This document shows, one piece after another, positions 1-64,000 of a stretch of DNA of 64,000 nucleotides. The translations under genes and the position numbers were made by a program. The notes beneath the pieces are model-generated. The model was not told where the DNA came from. It made no database searches and saw only the letters and a program-made list of their open reading frames with translations. The stretch covers positions 12,830 to 76,829 of the forward strand of contig CAKOWI010000004.1 of assembly GCA_934122275.1 (NCBI GenBank). The letters are read 5' to 3'. How positions within the stretch are numbered: position 1 is the first letter of the stretch; each line of letters starts with the position of its first letter. This DNA is from an uncultured Bacilli bacterium (GTDB lineage: Bacteria; Bacillota_I; Bacilli_A; RF39; UBA660).

Positions 1-20
1 TATAATATACTTAGAAAAGG

Positions 21-722
21 GTGATAACTATGATAAAAGTAAGATTTAATAATGTTAGTAAAACATATAAATGCGGTGAAGAAAAAGTAAAAGAATTAAG
101 TAATTTTAATTTAGAAATTAAAAATGGTGAAATTGTAGTATTATGTGGTAGCTACGGAACATTTAAGACAACCCTACTGAATTTTTTGGTAAAAAAAGAA
201 AAAGTTAGTGATGGAGAGATAATAGTTAATGATATAAATATAGAAAAAATTAAAACTAAAGATTTAATAAAAAAGATTGGTTACGTACTAAATAGTGGTA
301 ATTTAATTGAAGATTTAACTTTAATTGAAAATATAATGTTATCTAAAAAAATAGCAAAATCTTCTATAGATGAAAGTGAAATTATAAGTAAATTATGTTT
401 AGATGGTAAGGAAAAGTACTATCCTCGTATGCTTTCAAGTGAAGAAAAAATATTAGCATCTATAATAATTAGCATAGTTAAAGATCCTGAAATTATACTT
501 TTAGATGAATCCCTTGATAACATAGGTATTGATAAAAAAAAGAAAGTAATAAAGCTATTAAAGTCACTATCAAAAAGTAAAAAAAGTATTATCATAACTA
601 CTAAAAATGAAAATCTAGATAATACCCTTAAAAACGTATTTTTGTTAAAAGAAAAAGATAATATTGTTACAGTTTCATGCCCTATTATTAAAAATAAAAG
701 GACTAAAAAAAATGCTAAATAA
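21..722 (+). CDS. ABC transporter ATP-binding protein with degenerate nucleotide-binding motifs
   Basis: 233-aa ORF with ABC ATPase layout: Walker-A-like GSYGTFKTT, signature-like LSSEEK, Walker B IILLDES. ATG at 30 is an alternative start. The stop overlaps the downstream permease start. Confidence 0.7.
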   Translation: MITMIKVRFNNVSKTYKCGEEKVKELSNFNLEIKNGEIVVLCGSYGTFKTTLLNFLVKKEKVSDGEIIVNDINIEKIKTKDLIKKIGYVLNSGNLIEDLTLIENIMLSKKIAKSSIDESEIISKLCLDGKEKYYPRMLSSEEKILASIIISIVKDPEIILLDESLDNIGIDKKKKVIKLLKSLSKSKKSIIITTKNENLDNTLKNVFLLKEKDNIVTVSCPIIKNKRTKKNAK

Positions 723-2079
723 AGAAATTTTTAAGTATTTATATAATAATATTAAAAGTGTTATTATTTTCATAGTTTGTATATTAGCAGTAGGAATAAT
801 TACAGGATTATATAACACTAATACAAATTTAAATAATATGGTAAGAAAAGAATTTAACGATATTAATTTTTTTGATATAAAGCTTACAAGTGACATAGGC
901 TTTAATGATGATGTTATAGAAATTATAAATAACATTAAAGAGGTAAAAGGATTAAGTGTTCAAAATAATATAAGTGCTAGTGTTACAATTAATAATAAAA
1001 ATTATGATGTTAATGTAACAAGTATTAATAAAGCTAGAAGTATCAATAATAAAAACTATATAAATAGATTAACGTTAATAAATGGTAGATATCCTATAAC
1101 TATAAATGAAGGTCTTGTAAGTGAAAGTTTTTATAACAAAAATAATCTTCAAATAGGAAGTTTAATAACCCTATCACCTGAAAATAGTGATTATTTAAGA
1201 GCTAAAAAAATAAAAATATCTGGTGTTGTAAAAGATATTTATTCTAGTAATAACAATGTATATAATGTTTACTTAAACGAAAGTGATTTTGATATAGATA
1301 ATTATAATGAAATATTAATTACACTTAATAACAATAAAAAGTATGAAACCAATTCAATTAAATATCAAAAGTATGTAAATGAAAATATAGATATTATATC
1401 AAATAGTATAAAAGATGCTATAAATAAGGAAAAGGAAACTTTAATTAGTAATATTACAGATGAAATTAAATATTTAGAAGAGGATTTAAATGAAACCTAT
1501 AACTCTGAGGTTGCACAAGAGTCTTCAAATGAACAAATAAAATTAATAAGTGAAAAATTAGAAAAAGAAAGAAAAAAATTACAAATAGTTAGTAATTCTA
1601 CTGTATCATTAATTAATAGATGTAATTCAAAGGATACTAGTTCAGAAATTAAAATAAATAGCATAAGAATTACATGTACTTTTACCCTACTACTATGTTT
1701 ATTAGTTTTAATTATAGTATCTGTAAGAAAGATATCAAAAATATTATCTGATATTTTAAAACTAGAATTATTAGGATACAATAAATATTTTGTGGTGTCT
1801 TTATATGTTATACTTACTTTAATAATTATCTTTGTAAGTAGTTTATTTGGCTTTTTAATAGGTTCTAAAATATTTTCTACTGCTATATTACTACACTATG
1901 GTTCAATTTATAATTTACCATTTGTTATGCCAAAATATGATTTTAATTTATTTATTAAATCCGTCTTAAAATTACAAATAGCAATTATAATATCAATTTA
2001 TTTTTATTCTTATATTCACAATAAAAAACGATTTATAAAGCTTAAAAATAGTATAAAATTACTACTTAATTTACAATAG
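712..2079 (+). CDS. FtsX/MacB-like ABC transporter permease
   Basis: ATG at 712 overlaps the ATPase stop (720-722). N-terminal TM, large extracytoplasmic domain with a coiled-coil stretch, C-terminal cluster of TM helices. Confidence 0.6.
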   Translation: MLNKEIFKYLYNNIKSVIIFIVCILAVGIITGLYNTNTNLNNMVRKEFNDINFFDIKLTSDIGFNDDVIEIINNIKEVKGLSVQNNISASVTINNKNYDVNVTSINKARSINNKNYINRLTLINGRYPITINEGLVSESFYNKNNLQIGSLITLSPENSDYLRAKKIKISGVVKDIYSSNNNVYNVYLNESDFDIDNYNEILITLNNNKKYETNSIKYQKYVNENIDIISNSIKDAINKEKETLISNITDEIKYLEEDLNETYNSEVAQESSNEQIKLISEKLEKERKKLQIVSNSTVSLINRCNSKDTSSEIKINSIRITCTFTLLLCLLVLIIVSVRKISKILSDILKLELLGYNKYFVVSLYVILTLIIIFVSSLFGFLIGSKIFSTAILLHYGSIYNLPFVMPKYDFNLFIKSVLKLQIAIIISIYFYSYIHNKKRFIKLKNSIKLLLNLQ

Positions 2080-2111
2080 TTAACACATTTTATTAAAACT
2101 TAAGCAAAAAA

Positions 2112-2148
2112 ATATCAATGTTGCAATTGCAACATTGATATTTTTTTA
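2112..2148 (+). terminator. Rho-independent terminator after the ABC operon
   Basis: Perfect 13-bp stem atatcaatgttgc/gcaacattgatat with loop aatt, followed by a T-run. Confidence 0.6.
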
Positions 2149-2162
2149 TTTATTGGTATAAT
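2135..2162 (+). promoter_or_regulatory. Putative sigma-A promoter of pflB
   Basis: TTGATA (2135-2140), 16-bp spacer, TGgTATAAT extended -10 (2154-2162), about 30 nt upstream of the RBS ggagg and ATG 2193. Confidence 0.4.
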
Positions 2163-2192
2163 TGATAAAGTTAAAAATATTGGAGGTATAAA

Positions 2193-4424
2193 ATGAATGA
2201 ATATGATGGTTTTAAAGGGAAAAAATGGAAAGAAGAAATAAATGTTAAACAATTTATTTTAGATAATTATACTGAATATACAGGTGATGAAAGTTTTTTA
2301 TCAGAACCTACAGAAAAAACAAAGAGACTAAATAATAAATATTCAGAAATGTCAAAAATAGAAATAGAAAAAGGAATATATGACGTTGATACAAAAACAG
2401 TATCTGGTATTGATGCTTATAATCCTGGCTACTTAATTAAAGAAGATGAGGTAATTGTTGGACTTCAAACTGATGCACCACTTAAAAGAATCGTAAATCC
2501 TTTTGGTGGTATGCGTATGGTTAGACAATCACTAGAAGCTTATGGATATAAATTAGATCCTAAAGTAGAAGAATACTTTAAATATAGAAAAACTCATAAT
2601 GATGGTGTTTTTGCTGCATATACAACTGATATTAGAAAAGCAAGACATGCTGGATTATTAACTGGACTACCTGATGCATATGGTAGAGGAAGAATAATTG
2701 GTGACTATAGAAGGATTGCTTTATATGGAATTGATAGATTAATTGATGAAAAGAAGAAAGACCTTCTTGATCTTGAAAAAGAAGATTTAACAGAAAGTAA
2801 AATAAGATTAAGAGAAGAAGTATCAGAACAAATCACTGCTCTTGAAGAGATGAAACAGATGTCATTAAGGTATGGCTTTGATATTTCAAAACCTGCTAGC
2901 AATGCTAAGGAAGCTGTTCAGTGGTTATATTTTGGTTATTTAGCTGCTATAAAAGAAAATAACGGTGCTGCTATGAGTTTAGGTAGAACTTCAACTTTCT
3001 TAGATATTTACTTTGAAAGAGATTTAAAAAATGGTACTTTAACAGAAAGTGAAGCTCAAGAAATCATTGACCAATTTATTATGAAACTTAGAATGGCAAG
3101 ACACTTAAGAACTCCAGAATATAATGAATTATTTGCTGGAGATCCAACTTGGGTTACTGAAAGTATTGGTGGTATGACTGAAAATGGAAAATCACTTGTA
3201 ACCAAAAACTCATTTAGATATTTACATACTTTATACAATCTAGGATCAGCTCCTGAACCTAACCTTACTATTTTATGGAGTGAAAACTTACCAGAAAACT
3301 TCAAAAAGTATTGTGCTAAAGTTTCAATAGATACTGATGCAATACAATATGAATCAGATGAATTAATGAGACCAATTCACGGTTCAGACTATGCAATAGC
3401 TTGTTGTGTTTCTGCTATGACAGTTGGTAAACAAATGCAGTTTTTTGGAGCTAGATGTAATCTTGCAAAAACACTTTTATATGCTATTAATGGCGGAGTT
3501 GACGAAGTTAAAAAAGAACTTGTTGTATCAGGTTTAGATAAAATAGATGATGAATACTTAGATTATAATACAGTTAGAAAAGCTTATTCAAAGGCTATGA
3601 AAAAAATTGCAAAAACTTATGTTGATGCTATGAATATAATTCACTATATGCATGATAAATATGCTTATGAAAGAGGTCAAATGGCACTTCATGATACAAA
3701 AGTTGATAGACTAATGGCATTTGGTGTTGCTGGTTTTTCTGTAGCTGTTGATTCTTTATCATCAATTAAATATGCAAAAGTAAAACCTATAAGAGACGAA
3801 GATGGAATCGTAGTAGATTTTGAAATTACTGGAGATTTTCCTAAATATGGTAATGATGATGACAAAGTAGATTTAATTGGTAAGGAACTATTAGAGGAAT
3901 TTTATAAAGACTTATGTGAACACAAATTATATAAGGGTGCTAAACATACTCTATCAGTACTTACAATTACTTCTAATGTTATGTATGGTAAAAAAACAGG
4001 ATCAACACCTGACGGAAGAAAAAAAGGTGAAGCATTTGCTCCTGGTGCTAATCCAATGCATGGTAGAGATTCATCTGGTGCACTTGCATCATTAAATTCT
4101 GTAGCAAAGATGCCTTATACTAATTGCTGCGAAGATGGTATTTCAAATACATTTTCTATAGTACCTAGTGCATTAGGTCATACTAAAGAAGAACAACTAG
4201 AAAATCTAGTAAATGTATTAGATGGATATTTTGAAAAAGGTGCACATCACTTAAACGTAAATGTTTTAAATCGTGAAATGTTAATAGATGCTATGAATAA
4301 TCCTGGTAAGTACCCTACTTTAACAATTAGAGTATCAGGCTATGCTGTTCTCTTTGATAAATTATCAAGAGCTCATCAAGAAGAAGTTATATCTCGTACT
4401 TTCCATGAAAAATTAGGATGTTAA
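2193..4424 (+). CDS. pflB: Pyruvate formate-lyase (formate C-acetyltransferase)
   Basis: 743 aa. Glycyl-radical motif TIRVSGYAV near the C-terminus, active-site AIACCVSAM, typical PFL length. Confidence 0.95.
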
Positions 4425-4429
4425 AAAAA

Positions 4430-4715
4430 TTAAAATATAGGTGAATTGCTACCTATATTTTTTCTTGCAAATAAATTTTCTTCTTCCTCTACTTTTATGT
4501 AATAATTAATTTCATTTATATCATCCATTGATAATAATTCAACATAATGACTCCACGATAATAGTTGCGACACTATCGCAAGTTTTTTAGAAATATTAAA
4601 AAATTGTCTCATTCTTACAAGTGAAGTAAATGTATAATCTTTCCCTAACTCTCTAGTTAGCTTATCAGAATGCTTTTTTATAATTTTCTCACCGTAATAG
4701 CTTTCCGATATTATA
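4430..4715 (-). pseudogene. Truncated remnant of a DUF1016/YhcG-type (PDDEXK nuclease family) gene
   Basis: Open frame without a start codon reads ...YYGEKIIKKHSDKLTRELGKDYTFTSLVRMRQFFNISKKLAIVSQLLSWSHYVELLS... . This matches the N-terminal domain pattern of YhcG-like proteins. The nuclease domain is missing. Confidence 0.55.
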
Positions 4716-4895
4716 GTACGTTTTTAAATCATTTTTATTCTTAGAGTAATCTTTTACTCTTTTATATAACTAACTCTTCTTTTATTTTATTATAATAGTT
4801 CATAATACCTATTTTTCCTTTTAATTAACCATTTATTATATTGATTATTTTTTAAAATATTGTTGGATATTATCCGTTTTTAATATATAATTAAC

Positions 4896-5627
4896 ATGGT
4901 GATTATAATGATTGGAAAAATAAATAGCATTGAAACCATGGGATTAGTAGATGGACCTGGTGTTAGATTTGTCGTGTTTCTTCAAGGCTGTCCTTTAAGG
5001 TGTAAATTTTGTCATAATCCAGAAACGTGGGATGTAAATGGTAAATCAAATGTATATACTCCAGAAGAACTAATAAAAAAAATTCTTAACTACAAACCAT
5101 ATTTCAAAAAAAATGGTGGTGTCACATTTTCAGGTGGAGAACCACTAATGCAGAAAGAATTTTTATTAGAATGCCTAAAATTATGTAAAAAAAATGATAT
5201 TAATACTTGTCTAGATACTGCTGGAAGTATTTTAAATTGTGAAGAAATACTTAAGTATACTGATCTTGTTATATTTGATATAAAAGGCACAAATAAACTT
5301 AATTACAAAAATATGACAGATTTTAACATTGATAATTCATTGAAGTTTTTAGAACTATGTCAGAAAATGAATAAAAAAATATGGATTCGTGTTGTAATAG
5401 TTCCTGGAATAAATGACACTAATGAATACATAGATGAACTGGTAAAATTTATTAAACCAATTAAAAATATAGAAAAAATAGAGTTTTTACCATATCATAC
5501 CTTAGGAGTTCATAAATATGAAGAAATGGGCATAGAATACCCTTTAAAAGGTGTTTCGGATATGGATAAAGACAAATGCAAATTATTAGAAAATAAATTA
5601 AAAGATGCACTAAAAACCAATGTTTAA
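4896..5627 (+). CDS. pflA: Pyruvate formate-lyase activating enzyme (radical SAM)
   Basis: GLVDGPGVRFVVFLQGCPLRCKFCHNPE (CX3CX2C) is the typical PflA N-terminus. ATG 4908 is an alternative start. Confidence 0.9.
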   Translation: MVIIMIGKINSIETMGLVDGPGVRFVVFLQGCPLRCKFCHNPETWDVNGKSNVYTPEELIKKILNYKPYFKKNGGVTFSGGEPLMQKEFLLECLKLCKKNDINTCLDTAGSILNCEEILKYTDLVIFDIKGTNKLNYKNMTDFNIDNSLKFLELCQKMNKKIWIRVVIVPGINDTNEYIDELVKFIKPIKNIEKIEFLPYHTLGVHKYEEMGIEYPLKGVSDMDKDKCKLLENKLKDALKTNV

Positions 5628-5641
5628 TAAAAAATGGAACT

Positions 5642-6304
5642 TTATAGTTCCTTTTTTAGAATATTATTTTTTACCCACAATATATCTTCTATGGATTTGT
5701 CAATATTAAATCTTCCATTACCGACAGGATAAAATATCGAATAACATTTATATTCTTTACCATTAATTATTTTTATAAATTTCTTTTTTCTACACTGTGA
5801 AACTGATACTTTTTCTTTGAGAAAAACCGAACTAACTTGGTTACCAAATAAAATAATGATTTTAGGATTAATTATTTCAATTTCTTTTTCTAATAAATTT
5901 AGGTATTTTTCATATACAGAATTTTGAATTGGTCTAGCATCAATTTGAGTACATTTACCTAAATTAGTAATAAATATATTATTTTTCTTTACTTCATCAT
6001 ATACTTTTTCTGCAAAGTCTTCATTCCATTCATTAGACTTTTTCATCTTAATTTCATTATATATATTAATATCAAACAAATTAGTTGCAACAAATAAATC
6101 CCAAATATTTTTAGTACCAATCCATGGTGCTCTAATACCTTTCCAAGATGAATCAGAAGCAATATTTTTTGATGTTGGATTCATAAAAACAAAACATATG
6201 TCTGGATTTTTATCGCAACCACCAAAATTAATGGATTTTAAGCTTTTATCTCCATAAATTCTCTGCATTTCCTCATATTCTTTTTTTAACGTTTCTAAAT
6301 TCAT
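5642..6304 (-). CDS. Uracil-DNA glycosylase superfamily protein, non-canonical motifs
   Basis: 220 aa with UDG-fold layout. Motif A reads FVFMNPTS (MUG/SMUG-like xxNPx rather than family-4 GEAPG). The C-terminal motif reads FYPVGNG instead of HPS. Confidence 0.55.
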   Translation of the reverse strand: MNLETLKKEYEEMQRIYGDKSLKSINFGGCDKNPDICFVFMNPTSKNIASDSSWKGIRAPWIGTKNIWDLFVATNLFDINIYNEIKMKKSNEWNEDFAEKVYDEVKKNNIFITNLGKCTQIDARPIQNSVYEKYLNLLEKEIEIINPKIIILFGNQVSSVFLKEKVSVSQCRKKKFIKIINGKEYKCYSIFYPVGNGRFNIDKSIEDILWVKNNILKKEL

Positions 6305-6587
6305 ATACTACCCTCCAATATCAAAAGCATAATGCTATACATTTTTTATTTATCACACATAAAAAGTATACTTTATTTATTATTTAATAGCAATGCTTAA
6401 TGATAAAGAAAAAAATCAATTCTATTTCTAGGATTGGTTTTTATTAATTTGATCAATCTTTAAGTGGTATAATAGTTAATTTAGTTTCATTACTATTAGA
6501 CCTAAACTTCACTAATTGATATTTTTCTCATTTATAACACATAAATATATACAATTATTATTTTTAAATATTACTAAACTATTTCTA

Positions 6588-7544
6588 CTATTTATTAGAA
6601 ATTAAAGCATTACCACAAGTGATTCTATCACTATCTTCTTCTTTACTTGGAACAAAAACAATAACATCCCACCCTTCTTTTACTAAGGGTTGCTCAAATT
6701 CACGATAAACATCATAATCATCATAAGTAGTAGTTACATCATAACCATTTTCAATAGCTGAATGTGTTTCGTGAATTGGTGTTATTTTTACAATAAAATT
6801 ATCTTTATCAAATAAGCTTGATAATTTTTTAGCATCTAATATTGTATCCTTTGTTACTGCAAAATTTAAAGTATATTTTCTTCCTATAGGTTTTGGTAAT
6901 TTCTTTGATAACTGCGAGATTTCTTCTAGAGACAAGCTCATATTGTTAAATTGAGAGTTTCTTTGTTCATTATCAGTAGAATTAATGCTAAATTGTAGTC
7001 CCGCTTCTCCTTTATAGTCAATATTTTTTATATCACACCATTGCAATATGAATTCTTCTAATTTAGAATTGTTTTTTGGAAGCATTGTTGAAACAACTGG
7101 ATGAATAGTTTTAGCATCAATATATCTTTTTACTAAGTTTCTTAATTCATCTTTTGCAAATTTTAAAACATTTTGATTAAATGTAGGTTCACCCATTCTA
7201 GCGAAGTGAACATTGAATCTATCAGTATGATTTACATCTTCATTTTTTAATATTGTTTCTATTTCATAGCGTAATTCATCCAATGAAACATTTCCTAAAA
7301 AACCGAATTTAGGACAATCACAAAATTTGCATTTCATGGGACATCCTTTTTGGGTACTAATAGTTGCTACCCATTTTTTAGTTAAATCTACTTCTGTATT
7401 TTTCACCCCATTAATTTCTTTATATAAGCCTAAAAAATCAGCTTTAATATTATTTTGCTTTCCATAATCACCAACTGTCAAAAATTCTATATTTTTTTCT
7501 CTATCTACATAAATTTTTCCAGTATGAGTTTTTACTATTTCCAT
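6588..7544 (-). CDS. Radical SAM protein, RlmN/Cfr-like core
   Basis: 318 aa. Contains STQKGCPMKCKFCDC (CX3CX2C), ARMGEPTFN, and a C-terminal ...DSDRITCGNALI that resembles the RlmN/Cfr C-terminal Cys loop. It lacks the RlmN N-terminal accessory domain. Confidence 0.7.
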   Translation of the reverse strand: MEIVKTHTGKIYVDREKNIEFLTVGDYGKQNNIKADFLGLYKEINGVKNTEVDLTKKWVATISTQKGCPMKCKFCDCPKFGFLGNVSLDELRYEIETILKNEDVNHTDRFNVHFARMGEPTFNQNVLKFAKDELRNLVKRYIDAKTIHPVVSTMLPKNNSKLEEFILQWCDIKNIDYKGEAGLQFSINSTDNEQRNSQFNNMSLSLEEISQLSKKLPKPIGRKYTLNFAVTKDTILDAKKLSSLFDKDNFIVKITPIHETHSAIENGYDVTTTYDDYDVYREFEQPLVKEGWDVIVFVPSKEEDSDRITCGNALISNK

Positions 7545-7791
7545 ATTTTTCTCCTTTTAATACACTGTACATAATTTTCTGTTTTTTGATATAACTTTAT
7601 TAGATTCATTTAATTAAACAATGATTTAAGTTGAACCGACTTAGTTAAAAATACGCAACATGCAAATATTAAGTGTATCTTTAATATTTTATCAAATTAT
7701 TTTCATCAACATAAACAGAATTATAACATAAAAAATTTTTTTTGACAATTAATAAAAATTACTCGTTGATATTTATTTTTTTATGTATTTT

Positions 7792-7820
7792 AAAAAAAGA
7801 AGTGCACAGAAGTTGTGCAT
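7792..7820 (-). terminator. Rho-independent terminator of the 7845..8444 gene
   Basis: Hairpin tgcaca/tgtgca (7803-7819), followed on the minus strand by T7. Confidence 0.45.
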
Positions 7821-7844
7821 TTTATATTGATTTAATGTTTATTT

Positions 7845-8444
7845 TTACTTCTTTAAAACTTTTGTATGTCCTTTATTATTCTGGTCATCAAGCCATACGA
7901 TATCTCTAAATTCCATATTATATTTAGCATAAATGTTTATTACCTCTTCTAAAGTAACATTCTCAACATACCATTCAAAATACTTTGGATATAGTTTACT
8001 TCTTTTAAATAATAACGAGTCACCACTAACTGTAAATAGATTTAAGATTTTATCCTCATCATCTTCATCAACTCTTTTGAAACCAAATCTTTCTAAATCA
8101 AAAACGTTATCAAGAGTTATAACAGATTTTAAAGAGCAAGGCTCAATTTCACATCTTTTCTCTATAAAATCAGTCAAATATGATAACACTTTAAATCCTT
8201 CTTCCCTAGAAATTCCTTCTGGAAACATAAAAGGTTCACAAGGACAATTAATCACTCCAATATTATTATCACACCTTCCATAATTTTCTCCAATTCTGTG
8301 ATAATTAACAAAATATAATCTATATACATCCTGATTACAAATTGGATGATTTTCTAGTATAGCATCAAACTCTAATGTTCTGGAATTAGATGATTCTTTT
8401 AATGAAAGTTCCTTTTTCAGTTTTAGTAATTCCTTTAATTTCAT
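7845..8444 (-). CDS. Hypothetical protein (Cys-containing, acidic)
   Basis: 199-aa ORF with RBS aggagg upstream of the ATG. No motif recognised. Confidence 0.5.
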   Translation of the reverse strand: MKLKELLKLKKELSLKESSNSRTLEFDAILENHPICNQDVYRLYFVNYHRIGENYGRCDNNIGVINCPCEPFMFPEGISREEGFKVLSYLTDFIEKRCEIEPCSLKSVITLDNVFDLERFGFKRVDEDDEDKILNLFTVSGDSLLFKRSKLYPKYFEWYVENVTLEEVINIYAKYNMEFRDIVWLDDQNNKGHTKVLKK

Positions 8445-8565
8445 GCAAAACCTCCTTTGAGAAACTTTTTTTATAATAGTTATTTATTTTTTTTCAAACA
8501 AAAAATCAATCATTACAATTGATTTCTATATACCAAAGTTCGAATAGTTCGAACAGATTCTCTAA

Positions 8566-8650
8566 TGGTGCGGGTGAAGGGACTTGAACCCCCACGGATA
8601 AATCCACTAGATCCTAAGTCTAGCGCGTCTGCCAATTTCGCCACACCCGC
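8566..8650 (-). tRNA. tRNA-Leu (anticodon TAG)
   Basis: The reverse complement GCGGGTGTGGCGAAATTGGCAGACGCGCTAGACTTAGGATCTAGTGGATTTATCCGTGGGGGTTCAAGTCCCTTCACCCGCACCA folds as a cloverleaf. It has a long variable arm, anticodon loop CTTAGGA and an encoded CCA. Confidence 0.9.
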
Positions 8651-8663
8651 ATAACAAAATAAG

Positions 8664-8740
<77 letters not shown>

Positions 8741-8822
8741 AACTAACACTTGCCTAATAATAGTATCATATTATTTAAAGTTAATCAATAATTATTTCAA
8801 AAAAAATTAAAAAAATGATGAA

Positions 8823-9251
8823 TTAATCACCATTTTGAAGCAAATTCAACAAATCCACTTTAAATTTATCCTTTTCAGAATTTGTTTTAGAAATCATAAC
8901 ACCTTTGTAAGCTTGCAATTCTTGTCTGTGTCCTTCAGAAAGTAAGCTTTCTGGAGTAATAGTTTCTAGTATAATAGTATGACTATTTTCACAAACAGAA
9001 TAGTGAAGTACAACATCACCATGTACTCTTACAAATAATTCATCTGAAGGTAATTTAAGTTCATAGCTCTTGGTATTATCTTTGCTATTTATTCCAGTTA
9101 GCTGACCTAAAAAATTACCGTCTTTCATTTCTGGATAATATTCAAATACTAGTTTTTTATAAGCTAACATATTATATTTTTTTAAAGAACGTTCTAGCTT
9201 ATTAAACTCATTTTCGTTTAAATATTCAAAAATATAAGTTATTCCTTTCAT
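8823..9251 (-). CDS. Hypothetical protein
   Basis: 142-aa ORF. No motif recognised. Confidence 0.45.
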   Translation of the reverse strand: MKGITYIFEYLNENEFNKLERSLKKYNMLAYKKLVFEYYPEMKDGNFLGQLTGINSKDNTKSYELKLPSDELFVRVHGDVVLHYSVCENSHTIILETITPESLLSEGHRQELQAYKGVMISKTNSEKDKFKVDLLNLLQNGD

Positions 9252-9367
9252 ATTTTCCCTCCCCCTTTAGTTAATAATATACATTAATATATATTATTAC
9301 GTAGTACAGAAATTATAGCACACTCGACATCATTTGTCAATTTATTCTTTTTACACTTACTTTATAT

Positions 9368-10180
9368 TTATTTGATAATCTTTTGACAGTATGGACAATA
9401 ATAAGTACCTCTTTGCCCCACTTTTTCTTTTACTATTACGTTTCCACATTTATAGCACTTTTCATTTTTTCTCATATGTACCATAAGATGTTTTTCAAAC
9501 TCCCCTCTTACTCCATCTATATTTGGATATGTCCCTTTGTATTTAAGAGCTTTTTCAAATACCAACTTAGTGTTTTTTATAATATCATTTATTTCATCTA
9601 TATTAAGTTTATCTGCATATGATTTTGGATTAATGCCACTTTCAAATAAAATTTCATCAGCATAAATATTTCCTATACCCGTTATATACTTTTGATCCAA
9701 TAATACTTTTTTTATTTCTATATGTTTATTTTTAAACTTATTTATTAAATAATTAGCATTTAAATTACTATCGTCATATTCAAGCCCTAATTTCTTTTCT
9801 TTAAAAAAGTCATTAAACTTACCTTTTTCTATAACTTCCATTTTACCAAACAATCTAGGATCATTGTAATGAAGTGAAAAATCATCAAAATAAAATATTA
9901 CATAATCATGTTTATCTTTCTTTGCATTTAATGGTAATAAATAAAATCTACCTTCCATTCTAAAGTGAATTATTAAATAATTATTTTCTAACTCAAATAT
10001 GAGCCACTTACCTCTTCTTTTTACATCTACAATAAGTTCACCTTCAGAGTTTTTAATAAATAGTTCTTTCTTATTATATACAATCTTATCTAAAAAAACT
10101 TCTACTTTGTTAATTCTTTTATTTATAATAACTTTTTGTAAGTCTCTTTTAGTTGTTTCAACTTCTACTAATTCCGGCAT
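9368..10180 (-). CDS. mutM: Formamidopyrimidine-DNA glycosylase
   Basis: N-terminal MPELVEVE, H2TH region, C-terminal zinc finger CYKCG...CPYCQ. 270 aa. Confidence 0.9.
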   Translation of the reverse strand: MPELVEVETTKRDLQKVIINKRINKVEVFLDKIVYNKKELFIKNSEGELIVDVKRRGKWLIFELENNYLIIHFRMEGRFYLLPLNAKKDKHDYVIFYFDDFSLHYNDPRLFGKMEVIEKGKFNDFFKEKKLGLEYDDSNLNANYLINKFKNKHIEIKKVLLDQKYITGIGNIYADEILFESGINPKSYADKLNIDEINDIIKNTKLVFEKALKYKGTYPNIDGVRGEFEKHLMVHMRKNEKCYKCGNVIVKEKVGQRGTYYCPYCQKIIK

Positions 10181-10188
10181 AATAACCT

Positions 10189-12768
10189 CTATTTAGTCTC
10201 AAGCCAGTTATTGCCAGTTTCTACATCAACTTTTAGTGGAACATCTAGCTTATAAGCATTATCCATGCATCTAGTAACTATTTCTGATACCTTTTTTATT
10301 TCATCTTTTAAAACATTAAATATAAGCTCATCATGTACCTGAAGAAGCATCTTACTTTTTAAGTTATTATTATCAAATTCATTTTGAATATCAATCATTG
10401 CTTTCTTTAAAATATCAGCACTAGATCCTTGAATAGGCGTATTAAGAGCCATTCTTTCACCCTGATTTCTAATCATGTAATTAGTATTTTTTAGTTCATC
10501 TATCTTTCTTTTTCTGTTCATTATAGTAGTTACATAGCCCTTTTCATAAGCTTCTTTTATTACATTATCCATATAAACTTTAGTACCACTATAAGTTTCA
10601 AAATATTTATTAATAAATTCCTTTGCTTCTTTTACACTAATTCCTAAATCTTCAGCTAATCCAAAACTACTTATACCATATAATATTCCAAAATTAACAG
10701 CTTTAGCTTGTCTTCTCATTAATTTTGTAACATCTTTTTCTTCAACTCCAAAAATATCCATTGCAGTTTTAGTATGAATATCCATATCATTATTAAATGC
10801 TTCTATCCAGTTGGGTACCTTTGAAAAGTGAGCGAATATACGCAGTTCAATTTGTGAATAATCACTTGATAGTAAGACAGAATTTTCTTCTGGAATAAAT
10901 GCTTTTCTAATTAAACTTCCATAAGAAGTTCTAATAGGAATATTTTGTAGATTAGGTTCTATCGATGATAATCTTCCTGTTCTAGTTAATGTTTGAGTAT
11001 ATATTGTATGAATTTTTCCATCTGGTAAAATACTATTTTTTAGACCTATTATATATGTACTTTGAAGTTTTGATAACATTCTATGTTCTAATATAAGAGG
11101 AACTATAGGACTTCTGCTTCTATATTTTTCAAGTGTTGCTTTATCTGTAGAATAACTATTCTTTGTTTTCTTAACATCAGCTATTTTTAATTTTTCAAAT
11201 AAAATTTCACCCAATTGTTTAGGAGATGAGATATTAAATTCTTCGCCGCAAATATCGTATATTTGTTTTGATATATCATTTATTTTTTTATTTAGTTCTT
11301 CTTTCATTTCATCTAATACGTTTTTATCTACTCTTATACCCTCATATTCCATTTTTCCTAAAACATATGATAATTTCATTTCTATTTCATTAAACAAATA
11401 TGTACAATCTTCTTTTTCCATTTCTTCTTGCAATGTATTTTTAGTTTCATATATAAACTTTGCTTTATTTACAACCATATTATTAATTATATTGTAATTT
11501 AATTCCTTAGCTTTACTAATTACTTCATAAAATGGTATATCATAACCAAATTCATTTGCTAAATATGCTATATCATCTTTAATATTATAATTTAGTAAAT
11601 ATGCCGCTATTGAAGTGTCAAAACTAACATTAGTAAGATTAGTATTTAAGTATTTTAAAGTAACATAATGCTTCTTTAAATCATAAGTGTATTTTTCTTT
11701 GTCGTTGATTAATTTAATAACATCACATATCATATCTTTGTTTACATAATAGGCATTTTTTCCGTCATAAATTCCCATTGATAATGGTTTTGATATATGA
11801 TAATTTGATTTGTCTAATTCTATATAAAATGCTAAAGGATAAGATAATTTTTCTAAATCATCTAGATTGGTTAATTCTTTAGCTTCTATGCTTTTGTTTT
11901 CCTTATTTACTTTCATGTTTTTCAAAAATGAGAAAAACTCTAATTCTTCATATTTAGATTTTAATTTATCTAAATTAGTATCTTTTATTTTCGTATCTTC
12001 TAAGTCAAAATCTAAAGGAACTTCTTTATATATAGTAGCTAAATCCTTACTATCAAATGCACTTTGTCTATTATTAATAAGTTTAGTCTTAACTGCGCCA
12101 CTTATCTTGTCTAAATTATCATATATTCCCTCTAATGAGCCATAATCCACTAATAGTTTAAGTGCTGTTTTTTTGCCTATTCCCTTTACTCCTGGTATGT
12201 TATCAGATGGATCACCTTGTAAGGCTTTAATGTCAACCATTTTTTCAGGTGTAAGATTATATGTTTCATAAAATGTATTTTTATTCATCATTATATAATC
12301 TTTAGTCTTTAATAATTTAACAATTACCTTATCTGTAATAAGCTGTAACAAATCTTTATCACTACTTATTATAAGACCATCATATAAATCATTTTCATCA
12401 ACTTTTTTAGACATTGTACCAATTATATCATCAGCCTCATAATTATCTATTTCAAACCATTTAATACCTAAAAGTTCAAGTATTTCTTTAGCTACTGGAA
12501 ACTGTAATTTTAACTCATTAGGCATCTGTATTCTACCAGCTTTATATTCTTTATACTTATCATGTCTAAATGTCTTTCCTTTATCAAATGCAACAAGCAT
12601 ATATTCTGGTTTTTCTTCTGATTTTATCTTATTAATCATGTTAATAAAACCATATAATGCATTAGTTGGAAACCCTTTACTATTTTTCATAAAGTTTCCT
12701 GAGTAAGCAGTTGCATAATAACTTCTAAAAAGCAGGTTATTACCATCTACTAATATTACTTTTTTCAT
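10189..12768 (-). CDS. polA: DNA polymerase I
   Basis: About 859 aa starting MKKVILVDGNNLLFRSYYA (5'-3' exonuclease domain). Polymerase motifs DYSQIELRI and QVHDELIF are present. Confidence 0.95.
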   Translation of the reverse strand: MKKVILVDGNNLLFRSYYATAYSGNFMKNSKGFPTNALYGFINMINKIKSEEKPEYMLVAFDKGKTFRHDKYKEYKAGRIQMPNELKLQFPVAKEILELLGIKWFEIDNYEADDIIGTMSKKVDENDLYDGLIISSDKDLLQLITDKVIVKLLKTKDYIMMNKNTFYETYNLTPEKMVDIKALQGDPSDNIPGVKGIGKKTALKLLVDYGSLEGIYDNLDKISGAVKTKLINNRQSAFDSKDLATIYKEVPLDFDLEDTKIKDTNLDKLKSKYEELEFFSFLKNMKVNKENKSIEAKELTNLDDLEKLSYPLAFYIELDKSNYHISKPLSMGIYDGKNAYYVNKDMICDVIKLINDKEKYTYDLKKHYVTLKYLNTNLTNVSFDTSIAAYLLNYNIKDDIAYLANEFGYDIPFYEVISKAKELNYNIINNMVVNKAKFIYETKNTLQEEMEKEDCTYLFNEIEMKLSYVLGKMEYEGIRVDKNVLDEMKEELNKKINDISKQIYDICGEEFNISSPKQLGEILFEKLKIADVKKTKNSYSTDKATLEKYRSRSPIVPLILEHRMLSKLQSTYIIGLKNSILPDGKIHTIYTQTLTRTGRLSSIEPNLQNIPIRTSYGSLIRKAFIPEENSVLLSSDYSQIELRIFAHFSKVPNWIEAFNNDMDIHTKTAMDIFGVEEKDVTKLMRRQAKAVNFGILYGISSFGLAEDLGISVKEAKEFINKYFETYSGTKVYMDNVIKEAYEKGYVTTIMNRKRKIDELKNTNYMIRNQGERMALNTPIQGSSADILKKAMIDIQNEFDNNNLKSKMLLQVHDELIFNVLKDEIKKVSEIVTRCMDNAYKLDVPLKVDVETGNNWLETK

Positions 12769-12828
12769 TCTTATCACCATTACCATTATAGCATGCTATT
12801 ATAAAAACTCTTTATATTAATTTAATTT

Positions 12829-13214
12829 TTAAGTAATAATATTGTTTAACCATGCTTCATAGTATGACAATTGTTCTTTCGTATGAAAGTAGTGTTCACC
12901 ATTTTCAAGTATACATAGTTTACATTTAAAATAATTAGAGAAATCTTTAATGGTACTTTCTTTTTGAATTTTATCTTTATTTCCATATAAAATATATGTT
13001 TCCTTATTCAAAGTAGTTATCTTATTACTTTTAACATATGAATAATAATCCCAATATATAGTTTGACCAAATGATGTTTTTATTTTTATTATATGCTTCT
13101 TTATTTTTTGGAGAGGAAGTTCATAAAAAAAATATATTTTGATATAGTAAGAACACTTTCTTTATCTTATTTGAATTCAAATAGTTTTTTATTACTAAAT
13201 ACTTATCCATATTT
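12829..13214 (-). pseudogene. Decayed remnant of an alpha/beta-hydrolase-like gene
   Basis: The 60-aa ORF (12829..13011) looks like a hydrolase C-terminus (...ILENGEHYFH...). The frame continues upstream without a start. A short MDKYLVIKNY... ORF in another frame ends in a homopolymer at about 13120. Confidence 0.3.
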
Positions 13215-13283
13215 TATTAACTCCACAAATTACTATTTATAAAGTAAGTAGTGATTATATACATACTTACAATTTTATATATT

Positions 13284-15833
13284 CTAATCTTTAAACCATT
13301 TCACTAGTAATGGCTTAATTAATTCGTAAATAAAAATTGCCATAAAGTTTATTGTAAATACTACTAATATCAAACTAATATTTATTGATGTTATACTTAT
13401 TAATTTTCTAACTGGTGTAATAAACACTATGAGTTCAATTAAAAGTACCAATAATAATCCGTAGTTCATTGCTTTATTAGAAAATAGACCTTGTTTAACA
13501 ACTGACCCTTTTAAATTTCTACAAGATATAGAATAAACTATCTCTTGAACTACCATTGAAAGAAGTGCTAAAGACTTAGCTATTTCTTGTCCATACATTT
13601 TTAAACTAATAAAGTAAGTAAGAACTACAAATATAGTTTCAATTATAGCTGAAGATGCGATACATGATTTTATAAATGGGGTAAATAATGGTTTATTAAT
13701 ACCTCTTGGCTTTTTATTCATTATGTCATCTTCGCTCTTTTCAAAAGATAAACATATACTAGGAATAGAATCAGTTACCAAATCAATAAATAAAATATAA
13801 ATTGGTAATAAAATGGTTGTTTTAGTAAGTAGTCCTATAATAATAGTAAATATTTCAGCAAAATTACTTGATAATGAAAATACAATATTATTTCTAATGT
13901 TATTATATATTCTTCTTCCTTCCTCAACTGCTACAACTATTGTTGAAAAAGAATCGTCCATTAAGACTATGTCTGATGCGGACTTTGTAACATCAGTACC
14001 AGTAATACCCATTCCAACACCAACATGAGCATCTTTAATAGCAGGAGCATCATTTACTCCATCTCCAGTCATTGCTACAATTTTTCCGCTATTTTGAAGT
14101 GCAAAAACAATTCTTTCTTTATGAACTGGATTTACTCTTGCATACACAGAATACCTTTTAACGATATTTTTTAGTTCTTTATCATTATATTTATCAAGTT
14201 CACTTCCAAGTATTGCTTCATCATCATTATCTATAATTCCAACATCTTTTGCAATAGCAGTTGCTGTATCTATAGAGTCCCCTGTAATCATGATAGGTCT
14301 AATACCTGCATTTTTACATAAAAGAACACTTTTCTTAACACTTTCTCTTGGTGGATCTATCATTCCTAAAATACCAGCAAAAAATAAATTATTTTCTTCT
14401 TTTTCTAACTCTTTAATATTTTTTGGCACATAGTCTAATTTTTTATAAGCAAATCCTAAAGTTCTTAAGGCTTTTTTAGAAAGATTCTTAACTTTATCTA
14501 AAACCTCTTGTTTTTCAGTCTTAGATAGATTTACTTTTTCAATTAAAGAGTCCATACTACCCTTGCACAAAATATATACATCATTATCAATTTTATTTAA
14601 AGTAGTAAACATCTTTCTATCACTATCAAAAGGTATATCTAATAGTCTTTCACATTTCTTCCTCAATTTAAGTGGGTCAATCTTTTTATTATATAGATAA
14701 TCATATAAACAAGTTTCTGTTGGATCTCCTATATATTTATCCTTATAAATAAGACCATCATTACAAAGAGCACATATATAATTAAGCTTTTTTTCATCTA
14801 TTACATATTCATCCTTAACAGTCATTTTATTTTGAGTTATAGTACCAGTCTTATCAGAACAAATAATATCAATTGCTCCAAGTGTTTCTACTGCTTGTAT
14901 TTGTTTTACTACTGTTTTCTTTTTGGCTAAATTAGATATTCCAACAGATAATGTTATTGTAATTACAGTTGGTAGTCCTTCAGGAATAGCTGCTACTGCT
15001 AGTGATGAACATAACATTATAATTTCTAATATTGTATATTTATTAATTAATGCCAAAATAAATATAAAAATTAAAACAATAAATACTATAAATGTTATTT
15101 TTTTAGAAAGTTCTTTTATTTTTAATTGTAATGGAGTTTCTATTCTATCAATTTCATTTAATGATGACGCAATTTTACCTATCTCAGTATTTTTTCCTGT
15201 ACTTATAACTATACCAGTACATTTTCCATTAGTAATGTTTGTTCCTAAAAATAACATATTTTTTTGTTCTTGAAGAATTAAGTTTTCTTTTAAAACATCT
15301 GAACTTTTTTGAACTGGAACACTTTCTCCAGTTAGTGCCGATTCATCTACTTTTAAACTTTCACATGAAAGTATTCTAATATCAGCAGGAACAGTTTCTC
15401 CGGATTCTAAATATATTATATCTCCCAGAACTAATTCTTTGGTGTTTATTACTATTATTTTGTCGTTCCTTTTAACTTTACAAGTGCTGGTTTCATATTT
15501 TTTTAAGTCTTTTAATATTAAAGCAGCTTTTTCTTCTTGTATAAATGAGGCAATAGCATTTATAAAAACTACAAAAAGAATAACAATAGTATCTGTATAT
15601 TCATGAGAATAAAAATATCCATAAAAATATAAAAGTAATGCAACTACTAATAATATGATAATCATAGTATCGTTAAATTGCTTTAAAAATCTTAAAATCC
15701 ATGGTGTTCTCTTTTTATTTAGAATGATATTTTGCCCATAATCATTTAATCTTTTCTTAACTTCTTTACTATCTAATCCATTGATATTACTATTTAAAGT
15801 TTTAAATATTTCTTCTTCTTTTTTAGAATACAC
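13284..15833 (-). CDS. P-type Ca2+-transporting ATPase (P2-type)
   Basis: 849 aa. Motifs LTGESVPV, CSDKTGTITQN, MTGDGVNDAPAIK, about 10 TM helices. Confidence 0.9.
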   Translation of the reverse strand: MYSKKEEEIFKTLNSNINGLDSKEVKKRLNDYGQNIILNKKRTPWILRFLKQFNDTMIIILLVVALLLYFYGYFYSHEYTDTIVILFVVFINAIASFIQEEKAALILKDLKKYETSTCKVKRNDKIIVINTKELVLGDIIYLESGETVPADIRILSCESLKVDESALTGESVPVQKSSDVLKENLILQEQKNMLFLGTNITNGKCTGIVISTGKNTEIGKIASSLNEIDRIETPLQLKIKELSKKITFIVFIVLIFIFILALINKYTILEIIMLCSSLAVAAIPEGLPTVITITLSVGISNLAKKKTVVKQIQAVETLGAIDIICSDKTGTITQNKMTVKDEYVIDEKKLNYICALCNDGLIYKDKYIGDPTETCLYDYLYNKKIDPLKLRKKCERLLDIPFDSDRKMFTTLNKIDNDVYILCKGSMDSLIEKVNLSKTEKQEVLDKVKNLSKKALRTLGFAYKKLDYVPKNIKELEKEENNLFFAGILGMIDPPRESVKKSVLLCKNAGIRPIMITGDSIDTATAIAKDVGIIDNDDEAILGSELDKYNDKELKNIVKRYSVYARVNPVHKERIVFALQNSGKIVAMTGDGVNDAPAIKDAHVGVGMGITGTDVTKSASDIVLMDDSFSTIVVAVEEGRRIYNNIRNNIVFSLSSNFAEIFTIIIGLLTKTTILLPIYILFIDLVTDSIPSICLSFEKSEDDIMNKKPRGINKPLFTPFIKSCIASSAIIETIFVVLTYFISLKMYGQEIAKSLALLSMVVQEIVYSISCRNLKGSVVKQGLFSNKAMNYGLLLVLLIELIVFITPVRKLISITSINISLILVVFTINFMAIFIYELIKPLLVKWFKD

Positions 15834-15890
15834 TTTTCTATCATCTCCATTTTACTATTTTGAAACTAATTACTAAATTGTAATTTGCAA

Positions 15891-16124
15891 TTACTTTTTA
15901 CCTATTCTTGTTAAAAAACGTGCTCCATATTCAATAGCTAAAACGAACAGATAAAATCCTAGCCATATAGCCAAACTTATTAATTTTACATCTGCTGTAT
16001 TTTCTGCTCCACTTCCATCGACTTTTCTAAAAAATAAAAATACACTAATACTTAAAAACAAGATAAACTGAATTACTTGAAACATTCTCCATTTTTTATT
16101 TTTCATTCTATATCTCTTCAACAA
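15891..16124 (-). CDS. Small membrane protein
   Basis: 77-aa ORF with two hydrophobic helices. Confidence 0.4.
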   Translation of the reverse strand: MLKRYRMKNKKWRMFQVIQFILFLSISVFLFFRKVDGSGAENTADVKLISLAIWLGFYLFVLAIEYGARFLTRIGKK

Positions 16125-16127
16125 ATA

Positions 16128-16352
16128 CTATTTTTCTTTTTCTTCATTATTTTTAGACATATATGCTACAGTCAAAACAATGCCAACAAGGTTGGATCCA
16201 ATAGATAATCCAAGTAGAATACCACTACTGAAATTACCAAAATCACTTGTTTCATTTCTACACAAATATATATATACTAAATATAACAAGTTTCCTAATA
16301 TAATTAATAATGTTCCTGTTTTTAACTTTTTCATAAAATACCTCACTTTCAT
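16128..16352 (-). CDS. Small membrane protein
   Basis: 74-aa ORF with two hydrophobic helices. Its ATG forms an ATGA overlap with the upstream frameshifted ORF. Confidence 0.4.
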   Translation of the reverse strand: MKVRYFMKKLKTGTLLIILGNLLYLVYIYLCRNETSDFGNFSSGILLGLSIGSNLVGIVLTVAYMSKNNEEKEK

Positions 16353-16530
16353 TTAAACTTCAAACATTTTTTAAGAACTTTTTTTAATACTAATATTGCT
16401 TTTGCAGAATTAGTTATAGACATTGTTACTAACTCATATCCATCTTCTAACATTTCATTTAATTTTTCTTCCACTTTTTTGCAATGATATCGGCTTTTGG
16501 AGCATATCCTATAACAACAGTTTTATACAT
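16349..16530 (-). pseudogene. Small ORF (about 60 aa) interrupted by a 1-nt frameshift in an A6 run
   Basis: MYKTVVIGYAPKADIIAKK then a stop. One extra A in the run at 16475-16480 would continue the frame as VEEKLNEMLEDGYELVTMSITNSAKAILVLKK...FK-stop, ending in an ATGA overlap with the next gene. Confidence 0.3.
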
Positions 16531-16637
16531 TTTTTTGCACCTCCATTTATCATTCTTGGTTTAATATCTCTGTATATATTATATCATATCAAAATGATTT
16601 AACCACATAAAAAATACTTAGAGTTTATTCTAAGTAT

Positions 16638-17153
16638 TTATACACTTCCAGTTATTATACTATTTAACGATCTTTTATATAGCTCTATAATACTAGCTTT
16701 TTTAACGTCTTTCTTTACAGTTAGCTCTACTTTACTAATTACTTTATTACCATCTTTTAATTTTAATATACCTACTGTTTCTCCCTTTTTTATTGGCAGT
16801 TTTAATTTATTTAATTCTATTTCATAGTTTAGAGCATTTTTTTCTTCACCCTTTTCTACTAATATGCTAACATCTTTTTTTGGTACTATTTTTACCACTT
16901 CATCTTTAGATTTTAGTACGTTCTTTTTTGATACTATTTCTCCTTTTTTTACCTCTACTTGCATCTCATAAGAGTTAAAGCCATAATCAAGTAAGGTCAT
17001 CATATTACTATTTCTTGTTTTACTATCACTAGCTCCCATTATAGTACCAATTAATCTCATGTCATTTTTATATGCAGTTGCTGTTAAGCAATATCCTGCT
17101 TCTTTAGTATATCCTGTTTTTAATCCATCTGCACCATCATAAGTTTTTATGAG
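16638..17153 (-). CDS. D-alanyl-D-alanine carboxypeptidase, 3' part of a split gene (KTG box plus C-terminal domain)
   Basis: The frame is open from 17174 with no start. It reads ...LIKTYDGADGLKTGYTKEAGYCLTATAYKNDMRLIGTIMGAS..., followed by the beta-rich PBP5-type C-terminal domain. Confidence 0.85.
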   Translation of the reverse strand, partial: LIKTYDGADGLKTGYTKEAGYCLTATAYKNDMRLIGTIMGASDSKTRNSNMMTLLDYGFNSYEMQVEVKKGEIVSKKNVLKSKDEVVKIVPKKDVSILVEKGEEKNALNYEIELNKLKLPIKKGETVGILKLKDGNKVISKVELTVKKDVKKASIIELYKRSLNSIITGSV

Positions 17154-17164
17154 TTTATTTGTAT
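17154..17164. repeat. Left copy of the 11-bp direct repeat (crossover region)
   Basis: tttatttgtat, identical to 21277..21287. Confidence 0.85.
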
Positions 17165-17172
17165 GTGAATAT

Positions 17173-17183
17173 TGCTATAGTAA
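17173..17183. repeat. Element-terminal inverted repeat, left
   Basis: tgctatagtaa is the exact reverse complement of ttactatagca at 21251..21261. Confidence 0.8.
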
Positions 17184-17258
17184 AAAGGTATCACTTCTTT
17201 AGAAAAGAATATCTTGATTTTAACATTAAATCAAACCAACAAACAAAGAAATTGTAAT

Positions 17259-17756
17259 TTATTGTTTTCCTTCCTCTTTTCTAACTTCGTTCATCATATC
17301 TTCTAATGCATTAAGGAAATCTCCGGTTATAACATATGGTCTGGTATATGCATCTAAAACTATACCAATACATTTTTCATTATTCCTAGCAAACTTTATA
17401 CAATCATCTAATGGTAAATTGATCCATGAAAAGTTTTTACTATATTCTTCTGTAGCTTCTTCAATACTAGAAAAAACTGGGAAAAACAAATTATCAGAAT
17501 CTGGTCCATTTTTTAACCAATCTGGTTTCATCTTCATAGAATTTTTTAATGATATATTATCACCAACTTTTGAAATTTTTAATGCTCCAATATCTTCTTT
17601 AGATATATTTAAATTCATTGGTACATATAAGTCTGAATCTATCATACATGCAAATAATGGACTAAGATTTTCTATTGTCTGGTTTTCTAAAAATCTATCT
17701 CTTAAAGCTCTTAATACTTTTCCATTTTTTAATGTCTCTTTATCTACTTTTACCAT
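17259..17756 (-). CDS. SseB-like family protein (element cargo)
   Basis: About 165 aa from the ATG preceded by aggagg. The pattern ...SDLYVPMN...LFFPVFSSIEEA...IGIVLDAY... resembles SseB N-terminal-domain proteins (recognised from memory). Confidence 0.45.
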   Translation of the reverse strand: MVKVDKETLKNGKVLRALRDRFLENQTIENLSPLFACMIDSDLYVPMNLNISKEDIGALKISKVGDNISLKNSMKMKPDWLKNGPDSDNLFFPVFSSIEEATEEYSKNFSWINLPLDDCIKFARNNEKCIGIVLDAYTRPYVITGDFLNALEDMMNEVRKEEGKQ

Positions 17757-17936
17757 AATGATCATCCTCCTATTTATTTCATTCAACTTTTTTAATTAAT
17801 AAACTACTATTTCTAATACATATAATTATATCACATAAAAATACTCAGAATTAATATTCCAAGCATTTTTTTATTAGATTTAACATTTTCTAATATTTAA
17901 AAAAAACAATGTAAATTATCACACTGTTTAATGCAA

Positions 17937-19382
17937 TTATTTTTTGAATTTATATTTAGTTGGAGCAGAATGTTCAATTAAATTTGAATCTAATAGTAAA
18001 GCAACTATTTCTGATGCCCTAGATTTTTTTACATTAAATATTTCAGCAACATCTTCCCTTTTAAAATCATATTGATAACTAAATTTATCAAACAATTTTT
18101 GAATTTTATCATGAGTATTTTTAGTCACATTTACTGGAAGATTCTTATGCAATCTAATAACAAAGTAATCTTCATCGCTAACAATATTTCCGCTCGTAAC
18201 CGGACTTTTTTCATTCGTAACCGGACTTTTATTTATATAATTTTTGTTTGGAAATATTACTTTAAATGAAGAAACATCAGAATTAAATATTGGTTTGACA
18301 TCATAATCGTTATATGATTCAACTATTCTAGTTAATCCACTTCCTCTACGTTCCATAAAATGTAACCTATTAAATATATCTGAGATAACCCTATTTCTTC
18401 TCATTGATGAAATTTTAGTTATATCTAAATTTTGAACAAAACTACCATCAATCATTCCACCAGGCGATGTTATTTCTAATCTATTATCATATATATCTAT
18501 ATGAATCTCAGAACCTACTATTTGATAATCCCTATGAATAATAGCATTAACAATAGCTTCACGGATTGCTCTAACCGGATAATCTTCTACTTCTATTCTT
18601 TTCATACCTTTTATTTTCCAGCCCATTCTAGAATGGTTTTTAATAAATATTTCAGCATTTTCTAAAAGTGAAATAATACTTCCATTATATTCTTTATCAT
18701 CAATGGCATCTCCATCAATAGAGCCCTTAACTAAGCCTTTCCACCTAGTACAAAATATTCTTGATTGAATTAATAGACCTTGATCTGATAAAAGCAAACC
18801 TGCATTTGTAACTTTTTTATCCTTCGTTATTAATTCTAATGATATATAATCCTTATCTTTATTTAACTCTTTTCCAGTTTCATTTTTTAGTGAAGCATTC
18901 AATAAAGTGAAACTTACATTGGAAACATCATACTTACTTGGTAATTCATCAAATGTTGTGTTCTGACCTTTTAAAATTAATCCATCCAATATATGTTTAG
19001 GAGCTGATATTGATTGATTTCCAGCTCTAACAAAAGCCTCTTTTCTTCCCTCACCATTATAATAATAAGGAGTTCTAGGTCCATCTCCTACTTTTACTTC
19101 CATAAAATCCTTATTATTTTCTTTAAAAGTTTTTAATTCATACCTTGGGAGCGGAGTTATTTTATCATTTATTAATTCAGATACTTTTTCTGAATCTTTA
19201 ACTATATCGTCCAAGCCAACTGGTTTTCTGTCCACATCTCTTATACCAAATAGTAATATTCCGCCATTTGAATTAGCAAATGCAGAAACTGATTTAAGCC
19301 AGCTTCTAGATTTATTATATTCAACTTTTTCTTTAAACTCTATATTGCTGCTTTCAACTTTTTCATAATCTTTTAATTGCAT
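17937..19382 (-). CDS. AlbA_2 (Schlafen-like) DNA-binding domain / HATPase_c_4 / winged-helix protein (element cargo)
   Basis: 481 aa. N-terminus ESSNIEFKEKV...LKSVSAFANSNGGILLFGIRD matches AlbA_2. The central region AIREAIVNAIIHRDY...HIDIYDNRLEITSPGG matches the RecG-like ATPase C-terminal domain. The C-terminal region is HTH-like. Confidence 0.7.
   Translation of the reverse strand: MQLKDYEKVESSNIEFKEKVEYNKSRSWLKSVSAFANSNGGILLFGIRDVDRKPVGLDDIVKDSEKVSELINDKITPLPRYELKTFKENNKDFMEVKVGDGPRTPYYYNGEGRKEAFVRAGNQSISAPKHILDGLILKGQNTTFDELPSKYDVSNVSFTLLNASLKNETGKELNKDKDYISLELITKDKKVTNAGLLLSDQGLLIQSRIFCTRWKGLVKGSIDGDAIDDKEYNGSIISLLENAEIFIKNHSRMGWKIKGMKRIEVEDYPVRAIREAIVNAIIHRDYQIVGSEIHIDIYDNRLEITSPGGMIDGSFVQNLDITKISSMRRNRVISDIFNRLHFMERRGSGLTRIVESYNDYDVKPIFNSDVSSFKVIFPNKNYINKSPVTNEKSPVTSGNIVSDEDYFVIRLHKNLPVNVTKNTHDKIQKLFDKFSYQYDFKREDVAEIFNVKKSRASEIVALLLDSNLIEHSAPTKYKFKK
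18194..18230. repeat. In-frame 21-bp tandem duplication inside the AlbA_2 gene
   Basis: tcgtaaccggactttt occurs at 18194-18209 and 18215-18230. It encodes KSPVTNE/KSPVTSG. Confidence 0.8.
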
Positions 19383-19537
19383 ATGATACCTCCATCGGCA
19401 TTATTTATTATACTCAGTTTTTTAACTTCTTTTGTCGATATATGTTTAATTAATTAAATTACCATACAAAACTGGATTTTTCTACAAATAACAGCAAAAA
19501 AATCCAATTCCAACCGGACTTTTTTAGATAATGATTA

Positions 19538-20968
19538 TTAAAATATAACATCATCTATAACAACTTTATTTCCTTCCTTTCTTACTTTTATTTCTTTAAC
19601 GAATCTTTCTAGAAACATCTTTTTTTCATGATTGTTTAAATGAATAAAATTATTTTTTAAATTAACTATAACTTCTTTAATAATCTCTTCATTAGTTAAA
19701 TCTTCTTCATTTGAATATTTATTAATTTTATCTAATTCATTATTTAATACTTCTAATTTAGAATCAATTACACTTTTTATTTCTTTAAAAGTATCGTAAT
19801 CAATTTCATCACTACTAAATAATTCTGTCATATCTTTTTTCTTTTTATTTAATTTTTCTATTTGTTCTTGTAAATCTAAAGTATCATTATTTTCTATTAT
19901 CTTTTTTTCTTTCTTTAAAATACTTTTGTCAAATTCTAAATCTTCAATATTTTCTAAATAATTAATAAAAGCATTTTCTATTTTTATATGAGAAAATCCT
20001 GGAGCATTACAGCTATTATTGTTATGCCCATTACACTGATAAGTAATATATTTTTTGCCACTTTGAAGTTGTTGCCTAGCATGATATTTCCCTCCACATA
20101 AACTACATCTTAAAACTCTAAAATAATAGGTATCATCAGAAGAATATTTCTTATTATGAAATTTCTTTCTTTTCTTCATCAAATTGCTAACACTATTAAA
20201 TAAGTCTTCAGAAAGTATTGGCGTTATGTTTTTACCACTTACTTCAAAGCCATTTTTCCTTCCTACTCCATACCTTACATTGCCAATATAAAGAGGATTA
20301 GTAAGTATTGAATAAATAGTTGACTGATTCCAATGTCCTCCTCTTTTCGTTGGTACATTTAAGTCTTTTAACTTTTTAGCAATTTTAACCATAGATTCAC
20401 CATCTAAATACCAATTAAATATTTTCTTAACATAAATTGCTTCGTTTTTATTAACTTTAAGCTTTCCTTTGCCAACTAAATAATCATAACCAAAAACGCC
20501 ATTACAATTAGTATAATTACCTTCTTTAGTTTTTTGTTCATATCCAAAAGTAACTCTTTCTGCTAAATTTTCTCTTTCAAATTCTGCAAATATTCCAATA
20601 ATCTTAACAAACATTCTTCCAACAGCATTTGAAGTATCTATTTTCTCTGTTTGAGAGTTAAAAGTACAATTATGACTATCAAACAATTCTATTAAATAAA
20701 TAAGGTCTTTAACGCTTCTAGTAAGTCTATCTAGTTTGTATATTAGAACGTTTTCTATTTTTCCTTTCTTTACATCTTCAAGTAGTCTTGATACTTCTTT
20801 TCTGTCAGTTAAATTTTTACCACTTATACCATCATCAACATAATAATCTACTATATTCCAATCGTTACTCTCTGCATATCTAGTTAATTTATCTTTTTGA
20901 GCATGAATACTAAATCCAACGGTCGCTTGTTCTTCAGTAGACACCCGTATGTAGATTGCTGTTCGCAT
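19538..20968 (-). CDS. Large serine recombinase (SpoIVCA/CisA-type architecture)
   Basis: 476 aa. Resolvase catalytic domain MRTAIYIRVSTEEQ...YKLDRLTRS, recombinase domain, zinc ribbon CSLCGG...YQCNGHNNNSC, C-terminal coiled coil. Confidence 0.92.
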   Translation of the reverse strand: MRTAIYIRVSTEEQATVGFSIHAQKDKLTRYAESNDWNIVDYYVDDGISGKNLTDRKEVSRLLEDVKKGKIENVLIYKLDRLTRSVKDLIYLIELFDSHNCTFNSQTEKIDTSNAVGRMFVKIIGIFAEFERENLAERVTFGYEQKTKEGNYTNCNGVFGYDYLVGKGKLKVNKNEAIYVKKIFNWYLDGESMVKIAKKLKDLNVPTKRGGHWNQSTIYSILTNPLYIGNVRYGVGRKNGFEVSGKNITPILSEDLFNSVSNLMKKRKKFHNKKYSSDDTYYFRVLRCSLCGGKYHARQQLQSGKKYITYQCNGHNNNSCNAPGFSHIKIENAFINYLENIEDLEFDKSILKKEKKIIENNDTLDLQEQIEKLNKKKKDMTELFSSDEIDYDTFKEIKSVIDSKLEVLNNELDKINKYSNEEDLTNEEIIKEVIVNLKNNFIHLNNHEKKMFLERFVKEIKVRKEGNKVVIDDVIF

Positions 20969-20977
20969 AAGTTAATA

Positions 20978-21091
20978 TTACTCCTTATCCGTAGAAGTAA
21001 TACCCTTCCTTTCACTTAAAATTTTCGGAACACTAGTACTTAAGAAAAACTTCATAATCTCGATGGCTTTGTTTTTAGATAAACAAGTCAT
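20978..21091 (-). CDS. Possible 37-aa ORF immediately upstream of the recombinase
   Basis: MTCLSKNKAIEIMKFFLSTSVPKILSERKGITSTDKE, preceded by aaggaggg. Its stop lies within the recombinase RBS. Too short to appear in the ORF track. Confidence 0.25.
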   Translation of the reverse strand: MTCLSKNKAIEIMKFFLSTSVPKILSERKGITSTDKE

Positions 21092-21160
21092 TATCTGCCC
21101 TCCTTTTTTCTTATTCATTCATCTAATTATACGGGTTAGTTTTTCAAATATTCCAAGACA

Positions 21161-21215
21161 CTATAGTAATATTCACTTACAAACAAATTTATTTCGTATG
21201 TTAGTTTTTAATAAA
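21161..21215. repeat. Degenerate second att-like sequence inside the element
   Basis: ctatagtaatattcacttacaaacaaa matches the reverse complement of the left junction (17154-17180) at 24 of 27 positions. Similarity resumes after the core (cgtatgttag versus cgtatactaa). Confidence 0.5.
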
Positions 21216-21250
21216 GCCTTTATTTATAAATAAAAAACTATAGTAATTTT

Positions 21251-21261
21251 TTACTATAGCA
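21251..21261. repeat. Element-terminal inverted repeat, right
   Basis: ttactatagca is the reverse complement of 17173..17183. Confidence 0.8.
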
Positions 21262-21264
21262 TTT

Positions 21265-21966
21265 TTAGTATACGACTTTATTTGTATTAACAAGCCAAAA
21301 CTTATTATCGGTATTTTGTCTTAAATAATCTTCATAAATGGTAGTAAATTCAAACACCTTTTCATGTTTTACTAATTCCTTTGCCATCATTGCCATATCA
21401 TAAGCAGATGAATAATGATTAGCTTCGTCTAATCCAACAGCATTTTTAAAATTAGTATCTTTAAGATTTAGTTCTTTAGCTTTTTTATTCATCTTAGATA
21501 CGAATTTTTCTTCTGTACCCCCTATTTTTTCAGCAAAAACCACTGTTGCGTCATTAGCAGAACCTACAGCTACTGCCTTAAATAAATCCTTTACACTCAT
21601 TTTTTCATTAGACTGTAAAAATATTTGGGAACCACCCATGGAAGCTGCATGTTCACTAGTAACTAAAGTATCGTTCCATTTTAACTTTCCTTTTTCTATT
21701 TCTTCTAGTATTAATATCATACTCATTATTTTAGTCATAGAAGCTGGGGCATATCTATCATGAGAATTTTTTTCATATAATACCCTACCAGTTGACTCTT
21801 CAATTAACACAGCACTTTTACCATCACTTAAAAGTTCTTTTTTCTCCTCTTTAGAATCAACTGCATTGTTATCTTCCGTTTTATTAGGAACCGTAGTTGT
21901 TTCTGCTAAAATAGAAGAAAGAAAAACAAAAAAGCAAATAATAAAAAGACATATTTTCTTCATCAT
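21265..21966 (-). CDS. D-alanyl-D-alanine carboxypeptidase, 5' part of a split gene (signal peptide, SxxK, SxN)
   Basis: Signal peptide MMKKICLFIICFFVFL, then APASMTKIMS (SxxK) and VGSANDA (SxN). It ends ...FWLVNTNK followed by 3 element-derived codons and a stop. Confidence 0.85.
   Translation of the reverse strand: MMKKICLFIICFFVFLSSILAETTTVPNKTEDNNAVDSKEEKKELLSDGKSAVLIEESTGRVLYEKNSHDRYAPASMTKIMSMILILEEIEKGKLKWNDTLVTSEHAASMGGSQIFLQSNEKMSVKDLFKAVAVGSANDATVVFAEKIGGTEEKFVSKMNKKAKELNLKDTNFKNAVGLDEANHYSSAYDMAMMAKELVKHEKVFEFTTIYEDYLRQNTDNKFWLVNTNKVVY
21277..21287. repeat. Right copy of the 11-bp direct repeat (crossover region)
   Basis: tttatttgtat, identical to 17154..17164. Confidence 0.85.
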
Positions 21967-22008
21967 AACACCTCTAATAAAAAATATGTCTTATTAAATC
22001 ATTTATTA

Positions 22009-24132
22009 CTAATTAAGTGTAACTGTCATATCACTTGTTATAACAGTACCTACACCTATACTTTGACTTTGTACATATCCCGTACATAAGATTTCATACT
22101 TTATTCCAAGTTCATCTAATACGATACTAGCATCTTTAACAGAATAATTAGTTAAATCAGGCATAGTAATATTTTTATCATTAGTAAATATAAATACCTT
22201 TTGCTTAGTATTAATGCTCGTATTTTGTTTTGGATATTGGTTTATTACTTTATCACCATTACCAAATATTATATATGTAGCATTCTTACTATTTAAATCA
22301 TTTTTTACTTGTTCTACTGTCTTATTTTTATAGTTATCTAATTTATAAGAAGATATATCTTTATTTATTTCGGGAGATTTTTCAAATATCTTTAAATATT
22401 TTGCCGTATCTTTTACTATGGTTTTAACTGTTTCTGGTAAAACATTAGAATCTTTACTTCTTTGCATTGCAACATATATTATTACTTCTGGATCATCTTT
22501 AGGATACATTCCAGAAAAGGAAGTAATATAATCATGCTTTCCTTTAAAGTATTTACCTGTTTTTGGATTAGCTATCTGAGCTGTACCAGTTTTTCCTATT
22601 AAATCATATCCATCTAATTTATATTTACTACCAGTAGTTTCTGATGAATCACTGTTAACAACTTTATACATTAAATCCTTTATTTTATCTACAGTTTGAC
22701 TAGAAATTACTTTTTCTCCTTCTTTTTTCTTAGCTTCATAAGTAACCTCTTCAGTACCTGAATTTACTGTTTTTTCTACTATATAAGGTGTAAGTAATGT
22801 ACCATTATTAGATATTGATGTTAATGCTTTTAATTGCTGTATTGGAGTCGTTGTAATACCTTGACCAAATCCAGCATTTACAACTTCAACATCATATTTA
22901 AAGTTTACTTTTCCAGAATACTCATTTGGTAAATCAACATCAGTTTTAGCTCCAAAACCTAACTTTTTATAAAAGTCCATAAGTGTTTTTCTAGATAGAT
23001 AATTCTTTATCATATTAGCTACACATGTATTAGATGATAAAGTATATCCTTTTTGATAACTTATTTCGCCCCAACCTGTTTTATTCCAGTCACTAACTAC
23101 GTCATCACCGATTGTATATGGTGCTGTATAACAAGTCTGATTGTATGGATCAAAGTTAGAATTTGTTTCTATAGCTGCCATATAACTATATGTTTTCATA
23201 ACAGAACCTGGTTCATAAGTATATGAAACTAATGGATTTAAATAATTACCTATATCCTTAGTATTTGGATTAAACGTAGGTGATGTTGCACTACCTAATA
23301 TCTTACCTGTTTTCGCATCCATAACAACTGCTATTATCCAATCTGAATTAGAATCTTTCTCAGCCTTATTAACAACGGTTTCTAAAGACATTTGAACGTT
23401 TGAATCAATAGTTAGATAAACATCGTTACCATCCACTTTTTCTTTTCTTATCTCATTAGAATTAGGAAACTTATAACCATTTATGTCTTTTTCGTACTTA
23501 ACATATCCATTAGTACCAGTCATAACATCATTATATTGTTTTTCAATACCCATTTCGCCAGTCATATTTCCATTATCATCAGTCTTAGTATATCCTACTA
23601 TATATGATAAAAAAGTGTTATTTGGATAATATCTTTTATGAGTTGTTATAAAATCTATTCCAGGAAGTTCTAGTTTTTCTATTGCCTCTTTTTGTAGTTC
23701 TGTAAGGCCTTTTCCACTTGCACCAAACTCTACTTGATAAGCTTTTTTATTAAGTATTTCAAGAATTTTTTCTTTAGATAAATTTATAACAGTAGATAAC
23801 TTTTCTGCAGTAAGTTCTTTATCCGCAACATGCTGAAGAGTACTAAATCCCTTACTTCTTGATTCATCTAAGTATGCTATTAAAGTATAAGAATTTATTG
23901 TTTGTGCCAATACTTCTCCATTAGAATCATATATATTTCCTCTTAGGGCATACAAAGTTTCTTCTTTAGTATTTCTTCTACTAGAAAATTTCTTTAAGTT
24001 AATTCCATCTACAGTCCCGGATATAGTTAAATACCCTAATTGTAATATTAATCTAAAAAGAAAAAGAAAAAATATTAAGGTAAAAACTTTAGCTAATACA
24101 TTTTTGTTTTTATTTAATATTTCTCTTTTCAT
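22009..24132 (-). CDS. Class B penicillin-binding protein (PBP2B/SpoVD/FtsI family) with C-terminal PASTA repeats
   Basis: 707 aa. N-terminal TM, SVMK (SxxK), SSN, KTGTA, and two PASTA-like modules at the C-terminus. Lies in the dcw cluster after ftsL. Confidence 0.9.
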   Translation of the reverse strand: MKREILNKNKNVLAKVFTLIFFLFLFRLILQLGYLTISGTVDGINLKKFSSRRNTKEETLYALRGNIYDSNGEVLAQTINSYTLIAYLDESRSKGFSTLQHVADKELTAEKLSTVINLSKEKILEILNKKAYQVEFGASGKGLTELQKEAIEKLELPGIDFITTHKRYYPNNTFLSYIVGYTKTDDNGNMTGEMGIEKQYNDVMTGTNGYVKYEKDINGYKFPNSNEIRKEKVDGNDVYLTIDSNVQMSLETVVNKAEKDSNSDWIIAVVMDAKTGKILGSATSPTFNPNTKDIGNYLNPLVSYTYEPGSVMKTYSYMAAIETNSNFDPYNQTCYTAPYTIGDDVVSDWNKTGWGEISYQKGYTLSSNTCVANMIKNYLSRKTLMDFYKKLGFGAKTDVDLPNEYSGKVNFKYDVEVVNAGFGQGITTTPIQQLKALTSISNNGTLLTPYIVEKTVNSGTEEVTYEAKKKEGEKVISSQTVDKIKDLMYKVVNSDSSETTGSKYKLDGYDLIGKTGTAQIANPKTGKYFKGKHDYITSFSGMYPKDDPEVIIYVAMQRSKDSNVLPETVKTIVKDTAKYLKIFEKSPEINKDISSYKLDNYKNKTVEQVKNDLNSKNATYIIFGNGDKVINQYPKQNTSINTKQKVFIFTNDKNITMPDLTNYSVKDASIVLDELGIKYEILCTGYVQSQSIGVGTVITSDMTVTLN

Positions 24133-24144
24133 AAAAAATCACCC

Positions 24145-24423
24145 TTATTTTTGAATTACAACAATGTTATCATTATTATACTCCAAACCTTCTTGTGCTG
24201 CAACTAATTGCATATTTTCTAATGATATTAATTCATTAACTTTCATAGTTAAACTTTCATTAACCTTCTCTTGTTTAGTAACAGTTTTTTTAAGTTTTTC
24301 AACCTCTATATTAATTGAAGATAGCTGTGCTTTAAAGAAGAAAATGGAAACAAAAACACAGAATAATGTAGTAACTGTCAAACTAACAATTGTTTTTTGA
24401 TATCTTCTTTTTTTCTTTGCCAT
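24145..24423 (-). CDS. ftsL: Cell division protein FtsL
   Basis: 92 aa with a basic N-terminus, single TM and coiled coil. Positioned between rsmH and the PBP gene. Confidence 0.7.
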   Translation of the reverse strand: MAKKKRRYQKTIVSLTVTTLFCVFVSIFFFKAQLSSINIEVEKLKKTVTKQEKVNESLTMKVNELISLENMQLVAAQEGLEYNNDNIVVIQK

Positions 24424-24426
24424 ATA

Positions 24427-25353
24427 TTATTCTCCTTTTTCTTTAATAGCTACTCTAAGTGTTGCACTCCTACTTCTTTTATTAAATTCTATTTCTTCTT
24501 TACTTGGTTTTATCTTTTTTAGTACCCTAATATCAGGTTTATATTCATCTGGTATACTAGGAAGATTTTTTACCAATTCATCTATCTTTGATCTTTCTTT
24601 AAATACTTCCTTACAAATTCTATCTTCTAATGAATGAAACGTAATAACCGCAATTACACCATCTTTTTTTAATATATCTATAGCATCATTTAATGCACCA
24701 GGTAATATACTAAGTTCTTTATTTACTTCTATTCTAATTGCTTGGAAAGTTCTTCTAGATGGATTAGTAAGTCTTTTATATTTAGCTGGAACTGCATTTG
24801 ATATAACATTAGCAAGTTCAAGCGTTGTTTTTATTTCTTTTTCATTTCTAGTTTTTTCAATTTCTCTTGCAATCTGTTTTGCATATTTTTCTTCGCCATA
24901 CCTACTTATTATTCTATATAAATCATTAAAAGAATAATTATTTACTACATCGTAAGCGGTAAGACTACTTGACTTATCCATTCTCATATCTAAGTAAGCA
25001 TCTTCGTGAAAACTAAACCCCCTAGACGCATCATCAAGTTGAGGAGATGAAACTCCTAGGTCAAACATAATACCGTCAACTTTGTAAACACCTCTTTTAG
25101 CAAGCTCACTTTTTAAATTGGAAAAATTACTTGCAATAATACAAAAATTGTTTCCAATTTCGCTTAATTTGTTTTCACTATACTCTCTAGCTTCGACATC
25201 TTGATCAAAAGCATAAAGCATTCCCTTTTTTATTCTCTTTAAGATTGCACTTGAATGACCAGCATAGCCTAAGGTACAATCAACGTATATTCCGTCTTCT
25301 TTTATGTTTAAAGCATTTATTGTTTCTTCTTTAAGTACACTAATATGTTTCAT
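24427..25353 (-). CDS. rsmH: 16S rRNA (cytosine1402-N4)-methyltransferase
   Basis: MKHISVLKEE...YVDCTLGYAGHS...FDLGVSSPQLD... Follows mraZ. Confidence 0.95.
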   Translation of the reverse strand: MKHISVLKEETINALNIKEDGIYVDCTLGYAGHSSAILKRIKKGMLYAFDQDVEAREYSENKLSEIGNNFCIIASNFSNLKSELAKRGVYKVDGIMFDLGVSSPQLDDASRGFSFHEDAYLDMRMDKSSSLTAYDVVNNYSFNDLYRIISRYGEEKYAKQIAREIEKTRNEKEIKTTLELANVISNAVPAKYKRLTNPSRRTFQAIRIEVNKELSILPGALNDAIDILKKDGVIAVITFHSLEDRICKEVFKERSKIDELVKNLPSIPDEYKPDIRVLKKIKPSKEEIEFNKRSRSATLRVAIKEKGE

Positions 25354-25788
25354 CTAAACCTCCACATTATCAAATAAAGATTCAGCTAAATCTGACATAT
25401 TTTCTTCATTTTCTTTAAACATAACATCAAATTTTTCCCTCGACCAAATTTCTAATCTGTCATTCATACCAATTACTAAGCATTCTTTGTTAAGATTTGC
25501 ATAGCTAACAAGTGGAGTTGGAATTATCATTCTTCCTTGTTTATCTAAAGTACAATTAGTTGCACCTGATAGAAAAAACCTTAAGAATGATCTAGCATCT
25601 TTTTTAGTAAACGGAAGATTCTTCAATTTTTCAACTAACTTTTGCCACTCTACGTTAGAATATACGAATAAGCATCCATCAAGTCCTCTTGTAATCACAA
25701 AGGACTCACCTAATTCTTCTCTAAATTTAGAAGGCATAACAAGTCTTGCTTTATCATCTATATTATGATGAAATTCTCCCATTAACAT
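25354..25788 (-). CDS. mraZ: Transcriptional regulator MraZ
   Basis: [24 protein letters not shown], duplicated SpoVT/AbrB-like halves. RBS ggggga lies before the ATG at 25788. Confidence 0.95.
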
Positions 25789-25970
25789 ATTATCCCCCAC
25801 AATCTACCACTTTGTTCCACTGGTTACCACTATAATATCACATTATTTAAGTAATTGTCCATAATATTCTTCCAAAAAAATCATCATTTTTTTCACTTTA
25901 CGTAAAGTAAAAATCATTTTTTTCAAACATAATACTATCATTTTTTTATTATAAATGTTAAAATATTATC

Positions 25971-26207
25971 ATGATTAAAAAAATATTAATAAAGGTTATA
26001 GATTTGTATCAATTAATTCCTGGAAGTTTTCATGGATATTGTAAACATGTTCCTACATGCTCAGAGTATACTAAGGAAGCAATTGAAAAATATGGTGCAA
26101 TAAAGGGAAGTTTTCTTGGAATTAAAAGGATACTAAAATGTAATCCATTTAGTAAGGGTGGATATGATCCAGTGCCTAAGTATGATAAAAGGAGAATAAA
26201 AAGATGA
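25971..26207 (+). CDS. yidD: Membrane protein insertion efficiency factor YidD
   Basis: 78 aa with the conserved C..VPTCSEYTKEAIEKYG motif. Confidence 0.9.
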   Translation: MIKKILIKVIDLYQLIPGSFHGYCKHVPTCSEYTKEAIEKYGAIKGSFLGIKRILKCNPFSKGGYDPVPKYDKRRIKR

Positions 26208-27076
26208 AGAAGAAAATTTTAATGATAATAGGTTTAATAATAATATTACTAAGTTTTACAGGATGTAGCAAGGACGATACAGAAAGTGTCATGACAACAT
26301 ATACAAGTGTTTATCCAGTTGAGTACATATTAGATAACCTATATGGTGATAAAATGGCTATTTATGGTATATATCCAGATGGTACTAATTATACTAACTA
26401 CAAACTTACAAATAAACAGTTAAGTGATTATAGTAAGGGTGATTTATTTGTTTATAATGGTACAATAAAAAAAGAAAAAGATTATGCTGCTTATTTAATA
26501 AATAAAAATAAAAAAATAAAGATAATAGATGCATCTTTAGGAATGAATTATACAAATGATGTAATTGAAACATGGCTTAATCCTTCTAACTATTTAATGA
26601 TGGCATCTAACATAAAAAAAGGATTAGAAGAATACATAAATGAAGAAATAGAAAAGAAAGAAATTGAAAAAAATTATGAAAAGTTAAAGCTAAATCTAAC
26701 ACAAATTGATGCTGAATTAAAAAGCATAGCTAATAACTCAAATAATAATATCTTAATAGTTGGAAGTGATACATTTAAGTATCTTGAAAAATATGGATTT
26801 ACCGTAATATCTCTAGAAGAAAATGATAATTTAACAGATAAAACACTTGCTGATGTTAAAAAGATCTTCTCTAATAAAATGGCTAGCTATATTTTTCTCA
26901 AAGATAATGATGAAGAAAGTAAAACCGTTAAAACTTTAAAAGATAAGTATAATATTCAAATAGCTAGAATAAATTCTTTATATACGTTAAGTGCTACAGA
27001 TAGAAAAGATAAAAAAGACTATAACAGTATTATGATGGATAACATAAATTCAATAAAATTAGAAGTTAACAACTAA
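26204..27076 (+). CDS. ZnuA/TroA-fold solute-binding lipoprotein lacking the metal-ligand histidines
   Basis: Lipobox LSFTGC. Cluster A-1 SBP layout, but YPDGTNYTNY, ETWLNPSN and GSDTFKYL stand where the DPH/H motifs would be. No cognate permease or ATPase is adjacent. Confidence 0.55.
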   Translation: MKKKILMIIGLIIILLSFTGCSKDDTESVMTTYTSVYPVEYILDNLYGDKMAIYGIYPDGTNYTNYKLTNKQLSDYSKGDLFVYNGTIKKEKDYAAYLINKNKKIKIIDASLGMNYTNDVIETWLNPSNYLMMASNIKKGLEEYINEEIEKKEIEKNYEKLKLNLTQIDAELKSIANNSNNNILIVGSDTFKYLEKYGFTVISLEENDNLTDKTLADVKKIFSNKMASYIFLKDNDEESKTVKTLKDKYNIQIARINSLYTLSATDRKDKKDYNSIMMDNINSIKLEVNN

Positions 27077-27108
27077 TTGTTAACTTCTTTTTAAATAAAA
27101 AAACTAGC

Positions 27109-27633
27109 TTATTTGCTAGCATCTATTCCAGTTTCAATATAGTCTTCGCCCTTAAATGGTTCAGTTCTTAATAAATCTCTATAGTTTTGTTGTCTTAATA
27201 CTTCATATACCATAATAGCAGCACAATTTGATAAATTTAATGCCCTAACTTTATCGGTCATAGGAATTCTTAAGCAATGTTCTAAGTCATCTTTTAAAAT
27301 ATCAAGTGGTATTCCACTACTTTCTTTTCCAAAAACCAAATATATATTTTCATCTTTATTACTATAATCAAATGAAGTATGGGGCTTTTTGCCATATCTA
27401 GTTAAATAATAAAAAGTTCCTTTATTTTTACTTTTAAAGTCATCCCAGTTTTCGTATACAGTATAATTACAATTATCTATATAGTTAGCTCCGCTTCTTT
27501 TTATATAACTTTCATCTAGTGAAAAACCAAGTGGTTTAATAAGATGAAGATGTGTGTCAGTTGCAGCACAAGTTCTCATTATATTTCCAGTGTTTCCTGG
27601 AATTTCCGGTTCAAATAAAACTACATTAATCAT
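27109..27633 (-). CDS. trmL: tRNA (cytidine/uridine-2'-O)-methyltransferase TrmL (SpoU family)
   Basis: MINVVLFEPEIPGNTGNIMRTCAAT...FGKESSGIP...LNLSNCAAIMVYEVLRQ. Confidence 0.85.
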   Translation of the reverse strand: MINVVLFEPEIPGNTGNIMRTCAATDTHLHLIKPLGFSLDESYIKRSGANYIDNCNYTVYENWDDFKSKNKGTFYYLTRYGKKPHTSFDYSNKDENIYLVFGKESSGIPLDILKDDLEHCLRIPMTDKVRALNLSNCAAIMVYEVLRQQNYRDLLRTEPFKGEDYIETGIDASK

Positions 27634-28084
27634 TTATGATTCCTCTTTCTGTAAGTGAATTTACTATATCAGTTTCACTTTTTAATGTATCACAATTAAT
27701 TACATCAGTAATTGTTCCATCCTTATATATAACTAACTCAGGTGCATTTTGATATACTGGATCTACCTGATTAGTACCATTTATATTTATATATATAACA
27801 TCATTTTCTAGATTATGTTTCTTTACTACATTAATAAAGTTTTTCTCAAATGTAAGTGAAGTATTTTCACTACTATTAGAAACATAAATAATTATTTTAG
27901 GTTGTTCTAGTACATAACTATTTATTTCCTCATATTTTATTTCAGTTAAATAACTATCAATCTTAGAAACCGATAAATCATTTTGTTTCTTATTACTGTA
28001 TAATTTTAATGCTACTAATAATGCAAACAATGTAAACAAACACATTACTATAAATAATACTATCTTTTTATTTTTTTCTTTCAT
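27626..28084 (-). CDS. Membrane-anchored hypothetical protein (thioredoxin-like size, no CxxC)
   Basis: 152 aa with an N-terminal TM. Overlaps the trmL start by 8 nt. Confidence 0.45.
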   Translation of the reverse strand: MKEKNKKIVLFIVMCLFTLFALLVALKLYSNKKQNDLSVSKIDSYLTEIKYEEINSYVLEQPKIIIYVSNSSENTSLTFEKNFINVVKKHNLENDVIYININGTNQVDPVYQNAPELVIYKDGTITDVINCDTLKSETDIVNSLTERGIIND

Positions 28085-28150
28085 GTTTTGGCCTCCTATA
28101 TAATTTTATTCTAACACATTTTTTTTAATGAATAAAGAAAAAAGAGTTAA

Positions 28151-29848
28151 TTAATAACTCTTACCTTTTTGCAATGAATCAATATAATTTTTCATATCCT
28201 TATTTCTACTATAATTTGAGCTTCTATAATTGTTAACTAAATCTATTATAAAATTCTTTTTATCATTGCTAAAATTATTCAAATTATAATTACTCGTTTT
28301 TCCTAAGCTATCATCAATAATTTTCATTGAATATGTATCATACCTATTTGATAGTTCTTCACAAGAGATATTATTGCTGTTTGAAATAACATTAAAAAGT
28401 TCCTGTTGAATTTCATCTTGAAATAAGATAAAATCTTTTGCATATTCAAAATTATCATATTCATTGTATTCCAAATGATTGTAACAATCTAGTTCCCAAG
28501 CTCTCATAAAATAAAATACTGTTTCAATGTCATTTATTTTTCCATTTGCTATAGCAGATGAAAGACCTTTATAAAATTGTTTTGTTAAATATATCACAGA
28601 ATCTTGTCTTGCTTCCATACGGATATGTAATTTATCATCATCCGTTAATTTCAATCCTACTTCTTTTTCATAATTCTCCCAAAAGTCGTCACATCTATCA
28701 CTAAACTGTCCCAATTCAACAGAATATGCAAATTTTAAAAAATCCATTTTATCACTTTTAGACACTATGCCTAATTTTTCGAACAATTCTTCCAGATTAT
28801 TAGTAAATGAAATATCTTTAAAGCTATCTATATCAAAGTCATCTTCAAAAATTCTACTTATAACATATGATTTCATATAAGATATTGGTTTTCTATATGT
28901 ACTAGGGCTAACATTCAAATAATTTGCCATTTCTAGCTCTGCACTACTTTCTAATATCCAACTACACCACAAAGGGTTAACGCTTACATTATCGTATCTT
29001 CTAAAAGGTCCAGCTTCAAGTCCGTTTTTATCATTTAAATCATTTGATTTATACTCTATCAAATGTTCTATTTCATGGACAATAACATTTTTTACCATTT
29101 CTTCTTTAGTTATGTTGTTTCCTCTAGTTAATTGGACCTTATAATACATATCCGTCATACTAGGATTATACTGTAAAGTAAATTCATCATTAACTAAAGC
29201 ATTTGATGCCATTCCAGTATTATTAAAAATAGTAAGTTTTTCAAGAATTCTGCAAATTTCTTTTACATCATATTTAGATGAATCTACTACTTCTTTAATG
29301 ATATTACATATTAGCATAATGTCAGAAGGATTAGTGTCTGAATAAAATGTGTTAACAGCATTAACTTTTCCTTCCTTATATTTTTTATTATTCTCAATAA
29401 CACTATTATATAATTTATTAGCATCAAGTTTACCATCAGTTCCTATTAAGTTATTACTTAAATTTTTATTGTCATTAGTAACACTATTATAAACCTTTAA
29501 AGCCTCTTCGATGTGATAATACTTAGAGTAATCGAAATCATCACTGTAATCATTGAGATTTTTTATAAATTCATCCTCATTAATACTATCCAAATTTATT
29601 TTAGTAGTTGATTTATTTTTTTTAACATATTCTTGTTCATCAATCACTTTAACGTCCATATTATAATTACCGTCAATGTATTTATCTTCATTGGTAACTT
29701 CTGTAATAGATGTAGAATTTTGACTATAATCACTAGGATGTTCAAAATCATAAAAGACTTTAACACCACCTACAATAGTTAATGTTCCAACCAGACCAAT
29801 TGAAATTAACGCCTTTTTAGGTCCACTTAATTTATACTTTTTTTTCAT
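28151..29848 (-). CDS. Membrane-anchored protein with HExxH zinc-metalloprotease-like motif
   Basis: About 565 aa. N-terminal signal anchor ALISIGLVGTLTIVGG. Contains VIVHEIEHLIEY, with ESSAELE about 45 residues downstream. Confidence 0.5.
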   Translation of the reverse strand: MKKKYKLSGPKKALISIGLVGTLTIVGGVKVFYDFEHPSDYSQNSTSITEVTNEDKYIDGNYNMDVKVIDEQEYVKKNKSTTKINLDSINEDEFIKNLNDYSDDFDYSKYYHIEEALKVYNSVTNDNKNLSNNLIGTDGKLDANKLYNSVIENNKKYKEGKVNAVNTFYSDTNPSDIMLICNIIKEVVDSSKYDVKEICRILEKLTIFNNTGMASNALVNDEFTLQYNPSMTDMYYKVQLTRGNNITKEEMVKNVIVHEIEHLIEYKSNDLNDKNGLEAGPFRRYDNVSVNPLWCSWILESSAELEMANYLNVSPSTYRKPISYMKSYVISRIFEDDFDIDSFKDISFTNNLEELFEKLGIVSKSDKMDFLKFAYSVELGQFSDRCDDFWENYEKEVGLKLTDDDKLHIRMEARQDSVIYLTKQFYKGLSSAIANGKINDIETVFYFMRAWELDCYNHLEYNEYDNFEYAKDFILFQDEIQQELFNVISNSNNISCEELSNRYDTYSMKIIDDSLGKTSNYNLNNFSNDKKNFIIDLVNNYRSSNYSRNKDMKNYIDSLQKGKSY

Positions 29849-29884
29849 AATAATCAACTCCCAGTTTTAATTATACAATAATTT

Positions 29885-29915
29885 AAAAATAAAAAAGTGA
29901 AAAATCACTTTTTTT
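29885..29915 (-). terminator. Terminator after the small-protein (WXG) operon
   Basis: Hairpin aaaagtga/tcactttt (29893-29912) with flanking T-run on the minus strand. Confidence 0.5.
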
Positions 29916-29922
29916 ACATAAA

Positions 29923-30231
29923 TTATATGATATTCGTTCTTTTTTTTATTTGACAATTTGGCAAACTCTCAGATTGTTTACTTAAATTAGAAATTAAACT
30001 GTCATAATTATTGTTACTATTAATGATTAAATTTCTAATATTATTAATTTCCTTTTTACATCTATTAAGGTCTGAAGCAGCACGTTTCAAACTCTGTTTT
30101 CTAGAAAAGTCACTAGGAATGCTTATTTGATAAAAATAATTTATTGATTTTTGAATAGCATTAACTACATCTTCTAGTACTAAAACACAATTAGAACGCA
30201 TAGCATCATAATTCAATTCAACTTTCGACAT
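29923..30231 (-). CDS. Small helical protein, T7SS-associated by context
   Basis: 102 aa. Separated from the upstream WXG gene by 1 nt. Confidence 0.45.
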   Translation of the reverse strand: MSKVELNYDAMRSNCVLVLEDVVNAIQKSINYFYQISIPSDFSRKQSLKRAASDLNRCKKEINNIRNLIINSNNNYDSLISNLSKQSESLPNCQIKKRTNII

Positions 30232-30232
30232 A

Positions 30233-30520
30233 CTACTTTCCCCACTTATTAATTATATTATTAACATTAACACCAGCATTTTTTATGGCACTACCATAAC
30301 ATTTCAAATAATTTCCAAAGGTCAAATAATTAGCTTTATCCAACAAAGCCCTTTGAGAATAAATTGAAGCACTTTTACCAGACCAGGCATTTTTTTCAAT
30401 ATTTGTTATTTTTTCAAATAAATCATTTATTAAATTAGTATATTCGTGCGATAAATTAATTATTTCTTCTCCACATTCTACTAATTTATTTCCATCAGCT
30501 GTCATCTTCGCCATAATCAT
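30233..30520 (-). CDS. WXG100-like protein
   Basis: 95 aa with a central W-S-G (NAWSGKSA) between two predicted helices. Forms an ATGA overlap with the upstream gene. Confidence 0.6.
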   Translation of the reverse strand: MIMAKMTADGNKLVECGEEIINLSHEYTNLINDLFEKITNIEKNAWSGKSASIYSQRALLDKANYLTFGNYLKCYGSAIKNAGVNVNNIINKWGK

Positions 30521-30810
30521 TGCCTCTCTACTTCCGTAAGATCATTAGTAATTTTCTCCAATTCCACATTAATATAATATAAAACATCAGTTAGCGTATT
30601 GATATCCTGTGATATTGAATTTTTTAATTTTGAAAGCTCATTATATTTATAAGGATAATTATTAACATTATAACTTTGTTTCAAGTTTGACATTGCCACA
30701 GATATATTATCCATCACATTATAGTTTTTAAGAGTATTAATCATATAAATCACATTTTCTCTCATGTTTCTATAATATGATCGTTTTCTACTTAAACTAG
30801 AAATATCCAT
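30517..30810 (-). CDS. Small helical protein, T7SS-associated by context
   Basis: 97 aa, no WXG motif. Translationally coupled to the downstream WXG gene. Confidence 0.45.
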   Translation of the reverse strand: MDISSLSRKRSYYRNMRENVIYMINTLKNYNVMDNISVAMSNLKQSYNVNNYPYKYNELSKLKNSISQDINTLTDVLYYINVELEKITNDLTEVERQ

Positions 30811-30821
30811 AATTTAAACCA

Positions 30822-31298
30822 TTAATGTTGTTCTGTATAAGTCTCAACACCACTTGAAAGACCAGATGCTTCTTGTGATACATCTTGTGATAATGTAGTA
30901 TCACTCTTTTTATATTCTTCTCCGTACTCATACATTCTATCACTATATGCCAAAAGTGAAGAAACATAAGCTTTTGCCACATCAGAAACCGCTTGAACAT
31001 ATTCTTTAGTTGCTGTTACAACTTCACCTTTTAAAGCATTATCTGTATTGGCTTCGGTATTTAACTTAGCTACTTCCTCTTGTACTCCATTAACATATGT
31101 TCTTATTGCTTCACGAATTGTTTCGATTGATGCATAATTTAAACCTACAAATGTTTCACCATTTTTTGCTACTGTAAAAGCTGTTCCAGCATAACCTTGA
31201 ACATTTGAAATTGTTCCTCTAAATTTATCACTAAAATTTTGTACTTTATCAATTGCTCTTCCAGCTTGGTTTTTAATATATTGTCCTATAGCTCCCAT
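30822..31298 (-). CDS. 158-aa Ala/Gly/Val/Thr-rich protein, candidate T7SS substrate
   Basis: Strong RBS aggagg. Composition is visibly less AT-skewed than its neighbours. No signal peptide. Confidence 0.5.
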   Translation of the reverse strand: MGAIGQYIKNQAGRAIDKVQNFSDKFRGTISNVQGYAGTAFTVAKNGETFVGLNYASIETIREAIRTYVNGVQEEVAKLNTEANTDNALKGEVVTATKEYVQAVSDVAKAYVSSLLAYSDRMYEYGEEYKKSDTTLSQDVSQEASGLSSGVETYTEQH

Positions 31299-31307
31299 AC
31301 TTTCCTC

Positions 31308-31610
31308 CTACTCTTCATCAACTAAATTGGCATCCATATCTAAAATATTTGATTGAATACCATTTAATTCATCCTCAAAAGTTTTTTGCAATTCCTTCAA
31401 AGTCTCAACCATTTGCTCTTTAGCTTTGTTTAAATTTGAAATAAATTGCTCAGGTGCATTTCCATGCCATCCATTTCTTACTGCATTTTCAACCTCTTCG
31501 GTTGCTCTAATTTTTGATGCAACATCGTTTAGAACAATAGAATTTACATCGTTAATGTAAGTTTGCATTCCTGTAATGTTTACACCATGATCTGCATTTT
31601 GAAAATCCAT
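31308..31610 (-). CDS. WXG100-family (EsxA-like) protein
   Basis: 100 aa from MDFQNADHG (RBS aggaagg). Central W-H-G (RNGWHGNAPEQF) in a helix-turn-helix layout. Confidence 0.65.
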   Translation of the reverse strand: MDFQNADHGVNITGMQTYINDVNSIVLNDVASKIRATEEVENAVRNGWHGNAPEQFISNLNKAKEQMVETLKELQKTFEDELNGIQSNILDMDANLVDEE

Positions 31611-31614
31611 AAAA

Positions 31615-31962
31615 TTACCTTCCTTCCTTGTAGTTTGTTGGAGCATTCATTTTCGACGCATCCTTTCTGATTTTCACGGATAAGTCATCCATATTTAACG
31701 CACACTTCTTTTTTAATAGTGAAAAATCATTGCCATAACTCATAAGATTTTGAATAATTGTATTATAATTTGATGAAAAAAGCTCATATTTAGCTCTCAA
31801 TTTATCAGCACTAGTACAATTATAATATGATCTAGTCTCTAATACCAAATCATTAATTTTATTAAGTATAATCTTAATTCTATTAGAGCAATCAGATATA
31901 TCTAATATCAATTTATTTATTTGTTGTTCATTTATTGCAACTATACCATTTGAGTTATTCAT
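31615..31962 (-). CDS. Small helical protein, T7SS-associated by context
   Basis: 115 aa from MNNSNG (RBS ggaggtg). No WXG motif. Confidence 0.45.
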   Translation of the reverse strand: MNNSNGIVAINEQQINKLILDISDCSNRIKIILNKINDLVLETRSYYNCTSADKLRAKYELFSSNYNTIIQNLMSYGNDFSLLKKKCALNMDDLSVKIRKDASKMNAPTNYKEGR

Positions 31963-32025
31963 ATACACCTCCACCATTACTACGATAAGTCTGCAACCTA
32001 TCCTAGTTTAATTAAATAACATTTA

Positions 32026-32058
32026 AAAATAATTGTCAATAGTTTTGACAATTATTTT
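32026..32058. terminator. 13-bp-stem palindrome between the yukD-like gene and the small-protein operon
   Basis: aaaataattgtca / tgacaattatttt with a 7-nt loop. Confidence 0.4.
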
Positions 32059-32163
32059 ACACTAAACATAAAATTTTGGTGAAATTTATCGGTTTATTCT
32101 CTAATAACATAATTTTTTGTCAAGTTACTTCACCATTTTACATAATAGTATACACAAAAACAA

Positions 32164-32418
32164 TTAAATTAATACCAATTTTGTACCATTTCTTATATCA
32201 GTTTCATATATAGTGTTATTTATATTATATCTCATTCCACTTTCATGATTATATAAATTTTGATTAACGTTACATCGGTACAAATCCTTAGTTTGTTCTA
32301 TTAGAAATTTATTAATGAGTTCAATAATGTTACCGATTTTTCTATTTACCGGCATTAATAAATCATAATTTTCATCTAACTCAGGAACGATTAATGTAAC
32401 AAAAACCTTATTTTCCAT
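32164..32418 (-). CDS. esaB: YukD/EsaB-like ubiquitin-fold T7SS protein
   Basis: 84 aa. ...YDLLMPVNRKIGNIIELI...DIRNGTKLVLI. Lies immediately downstream of essC. Confidence 0.7.
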   Translation of the reverse strand: MENKVFVTLIVPELDENYDLLMPVNRKIGNIIELINKFLIEQTKDLYRCNVNQNLYNHESGMRYNINNTIYETDIRNGTKLVLI

Positions 32419-32420
32419 TA

Positions 32421-35400
32421 CTAGTCACCCTCCTCATCAATAACGTACTTTATTATTGTATCGGTAGTACCTTGAGTAACAAAGCCAATATATGAGAACT
32501 GATCATTTAACTCTTGCATACTCAATTTATCAAAATTTAAAAGTATTTGTTCATTTGCTCCTTCACCTAACCATATACCATATTCTTGACTAAATACATC
32601 CTGATACCAATTCTCTATTTGAAGATTTTTAAATGAATCATAATTATCAAAAATTAATAGCTTTGACTTTTTAAATTTTGTTATATTGTCCATAAGTGAA
32701 TTAAAGTATTGTATATACTGCTCTGAAATTTGCTCTCTAAACTTGCTAAATCCAATTAATATGAATACACGCATCGTAGAATCTTGCTCTTTATTTATTT
32801 CTTTTATAACACTAACAAGTACTGTATCAAAATTATTATTATAAACAGTAACATCGTTTAAATAATCATTCCATAAGTTTAACGCATCTATAACTGTTAT
32901 ATTAGTATTTTCTAAATTTTTCATTTCCATACAAATTGATTTTATAAAATTAATTTTATCACTTATATTTTTTGACAATATTGGAGTGACTGAATTAATA
33001 CCAAAATCATATAAAAATACATCTTTCTCATTCTTAGAAAATCCTACTGGTACATTGTTTATATTGTTAACCTTATCTTTTATCATATCGAACGTAACAG
33101 TATCTGGTAATACAGCTATTTTTCTTGCTGTTCGTTTATATTTTTGATTTAAACTAATACCAGTTTCTTTTAGAGTTTTATTCATTTCATCTCTTTGTGC
33201 AACATATGCTGTTTGAAATTCATAAAAATGCTCATTATAAAGTGCAATTCCTCTACCAAACATTTTTTTAGGATATAATCCTTTTGGAGAGTTCAACACA
33301 CTTCTATAAACGTTTTCATCTGGTTGTTGTAATGAAATTTTATTTAAAAATAATTGTTGCATTCTAGCTCCGAGAGAATTATTTACAGAAGTTGTAATTA
33401 TAAATACAATACCATACTTTGAACCATCTCTTATTAACTGATTAAGTGCTTCAGCTAATCTTGCATTAGTTTCAACAAAAATTTCGTATGAGTTAATTAC
33501 AACAACTATTAAAGGCAGTGTACTGCCACTTTCTTTTATATAATTTTTATAATTTCCAGCATAATCAGTAAACAAATTCTTTCTTTTTGTTGCTTCTTCA
33601 TCAATCATTAATAAAGTATTTAGTATTAAATCGTTTTCATCAACGGTAGCAACAACTCCCACATGTGGGTATTTACTAAATATTCTAAGAGTTTCTGCTC
33701 CAAAATCAAAAATATAAAAATTAACTTCATCTGGACTATGGTTAATGCATGTTGAATATATTAAAGTTGTCAACAAATTTTCTTTACCAGAGCCAGCCAT
33801 TCCATAGACAAGTAAATGCCCTATATTAGACAAATCTATTGTTAATAAACCTTGATTTTGACTAGCAGGATCATCATATTCGCCGATAGCAGGATTAATC
33901 AAAAATGGTTTAGAATTATAACTATACTTCTCAATCATTCCATCTAAGTATATCACTGCAGGTATACTACTAAGCCATAGTTTATTAATACTTATCTTTT
34001 GCTGCTTAGAAACGTTTACGATATATTTAACTATATTGGTTAACTGATCACCTAAATTTACATCATTTTTCTTTATAGCATCTTGATTATCATCAATAAC
34101 TTTAATAACTTCCCCTATCTCATTTATGTATTCAATAGAACTATCAACTTTTCTGACAATTCTATCAGATGGAATATATTTAGCACCCGAATAACCTGAT
34201 TGACCTATGTCAAAGTACTCATCATAACCTACTTGTAAATAAAATCTACCTGTTTGTTTTATACTAGCGGCTTCTGGTCTTTTTAGCATTTCCATAGAGT
34301 CACCTCTATCTTGAACTTTTAGACATATTTTAAACTTTGAATTAGCCCAAATTTGATCATTTACCACACCAGATGGTTTTTGTGTTGCAAGAATTAAATG
34401 TACTCCTAAAGAACGTCCAATACGAGAAATTGAAATAAGTTCATTCATGAATTCTGGCTGTTGTGCCTTAAGTTCAGCAAATTCATCAGATATTATAAAT
34501 AAGTGTGCTATTGGTTCCTTTATTTTACCTTCTCTATACAATTTTTGATACTTATATATGTCAATGGTTCCTTCACCTAATCTATCACGCTCCTGATTGA
34601 ATTTTTTCTGCCTTCTTTTAAGTTCACTGTTGATAGATACTAATGACCTATTCATTTCGGCGGTATCTAGATTTGTAATCGTTCCTGCTAAATGAGGCAA
34701 ACAAATTCCTTTTTCTCTGTTTTCGAATGCACCAGCAAGTCCACCACCTTTATAGTCAATTAAAACAAATTGAACCTCATTCGGATGGAAATTTATAGCC
34801 ATTGATAAAACAAATGTAATTATAAATTCAGATTTACCAGAACCGGTAGAGCCCGCTATAAGGCCATGTGGTCCATGAGCTTTTTCATGTAAATCAAGTA
34901 TAAATAAATCACGATCTGCATGAACACCAATTGGAGTTTTTAAATTGTTAACAGGGTTGTTTTGTTCCCATCTATTAAGAATGTTCAATTGTTCAATCTT
35001 AGATACTCCATACATTTCAAGAAATGTTAAACTTTCTGGTAATACACTTTCCGACGACTTTATTGGTATAGGTATATTCGAAAGTTTCGAAGAGATTAAA
35101 TCCATATTAATATTTTGAATGTTAGGTAAATTAAACTGAGTAGTTATGCTTTGATCGTCTATCGGCTCAATTACATAACTATTATTTTCAAGCACATAAG
35201 TAAATGTTTGACATTGAGGTGGCAAATCAACCAAATTATCCTCAATAAACATTATTGAAAACCCTGTGTTGGTTTCACTTTTTAAAACTTCATTAATTAT
35301 CGGAACATCTTTTATCTTTTTATAGCAATCAGTAATAATTAAATAATATGGGGAAAAATTTTTATATGCACTATTATTGTCTCCACTATTTTGTGCATTT

Positions 35401-37001
35401 TTCTTAATATTTTCTTTTCTTTCTTTGAACTTTTTTTCAAGTAATTCAGAAATAATTTTAATATTCGCTATATTACTTGCATAATATCTATTACTTTTAT
35501 CTTCACTCCATACATGAGGTAAATTTTTAGCATATTCATACATTTCTTTTTGTTCGAGAAAAAATACTAACTTAAGATCTTGTGCTCCTTGAAGCGTTAA
35601 TAATTGCAAAATTATATTATCAACATAGTTTTTTTTAACAGTAGTGTTACAAATAATCGCAGAAAATCTATTTTTTGTCAATGATAAAGTAATTGGTACA
35701 TCAATTAAATTTTTAGATTTTTTTACTAATTCAAAAACTCTTTCTTCTAAATCATCTTCTTCTAAAGAAAATTTCTTCTCTTGTGCAGAAATTTTTATTT
35801 TAGCTTTTCTTTCACCATTTCCAACACTAATGTCTAAAAAGTCACTATCAAATATTTGTCTTTCCCACAGTCTTTTATTATTATTTAAAATAAAATTAGT
35901 ACATTCAGTCTGAGACGGATAATTAGTCTTTAATATGCTTGTCTGTTTATCTAAAATTCTATTTATCTCGTTTCTTTTTTCCTCCAAATATTTGCCGTAT
36001 TTTTCTTGCCTCAAATTCTCCTTCTTTTTTTTCTGTTTATTATTATATGCATTCGTAATTCTAGGCATTATCAAGCTTCCTATAACCAATGCTACACACA
36101 TTATTATCTGAGGTAGTAAACTAACAAACGACCTATTTCCGGATTGTAATCCAATTATAACGCTAAATCCCATCATAAATGATGATGCGGCCATGGTAAT
36201 GCTAGAACCAATAGTTAAAAAAATAGGAGTTTTTTCAACTTTGTCCTCTTCTGGAGGAGAATCTATTTTTATTTCTTCTTCTGTAACGTATTCTTTTATT
36301 CTAGGAATATGATAAAAATAAGAACCTTCATCATATAATTCAATATCATTATCATCAATGTTAATTTTTTCATAATTAGTATAATCAGTTGAAGATAAAT
36401 CGTTATAATATTGTAATCCATTTGTAATAATAGCATTCATTGGATTATTAAATTTTATAAAATCACCCATGTATATTATTTTTAAACCGTATAAAAATAT
36501 AACATCACCAGTTTTTAAAACCGCTTGCATAACATTTAAACCATTTACATATACACCTGGTCCAATTGCTTTTAAAATAACTGTTCCATTATTATTTTGA
36601 ATTACTATGTGTTCAGAGTTAATAAAATCACTGCGGTAACAAATATTGCAGTTTCCACTACCTATTGTGATGCTTGAAACATTAAACATACTTACACTAA
36701 TTAAATTACTTTCTACTTGGGGTAAACAATACAAAATTCTAGTGTTTCTATCAATTGATAATATTTCTAGCTCTTGATATGAATACTCTTTTAATACAGT
36801 ATCCAAAACTAAACTTCCGTTTTGTATAACATTGACTAGTCCGTTACTTTTTAATACCCACTTTCCATCCCTAGCTTCTATGTTAATATTGCATTCTTTT
36901 TTAGAACTAGTAGTCCTATATGGAATTAAAAAAGATCCTTGTATCTCGTGTGGCAAATTAAACTTAGTAATTTTATCATTATCTAAAATAAATATTTTCA
37001 T
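32421..37001 (-). CDS. essC: Type VII secretion FtsK/SpoIIIE-family ATPase EssC
   Basis: About 1526 aa. N-terminal FHA-like region, two TM helices (about aa 265-320), three ATPase modules. The first P-loop is GSTGSGKSE. Confidence 0.9.
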   Translation of the reverse strand: MKIFILDNDKITKFNLPHEIQGSFLIPYRTTSSKKECNINIEARDGKWVLKSNGLVNVIQNGSLVLDTVLKEYSYQELEILSIDRNTRILYCLPQVESNLISVSMFNVSSITIGSGNCNICYRSDFINSEHIVIQNNNGTVILKAIGPGVYVNGLNVMQAVLKTGDVIFLYGLKIIYMGDFIKFNNPMNAIITNGLQYYNDLSSTDYTNYEKINIDDNDIELYDEGSYFYHIPRIKEYVTEEEIKIDSPPEEDKVEKTPIFLTIGSSITMAASSFMMGFSVIIGLQSGNRSFVSLLPQIIMCVALVIGSLIMPRITNAYNNKQKKKKENLRQEKYGKYLEEKRNEINRILDKQTSILKTNYPSQTECTNFILNNNKRLWERQIFDSDFLDISVGNGERKAKIKISAQEKKFSLEEDDLEERVFELVKKSKNLIDVPITLSLTKNRFSAIICNTTVKKNYVDNIILQLLTLQGAQDLKLVFFLEQKEMYEYAKNLPHVWSEDKSNRYYASNIANIKIISELLEKKFKERKENIKKNAQNSGDNNSAYKNFSPYYLIITDCYKKIKDVPIINEVLKSETNTGFSIMFIEDNLVDLPPQCQTFTYVLENNSYVIEPIDDQSITTQFNLPNIQNINMDLISSKLSNIPIPIKSSESVLPESLTFLEMYGVSKIEQLNILNRWEQNNPVNNLKTPIGVHADRDLFILDLHEKAHGPHGLIAGSTGSGKSEFIITFVLSMAINFHPNEVQFVLIDYKGGGLAGAFENREKGICLPHLAGTITNLDTAEMNRSLVSINSELKRRQKKFNQERDRLGEGTIDIYKYQKLYREGKIKEPIAHLFIISDEFAELKAQQPEFMNELISISRIGRSLGVHLILATQKPSGVVNDQIWANSKFKICLKVQDRGDSMEMLKRPEAASIKQTGRFYLQVGYDEYFDIGQSGYSGAKYIPSDRIVRKVDSSIEYINEIGEVIKVIDDNQDAIKKNDVNLGDQLTNIVKYIVNVSKQQKISINKLWLSSIPAVIYLDGMIEKYSYNSKPFLINPAIGEYDDPASQNQGLLTIDLSNIGHLLVYGMAGSGKENLLTTLIYSTCINHSPDEVNFYIFDFGAETLRIFSKYPHVGVVATVDENDLILNTLLMIDEEATKRKNLFTDYAGNYKNYIKESGSTLPLIVVVINSYEIFVETNARLAEALNQLIRDGSKYGIVFIITTSVNNSLGARMQQLFLNKISLQQPDENVYRSVLNSPKGLYPKKMFGRGIALYNEHFYEFQTAYVAQRDEMNKTLKETGISLNQKYKRTARKIAVLPDTVTFDMIKDKVNNINNVPVGFSKNEKDVFLYDFGINSVTPILSKNISDKINFIKSICMEMKNLENTNITVIDALNLWNDYLNDVTVYNNNFDTVLVSVIKEINKEQDSTMRVFILIGFSKFREQISEQYIQYFNSLMDNITKFKKSKLLIFDNYDSFKNLQIENWYQDVFSQEYGIWLGEGANEQILLNFDKLSMQELNDQFSYIGFVTQGTTDTIIKYVIDEEGD

Positions 37002-37216
37002 AACGACCACCAACCTCTATTTTCCTATTCTATACATAATTATACTTGTAATTGGCTTACTTGTCAATTTATAACAAGATTGAATTTTACTGATTTACAA
37101 AAAATATTACTCTAGTTACTTTTAAAGAACGTTTTACATTTTTAAATCATTTTCATACTCTTTCATCATTCTTCTTAAATTGTTTAATTCAAATACAATT
37201 TTCTTTATAATAAAAA

Positions 37217-37236
37217 ATTGAAGAACACTCTTCAAT
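37217..37236 (-). terminator. Terminator immediately after ylxM
   Basis: Hairpin attgaaga/tcttcaat followed by a T-run on the minus strand. Abuts the ylxM stop codon. Confidence 0.5.
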
Positions 37237-37530
37237 TTATATAATTTCTTCAAATTTTTCTCTTAATTCATCATCTTTTATAGACTCTATTAGTTCTTTT
37301 AATTTATTTTCCTTCTCATTTAGCCTTAATTTTTCTTCGAAAAATAAAAGCTTACTTTCAGTACTTTTTATATGCTTATGAATAGCATTACGACTTATAC
37401 CACTATTTTCTGATATCTCTGCTAAAGATAAATTATCAAAATAATAATCCTCAAAATACTTTTTATTATCTTCATTTAATAAATCACCATAGTAATCATA
37501 CAAAATAATTAAATTATCCCTATTTTCCAT
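37237..37530 (-). CDS. ylxM: YlxM (UPF0122) putative DNA-binding protein
   Basis: 97 aa. ...LYDYYGDLLNEDNKKYFEDYYFDNLSLAEISENSGISRNAIHKHIK... . Directly follows ftsY. Confidence 0.85.
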   Translation of the reverse strand: MENRDNLIILYDYYGDLLNEDNKKYFEDYYFDNLSLAEISENSGISRNAIHKHIKSTESKLLFFEEKLRLNEKENKLKELIESIKDDELREKFEEII

Positions 37531-38502
37531 TTACATCATATCCTTAAATAAACCATATATATATTTTTCTATATCAAATACCTCTAAGTCTTCTTTAGCT
37601 TCACCTAGTCCTATATATCTTACAGGTACACCTACTTCATCTTTTATTGCTAAAACTATTCCACCCTTTGCAGTACCATCTAATTTAGTTAGTATTATTC
37701 CGGTTAAATTAGTTATCTCTTTAAATGCTTTAGCTTGACTAATACCATTTTGACCAGTTGTTGCATCAATAACTAAAAAAGTTTCATGAGGACTATTAGG
37801 TATAATTTTTTCACCAACATTATTTATTTTTTCTAATTCTTTCATCAAATTAACTTTATTTTGAAGACGACCTGCTGTATCAATAAGTACAATATCATAG
37901 TTTTCTTCTTTAGCTTTAGTAAGTCCTTTATAAACAACACTCGCAGGATCCTTTGTAGTATCATCACTTACAACACTACACCCTATCTTATTTCCCCAAA
38001 CATGTAATTGTTCAACAGCTCCCGCTCTAAATGTATCCGCCGCAACCAATAAAACCTTTTTACCATCATCTTTAAATTTACTAGCCAATTTAGCTATTGT
38101 AGTTGTCTTTCCTACTCCATTTACCCCTACAAATAAAAGTACTGTAGGTCCATTAAGATTATAGTTTATTTTATTAGTTAATATTTCATTATCTACATAT
38201 ATAATAAATAATTCATCAACTATTATTTCAGTTAACATTGAAGGATCTGTAATCTTTTCTTTAGATACTCTTTTTTGTAGTTTATCCATAAAATTCATAA
38301 CAGTATTAACTCCAATATCAGCATTAATAAGTAATTCTTCTAGCTCTTCAAAATAGTTTTCATTTATTTCATCATATTCTTTAGATAGATTAGCTAACTT
38401 ATTTACAAAACTCTTTCTAGTTTTAGAAAGACCCTTTTCATAAGTTTTAGTACTTTTGTCTTCTTTTGTAAAGACACTTTTAATTTTATCAAATAATCCC
38501 AT
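37531..38502 (-). CDS. ftsY: Signal recognition particle receptor FtsY
   Basis: GVNGVGKTTT, DTAGRL and TKLDGTAKGG motifs. Confidence 0.95.
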   Translation of the reverse strand: MGLFDKIKSVFTKEDKSTKTYEKGLSKTRKSFVNKLANLSKEYDEINENYFEELEELLINADIGVNTVMNFMDKLQKRVSKEKITDPSMLTEIIVDELFIIYVDNEILTNKINYNLNGPTVLLFVGVNGVGKTTTIAKLASKFKDDGKKVLLVAADTFRAGAVEQLHVWGNKIGCSVVSDDTTKDPASVVYKGLTKAKEENYDIVLIDTAGRLQNKVNLMKELEKINNVGEKIIPNSPHETFLVIDATTGQNGISQAKAFKEITNLTGIILTKLDGTAKGGIVLAIKDEVGVPVRYIGLGEAKEDLEVFDIEKYIYGLFKDMM

Positions 38503-38514
38503 TATAAAACCCTC

Positions 38515-39252
38515 CTATAAATTGATTGTTTTTTCCTCACTATGTGGTACATAATTAATGTTTTTAGAAAGAATATCTAACCTTTTTTCAATATCATTTA
38601 AACTACTATTTTCCATTTTCATTCTATTTATAACTCTAGCTATATCAAATAATATCTCTCCAGATGTATCAACTAACTTACTTAAAAACTTATCATTAGA
38701 AAAATGCTTAGTAACAGTATATAATTCAGTAGTATTTAATCTTGATAAATAATAATTGTTTGAAGTTAAATAAATCATATATTTCTTAAAGTTATCATTA
38801 ATATAAACAGATACTAATGGAGTTTTAAAGTTTTCTTTATATTGATTTAATATACTTATATATTTTGTTATACCCTCTATACCATTTTCCTTATATATTT
38901 CTTCTAATGTATCATACATAAAGCAAACAGAATTATATATAAATTCATATATATTAATGTTAATCTTCTTTTCTTTTTTAAGCTTTAATAGCATCATATA
39001 TAAACCATATGAATTATCCCTAAATTCATCTTGAAATTTAAGTTTAACGTTAGATGGAAGATTCTTACCACTAATATAATCATCAGCATATAAAAAAGCA
39101 GTTAGAATTTGTATTCCTGTATCTACATCCTTAACGTTAATATCAAATCCTCTATCTTTTATCTTATCATCAATAACAGTTAAAACCTCATCATTATTTT
39201 GGTTATTAATTTCCTTAAGAACCTCATTTTTAGCTTCTTTAAACTGTAACAT
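38515..39252 (-). CDS. Hypothetical protein
   Basis: 245-aa ORF upstream of ftsY. No motif recognised. Confidence 0.45.
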   Translation of the reverse strand: MLQFKEAKNEVLKEINNQNNDEVLTVIDDKIKDRGFDINVKDVDTGIQILTAFLYADDYISGKNLPSNVKLKFQDEFRDNSYGLYMMLLKLKKEKKININIYEFIYNSVCFMYDTLEEIYKENGIEGITKYISILNQYKENFKTPLVSVYINDNFKKYMIYLTSNNYYLSRLNTTELYTVTKHFSNDKFLSKLVDTSGEILFDIARVINRMKMENSSLNDIEKRLDILSKNINYVPHSEEKTINL

Positions 39253-39385
39253 TTTTCATCCTCTTTTACTCATAAATATACATTTATTATATCAAACAAT
39301 AGACAAAAGTGCAAAAAAATAGTATAATTTATTGCGTTAATTCTTTTTATAGTTAACTCGAAAAAAGAAAGGAGAATAAAAATTA

Positions 39386-41065
39386 ATGAAAATTTTTAAT
39401 GCAAATAAGGATGAAACTTTAGTATTTGCACTAGGTGGTTTAGGAGAAGTTGGTAAAAACATGTATGCTATTATGCATAATGATGAATTAATAATTTTAG
39501 ATGCCGGTGTTATGTTTCCTAAAGATGAATTAATGGGAATTGATTATGTTATACCAGACTTTACTTTTTTGAAGAAAAATGAAGATAAAATTAAGGCCTT
39601 ATTTATTACACATGGACATGAAGATCACATAGGGGGCATTAATTTTTTACTTAATGAAGTTAATATTCCAGTTATTTATGCACCTAATCAAGCTTGTGGT
39701 TTAATAAAAAGAAAGTTTGCTGATAAGAACATAAGCTATGACAATCTAAAGGTATATACTGAAGATACGATAGTTAAATTTAAGTATTTTACTGTAGAAT
39801 TTTTTGCAACAACACACTCTATACCAGATTCTCATGGAATAGTAATTACAACACCTAATGGTAAAATAGTGGAAACTGGTGACTTTAAGTTTGATTTAAC
39901 TCCTATCGGTCCTATGTCTAATATACATAAAATGTCAGACGTTGGTAAATCAGGAGTAAAACTTCTAATGAGTGAATCAACTAATGCACTATCTAAAGGT
40001 TTTTCAATGAGTGAATCAAAGGTTGAAGAAGAACTACAAGAAATATTTGAAAAGAAAAAAGGTAGAATAATAGTTGCGACATTTGCATCTAATATTTACC
40101 GTTTAAAACACATAGTAGAAACTTGTAAGAAAAATGGTAGAAAAATTGCTTTGTTTGGAAGAAGTATGGAAAATAATATAGAAATATCAATAGAAGGTGG
40201 ATACATAAAAGATGATAAAATTTTTGTTTCACCAGAAGTTGCAAATACCCTTCCACCAGAAGAAATATGCTTACTTTGTACAGGTTCTCAAGGAGAGCCA
40301 CTTGCAGCTTTATCAAGAATTGCAAACGGTACTCATAAACAAATAAAATTAAGACCTTCTGATACAGTTATATTTTCTTCTAATCCTATTCCTGGTAATA
40401 ATGCTTCTGTTGCTAAAACAATTAATGCTTTATATTTACAAGGAGTAGAAGTATATGTAAATAATCCTGAAAATGAAATTCATACATCAGGACATGGTAA
40501 TCAAGAAGAATTGAAATTAATGATTAGATTAATTGATCCAGAATATTTTATGCCAATACATGGTGAGTATAGAATGCTTAAAGCACATCAAGATTTAGCT
40601 ATTGATTGTGATATACCAAAAGAAAATACTTTTTTACTAGCAAATGGAGATGTTTTAGCTTTAAATAAAGATGGTATAAGAAAAGCTGGTAATGTTGGTG
40701 CTGATGATATATACGTTGATGGAAATAGAATTGGTGATATTGGAAATGTCGTTATAAAAGACAGAAAAATAATGGCAAATGATGGTATTTTAGTAGCTAT
40801 TTGTAACATAAATTTAGAAAAACATATTTTATATGGAAAAATAAATATTACAACAAGAGGCTTTATATTAGTTAATGAAAATGAAGAACTCTTAAAGCAA
40901 ATTGAAGAAGTAGCTGAAAATACCGTTAATAAAGAATTAACGAAAAAACAAGTAAACTATAATGAATTAAAAGGCCAATTAATTTCAGATATATTAACGT
41001 TTGTATTTGAAAAAACAGGAAGAAGACCAATAATACTACCAGTAATATTAGATGTTAGAAAATAA
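39386..41065 (+). CDS. rnj: Ribonuclease J
   Basis: 559 aa. Metallo-beta-lactamase motif THGHEDHIGG, beta-CASP and C-terminal domains. Confidence 0.93.
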   Translation: MKIFNANKDETLVFALGGLGEVGKNMYAIMHNDELIILDAGVMFPKDELMGIDYVIPDFTFLKKNEDKIKALFITHGHEDHIGGINFLLNEVNIPVIYAPNQACGLIKRKFADKNISYDNLKVYTEDTIVKFKYFTVEFFATTHSIPDSHGIVITTPNGKIVETGDFKFDLTPIGPMSNIHKMSDVGKSGVKLLMSESTNALSKGFSMSESKVEEELQEIFEKKKGRIIVATFASNIYRLKHIVETCKKNGRKIALFGRSMENNIEISIEGGYIKDDKIFVSPEVANTLPPEEICLLCTGSQGEPLAALSRIANGTHKQIKLRPSDTVIFSSNPIPGNNASVAKTINALYLQGVEVYVNNPENEIHTSGHGNQEELKLMIRLIDPEYFMPIHGEYRMLKAHQDLAIDCDIPKENTFLLANGDVLALNKDGIRKAGNVGADDIYVDGNRIGDIGNVVIKDRKIMANDGILVAICNINLEKHILYGKINITTRGFILVNENEELLKQIEEVAENTVNKELTKKQVNYNELKGQLISDILTFVFEKTGRRPIILPVILDVRK

Positions 41066-41073
41066 GAAAATCC

Positions 41074-41940
41074 CTACTGTTGGGATTTTTTTGCATCTTC
41101 ATTTATTAAGTTAGATAATTTTTCGGTATTATAACCTCTACTAGTAATTGTTTTAACTATTAATCCTAAATTATTCATCTTTAAATTACTTACATCAAAA
41201 GATATCATAATACCCTTATCTAGTTTTTCTTTTACATCAAATATAGTAGGATCTACTAAAGAAGGTGTTATAGAATGCATCTTCTTTTTCTTGCATAATT
41301 CCTTATCTGTATCATTTTTATTTTCATTTAAACATAAATTAGACTTTTTTAAACTAACACTTTCTATAATGTTATTTGTTAATGACATATACTCTTTACT
41401 ATAAGAACCATCATATCCTAAATTATAGATTTCTGCATCTAAATAAGATATTGAAAGAGCTTTATCAACGTTTTTACTTAACCATAATCCATCAACAAAA
41501 AAGTTAGCTTTTATATTATTTTTAGCTATAAAACTAAGTAATGAATCCAAATTGTCATTACTATTTACTTTAAATATTAAAGCAACTCCGCCTATTTTAA
41601 CATTTCCCTTTTTTATATAGTAATCATATGTTTTAGATATGGTATTTTTAGGTAAACTATCTTCATACACTATTTTATTTTTATCAAACTTATTATCTTT
41701 TTTCATATTCTTATAAGACTTATCTTTATCGACTGAAATACCAGAATAACCAAGTATCATTTCATCGCCATTTATAATAGGTTCTTTCGGCTTAATATCA
41801 TTCTCATTTTTATAATTAATAACTTTCCTCATCATTAGGTCACTTTCTCTAGCCGTTTTAGTAACACTTTCCGTATAGATAAAACTAAGTACCAAAAGTA
41901 ACAATATACTTAATAGTTTTAAAGTATTCTTAAACATCAA
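41074..41940 (-). CDS. Divergent polysaccharide deacetylase (NodB-like) family protein
   Basis: Signal anchor. The ...GVALIFKVNSND...ANFFVDGLW... layout resembles NodB-domain proteins, but the canonical TFDDG motif is absent. Confidence 0.4.
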   Translation of the reverse strand: MMFKNTLKLLSILLLLVLSFIYTESVTKTARESDLMMRKVINYKNENDIKPKEPIINGDEMILGYSGISVDKDKSYKNMKKDNKFDKNKIVYEDSLPKNTISKTYDYYIKKGNVKIGGVALIFKVNSNDNLDSLLSFIAKNNIKANFFVDGLWLSKNVDKALSISYLDAEIYNLGYDGSYSKEYMSLTNNIIESVSLKKSNLCLNENKNDTDKELCKKKKMHSITPSLVDPTIFDVKEKLDKGIMISFDVSNLKMNNLGLIVKTITSRGYNTEKLSNLINEDAKKSQQ

Positions 41941-41989
41941 ATCACCTATTAAATGGTATGCATAGTAATAAAAAAAAGAACATGAGTTC

Positions 41990-42949
41990 TTAATTTTTGT
42001 AACTTAATTCAGGTTTTAATATGTATGTATTTGTTATATAAACCCTTTTATCCTTATCTTCAGAAACATCCCAATTTGATAGTGAAAACCTTTTAGCATC
42101 CTTTATTCCAACATTATTAGGAAAAACCTTAACAATAACTTTTACACTATAATCAAAATTTGGAATATCAAAGTTTATTTTACCCGATATATCTTTCTTA
42201 TTTAAAACTTCAGTATTTTTATTTGATTTATCAACATAACTTACTTTAACACTATATGTGTTATTTGGAACGTTTAAAGTAAATTCTCTAGGATCATTTC
42301 TATCTGTTACAATACTTATTTTTTCCTTACTCTTTTTAAGTTCTTTAACTTCATCAATACCTACTGGACTATAATACCCTTTTACCGTAAAAATTTTATA
42401 AGCATATTTATCCTTCATTTTATCTGAATCAACAAAAGTCCATGAATAAGGAGCAAATGACTTGGTTGTTCCAGAAGAATTTACTATTTGTAATTTAACT
42501 TTCCAAGTTCTATTTTCATTCTTTAAAGATCCAAACGTTATTTTAAATTCATCTTTATTTTTTTCAACATCTTTTGTATCTTTTTCTATCCATTTATTGT
42601 TTTTTAAGTAATAAGTAGTATATCTATAGCTACCAGAATATTTCTTTACTGAATCTGGAACTTTAAATTCCATAACATAATCATGATTTTTATTATAATA
42701 TTCTTTAGTTATAAATCCATCTTTATTAGTTACTATACCATTTAATTTAGAACCTACTAATTTATATAAAAAATCATATGGTGTTAAATTCTTAATTATA
42801 CAGAAAAAAGCTCCACTCATAATAACACATATAATTGTACATATTACAATTAAAATATATGACTTTTTTATTAATTCTTCATTAGCAAGCTTCGGTCTAC
42901 CAACTTTAGCTTTCTCATCTTTTAATAGCCATTCCCTCAAAATTACCAC
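41990..42949 (-). CDS. Membrane-anchored hypothetical protein
   Basis: 319 aa with one TM near the N-terminus and a beta-rich extracytoplasmic part. Confidence 0.45.
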   Translation of the reverse strand: MVILREWLLKDEKAKVGRPKLANEELIKKSYILIVICTIICVIMSGAFFCIIKNLTPYDFLYKLVGSKLNGIVTNKDGFITKEYYNKNHDYVMEFKVPDSVKKYSGSYRYTTYYLKNNKWIEKDTKDVEKNKDEFKITFGSLKNENRTWKVKLQIVNSSGTTKSFAPYSWTFVDSDKMKDKYAYKIFTVKGYYSPVGIDEVKELKKSKEKISIVTDRNDPREFTLNVPNNTYSVKVSYVDKSNKNTEVLNKKDISGKINFDIPNFDYSVKVIVKVFPNNVGIKDAKRFSLSNWDVSEDKDKRVYITNTYILKPELSYKN

Positions 42950-42958
42950 TTTCTTTCC

Positions 42959-44665
42959 TTATTTTTTATAATCTAAAATCTTTTTATGAATACCAGGTTC
43001 AACCATATCCAAAGTATTTATACTAAGTTCTAAAGATTTTTTATAATTTCCCTCAAAAAATAGTTCTTCAGCTTTTATTAGTCCATCATTTATTTGAGGT
43101 TTAGAAGAACGATATCTATTACCATATACAATTGCATATTCCGATAATAATGCCATCTTAATCATTTCATTTGTTGTATTACTAAGTTTAAATACTAAAT
43201 CCCTGGCAGTATCAACCCTTATATTTAACGTTTCAATATTAATTGGTCTTTTTGATAATTCTTTTTGAATTTCCTTTATTCCATCACTAGCTTCCTTTAA
43301 CTCTATATAATAAGTATTTGGAATAACAGGTAATTTATTTTTTCTTATTTGATATTTAGACTTTCTAAGTAATAGTTTAATATCTTCTAATTGACCTTTA
43401 GCTCTTTCTTCATCATCCTTTAAATTACTAACTTTCATAAGTAAATTATCTAATCTTTCACTTACTTTTGATAACTTAAGTAAGATTATTTCTAGCTCCT
43501 GATTAAGTTTAGAAAAAGGAAATGAATGATTTTGATCTAACATAAGTAACTTACTATAATCTTCATTTATCTTATCATATTCTTTAGATAATAAAGAAAC
43601 TTGTTCTAAAGTATCTTCTGTTAAGTTATACTCTTCTTTTATTTCTGGGACTTTTTGAGCTACTGCATTTAGTATTTTTTCAACGTGTTTATTAATCTTA
43701 TTAAAGTTACTTATTCCCTCTTCATAATACTTTCTAGTTAACTTTTCTGTTTCAAAAACATTAAATAACGAATCAAAATACTCTAATATGGTTTTAAGTT
43801 CAAATGAAGCATCTTCTAGGTTTAAAACCCTTACCTTATCAAATATTAAATTAACCTTCTTTTCTGATTCCATAATGTTATATTCAATATTTAAATAATC
43901 AAGTTGATATCCTTCCCTAGTTAATTTTATATATTCAGTTGATACATCTTCCATTCTTTTAGGAATAAGATTCTTTCCCATTAACATTATTTCAGGAACT
44001 TCATCTATAACTATCTTCATAAGATTAAGCATTTCAGTTAATCCCTTAACAACATATATAACTTCTTCATAGTCCCTTTTTTCTAATACAATTTCAAACT
44101 CTTCAAATCTTTTTTCAATGTTTTCAAACTGCAAACTTATCGTTTTTGCAACTTCTTCATAATCAGCTTTTGTATTTTCAAACTTATCTTTTAATTTTCT
44201 ATATAATGCCTTTAACTTTATAACGGTTGCTCTATTTCTTTCTTCACTAAGAGTTATTTCTTTTATCTCCGATAATATGTTTTTAATGTTAAGTTTAATC
44301 TCATATAATCTAATTTCTATTTCAGTTATTTGTTCATATATTTCACTTTTCTTACCCTTATCAACTAAAAAATCAATATCAATTAACATCTCATTTACAT
44401 CTGGTATAGTTTCTTTCTCAATTTGATCTAGCTGTAATTTCCAATTATCATATTTTTCCTTTAATTTACTGTTACTGATTAAAGCAGATGCTTTAGAAAG
44501 CTCACTTAATACTGGTACATTAATAAGCATATTCTTTTCTTTTTCTAATTCACTAATTATCTTTAATATTTTATTTTTACTTCTTTTTTTGGTAATTAAA
44601 ATAGTTATAACAACAATAACTAAGGAAATAAATGAAACAGTACCAATATATAAACCCTTTGTCAT
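42959..44665 (-). CDS. ezrA: Septation ring formation regulator EzrA
   Basis: 568 aa. N-terminal TM followed by long coiled-coil repeats. Size and architecture are typical of EzrA. Confidence 0.8.
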   Translation of the reverse strand: MTKGLYIGTVSFISLVIVVITILITKKRSKNKILKIISELEKEKNMLINVPVLSELSKASALISNSKLKEKYDNWKLQLDQIEKETIPDVNEMLIDIDFLVDKGKKSEIYEQITEIEIRLYEIKLNIKNILSEIKEITLSEERNRATVIKLKALYRKLKDKFENTKADYEEVAKTISLQFENIEKRFEEFEIVLEKRDYEEVIYVVKGLTEMLNLMKIVIDEVPEIMLMGKNLIPKRMEDVSTEYIKLTREGYQLDYLNIEYNIMESEKKVNLIFDKVRVLNLEDASFELKTILEYFDSLFNVFETEKLTRKYYEEGISNFNKINKHVEKILNAVAQKVPEIKEEYNLTEDTLEQVSLLSKEYDKINEDYSKLLMLDQNHSFPFSKLNQELEIILLKLSKVSERLDNLLMKVSNLKDDEERAKGQLEDIKLLLRKSKYQIRKNKLPVIPNTYYIELKEASDGIKEIQKELSKRPINIETLNIRVDTARDLVFKLSNTTNEMIKMALLSEYAIVYGNRYRSSKPQINDGLIKAEELFFEGNYKKSLELSINTLDMVEPGIHKKILDYKK

Positions 44666-44778
44666 AGCTAGCCTCCTACTTTAATATACTATTATTTTAA
44701 CATAAAAAGCGACAAAATTCATTATATTTTTACATAAATTAAAAAAAGAAAAAAGAACTATCAAAGTTCCTTTATAAA

Positions 44779-45441
44779 TCAATGTTTATTTAATTTTTTA
44801 GAGTATGGTTTTTCATCTATTAATCTTTGTGTTTTTAATTTATTGCCTATTTTCTCAACTGTTCTTGATATTAATTTTGAAACATAACTTTGTGAAATTC
44901 CAAATTTGTCAGCTATTTCTTTTTGAGTATAAATTTCATCTTTATAAAAACCAAAATACATAATAATTATTTGTTTTTCTCTACTTGGTAAATCTTTTAT
45001 TATACTATTAAGCATGTCATATAATTCTAATCTTTCATAATAATTAACAATATTTGTATCATCAATTAATGTATGTTCTAACCTTTTATAATCTTCTATA
45101 TATAGTATATTACCACCTTTTTTTATCTTTTGTAAGAACATTAATATTTCATTATCTATACACTTTAAAGCATAACTAGGAAACTTTACGTTTTTATCCG
45201 GATTATATGATAAAACAGCCTTTATAAGACCAACATTTCCTATAGACACAGTGTCTTTCTTATCATAATGAACGTTATTAAATTTGTTTATAACCTCATA
45301 TAATACAAGTCTTATATTATGCTCTATTATTGTATTTTTAGCATCATCATTTCCTTCTTTAAACTTTTTAAATAGACCATTTAATTCTTCTTCTGATAAT
45401 CTGTTAGGTAATTTACATTCACTTAGAAATAATTCATTCAT
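44779..45441 (-). CDS. SigE/SigK-type (sporulation group) sigma-70 family factor, no pro-sequence
   Basis: IIEHNIRLVLYEVINKF...SIGNVGLIKAV...YALKCIDNEILMFL (region 2-3) and region 4 EIADKFGISQSYVSKLISR. The N-terminus starts about 9 aa before the position equivalent to mature SigK. Confidence 0.75.
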   Translation of the reverse strand: MNELFLSECKLPNRLSEEELNGLFKKFKEGNDDAKNTIIEHNIRLVLYEVINKFNNVHYDKKDTVSIGNVGLIKAVLSYNPDKNVKFPSYALKCIDNEILMFLQKIKKGGNILYIEDYKRLEHTLIDDTNIVNYYERLELYDMLNSIIKDLPSREKQIIIMYFGFYKDEIYTQKEIADKFGISQSYVSKLISRTVEKIGNKLKTQRLIDEKPYSKKLNKH

Positions 45442-45509
45442 ATATAATATCCCTTCTTAGGCATAAAGCTTAATTATAGATATGTAAAATAAATTAAAAA
45501 AAGAACTCT

Positions 45510-46025
45510 TTAGCTCAATTTAAGTAATTTATTTATAGTATCATCTTTAGTCTTTCTATAATTACTATGAAACACGTTCTTCTGTCTTTTATTAAAGAAA
45601 AAATTCAATAACAAATAATTTTTAGCTAACGACTTCTTATGCATAATTTTCTTTTCAACATATTCACACATAAATAGTTTACATGAAATATTTTGACATG
45701 TACATTTCTTATTCTTAAGAAATTTGCAGCCTGCATCACCTTTAAAATAGCAACATCCATTTATATTATGTACTGACTTACCTAATCTATTTGCAATACA
45801 TCTGTTATCTTTAAAATCACATAATACACATACATTATTATCAAGATACTTGCACATATAATCATATATAAATTCATATCTCTTTCTCAAATCCTTTATA
45901 TTAAATGCCTTTATAAATGCTTCTTCCACTTTATTTATAGGTTCACACTCTAAAAAAACGTCTTTATTCATATACTTTCTAAATCTTTTATAATTATTTT
46001 TTCTATCTTTTTGCTCTATTATCAT
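45510..46025 (-). CDS. Cysteine-rich protein (YkgJ/CxxCxxCC-like Zn/Fe-binding domain)
   Basis: 171 aa. CVLCDFKDNRC...NGCCYF...GCKFLKNKKCTCQNISCKLFMC. Confidence 0.45.
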   Translation of the reverse strand: MIIEQKDRKNNYKRFRKYMNKDVFLECEPINKVEEAFIKAFNIKDLRKRYEFIYDYMCKYLDNNVCVLCDFKDNRCIANRLGKSVHNINGCCYFKGDAGCKFLKNKKCTCQNISCKLFMCEYVEKKIMHKKSLAKNYLLLNFFFNKRQKNVFHSNYRKTKDDTINKLLKLS

Positions 46026-46150
46026 TTTAATTCACCAACATATTTTATTCCTATCTTACTTCGCTTTAAATATATATATAGACTAAGTTACTATTTTTTT
46101 CATTGATTGTAGCTCATAACACAATATCATATTTTTAATGAATTGTAAAT

Positions 46151-46196
46151 AGATTAAGCAAGAATTAAGTAAGAATTAAGTAAGAATTAAGTAAGA
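46151..46196. repeat. 11-bp tandem repeat array (about 4 units) abutting the Fic promoter
   Basis: agaattaagta x3 (46161-46193), preceded by the degenerate unit agattaagca and followed by a partial aga. Confidence 0.85.
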
Positions 46197-46200
46197 TGTA

Positions 46201-46229
46201 TTGATTGAAAAATATGCTTGTAGTATAAT
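46201..46229 (+). promoter_or_regulatory. Putative sigma-A promoter of the fic gene
   Basis: TTGATT (46201-46206), 17-bp spacer, TATAAT (46224-46229). RBS gaggtg precedes ATG 46257. Confidence 0.45.
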
Positions 46230-46256
46230 AATACATATAAAGCAGAGGTGATTTTA

Positions 46257-47252
46257 ATGGTCAATTACGTGCCACCATTTGCAATTACAAATAAAATGTT
46301 AGATTATGTTTCTAACATAATGGAAAAAATTGGTAAACTAGATAATTATACTAATTTTAATAAAATGCCAGTATTAAGAAAAAATAATAGGATTAAGTCT
46401 ATTCATTCATCTTTAGCAATTGAAGCAAATTCATTATCTTTAGGACAGGTAAAAGATGTAATTGCTGGTAGAACTGTTATAGGTACTCAAAAAGAAATTC
46501 AAGAAGTAAAAAATGCATATAATGCATATGAAATGATTAACAGTGTAAACGCATATTCTATAAAAGATTTAAAGAAAGTTCATGAAGTGATAACATATTT
46601 AACAGTTGACGAATCTGGAGAGTTTAGAAAGGGTAATGAAGGAGTATTTGATGAAAAAGGCAATTGTATTCACGTCTGTCCACCACCAGAACAAGTTCCT
46701 GGATTAATGAAACAATTATTTGATTGGATGAAGAAAAATAAGGAAGAAATTCATCCACTAATACTATCATCTGTATTTCATTATGAATTTGTATTTATAC
46801 ATCCTTTTTCAGACGGCAATGGCAGAACTGCAAGATTATGGCAAAATATTATGCTATCTAAATGGAAAAAAATATTTGAATATTTACCAATAGAATCACA
46901 AATACATAAGTTTCAAGATGATTATTATAAATCAATTAATAATTGTAATCATAATGGAGAGTCTACCGAATTTGTTGAATTTATGCTTAGGACAATTGAT
47001 GAAGTTTTAGATGAAGCAATTAGAACAAGTTCTGTTCCAATTACGGAAACAGGAATTAACATTAATAAATTACTTAATGTTATGGAATACAACATTCCAG
47101 TAACGGCAAATGAAATAATGGATAAGTTAGGAATTAAATCAAAAGAAACCTTAAGATCAACATATCTTGATCCAGCAATAAAAGAGGGAGTTATAGCATT
47201 AACAATTCCTGATAAACCAACTAGTAAAAATCAAATGTATTATAAAGTTTAA
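46257..47252 (+). CDS. Fic family protein (AMPylase-type)
   Basis: Fic motif HPFSDGNGRTAR. N-terminal inhibitory-helix-like SSLAIEAN. C-terminal winged-helix-like region. Confidence 0.88.
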   Translation: MVNYVPPFAITNKMLDYVSNIMEKIGKLDNYTNFNKMPVLRKNNRIKSIHSSLAIEANSLSLGQVKDVIAGRTVIGTQKEIQEVKNAYNAYEMINSVNAYSIKDLKKVHEVITYLTVDESGEFRKGNEGVFDEKGNCIHVCPPPEQVPGLMKQLFDWMKKNKEEIHPLILSSVFHYEFVFIHPFSDGNGRTARLWQNIMLSKWKKIFEYLPIESQIHKFQDDYYKSINNCNHNGESTEFVEFMLRTIDEVLDEAIRTSSVPITETGININKLLNVMEYNIPVTANEIMDKLGIKSKETLRSTYLDPAIKEGVIALTIPDKPTSKNQMYYKV

Positions 47253-47393
47253 AGAAGTAGAGAAGCTTCTTTTTATGTGCAAAATTTATATATCTATTCA
47301 ATAGATTACAAATTTATTATTTTTTTAATGATGAATATTAATAATAAAAGTAAGAAAAACAAAATGACAAGTAAAAAATAGAACTGTTAGTTT

Positions 47394-47468
47394 CTGTATA
47401 GATCATGCTCACCATTTCATGTTCCAGTTGTAAGATTAGCTGCTGCTCATGTCACAATATTATATTGA
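47394..47468 (+). pseudogene. About 75-nt relic of the C-terminus of a PPDK/PEP-synthase-type gene
   Basis: Translates LYRSCSPFHVPVVRLAAAHVTILY-stop. Compare DYVSCSPFRVPIARLAAAQAAI at the end of ppdK (13 of 19 identical). In-frame stops lie upstream. Confidence 0.5.
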
Positions 47469-47555
47469 TAATATCTTAATATAAATTAAAAACATTATTG
47501 CTTATATATTTTTACTAACTATACTCTAGCTTACTATATATTAATTACTAAAATT

Positions 47556-47581
47556 TAAAAAGAGCTAGAAACATCTAGCTC
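47556..47581 (-). terminator. Terminator of the surface-protein operon
   Basis: Hairpin gagctaga/tctagctc (47562-47581) followed by T5 on the minus strand. Confidence 0.5.
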
Positions 47582-47587
47582 AATATT

Positions 47588-49003
47588 CTAATTTATTTGT
47601 CTTTTTTTATAAGAAATTATTGCTGATCCTACAAGTCCTATAATCGATAAAATGCTTGTTGATATATATAATACAATATTATCACCAGTTTTAGGATTTT
47701 TAACATTTGTGTTAGATGATTTTTCTGTTGCAATAATTCCATACTCACTTAAATGTGATGTTTCAAATACTATGTATCCATCTTCTACTGTTGCTGGTAT
47801 AGTTTCTTTTATTTCATTATCTAAAATATAAACTACCTCGTATTTTTTATATCCTTTTAATTCTTCTGGTAAAGCAATTTTTATTTTAATTTTAGTATTA
47901 TCAATTTTAACTATTTGACCATTTTCTAAAACATTAATATCAACTACATACTTAACATTTTTAGCTGTTAATTCTTTTTTTAATTCTACTTTTTTAATAT
48001 CTAATACATAATCTTTGCTAACTTCTTTTTCAAATGTAATACTTCCATTTATTACACCAGTGCTTTTGATTTCTTTTACTTGAGTAGGTTGATTTGAAGA
48101 TGTAGGTGTCATTGTTAAATCAGGGTACATTCTCCATGTTGTTTGAAATTCATCAAGATCTGTTTCTTCTTCCCAATCAGATACTCTATAATTATAATAT
48201 TTGCCATTTATTTTTAATTTAGTATTCCTTGTAAAAATATATCCTTCTTTAGCTTTAAAATATAAAATGTATTGGTATTCTTTTCCACTTTCAAAAGCAG
48301 TGATAAGATTTTCGTAACCTTGATTAAAGAATTCAGCAGATGTTATACCTGAACCATCTTTAGCTTGCCAGCATTCAAATTGATATATATATGGTGATCC
48401 ATCAGGTGTTTTTCCTGTAAATACAGGTTTATCATTTACATTAAAACTGATTGTTGCATTATTTAGCTCTATAACATCAATGCGTTTTAATTGAACTGGT
48501 TTTGTTGGTTTTATTGTTTTAACAGCAGTTACAAAAAGTATTGATCCAGAATTTAGTACACTAACACTACTTATTTTTGTGCTATTTACTCTTACTGTAC
48601 TATTATTTCCAAATTTATTTTCACCTTTTGCTTTAAGAGAAATACTATACATATAAGTTTTTCCTTCTTCAAAAGCAGTTATTTTTTTATCTTGTGCTAA
48701 AGCATTATTCTTGTTTTCATCAGAATACCAATATTTTACCGGGATAGCTTCACCTTTCTCATTAGTTTCCATTTCTTCCCAATATTCATACTCTATATCA
48801 TATAACCCGTCCCACGGATCACACTTATAAGCCTTTGCTTCTGGTTTATCTCCTGGATTATAATTAAATTTTACACCCTCAATATCTATATTTGCTGTGC
48901 TCAAATCTAAATCTTCTGCAAATGTCGTTATCGGTGCAATACATATAGCAAACAAAAAAATTAATATAGTCGTAATAAGTATTTTACTTTTTTGCATTTT
49001 CAT
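47588..49003 (-). CDS. Cell-surface protein with NPKTG-type sorting signal
   Basis: Signal peptide, internally duplicated beta-rich domains. C-terminus KNPKTGDN plus hydrophobic helix plus KKRQIN. Confidence 0.65.
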   Translation of the reverse strand: MKMQKSKILITTILIFLFAICIAPITTFAEDLDLSTANIDIEGVKFNYNPGDKPEAKAYKCDPWDGLYDIEYEYWEEMETNEKGEAIPVKYWYSDENKNNALAQDKKITAFEEGKTYMYSISLKAKGENKFGNNSTVRVNSTKISSVSVLNSGSILFVTAVKTIKPTKPVQLKRIDVIELNNATISFNVNDKPVFTGKTPDGSPYIYQFECWQAKDGSGITSAEFFNQGYENLITAFESGKEYQYILYFKAKEGYIFTRNTKLKINGKYYNYRVSDWEEETDLDEFQTTWRMYPDLTMTPTSSNQPTQVKEIKSTGVINGSITFEKEVSKDYVLDIKKVELKKELTAKNVKYVVDINVLENGQIVKIDNTKIKIKIALPEELKGYKKYEVVYILDNEIKETIPATVEDGYIVFETSHLSEYGIIATEKSSNTNVKNPKTGDNIVLYISTSILSIIGLVGSAIISYKKRQIN

Positions 49004-49009
49004 TTCCTC

Positions 49010-50281
49010 CTAATATTCTATTTTCTTCTTATTATTAATCACTACAGTTGTAATAATTCCTAACAATGATACTATAGATAATATAAAATACGTTGTAATA
49101 CTATCACCCGTTTTAGGGTTTTTCATATTTGTATTATTAGATGATTTTTCTTGCTTTTTAACTTCAAATTTAGTTATTGCTTCTCCACCATCATTAAATT
49201 CAGCTTTAATCGTATGCTCACCAGCTGATAGTGTATCAACATATTCTTTATTTAAAGTAATAACTGTGCTGCCAGATTCTGCCTTATAATTTTTAGCATC
49301 AATTAATGCTCCATCAATATATAGTTTACCATCAAATAAACTAAAGTCTGCGTCTATTCTAAATATAGCATTTTTTGATTCATTAATAGTATATATTTGA
49401 TTTGCTCCTTCAGTAAACTTATATTCTTTAGGGACAACTTCTTCGTTTACATATTGAAAATTAAATTCATAAGTACACTTAGTATAGTAATCAGTTCTTA
49501 TTTCATATATAATGCCACCATCTGAACCTGTAAAAGTTAACTTAGAACCTGTATATTTAGTATGAAGTCCTTTAAAAACTTCACTTTTTTTAGTTCCAAC
49601 ATTCACTGCAGTTAATATTGCTTTATTTTCTGACCTATTTCCAACTATCTTTATAACAGCTTCGCTTTCGTTGTCTGTTAATAATAAACCATTATAGTCT
49701 CTTTTATAATATAGTGTTTCATCTAAATTTACAAATGATTTTAATCCTTCTGTTAACTCATCAGTTTTAGAAAAATCAATTACACATTCTTGACCATTAG
49801 TCAAATCTATTACACCTTTTGATGTTAAATTTTCATAAATATTTTCAACCTTTGTATTAATAGCTGTTCTTATTCTTAAAAGTTTAACATCTAATGTTCC
49901 ACTAAATTTACTTGTTTCTAATTTAAATGTAGATTTAGTTTCACTTGATATTGTTGTTATAGGGTAATACCAATTATTGATATTTAATTTTATAGGTGTA
50001 TTAGCACCAGAAACACTTGTATCTTCAATTTCTTCAATTACAAATTTATACTCTGCTTCATTTAAATCAACTGTCATATCATTCGTAATATTAGTAACTA
50101 AATCATTACCTTTAAATAATTGCAATTTTCCTATTTTACTATATTCTACATAGCCATCATGAATTGTTCCACCTTTAAAATTCAATTTCACTTCATTTTT
50201 GGATTCAGCAAATACATTAGTAGTAAATGCAAACATTCCAATTATTACTGCTAATAGCAACCTCTTAACATATTTTAACAT
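49010..50281 (-). CDS. Cell-surface protein with NPKTG-type sorting signal
   Basis: Signal peptide. C-terminus KNPKTGDS plus hydrophobic helix plus NNKKKIEY. Confidence 0.65.
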   Translation of the reverse strand: MLKYVKRLLLAVIIGMFAFTTNVFAESKNEVKLNFKGGTIHDGYVEYSKIGKLQLFKGNDLVTNITNDMTVDLNEAEYKFVIEEIEDTSVSGANTPIKLNINNWYYPITTISSETKSTFKLETSKFSGTLDVKLLRIRTAINTKVENIYENLTSKGVIDLTNGQECVIDFSKTDELTEGLKSFVNLDETLYYKRDYNGLLLTDNESEAVIKIVGNRSENKAILTAVNVGTKKSEVFKGLHTKYTGSKLTFTGSDGGIIYEIRTDYYTKCTYEFNFQYVNEEVVPKEYKFTEGANQIYTINESKNAIFRIDADFSLFDGKLYIDGALIDAKNYKAESGSTVITLNKEYVDTLSAGEHTIKAEFNDGGEAITKFEVKKQEKSSNNTNMKNPKTGDSITTYFILSIVSLLGIITTVVINNKKKIEY

Positions 50282-50482
50282 TCTTATTCCTCCTTTATTT
50301 TAAATTATAAAATCAATTAATTTGTATTACAACTTAATTACCAAGAAAAGCAATGTTTTTGATGGCAAGTATCGTACTTAAATTACTGCTTAGTAAACAT
50401 CAGAATATCTTAGCTTCTTTTCGTAGATAACTGATTATAATCATTTATATATCCACATTAATCTAAGTTTTTACACTATAAG

Positions 50483-50533
50483 TCAAAATAAAAAGACCAT
50501 TAAGAAATTATTTGATTTCTTGACAGTCTTTTC
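50483..50533 (-). terminator. Terminator of ppdK
   Basis: Long hairpin aaaagac...gtctttt (50491-50533) with an inner aagaaat/atttctt stem, followed by a T-rich tract on the minus strand. Confidence 0.55.
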
Positions 50534-50536
50534 TTA

Positions 50537-53170
50537 TTAATTATTATTTTTTGCTTTGATTGCGGCTTGTGCAGCAGCTAATCTTGCAATAGGTACTCTA
50601 AATGGTGAGCAAGAAACATAATCTAATCCTATACTGTTGCAGAATTCTACAGATGAAGGATCTCCACCATGTTCACCACATATACCAACATGAAGTTTTG
50701 GATTAACTGGTTTACCTAATTTAATAGCCATATCCATTAATTTACCAACACCATTTTGGTCAAGTTTTGCGAATGGATCGTTTTCAAAAATCTTATTATC
50801 ATAGTATGATCCTAAGAATTTACCAGCATCATCTCTTGAGAAACCAAATGTCATTTGAGTTAAATCATTTGTACCAAAGCAGAAGAAATCAGCTTCTTTA
50901 GCTATTTCATCAGCTGTTAATGCTGCTCTTGGAATTTCTATCATTGTACCAACTTCATACTCTAAATCTATACCAGAAGCTTTAATTTCAGCATCGGCTG
51001 TTTCAACAACTATGTTTTTAACGAACTTTAATTCTTTAACTTCACATACAAGTGGAATCATAATTTCTGGTTTAACGTTCCAATCTGAATGTTTTTTCTT
51101 AGTATTAATTGCTGCTCTTATTACAGCTTTAGTTTGCATTCTAGCAATTTCTGGATAAGTAACATCTAGTCTGCATCCTCTGTGACCCATCATTGGATTT
51201 ACTTCATGTAAACTAGTTACTAAATTCTTGATATACTCTACTGATTTTCCTTGAGCATCAGCAAGCTTTTTGATATCAGCTTCTTCTGTTGGAACAAACT
51301 CATGTAAAGGTGGATCTAAGAATCTGATTGTTACTGGATATCCTTTTAATTCTTCATATAAAGCTTCAAAGTCACTTTGTTGATATGGAAGGATTTTTTC
51401 TAGTGCAGCTTCTCTTTCTTCAGCACTATCAGCACAAATCATTTCTCTAAATGCTGCTATTCTATCTTCTTCAAAGAACATATGTTCTGTACGGCAAAGA
51501 CCAATACCTTCAGCACCTAATTCACGAGCTTTTTTAGCATCACGTGGAGTATCAGCATTTGTTCTTACCTTTAATGTTCTGATTTTATCAGCCCATCCCA
51601 TAACACGTCCAAATTCACCAGCAATTGTAGCATCTACAGTTGGAATTTGTCCATCATATATATTACCAGTTGAACCATCAATTGAGATGTAATCTCCTTC
51701 ATGATAAGTTTTTCCAGCTAATGTAAAGCACTTATTTTCTTCATCCATTACGATATCACCGCAACCAGATACACAGCAAGTACCCATACCACGAGCTACA
51801 ACAGCAGCGTGTGAAGTCATACCACCACGAACAGTTAGGATACCTTGAGATGCTTTCATACCAGTAATATCTTCTGGAGAAGTTTCAAGTCTAACTAAAA
51901 CTACTTTTTCTCCTCTAGCATTCCAGTTTTCAGCATCTTCTGCAGTAAATACAACTTTACCTGTTGCAGCACCTGGAGATGCACCTAAACCTTTACCAGC
52001 TGGAGTTGCTGCTTTAAGTGCCTTAGCATCAAATTGTGGGTGAAGTAATGTATCTAAGTTACGAGGATCAATCATTGCTACAGCTTCTTCTTCTGTACGC
52101 ATTCCTTCATCTACTAAATCACAAGCAATTTTTAAAGCTGCTTGAGCAGTTCTCTTACCATTTCTTGTTTGAAGCATATAAAGTTTACCATGTTCAACAG
52201 TAAATTCCATATCTTGCATATCTCTATAATGATCTTCTAGAGTTTTGCAAACTTCTTTAAATTCTTTGAATGCTTCTGGGAATTTTTCTTCCATTTCAGC
52301 AATATGCATTGGTGTACGAACTCCTGCAACAACGTCTTCACCTTGTGCATTAGTTAAGAATTCACCAAATAAACCTTTAGCACCAGTTGCTGGATCACGA
52401 GTAAATGCAACACCAGTACCACAGTCATCACCCATGTTACCAAATGCCATAGCTTGTACGTTTACAGCAGTACCCCATGAATATGGAATATCATTATCTC
52501 TTCTATATACGTTAGCTCTTGGATTATCCCATGATCTAAATACAGCTTTAACAGCTCCCATTAATTGTTCTTTTGGATCATCTGGGAAATCTTTACCAAT
52601 CTTTTCTTTATATTCAGCCTTAAACTGTCTTGCTAATTCTTTTAAATCATCAGCATCTAACTCAACGTCTTGTTTAACGCCTTTCTTTTCTTTCATTTCA
52701 TCAATAAGTTGTTCAAAGTATTTCTTACCAACTTCCATAACTACATCAGAATACATTTGAATAAATCTTCTGTAGCAATCCCATGCCCATCTTGGATTAT
52801 TTGATTTTTCAGCTATAACATTAACTACATCTTCATTAAGACCTAAGTTAAGAATAGTATCCATCATACCAGGCATTGATGCTCTAGCTCCTGATCTTAC
52901 AGAAACTAAAAGAGGATTTTCTTTATCACCAAACTTTTTACCTGTGATTTCTTCCATTTTTCCTATATACTCATTAATTTGATCTTGAATTTCTGGATTA
53001 ATTTCTCTTCCATCTTCATAGTACTGAGTACATGCTTCTGTTGTAATTGTGAAACCTTGAGGTACTGGAAGACCAATATTAGTCATTTCTGCTAGATTAG
53101 CTCCTTTACCACCAAGAAGGTTTCTCATGTCAGCATTACCTTCTGTAAAAAGGTATACCCATTTTGTCAT
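50537..53170 (-). CDS. ppdK: Pyruvate, phosphate dikinase
   Basis: 877 aa. MTKWVYLF..., phosphohistidine loop GGMTSHAAVVARG, C-terminal ICGEHGGDP...CSPFRVPIARLAAAQA. Confidence 0.97.
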   Translation of the reverse strand: MTKWVYLFTEGNADMRNLLGGKGANLAEMTNIGLPVPQGFTITTEACTQYYEDGREINPEIQDQINEYIGKMEEITGKKFGDKENPLLVSVRSGARASMPGMMDTILNLGLNEDVVNVIAEKSNNPRWAWDCYRRFIQMYSDVVMEVGKKYFEQLIDEMKEKKGVKQDVELDADDLKELARQFKAEYKEKIGKDFPDDPKEQLMGAVKAVFRSWDNPRANVYRRDNDIPYSWGTAVNVQAMAFGNMGDDCGTGVAFTRDPATGAKGLFGEFLTNAQGEDVVAGVRTPMHIAEMEEKFPEAFKEFKEVCKTLEDHYRDMQDMEFTVEHGKLYMLQTRNGKRTAQAALKIACDLVDEGMRTEEEAVAMIDPRNLDTLLHPQFDAKALKAATPAGKGLGASPGAATGKVVFTAEDAENWNARGEKVVLVRLETSPEDITGMKASQGILTVRGGMTSHAAVVARGMGTCCVSGCGDIVMDEENKCFTLAGKTYHEGDYISIDGSTGNIYDGQIPTVDATIAGEFGRVMGWADKIRTLKVRTNADTPRDAKKARELGAEGIGLCRTEHMFFEEDRIAAFREMICADSAEEREAALEKILPYQQSDFEALYEELKGYPVTIRFLDPPLHEFVPTEEADIKKLADAQGKSVEYIKNLVTSLHEVNPMMGHRGCRLDVTYPEIARMQTKAVIRAAINTKKKHSDWNVKPEIMIPLVCEVKELKFVKNIVVETADAEIKASGIDLEYEVGTMIEIPRAALTADEIAKEADFFCFGTNDLTQMTFGFSRDDAGKFLGSYYDNKIFENDPFAKLDQNGVGKLMDMAIKLGKPVNPKLHVGICGEHGGDPSSVEFCNSIGLDYVSCSPFRVPIARLAAAQAAIKAKNNN

Positions 53171-53215
53171 ATATATTCCTCCTTTAACAATGTACGATGT
53201 TATTATAACACAATT

Positions 53216-53244
53216 AAAAAAGCACTTACAATAATAAATGCTTT
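53216..53244 (-). terminator. Terminator after the Xer recombinase gene
   Basis: Hairpin aaagcattta/taagtgcttt (one G:U pair), followed by a T-run on the minus strand. Overlaps the putative ppdK promoter region. Confidence 0.4.
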
Positions 53245-53269
53245 ATTTTTCGCTTATTTTACAAGTATT

Positions 53270-54166
53270 TTATTTTCTATTTAAAGGATGACACTTCATA
53301 TAAACTTCTTTTAATCTTTCATTAGAAACATGTGTATAAACTTGCGTCGACTCCAAAGACTCATGACCAAGTAATTCTTTTACCGTTAATATATCACAGC
53401 CTTCATTTAAAAGATGTGTTGCATAAGAATGCCTAAGCATATGAGGTGTTATTTTCTTTTTAATAAAGGTTCTTTTTTCTATATTATCAAGTAGTAGCTC
53501 TACTCCCCTTGTTGTAATATTTTTACCATGTTCATTAATTATTAAGTAATCAGAAGTTATATGGTGCTTACCTAATATTTTTTTTCTTCCATCATTTATA
53601 AATAGATTAATATATTTAATACAACTATCACCTATTAAAGCAATTCTCTCTTTATTTCCCTTACCTAATATTCTAATTTCTTTATTAAAAAAATCAATAT
53701 CTTCTATCTTTATATTAACTAACTCTCCAACCCTTATTCCTGAACTATATAAAACTTCTAATATAAGTCTATCCCTTTGTCCAAGTGGTGACTCTATATT
53801 TGGTACTTCAAATAATTCTTTAATTTCACTAATAGTTAAATACTTTGGTAATTTTTTTTCTTTTTTAGGAGAAGAAACAAACTTAAAAGGATTAACATTA
53901 ACGATTTCATTATTAAATAAATATTTATAAAAGCTTCTAAGTGATGAAAGTTTTCTTGATATTGTATTCCTAGATAAATTCTTATCATACAAATCAACTA
54001 AATATCCTTTAACACACTCATAATCTACATCTGTATAATTAATTCCTTCTTTTTTCAAATACAAGTAAAATTCGTCTAAATCTATTCCATAATTTTGACA
54101 AGTATTATCCGAATATTTCTTTTGCTTAACTATAAAAGTTAAAAATTCATCGATTTTTTCTCTCAT
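53270..54166 (-). CDS. Tyrosine recombinase XerC/XerD family
   Basis: 298 aa. ...GIRVGELVNI..., HMLRHSYATHLL, LLGHESLESTQVYTHV. Confidence 0.85.
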   Translation of the reverse strand: MREKIDEFLTFIVKQKKYSDNTCQNYGIDLDEFYLYLKKEGINYTDVDYECVKGYLVDLYDKNLSRNTISRKLSSLRSFYKYLFNNEIVNVNPFKFVSSPKKEKKLPKYLTISEIKELFEVPNIESPLGQRDRLILEVLYSSGIRVGELVNIKIEDIDFFNKEIRILGKGNKERIALIGDSCIKYINLFINDGRKKILGKHHITSDYLIINEHGKNITTRGVELLLDNIEKRTFIKKKITPHMLRHSYATHLLNEGCDILTVKELLGHESLESTQVYTHVSNERLKEVYMKCHPLNRK

Positions 54167-54167
54167 T

Positions 54168-54938
54168 TTAAACTAACTCATATTCTTTATCATAAGACTT
54201 CTTATACTCGTCAAAGCACTTTGCCATCTCATCTAAATATGATATATCACTATCATCTTTTTCTATTCTGCTTTTTAAAACATCATCACTTAATATACTA
54301 TTATTACCTAATAAAAGATAATTTTTCTTAAACATACTAGCTAAAGACCTTCTATCTATCATATTTTGTCCTATTTTTTTACATAAAAGTATTATATTAT
54401 CCCTATCTGTTGCAATTGATGCTATAACTAGTTTATCATCCTTTAAAGTTGGTATTTTTTTATTTACATTATAAGTATCCATCATTGTTATAATTCTTTT
54501 ATTCTTAACGAATTTATTATATACATCTTCAAAAAAATCATATTTTTGCTTAATAGCAGTATTTGTTTTACTTCTTAAAATAGATTTTTCTATATCAGAA
54601 AATCCCATTTTATTTTCTAACACTAAGTTCATAATCTCATCAGGCTTAATATATATAACATCTAAATCGCAAGAAAACATAATTTCATACTTATTATCTT
54701 TATTTTCTAACGAAAAATGTTTTTTTAAAACTTCATCATCATACATATTAATACCATTTTTAGTTTCACTTAGAAGAAATTCTTTAACATCATCATATAG
54801 GTTATTAAATAAATCAGAATAATTGTTGTACTTACTAGTAAATTTATCCATGTCCTTTAAACTAAGTGTTAATACTGGTAATTTTTTATCATGCCCATAA
54901 TTATTTTTAAAATTAAAATATAGTGTATACTTTTCCAT
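54168..54938 (-). CDS. Hypothetical protein
   Basis: 256-aa ORF, 1 nt upstream of the xer gene. No motif recognised. Confidence 0.45.
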   Translation of the reverse strand: MEKYTLYFNFKNNYGHDKKLPVLTLSLKDMDKFTSKYNNYSDLFNNLYDDVKEFLLSETKNGINMYDDEVLKKHFSLENKDNKYEIMFSCDLDVIYIKPDEIMNLVLENKMGFSDIEKSILRSKTNTAIKQKYDFFEDVYNKFVKNKRIITMMDTYNVNKKIPTLKDDKLVIASIATDRDNIILLCKKIGQNMIDRRSLASMFKKNYLLLGNNSILSDDVLKSRIEKDDSDISYLDEMAKCFDEYKKSYDKEYELV

Positions 54939-54987
54939 ATAATAGCCTCCCTATTCTTATAAATAGAATACCATAAAAAAAGAAAGT

Positions 54988-55470
54988 TTACAATTTCCTT
55001 TCTTTAAAAACAAATAATTTATTAGTAGCATAATTAAACACAAATGTTATTAATGAACTCATAACCTTAGATATCATATTAGAAGCTTTTAATCTTTCAA
55101 TCAAAAATATTAATATTGCAGAATCTAATGCAAAGCCAATTACCCTAAATATGATAAATATAGTTATCTGGTATATTCTTTCTTTACTTTTTGATGGTCT
55201 ACTTTTAAATATCTTTTGATCCCATAAATACAAAATAGTAAATGACACTATATATGCTACTAAATTAGCTAAAATATATCTACCATGTGTTATATAATCT
55301 ACTACAAAATATAATAGATATAATATAAACGTACAAACTACTGAAACTATACTATAATTAATAAATTCTTTATTCTTATAATATAATTTTTCTAATTTAC
55401 CCTTCTTTCTAAATAGCTCTTTTAAACCCTTTTTCTTCTTATTCTTAAATAAATCCATATAATTCACCAC
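54988..55470 (-). CDS. GtrA family membrane protein
   Basis: About 155 aa with four TM helices and a C-terminal ...FNYATNKLFVFK signature. Confidence 0.7.
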   Translation of the reverse strand: MVNYMDLFKNKKKKGLKELFRKKGKLEKLYYKNKEFINYSIVSVVCTFILYLLYFVVDYITHGRYILANLVAYIVSFTILYLWDQKIFKSRPSKSKERIYQITIFIIFRVIGFALDSAILIFLIERLKASNMISKVMSSLITFVFNYATNKLFVFKERKL

Positions 55471-55512
55471 AAGAAAATTATAACATAAATTAAAAATTAA
55501 TTATTACAAAGT

Positions 55513-56844
55513 TTAATATTCATCATAAGTTCTTATATTGTTTTTTAACTTTTCTATATTTTCCTTATTTGTATATATCTTAACTTTATAGTCATCATAA
55601 AGTATTATTTCTTTGTTATTAACGTTTTTTATGGAATTATTTATTATATTCATAATATCATTACTATCCTTTACATAACGATGTATTTGATATATGTTAG
55701 GTTCATGATTTTCAACTGAAACATAATAATACTTAGAAGTCTTAGATACTATTTTAATATCATTATTATCAGATTCAACAAACTCATAATCTCCATAAAT
55801 TTCTAATTTATCACTCATATTAATAATTTCTTCTGTTTCGCTAAAATATTTATCATTATTACTGTTTATTATTTTAAACTTAGATATTCCTATTAAAGAC
55901 ATACCTATACCAAATCCCATAACTAGTAGTGAGATAAAAAACATTAAAGCAAGTCTTAATTTCTTAGATTTATGACTGAACACAAAATCAAATAACATTT
56001 TTAAAATAACATAATTAATAACAATGGATGCTAAAATAGTTAATATCATTCCTACAAATAGAATACCACTCTTAATAAATAAGAAAGATAGAATAAATGA
56101 TACTGAAAGCATAACTAATGATACAAAGAAGAATCCTGCAATAAATGATAAAAATATCTTTAATCCTAAAACAAATACTTTAACAAGACCACCTATTATT
56201 CTATATTCTGAATTCTTTGGATCTCTTATTATTATCTTTTCATCGTCTTTTTTTTCTAATTCTATTTCATCTTCTGTTTTTTCTTCTTTAGATATATCAT
56301 AATAATTAAGATATCTTTCTTTAAATATATGTAAAACAACTATAAATCCTAATGCAAAAGCTATAATTAAATATATAGATTCTAATATACTATAAATTAT
56401 ATTATATACTTTGTTATAATTCATAAAGGATAATACACTAGATATTAAACTACTAGATATAGAACCTATAATAGCAAATAAAATACAAAGAATACCAATT
56501 ATAATTAGTTGCTCTACTATACATTTTATTTTTGATGAAAACTTCATCTTACTAAACATATTAACTGTCTTAGTAACATAACTTAAGAAACTATCAATAT
56601 ACTTATTAATATTATTTCTTTGTTGTTTAATGTTGTTTACTTCTTTAATATCCTGATTTAGTAAATCATCCATATTTAGGTTAAACATCTTGCATATTTG
56701 AACTACTTTATCCATTTCAGGATATGCTTGATTTGATTCCCACTTAGATACAGATTGTCTTGATACTCCTAACTTTTCTGCTAAATCTTCTTGGGTTAGA
56801 TTATTTTCTTTTCTTATCTTTTTTAAATTGTCTGATAAATTCAT
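55513..56844 (-). CDS. XRE-family HTH domain fused to a polytopic membrane domain
   Basis: N-terminus LKKIRKENNLTQEDLAEKLGVSRQSVSKWESNQAYP, followed by at least 6 TM helices and a C-terminal soluble domain. Confidence 0.75.
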   Translation of the reverse strand: MNLSDNLKKIRKENNLTQEDLAEKLGVSRQSVSKWESNQAYPEMDKVVQICKMFNLNMDDLLNQDIKEVNNIKQQRNNINKYIDSFLSYVTKTVNMFSKMKFSSKIKCIVEQLIIIGILCILFAIIGSISSSLISSVLSFMNYNKVYNIIYSILESIYLIIAFALGFIVVLHIFKERYLNYYDISKEEKTEDEIELEKKDDEKIIIRDPKNSEYRIIGGLVKVFVLGLKIFLSFIAGFFFVSLVMLSVSFILSFLFIKSGILFVGMILTILASIVINYVILKMLFDFVFSHKSKKLRLALMFFISLLVMGFGIGMSLIGISKFKIINSNNDKYFSETEEIINMSDKLEIYGDYEFVESDNNDIKIVSKTSKYYYVSVENHEPNIYQIHRYVKDSNDIMNIINNSIKNVNNKEIILYDDYKVKIYTNKENIEKLKNNIRTYDEY

Positions 56845-56892
56845 ATTACCACTTCCTTTACATAAATTACATCTAAATCATACTAATTAAAC

Positions 56893-56944
56893 CAGTTGCA
56901 TACTACCAATTTTTAGATGCTTTTTGTTAACTTTCAGTTGCATA
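56893..56944. promoter_or_regulatory. Two 10-bp direct repeats upstream of the XRE-membrane gene (candidate operator)
   Basis: cagttgcata at 56893-56902 and 56935-56944 (42-bp phasing), within the 145-bp region upstream of ATG 56844. Confidence 0.25.
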
Positions 56945-56989
56945 TAACTATTTTAACAGAAATTTTATAAAAATGAAAAAAGAAGCTAT

Positions 56990-57250
56990 TTATCTAGCTT
57001 CTACAATTAACTTAATTGCGGTTCTTTCTTCACCATCAATTACTATATCAGTAAAAGCTGGTATACAAACCAAATTCTTTCCAGACGGTGCTACAAAACC
57101 TCTAGCTATTGCAATAGCTTTTATGGCTTGATTAAGTGCTCCTGCACCTATTGCTTGTATTTCTACAGCCCCTTTTTCTCTAAATACATTAGCAAGTGCT
57201 CCTGCTACACTACTTGGGTTTGACTTACTGGATACTTTAAGTGTTTCCAT
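56990..57250 (-). CDS. spoVS: Stage V sporulation protein S
   Basis: 86 aa. METLKVSSKSNPSSVAGALANVFREKG...IQAIGAGALNQAIKAIAIARGF. Confidence 0.93.
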   Translation of the reverse strand: METLKVSSKSNPSSVAGALANVFREKGAVEIQAIGAGALNQAIKAIAIARGFVAPSGKNLVCIPAFTDIVIDGEERTAIKLIVEAR

Positions 57251-57326
57251 ATTTATTTCCTCCTTAATATTTTAGTCATTATAAATATATGAGAAAATAA
57301 ATATAAAATGATATTTTTATTATTTT

Positions 57327-57827
57327 TTATTGATTAAACATATCAATTACTTCAGATAAATGAGTTATTTCAGGATAATCACTACCCTCTAATTCTCTAA
57401 CAAACTTAATACCTATACCAAGTTTTTTCTGCCATTCTCTAATATTACCAGAATAATCATCTATAAGTATTGCTGCTGATGGATTTACTACTTCTGTTTT
57501 AGGTATTTCTTTAGGAACAGACACAACAGTTACTTGTGGTAATTTATTATGTAAATATTTTATCTTTTCTACCATTTCATTAGTAGAATTTATGTGAGTA
57601 AGTATGTATACATTAAACTTCCTAGAATCACATATTTTCTTTATTTCATTTATACTATCATTAATCTCTTCTGTTTCTTCTATTAATTTCTTCCAATCTA
57701 AATTTCTGAAAAAATCCATAACCCTTTCTTGATCTTTAATATCAATATGTTCTTTTTCTAATTCTTTATAAGACTTAGTCATAGTATCTAATATTACACC
57801 ATCAAAGTCTATGTATAATTGTTTCAT
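57327..57827 (-). CDS. HAD-superfamily hydrolase, 5'(3')-deoxyribonucleotidase-like
   Basis: 166 aa. N-terminal DFDGVILDT (DxDxT), later ILIDD. Confidence 0.5.
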   Translation of the reverse strand: MKQLYIDFDGVILDTMTKSYKELEKEHIDIKDQERVMDFFRNLDWKKLIEETEEINDSINEIKKICDSRKFNVYILTHINSTNEMVEKIKYLHNKLPQVTVVSVPKEIPKTEVVNPSAAILIDDYSGNIREWQKKLGIGIKFVRELEGSDYPEITHLSEVIDMFNQ

Positions 57828-58488
57828 CTTCTAACTCCTTCCAATTAGGTAATAACTTAAATGATAACTTTTCTTTTGTAGTTGGATGAATAAATTCTAG
57901 TTTATATGCAAAAAGTTTTATTTGTTCTTTATTATCTTTACCATATAAAGAATCACCACATAAAGGAAATCCAATATTACTAAATTGAACTCTTATTTGA
58001 TGATGACGACCTGTTATTAAATTTATCTTAACAATTGTTCTATTATCATAGTATCCTATAACACTATAATATAGCTCTGACAATTTAGCTTTATCATGAT
58101 TCTTATCTACAACAAAGCTCTTTTTTAGCTTTTCATCTTTATACAAATAGTCAACTAATTTTCCACTTTTATTTTCTAAAATGCCAGATAAAGCTGCTAC
58201 ATAAGTTTTATTAAATTCATGATTTCTTATTTGTTCATTTAATCTTTTTGCGGCCTTTGAAGTCCTTGCAAACACCATTATTCCACCAACTGGCCTATCT
58301 AGTCTATGAACAAGACCTATATATACATTTCCTGGCTTTTTATCTTTATCTTTCACATACTTTTTTACAATTGTAAGTAAATCAAGATCACCTGTTATAT
58401 CGCTTTGAGATAAAATATTAGGCTTTTTCTCAACTACAATAATATGATTATCTTCATACAATACATTTAAATTATTCAACACTATCAC
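57802..58488 (-). CDS. RluA family pseudouridine synthase
   Basis: HRLDRPVGGIMVFA and GRHHQIRVQF motifs. No S4 domain. Confidence 0.88.
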   Translation of the reverse strand: MIVLNNLNVLYEDNHIIVVEKKPNILSQSDITGDLDLLTIVKKYVKDKDKKPGNVYIGLVHRLDRPVGGIMVFARTSKAAKRLNEQIRNHEFNKTYVAALSGILENKSGKLVDYLYKDEKLKKSFVVDKNHDKAKLSELYYSVIGYYDNRTIVKINLITGRHHQIRVQFSNIGFPLCGDSLYGKDNKEQIKLFAYKLEFIHPTTKEKLSFKLLPNWKELEDETIIHRL

Positions 58489-58501
58489 CTATTCAAAAAT
58501 T

Positions 58502-58780
58502 TTATTCATACATTATTTCAATTAAAGATGTATCTTCACCTAACTTATCTACAAAATCATTACCTAACTTTTCTTTTAACCTCTCAAATTTTTTTATAAA
58601 CTCTTCATATGGCAATAAAAATAAATCAAGAGATGATATTAACAAATCCTTTGCATAATATACACCATTATCAAGCAAGTATTTATTAATGTGATAAACA
58701 TTTTCAGCATCTATTTTCTTTATTGTTTCACTATCAAAATTTTCTTTTAATAATTTAATATCAATTTCATCTATATTCAT
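58502..58780 (-). CDS. Small helical protein, coupled to the upstream repeat protein
   Basis: 92 aa from MNIDEIDIK (RBS aaggag). TAAaATG junction with the upstream gene. Confidence 0.45.
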   Translation of the reverse strand: MNIDEIDIKLLKENFDSETIKKIDAENVYHINKYLLDNGVYYAKDLLISSLDLFLLPYEEFIKKFERLKEKLGNDFVDKLGEDTSLIEIMYE

Positions 58781-58781
58781 T

Positions 58782-60569
58782 TTATTTAATCTCCTTACCT
58801 TTCTCATAACCGTCAAAAGGATATTGATTCATTAATTTTTTTAAATCTATTCCAAACTGCTTCTTTAATACACCAGGTTGATAAGAAAAAATTCTATTTA
58901 GCTTATTATCTTCTACAAGTAAGCAATCATTATTAAGTAAATAATTTATTTTGGCATAGTTTTGACTTGGTGCTGCTAATAAAAAATTCGTTGTTAAATA
59001 ATCACTTATTCCATACTCTTCTGCCATCTTAAATTGTATTGGTAATTTAATAATCATTTGTTTACTTTGTGCAACAATAGACGAAGTTAGTAACTTTTTA
59101 TGTTTTTCTTCTTGCCAATATGGTAAAGCTAACAAAGTTCGAATATCTTTTAAATTACCATGAGCTAATACAGTTGAGGTAAATAATTCCGGATGATTTT
59201 TAAATTCTTCGCTTTGTAATATATCTTTAATCTCTTTTAGATTACCTTCGGCTAATACTGTTGAGGTAAATAATTCTGGATGGTTTTTGAATTCTTCACT
59301 TTGTAATATATCCTTTATTTCTTTTAGATTACCTTGGGCTAACACTTGAGATGTAAATAAATCCGGATGAGCTTTAAATTCTTCGCTTTGTAACATATCT
59401 TTGATTTCTTTCAAATCACCTCGAGCTAATACTTTTGAGGTGAATAATTCCGGATGATTTTTAAATTCATCGCTTTGTAATATATCTTTAATCTCTTTTA
59501 GATTACCTTCGGCTAATACTGTTGAGGTAAATAATTCTGGATGGTTTTTGAATTCTTCACTTGCTAATATATCTTTTATTTCTTTCAGATCACCTCGAGC
59601 TAATACTCTTGAGGTAAACAATTCTGGATGGGCTTTAAATTCTTCACTTTGTAATATATCCTTTATTTCTTTTAGGTTGCCGTGGGCTAATACTTCTGAA
59701 GTAAATAATTTTGGATAGTTCTTGAATTCTTCACTTTGCAATATATCCTTTATTTCTTTCAGATTGCCGTGAGCTAATACAGTTGAAGTAAATAATTCCG
59801 GATGAGCTTTAAATTCTTCACTTTGTAATATATCCTTTATTTCTTTTAGGTTGCCGTGGGCTAATACTTCTGAAGTAAATAATTTTGGATAGTTCTTGAA
59901 TTCTTCACTTTGCAATATATCCTTTATTTCTTTTAGATTGCCTTGGGCCAGTACTGTTGAAGTAAATAATTCCGGATGAGCTTTAAATTCTTCGCTTTGT
60001 AACATATCTTTTATTTCTTTTAGATTACCTCTGGATAATACAATTGAGGTAAATAATTCTGGATGGTTTTTAAATTCTTCGCTTTTTAGTATATCTTTAA
60101 TATCAGATATTTCATTTCTACCAACTGAAATAGATATTATATCTTTTTTCTTTATACATGGAATATTTAAATTTTCAATTGCTATTATCCTACTTGTTGG
60201 AATACTTAACACACTTACTGTTTTATTTATTATATCTACTCCATAATTAGTTAAAACGTAATTATATGTTTTAATTAATTCATCATTATCAGTACTTAAT
60301 ACATGTAAGCATTTTTCTACTTTATCAAAATTTACTTTTGATTTTTTTAAAAACCCAGCATTCTTTTTTATATTATCTACAGAATAATACATTACACTAG
60401 GACATTTTTCTATATTTTTTCTATCTATATGTAATTCGTTAATTAAGTAATCTAAAGTATCATCAATTTCTTGGTATTCTCCACGACTCAATAGTTGTTC
60501 ATTTAACGCTACATCAATATTTATATTATATTTTTTTAATAATTCTTCTAATTTATACTTTTCTATCAT
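58782..60569 (-). CDS. Tandem-repeat helical protein, mTERF-like motif pattern (11 x 29 aa)
   Basis: 595 aa. The repeat unit SEEFK[NA][HY]P[EKD]LFTSxVLAxG[ND]LKEIKDILQ spans aa 163-481. The flanking non-repeat regions show a similar about 30-aa P-x-h-h-x-x-S periodicity. Confidence 0.6.
   Translation of the reverse strand: MIEKYKLEELLKKYNINIDVALNEQLLSRGEYQEIDDTLDYLINELHIDRKNIEKCPSVMYYSVDNIKKNAGFLKKSKVNFDKVEKCLHVLSTDNDELIKTYNYVLTNYGVDIINKTVSVLSIPTSRIIAIENLNIPCIKKKDIISISVGRNEISDIKDILKSEEFKNHPELFTSIVLSRGNLKEIKDMLQSEEFKAHPELFTSTVLAQGNLKEIKDILQSEEFKNYPKLFTSEVLAHGNLKEIKDILQSEEFKAHPELFTSTVLAHGNLKEIKDILQSEEFKNYPKLFTSEVLAHGNLKEIKDILQSEEFKAHPELFTSRVLARGDLKEIKDILASEEFKNHPELFTSTVLAEGNLKEIKDILQSDEFKNHPELFTSKVLARGDLKEIKDMLQSEEFKAHPDLFTSQVLAQGNLKEIKDILQSEEFKNHPELFTSTVLAEGNLKEIKDILQSEEFKNHPELFTSTVLAHGNLKDIRTLLALPYWQEEKHKKLLTSSIVAQSKQMIIKLPIQFKMAEEYGISDYLTTNFLLAAPSQNYAKINYLLNNDCLLVEDNKLNRIFSYQPGVLKKQFGIDLKKLMNQYPFDGYEKGKEIK
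59127..60083. repeat. 87-bp tandem repeats x11 (coding), with a 174-bp higher-order duplication
   Basis: About 118 nt starting at 59642 are repeated exactly starting at 59816. Confidence 0.9.
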
Positions 60570-60581
60570 ATACTTAATCCT

Positions 60582-61448
60582 TTATTCATCTTCCCAAAGA
60601 CCATATATACCACAAGGTAAAACTAGTTTACTATTAGTCATAGGAAGACCAACTTCACCAGATGATATTTTTCCTTTGTGCTTTTTATTTACCGTAAGCA
60701 TTAAAATGTTTTCAAGTACTAAAGGAGAAAGACCTGTTGTATATGAATTAATTAAAAAGAATAATGGTTTATCGCTTAGTACATCTAAACATAATTTTAT
60801 AAGTTTATATAAGCTTTCTTCTATATTCCAAACCTCTCCATTAGAACCCCTTCCGAATGATGGTGGATCCATTACTATAGCATCATATTTATTGCCACGT
60901 CTTATTTCTCTTTCAACAAACTTAATACAATCATCAACAATAAATCTAACATACCTATCAGTTAGTTTTGATGACTCTATATTCTCTTTTGCCCAAGATA
61001 CCATTCCCTTAGACGAATCAACGTGAACTACATCTGCTCCAGCATAAGCACATGCAACAGTTGCTCCGCCTGTATAGGCAAATAAATTAAGAACCTTGAT
61101 TTTTCTGTTGCTATCTTTAATCTTCTTTATCATATAATCCCAGTTAACAGCCTGCTCTGGAAAAAGTCCAGTATGCTTAAAGCCCATTTGTTTAATGTTA
61201 AATACTAAATCTTTATACTTTATTTGCCAAGACTCTGGAATATCATTTACATTTTGCCAGTGTCCACCACCTTTGTTGCTCCTTATATATTTAGCATCTT
61301 GAAGTTTCCACTTTTCAGGAAATGATTTATCACTCCATATAATTTGTGGATCAGGTCTATTTAAAATATAATTTCCCCATCTTTCTAACTTCTTTCCGTC
61401 AGCCATGTCAATTATTTCATAATCTTTCCATTCTTCTGCTAGTCTCAA
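60582..61448 (-). CDS. Class I SAM-dependent methyltransferase (RlmI/RlmK-type catalytic domain)
   Basis: VLNLFAYTGGATVACAYAGA, HVDSS, IVMDPPSFGRG. Confidence 0.8.
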   Translation of the reverse strand: MRLAEEWKDYEIIDMADGKKLERWGNYILNRPDPQIIWSDKSFPEKWKLQDAKYIRSNKGGGHWQNVNDIPESWQIKYKDLVFNIKQMGFKHTGLFPEQAVNWDYMIKKIKDSNRKIKVLNLFAYTGGATVACAYAGADVVHVDSSKGMVSWAKENIESSKLTDRYVRFIVDDCIKFVEREIRRGNKYDAIVMDPPSFGRGSNGEVWNIEESLYKLIKLCLDVLSDKPLFFLINSYTTGLSPLVLENILMLTVNKKHKGKISSGEVGLPMTNSKLVLPCGIYGLWEDE

Positions 61449-61557
61449 AACTAATCACTCTCCTAAATGATGTAATATGCATCATATATATATCATATTA
61501 TAATACATATGACTAATTTTTAAAAGTATAATAGAAGCAAAAAAAATATGTAAAGCA

Positions 61558-62325
61558 TCATTTACATATTAAAAAATCATCTATATTATCACATATTAAT
61601 TTATCTGAAAATCTTTGATACAAATCATACTCTTCTTTGTTTTTTATTGTCCAACTAAATATAGGAATTTTCTTTCTTAATTTAACTATATAATTATCAT
61701 TTAAAGAATCTTTATTGCATGATATAAAATCTAATTTTAATATAGTATTAAATAATATCAGTTTAATTATATTATTCTTTAAAATATTAGCTTTTTTATC
61801 TAAACTACTATATATTATTCCTCGTTTAATTTTCTTTTTATTTATTCTAAACCACAAAATGGATAAAACATTAAAACTTTGAACATAAATTAATCCATTA
61901 TAATTGTCTATTATTTTACATAGTTCTTTTTCTAACTTACCATTAAATGACAAACTCTTTATTTCTATTATAATAGGTACACTACCATTAACTATATTTA
62001 ATACACTTTTTAGTAGTGGAATCTTTTGATTAGTGTTTGGAAAGCTATAGCTCAATAATTCACTATATGTACAGTTTTCTACTAATTTATTAACATTAAA
62101 AAGTCTTTTTAAACTAAAATCATGAAAAACAACAATTTTATTGTCTTTTGTAATATGAACATCAAGTTCTATAATACATTTATTTCTTATCGCTCTTTTA
62201 AATGCTAATATAGAATTTTCTGGAATATTCATTTTACTATTATGACATCCTCTATGTGCAATTATATTATGATTCACATAAATCACCAATACATTATATT
62301 GTTTAATTGCTAAAGAAATTATCAA
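61558..62325 (-). CDS. Glycerophosphodiester phosphodiesterase family protein
   Basis: IIAHRG...ENSILAFKRA...IELDVHITKDNKIVVFHD. The true start may be an internal non-ATG codon, because the ORF overlaps the upstream gene by 23 nt. Confidence 0.78.
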   Translation of the reverse strand: MIISLAIKQYNVLVIYVNHNIIAHRGCHNSKMNIPENSILAFKRAIRNKCIIELDVHITKDNKIVVFHDFSLKRLFNVNKLVENCTYSELLSYSFPNTNQKIPLLKSVLNIVNGSVPIIIEIKSLSFNGKLEKELCKIIDNYNGLIYVQSFNVLSILWFRINKKKIKRGIIYSSLDKKANILKNNIIKLILFNTILKLDFISCNKDSLNDNYIVKLRKKIPIFSWTIKNKEEYDLYQRFSDKLICDNIDDFLICK

Positions 62326-62971
62326 ATATTTTAGGAATACTTGAAATAAATATCATAACCTTACCTGTTTTTGGATTTTTTATATTAAGTTCATTCATAT
62401 GAAGCATCATCCTTTTTTGTTTATCCTTTTTTAAACCGTATTTCTTATCTCCTACAATTGGATGATTTATATCTTTCATATGTACCCTTATTTGGTTCTT
62501 CCTACCAGTTTTTATATTTATATTTAACATAGAAAAGTTTTTACATTCTTTAATTACCTTATATTCTGTAATAGCTAATTTACCATTTTTCTTATCACTG
62601 CTAGAATACATCATCATATTTTTATCCTCTTTCAAATATGACTTAATAGTACCTTTTTTATCATTTAAAATACCATTTACAACTGCTATATACCCTCTTT
62701 TTGTAGTAATTAAATCCCAATTATTTTGATATAAATATTTTATACTTTTACTTTTTGCAAACATAACAATACCAGATGTATCTCTATCCAATCTATTAAT
62801 AATAAATATCTTCGCTTTTGGATTACTTCTTTTTATATAATCCGAAACTTCATGATATAGTGTTTTCTCTTTTTCTTTAAGTGTTGAAATAGTTAATAAT
62901 CCAGCAGGTTTATCAACCACTATTATATTTTTATCTTCATATATTATGTTTAATTTTCTTTTTTTATTCAT
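62303..62971 (-). CDS. RluA family pseudouridine synthase
   Basis: INRLDRDTSGIVMFA and GRKNQIRVHM motifs. Confidence 0.88.
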   Translation of the reverse strand: MNKKRKLNIIYEDKNIIVVDKPAGLLTISTLKEKEKTLYHEVSDYIKRSNPKAKIFIINRLDRDTSGIVMFAKSKSIKYLYQNNWDLITTKRGYIAVVNGILNDKKGTIKSYLKEDKNMMMYSSSDKKNGKLAITEYKVIKECKNFSMLNINIKTGRKNQIRVHMKDINHPIVGDKKYGLKKDKQKRMMLHMNELNIKNPKTGKVMIFISSIPKIFDNFFSN

Positions 62972-63030
62972 AATTACCTCTATTCATAATATATCATTTG
63001 TAAAATAATCTGTAAAGAAAAAAATATAGG

Positions 63031-64000
63031 CTATGATAAATATTTATCCACTATATTTTTTAATTCCAACTCTAAATTATCTTTAGTAATTACGTCCTTA
63101 AATCCATCTTCTATATAATATTTTTTATATCTTTTTTGTTTAGTATTAACTACTACAATAACAGGTATATTAAATCCTTTTTCTTTTAATAAATTTAGAA
63201 TTTCTAGTGCAGATGAACTACCAACTCTATCATATAAAATTATTAAGTTATAATATTTATTTTTTTTAATTTCATTTATACAATCATTTTTCATCATTAC
63301 CTTTTTAATGTTTAAATTATAATTACTTAATATATTGCTAGCCTTATATAATTCTTCTTTATTGTCAGAAACAAGTAAAATCCTCTTTTTTCCATAAATA
63401 TCTGATGAATACTTTTCTAAACCATTAAATACATCATATTCTGATTGAAAATAATTCTGGTCTATTACTACAGTAAATATAGTTCCTCCATTTAATTTAC
63501 TTCTTATATTTAAACTTCCACCAAGTATTTTAAGTATCTTAACACTTATTTTTAAATCCACATCAAGTTTATTAAGCTTATTTATGTCATTATCATCAAG
63601 TTCACTATTATCTTCTAGAATTTCGTTTATTTTAGCTAAACTCATACCACTTCCACTGTCTTCTATTTCAATAATTAATCTTGCAACATCATATCTTACT
63701 ATTGCATCTATTTTAACTTTTATATATCCACTAGGAGTATTCTTAATGCAATCTATGATTATTGACATTAGCACTTGTTTTATTCTTATATAATCCCCAA
63801 TTAATTTATCAGGTACATTTTTACTAACGTTTATATTAAAACTAATATTTTTGTCATTGATATGATTTAGTGTCAATTTTTCTATCTCATCAAATAATAA
63901 TTTGGTGTTATAACTAATATCACTTATTTTGATTTTACTTGAATCCATTTTTGATATATCCAAAACATTATTTAATCTAAATAATATACTATTAGCATTA
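63031..64000 (-). CDS. Hybrid sensor histidine kinase / receiver protein, 5'-truncated by the window edge
   Basis: HATPase_c boxes EIEDSGSGMS and GGSLNIRSKLNGGTIFTV, then a receiver-like domain (RILLVSDN...LIILYD...). The frame stays open to position 64000. Confidence 0.7.
   Translation of the reverse strand, partial: NANSILFRLNNVLDISKMDSSKIKISDISYNTKLLFDEIEKLTLNHINDKNISFNINVSKNVPDKLIGDYIRIKQVLMSIIIDCIKNTPSGYIKVKIDAIVRYDVARLIIEIEDSGSGMSLAKINEILEDNSELDDNDINKLNKLDVDLKISVKILKILGGSLNIRSKLNGGTIFTVVIDQNYFQSEYDVFNGLEKYSSDIYGKKRILLVSDNKEELYKASNILSNYNLNIKKVMMKNDCINEIKKNKYYNLIILYDRVGSSSALEILNLLKEKGFNIPVIVVVNTKQKRYKKYYIEDGFKDVITKDNLELELKNIVDKYLS

Follow-up and report, generated by a model that had tools for sequence, protein, structure and literature searches.

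Can a type VII secretion system (T7SS) be built around EssC and a YukD-like protein, in a locus that encodes neither EsaA nor EssA nor EssB? This question is raised by a locus on the minus strand of a 64,000-nucleotide stretch of DNA from an uncultured Bacilli bacterium, hereafter the window, in which essC, a gene for a YukD-like protein and a cassette of six small genes, s1 to s6, are followed by p568, making nine genes in all (Table 1). Sequence comparison supports the assignment of this region as a type VII-type locus in which EssC and the YukD-like protein are the only recognisable machinery genes. An initial annotation had described the first eight of these genes as a stripped-down locus spanning positions 29923-37013, and every element that it described is present. 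The extent given has to be enlarged, the functional unit reaching 28151, and the gene set was not complete: a seventh linked gene (28151-29848), whose membrane-tethered product carries an HExxH motif, had been overlooked.

Table 1. Features of the locus, in window coordinates.
Feature	Position	Strand	Description	Basis
Promoter-like site upstream of essC	37039-37067	(-)	TTGACA-17-TATAAT	consensus sigma-70-type
essC	32421-37001	(-)	1526 aa from ATG; two FHA, two TM helices, FtsK/SpoIIIE-type NTPase domains	
YukD-like gene	32164-32418	(-)	YukD/EsaB-like ubiquitin-fold protein, 84 aa	homologue Pfam matches, AF2, Foldseek
Promoter-like site before the small-gene cassette	32096-32123	(-)	TTGACA-16-GAGAAT	10/12 matches
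Inverted repeat between YukD-like gene and s1	32026-32058	(-)	perfect, 14 bp, AT-rich, 5-nt loop	
s1	31615-31962	(-)	115 aa, WXG100 superfamily, no W-x-G	family profile
s2	31308-31610	(-)	100 aa, EsxA-like WXG100 protein	alignment and profile
s3	30822-31298	(-)	158 aa, helical, best conserved of the six	homologues
s4	30517-30810	(-)	97 aa, helical	same position kept in 12 loci
s5	30233-30514	(-)	93 aa, WXG100-like	alignment and profile
s6	29923-30231	(-)	102 aa, helical	same position kept in 12 loci
p568	28151-29848	(-)	565 aa, extracytoplasmic, membrane-tethered, gluzincin-type motif	motif, AF2, synteny

Gene content of the locus

The FHA-TM-ATPase architecture and the length originally proposed for EssC are both borne out. 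The protein scores 952.8 bits against the NCBIfam model TIGR03928 (cutoff 778.4), is matched by the Pfam FHA and FtsK_SpoIIIE models, and contains TM helices at about residues 258-285 and 291-315 as well as Walker motifs in D1 (Walker A, GSTGSGKS, at 717; Walker B at 834) and the sequence GMAGSGKE in D2 (at 1067). The reading frame extends to 37013 if translation starts at an upstream TTG, while the predicted promoter, which matches at 12 of 12 hexamer positions and is a consensus match only, lies about 38 nt ahead of the start codon (ATG, 37001). Use of TIGR03928 as a test of T7SSb membership was dropped: because EssC proteins from other subtypes pass the model too, a T7SSf-like one scoring as high as 1317.8 bits, the match is not specific to T7SSb, and the T7SSb feature that is present here, an EssC/YukB protein of the FHA-TM-FtsK type, is itself not T7SSb-specific. 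Alignment of EssC with YukB of B. subtilis (9qks) is confined to residues 299-981 (2.2e-118), the FHA region giving none, and FHA2 lacks the GR and SxxH residues that bind phosphothreonine.

The YukD-like gene begins 2 nt past the essC stop, and a homologous gene comes after essC in almost all of 34 related loci. Its product, which lacks a C-terminal Gly-Gly, has no Pfam match of its own; Pfam YukD (PF08817) is matched by 15 of its 26 homologues, with a best value of 6.7e-9. The AF2 model, built on an alignment of database hits, adopts a beta-grasp fold (pLDDT 94.6), and Foldseek relates it with a probability of 1.0 to ubiquitin-like proteins, including the Ubl domains of ESX EccD (7np7_D2, 4kv2_A, 7b9f). 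Comparison of the family profile with PDB sequences returned nothing meaningful, the fold being shown through AF2 and Foldseek. The ubiquitin fold first proposed is upheld by these results, and the EsaB/YukD-type protein characteristic of T7SSb is present in the locus.

Six packed genes encoding proteins of 93-158 aa, two of them with a W-x-G motif, had been described next, and both the sizes (taken in Table 1 from gene calls on an identical contig) and the motifs hold. What had been missed is that all six products fall in, or are profile-paired with, WXG100-like families. Superfamily membership is indicated by profile for s1, s2 and s5, whose single-sequence Pfam scores lie below the gathering threshold; s3, s4 and s6 are tied to the other small proteins through hhalign only. 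In s2, W60-x-G62 is invariant across the family alignment and the profile matches S. aureus EsxA (2vs0, 5.6e-6), so that the EsxA-type WXG100 protein of T7SSb is represented. The W46-x-G48 of s5 is likewise invariant, and its profile matches EsxA 3zbh at 1.6e-4 as well as EsxB and EsxA of S. aureus and B. anthracis. The family profile of s1 matches T. curvata Esx (4lws, 2.6e-4) and SAG1039, with weak WXG100 and ESAT6 matches for the single sequence (Pfam/NCBIfam).

By hhalign the six proteins form three profile-related pairs: s1/s3 (probability 91.6%), in which the C-terminal 110 aa of s3 resemble s1; s2/s5 (66.6%); and s4/s6, whose similarity is weak (42%). Identity of s3 is 50-66% in loci where neighbouring genes stand at 35-45%; the s3 family comprises 83 clusters, all unnamed, of stand-alone proteins of about 128-176 aa together with one 93-aa fragment, and no relative was found in the PDB. 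s4 has weak coiled-coil-type Pfam matches only, and s6 contains an invariant 'IP' motif. All six are cytosolic helical proteins that lack a signal peptide and whose N-termini are not hydrophobic, and s1 is also free of TM helices.

Between the YukD-like gene and the cassette, a palindromic terminator had been proposed. The palindrome exists, as a perfect 14-bp hairpin with a predicted RNA fold of -13.3 kcal/mol (z -3.2). The role of terminator is no longer assigned, because the hairpin sits downstream of a promoter-like site and shows no conservation in 11 relatives; terminator, attenuator and operator are all functions that it could have. In relatives whose cassette lies on the strand opposite essC, as is often the case, the small genes must be served by a promoter of their own. 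A search of Rfam found no RNA families in the locus.

Related loci and the tethered HExxH protein

Searches for related loci recovered EssC, the YukD-like protein, the six small genes in fixed order and p568 in about 16 other loci, the gene set being the same by homology and position and the canonical membrane genes never adjacent. The full module was reached through EssC in 12 other loci (L005-L007, L009-L013, L016, L018, L022 and L025) and through p568 also in L044, L048 and L050; the short contig of L039 holds the cassette only. Linkage counts are partly biased, since most loci were found through EssC. While gene order within the cassette is fixed, its orientation varies, and the flanks of the module differ from locus to locus (ftsY/ylxM; secG, RNase R and smpB; proS; a HerA-like gene). 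EssC identity among the p568-linked loci falls to about 45%. The genomes are gut MAGs labelled Bacilli, Tenericutes or Mycoplasma, one of them Ca. Coprovivens of the GTDB order RF39, and the module is typical of one clade of low-GC, uncultured gut Bacilli that is probably RF39-like. The same clade carries a second, paralogous type of T7SS locus, with an EssC of 39% identity, a YukD-like gene, WXG100 and DUF4176.

The p568 protein begins with a signal anchor, in place of which many homologues have a lipobox (L-x-G-C), and is for this reason probably exported through Sec. Across the family, residues H261, E262, H265, E303 and E307 vary little or not at all, and in the AF2 model (pLDDT 78, pTM 0.80) a three-stranded beta-sheet is followed by the HExxH helix and then a Glu-bearing helix, the motif residues thus lying on consecutive helices. 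No significant Pfam match was obtained for p568; four of 15 family members match SprT-like, at 0.03 at best, and YgjP-like is also matched below threshold in a few. Foldseek placed no PDB structure at E<0.5 (best E 0.53), so that the model has no match to solved EsaA, and the family profile found no relative among PDB sequences. p568 is thus a putative zincin/gluzincin-type metallopeptidase on its motif, spacing and predicted secondary structure only, with no structural match to a known peptidase. The family counts 433 representatives at E<=0.001, of about 550 aa and without annotation.

Is this protein part of the secretion system at all? It could be an independent surface protease, acting for example on host or dietary proteins and merely syntenic with the cassette, the secretion part being otherwise as described here. 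In favour of this, p568 has an export signal of its own and matches no known T7SS component; moreover, the link of the family to T7SSs is not strict, since two relatives come from short contigs on which no T7SS gene is close by. Against this, p568 adjoins s1-s6 in about 17 loci, even where the cassette has changed its orientation or position with respect to essC, and a relative (40% identical, a lipoprotein) stands beside a different, kinase/phosphatase-type T7SS in L046 and L047. Those two loci, from a distant organism of 39% GC whose EssC is 30% identical to that of the window, are an independent association of the p568 family with a T7SS, and a role for p568 apart from secretion is accordingly judged improbable.

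Missing components and the reading of the locus

Pfam and NCBIfam scans covered the ten locus proteins and 20 further ORFs (10 by Pfam, 10 by NCBIfam) of the roughly 64 in the window. No match to the EssB, EsaA, EssA or LXG models was found in either set, in agreement with the original observation that the locus lacks the three membrane components and a large LXG toxin; the six small ORFs are among the proteins covered. No window ORF has the topology of EssB/YukC, a bitopic pseudokinase, and the only large polytopic ORF, the form expected of EsaA/YueB, is a P-type ATPase. In the approximately 16 related loci, read with 10 kb of flank per locus, nothing encoded next to the module combines the length and membrane topology expected of EssB, EsaA or EssA, and those flanking genes that were read out have housekeeping functions. 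Candidates considered there and set aside as housekeeping products were a 405-aa one-TM protein (CapA-like), a 703-aa protein (RNase R) and a 71-aa protein (SecG), together with ProS, ThrS and SerA. In the window, DUF6568 (27626-28084) was rejected as EssA, having a match to its own family at 1e-13 and belonging to a conserved SpoU/ZnuA flank.

An ordinary T7SSb with its EssB, EsaA and EssA genes elsewhere on the chromosome, in other words a split rather than a reduced system, would account for these absences, which cover the scanned window ORFs and the flanks of related loci. EssC passes the NCBIfam EssC model and keeps two FHA domains, which in T7SSb bind EssB (PMC11217815, PMC12637312). The model, however, does not discriminate between subtypes, as the higher-scoring T7SSf-like EssC illustrates, and the FHA region does not align to YukB. 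Furthermore, known T7SSb keep essA, essB and esaA with essC (PMC11217815), yet no gene resembling them stands beside the module in some 16 loci of differing context, nor is there an EssB- or EsaA-like neighbour beside the second, paralogous locus type. A split system is therefore considered quite unlikely. Decay of a T7SSb whose membrane parts were lost in genome reduction, leaving no secretion, is very hard to credit: the hosts seem to be reduced-genome Bacilli and essC is split by indels in a 98.7%-identical strain (on a contig of about 5x coverage), but none of the nine genes is disrupted in the window or in some 16 species-level relatives, the Walker motifs of EssC are preserved behind a predicted consensus promoter, gene order is kept across deep divergence, and the YukD-like gene and s1-s6, pooled, differ from that strain by 19 synonymous against 5 non-synonymous changes, from which these seven small genes appear to be under purifying selection.

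The explanation that we favour, with a probability of roughly 0.6, is a pared-down, conserved T7SS composed of EssC and the YukD-like protein, with s1-s6 as its likely cargo and p568 as a partner on the outside. An export channel driven by ATP would be built from EssC multimers, with the YukD-like protein binding EssC and organising its assembly, as B. subtilis YukD serves as an assembly factor for YukB (PMC12637312). The products of s1-s6 may be exported as dimers or bundles of helical hairpins, whether they are the substrates themselves or partners secreted alongside, while tethered p568 would act on the outer side of the membrane, its target being either the secreted proteins or the wall that these have to cross. 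Such a system would appear to be independent of EssB, EsaA and EssA. Its output is more likely to be small WXG-type proteins than LXG-type antibacterial toxins, because the locus contains no toxin-immunity pair. An observation that sits less easily with this explanation is that EssC retains both FHA domains, with EssB, their partner in T7SSb, not found among the ORFs scanned.

A stronger form of the favoured explanation is put forward tentatively, as possible rather than probable: that the locus represents an unclassified, self-sufficient RF39-like subtype in which EssC and the YukD-like protein are the sole machine parts at the cytoplasmic membrane and a zincin lipoprotein from a new family, exported through Sec, is the dedicated partner outside the membrane that processes or releases a fixed set of six co-secreted WXG100-like proteins. 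If so, few working T7SSs would be simpler, and no earlier one would have had a metalloprotease component. A self-sufficient module would also offer a natural minimal T7SS of EssC plus a ubiquitin-like protein, bearing on the requirements for an export channel in monoderms and on the part played by FHA domains and YukD where EssB is missing. The locus extends T7SSs to a common, uncultured gut lineage with small genomes, for which the literature searched yielded no paper linking RF39 with type VII secretion, apart from an unrelated review. It also brings forward a sizeable new family, that of p568, which is repeatedly T7SS-linked, and a six-gene helical cassette that constitutes a defined candidate substrate set for multi-WXG co-secretion.

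Comparison with known systems

Resemblance to T7SSb lies in the discrete YukD/EsaB-like protein, in WXG100 proteins resembling S. aureus EsxA, and in an FHA2 domain that, as in T7SSb (PMC11217815), is devoid of phosphothreonine-binding residues. The differences are more numerous: EssB/YukC, EsaA/YueB and EssA/YueC are missing (among ORFs scanned and in the flanks of related loci), as are an LXG toxin and immunity gene; six small helical genes stand where T7SSb has one core esxA; a tethered HExxH-motif protein is added; and the FHA region of EssC does not align to YukB.

With regard to p568, the closest parallels, loose analogues in our reading, are the T7SSa protein MycP and, in the T7SSb of S. 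aureus, EssH. Both are extracytoplasmic hydrolases with a genetic or physical tie to a T7SS; neither relies on it for export, and they are needed for complex stability, substrate processing or wall passage (PMC11217815, PMC13059805); EssH in particular sets a precedent for a dedicated extracellular hydrolase (PMC13059805). p568 shares their topology and genetic linkage. It differs in chemistry: MycP belongs to the subtilisin-type serine proteases, EssH is an amidase of the CHAP type, and p568 carries an HExxH...E metallopeptidase motif; no homology of p568 to MycP or EssH could be detected.

Subtypes without EssA, EssB and EsaA, designated T7SSc-j, have already been published (Garrett, Higginson & Palmer, 2024; PMC11217815), and for that reason the lack of these proteins is not surprising in itself. 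The locus is most like the 'simple' T7SSg and T7SSf, with their TsxA/TsxB/TsxC core (WXG100 protein, ubiquitin-like protein and ATPase), no EssA, EssB or EsaA, and lineage-specific extras; two non-identical WXG proteins recall T7SSe and T7SSg (PMC11217815). Of the T7SSc-j extras (kinase, PPM phosphatase, vWA, DUF6382-FHA, TadZ-like ATPase, DUF5050 propeller, Ig-repeat TsxI, EspG-like), none was found in the module proteins scanned with Pfam and NCBIfam, and the accessory components TsxD (kinase), TsxF (PPM phosphatase), TsxJ, TsxV, TsgL, TsxI and TsxG are likewise absent from them. TsgC of T7SSg has no FHA domains, in contrast to the EssC of the window, and no published subtype contains a zincin-like lipoprotein or a fixed six-gene helical cassette (PMC11217815), in a survey that drew on RefSeq while the hosts of this module are uncultured MAG lineages. 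The initial suggestion of a minimal or novel variant thus survives in part: the absence of EssA, EssB and EsaA was known, and what is new here is this particular composition and the clade of bacteria that carries it.

Architecture of the locus

The window has a GC content of approximately 26% and carries most of its genes on the minus strand, among them a module comprising essC, a YukD-like gene, the close-packed genes of six small helical proteins (s1 to s6, the cassette) and p568, which encodes a membrane-tethered protein; the gene sizes are those of gene calls on an identical public contig. EssC matches the Pfam FHA and FtsK_SpoIIIE families and has two TM helices (approximately 258-285 and 291-315), intact Walker A (GSTGSGKS, at 717) and Walker B motifs in D1, and a further P-loop (GMAGSGKE, at 1067) in D2. 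Its FHA region is not alignable with YukB, and FHA2 is devoid of the GR and SxxH residues.

Features of the module, other genes of the window and compared loci (L numbers)
Feature	Position	Strand	Description
essC	32421-37001	minus	1526 aa; NCBIfam TIGR03928, 952.8 bits (cutoff 778.4)
YukD-like gene	32164-32418	minus	84 aa; starts two bases past essC stop
Spacer, 84-aa gene to s1			201 bp; holds promoter-like site and hairpin
Hairpin	32026-32058		in spacer; perfect, 14-bp, AT-rich; dG -13.3 kcal/mol, z -3.2
p568	28151-29848	minus	565 aa; directly downstream of s6, part of the unit
Adjacent gene pair	47588-50281	minus	471 and 423 aa
HTH-membrane gene	55513-56844	minus	443 aa
L002 split essC	230-4820		1172-aa and 364-aa ORFs
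L005 HerA/DUF87-type ATPase	5886-7889		~670 aa
L044 HerA/DUF87-type ATPase	805-2823		~670 aa
L006 tandem essC	5240-14575		CAYVPV010000013.1
L014 reduced cassette	14964-15610		s3-like and s2-like genes
L015 reduced cassette	8035-8740		s3-like and s2-like genes
L046/L047	1-11614		JGI metagenomes, 39% GC; p568-family lipoprotein adjoining kinase/phosphatase-type T7SS
Second T7SS locus type	L017, L019, L020, L026, L033		WXG100-like genes, DUF4176, large proteins

Pfam returned no match for the 84-aa protein itself; among 26 homologues taken from related loci, 15 match YukD (PF08817; best 6.7e-9). Its AlphaFold2 model, built with database homologues as input, adopts a beta-grasp fold (pLDDT 94.6), for which Foldseek retrieves ubiquitin-like proteins at probability 1.0, including EccD ubiquitin-like domains of mycobacterial ESX systems (7np7_D2, 4kv2_A, 7b9f). 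The C-terminus reads -VLI, without Gly-Gly.

Directly upstream of essC lies a putative sigma-70 promoter matching the consensus at 12/12 positions. The palindrome that the initial annotation termed a terminator is present in the spacer, but termination is one option among others for it, because no conservation of the hairpin was found across relatives. Cassette leaders in L007, L009, L010, L022 and L025 have in common a 'TAAGGTA...GGTAG'-like stretch right after a -10-like box, which may represent a conserved transcription start or 5' UTR element; an Rfam search of the window's cassette leader gave no match.

The remainder of that annotation's description held, namely a 1526-aa EssC with FHA, TM and ATPase domains, a YukD/EsaB-like 84-aa protein and six packed small genes, two bearing W-x-G; its boundaries, running from essC to s6, omitted p568, which also belongs to the unit.

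The small proteins and p568

The s1 to s6 products measure 115, 100, 158, 97, 93 and 102 aa, and a hydrophobic N-terminus was found in none of the six. In family alignments from related loci, W-x-G is invariant in both s2 (W60, G62) and s5 (W46, G48). The s2 profile matches S. aureus EsxA (5.6e-6) and that of s5 matches EsxA and EsxB (1.6e-4 to 1e-3), and the s1 profile matches the T. curvata Esx protein 4lws (2.6e-4). No relatives of s3, s4 or s6 were found in Pfam or NCBIfam, or of s3 in the PDB; the s3 family comprises 83 sequence clusters, all stand-alone and unnamed and nearly all of 157-176 aa. Since profile-profile comparison pairs s1 with s3 (91.6%), s2 with s5 (66.6%) and s4 with s6 (42%), the cassette looks like three distantly related pairs of helical proteins. 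Between the window and a 98.7%-identical strain, the YukD-like gene and s1-s6 differ by 19 synonymous and 5 non-synonymous changes.

The p568 product has an N-terminal signal anchor, replaced by a lipoprotein lipobox in many homologues, and an invariant H261-E262-x-x-H265 motif, with E303 and E307 some 40 residues further on. In its AlphaFold2 model (pLDDT 78, pTM 0.80) these residues lie on two consecutive helices following a sheet of three strands, arranged as in a gluzincin core. It matched no Pfam family, sequence profiles found no PDB relative, and Foldseek gave no match better than E 0.5; p568 is a putative zincin, assigned as such by motif. An exhaustive profile search recovered 433 cluster representatives at E<=0.001, and the best 150 are mostly full-length matches of approximately 500-620 aa.

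Two observations speak for a tie of p568 to type VII secretion: it adjoins s1-s6 through inversions and relocations, and a 40%-identical lipoprotein relative adjoins a T7SS of quite another type (L046/L047, from an organism of 39% GC), in which EssC is just 30% identical to that of the window and is accompanied by a Pfam-positive YukD, two WXG100 genes, a phospholipase-like protein, a PP2C phosphatase and a Ser/Thr kinase. Against the tie count two relatives whose short contigs show no T7SS gene. In the L046/L047 cluster the WXG100 genes flank the phospholipase-like protein, and a macro-domain gene is also present.

Recurrence in related genomes

From species-representative genomes, 34 EssC-relative loci were collected; those with EssC 43-65% identical to the window's come from gut MAGs labelled Bacilli, Tenericutes or Mycoplasma sp., including Ca. 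Coprovivens excrementavium, of GTDB order RF39 (PMC8035907). BLAST and HMM mapping places the entire module in the window and 12 further loci (L005-L007, L009-L013, L016, L018, L022, L025), and p568 relatives recovered it again in L044, L048 and L050; the reduced set recurs. L039, a short contig, carries the cassette. The order of s1 to s6 is fixed across module loci; cassette and p568 share the strand of essC or lie on the opposite one, with p568 before or after the six. Housekeeping flanks differ: ftsY/ylxM in the window and, elsewhere, secG, RNase R and smpB; proS; or a HerA-like gene.

Several loci depart from this arrangement. In L005 and L044 a HerA/DUF87-type ATPase gene, absent from the window, immediately precedes essC, as does, in L005, an intervening gene for a 179-aa one-TM protein, likewise absent. 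In L014 and L015 only the s3-like and s2-like genes adjoin those for EssC and the YukD-like protein, without p568, a cassette reduced still further. Indels split essC in L002, the 98.7%-identical strain, which may reflect assembly error rather than a pseudogene, as contig coverage is only ~5x.

The same clade also has a second type of T7SS locus, a paralogous one, with EssC of ~39% identity, a YukD-like gene, WXG100 and DUF4176, as well as large, 340-840-aa proteins that match no Pfam family and may be divergent toxins; no EssB- or EsaA-like gene was found at these loci. Both types are present in Ca. Coprovivens and in another MAG (BRZ_KK bin32). In L006, the closest species-level relative, essC occurs as a tandem pair (41% and 65% identity to that of the window), preceded by WXG100 genes, a DUF4176-like gene and a 1191-aa protein without Pfam match; thus two T7SS types lie side by side.

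Missing components and place among known systems

As the initial annotation had claimed, EsaA, EssA, EssB and LXG proteins are absent from the locus: no locus protein, small ORFs included, matched Pfam or NCBIfam models for EssB/YukC, EsaA, EssA or LXG, and no window ORF has EssB, EsaA or EssA topology. Nor did the EssB, EsaA and EssA models match further TM-bearing or unannotated window ORFs (ten scanned by Pfam, ten by NCBIfam), the scans taking in about half of the window's ORFs. Those scanned include a P-type ATPase, EzrA, a D-alanyl-D-alanine carboxypeptidase, two LPXTG-like surface proteins, a polysaccharide deacetylase-like protein, an HTH-membrane protein and small DUF3923-like proteins; the PBP was identified from precomputed Pfam matches on the identical contig. 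Neighbours of EssB/EsaA-like size at related loci proved to be housekeeping genes. That essB, esaA or essA lies unlinked, elsewhere in the genome, appears unlikely.

Two other window features merit description. The adjacent 471-aa and 423-aa proteins, each with an N-terminal signal and C-terminal TM segment, have the look of surface proteins that depend on sortase; weak LPXTG-anchor and EF0750-family matches to one of them are the only other annotation of the pair. The 443-aa protein, with an N-terminal XRE/RstR-type HTH and about six TM helices, would have the architecture of a membrane-bound transcription regulator.

Set beside the literature, the observed gene content, folds, motifs and conservation suggest how the module may operate. 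EssC would form an ATP-driven channel; by analogy with B. subtilis, where YukD binds YukB and promotes its assembly (PMC12637312), the YukD-like protein would do likewise for EssC; and s1-s6 would be exported as hairpin dimers or bundles. p568 reaches the membrane's outer face via its own signal and may act there on secreted proteins or the wall, with MycP (T7SSa) and S. aureus EssH as loose analogues (PMC13059805). Because no toxin-immunity pair is present at the locus, export of small WXG-type proteins would be the likeliest output.

The eight T7SS subtypes (c to j) of Garrett, Higginson and Palmer (2024) retain the ATPase, a WXG100 protein and usually a ubiquitin-like protein and lack EssA, EssB and EsaA (PMC11217815), so that there is precedent for the missing parts. 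Of the earlier proposal of a minimal or novel variant, novelty in lacking membrane parts thus falls away, but the composition matches none of subtypes c-j. The NCBIfam EssC model does not discriminate between subtypes, as the window's EssC is outscored on it by a T7SSf-like one. In the library searched, RF39 and type VII secretion occur together in a single paper, an unrelated review. Given the c-j precedent, and since none of the subtype-specific components sought was found in the module proteins scanned, the module, as known here from its genes, is a T7SS variant of the already known kind without EssA, EssB and EsaA, with a gene set that differs from the published subtypes. The account of subtypes c-j mentions no metalloprotease or lipoprotein component (PMC11217815), and p568 is a feature of the module described here.
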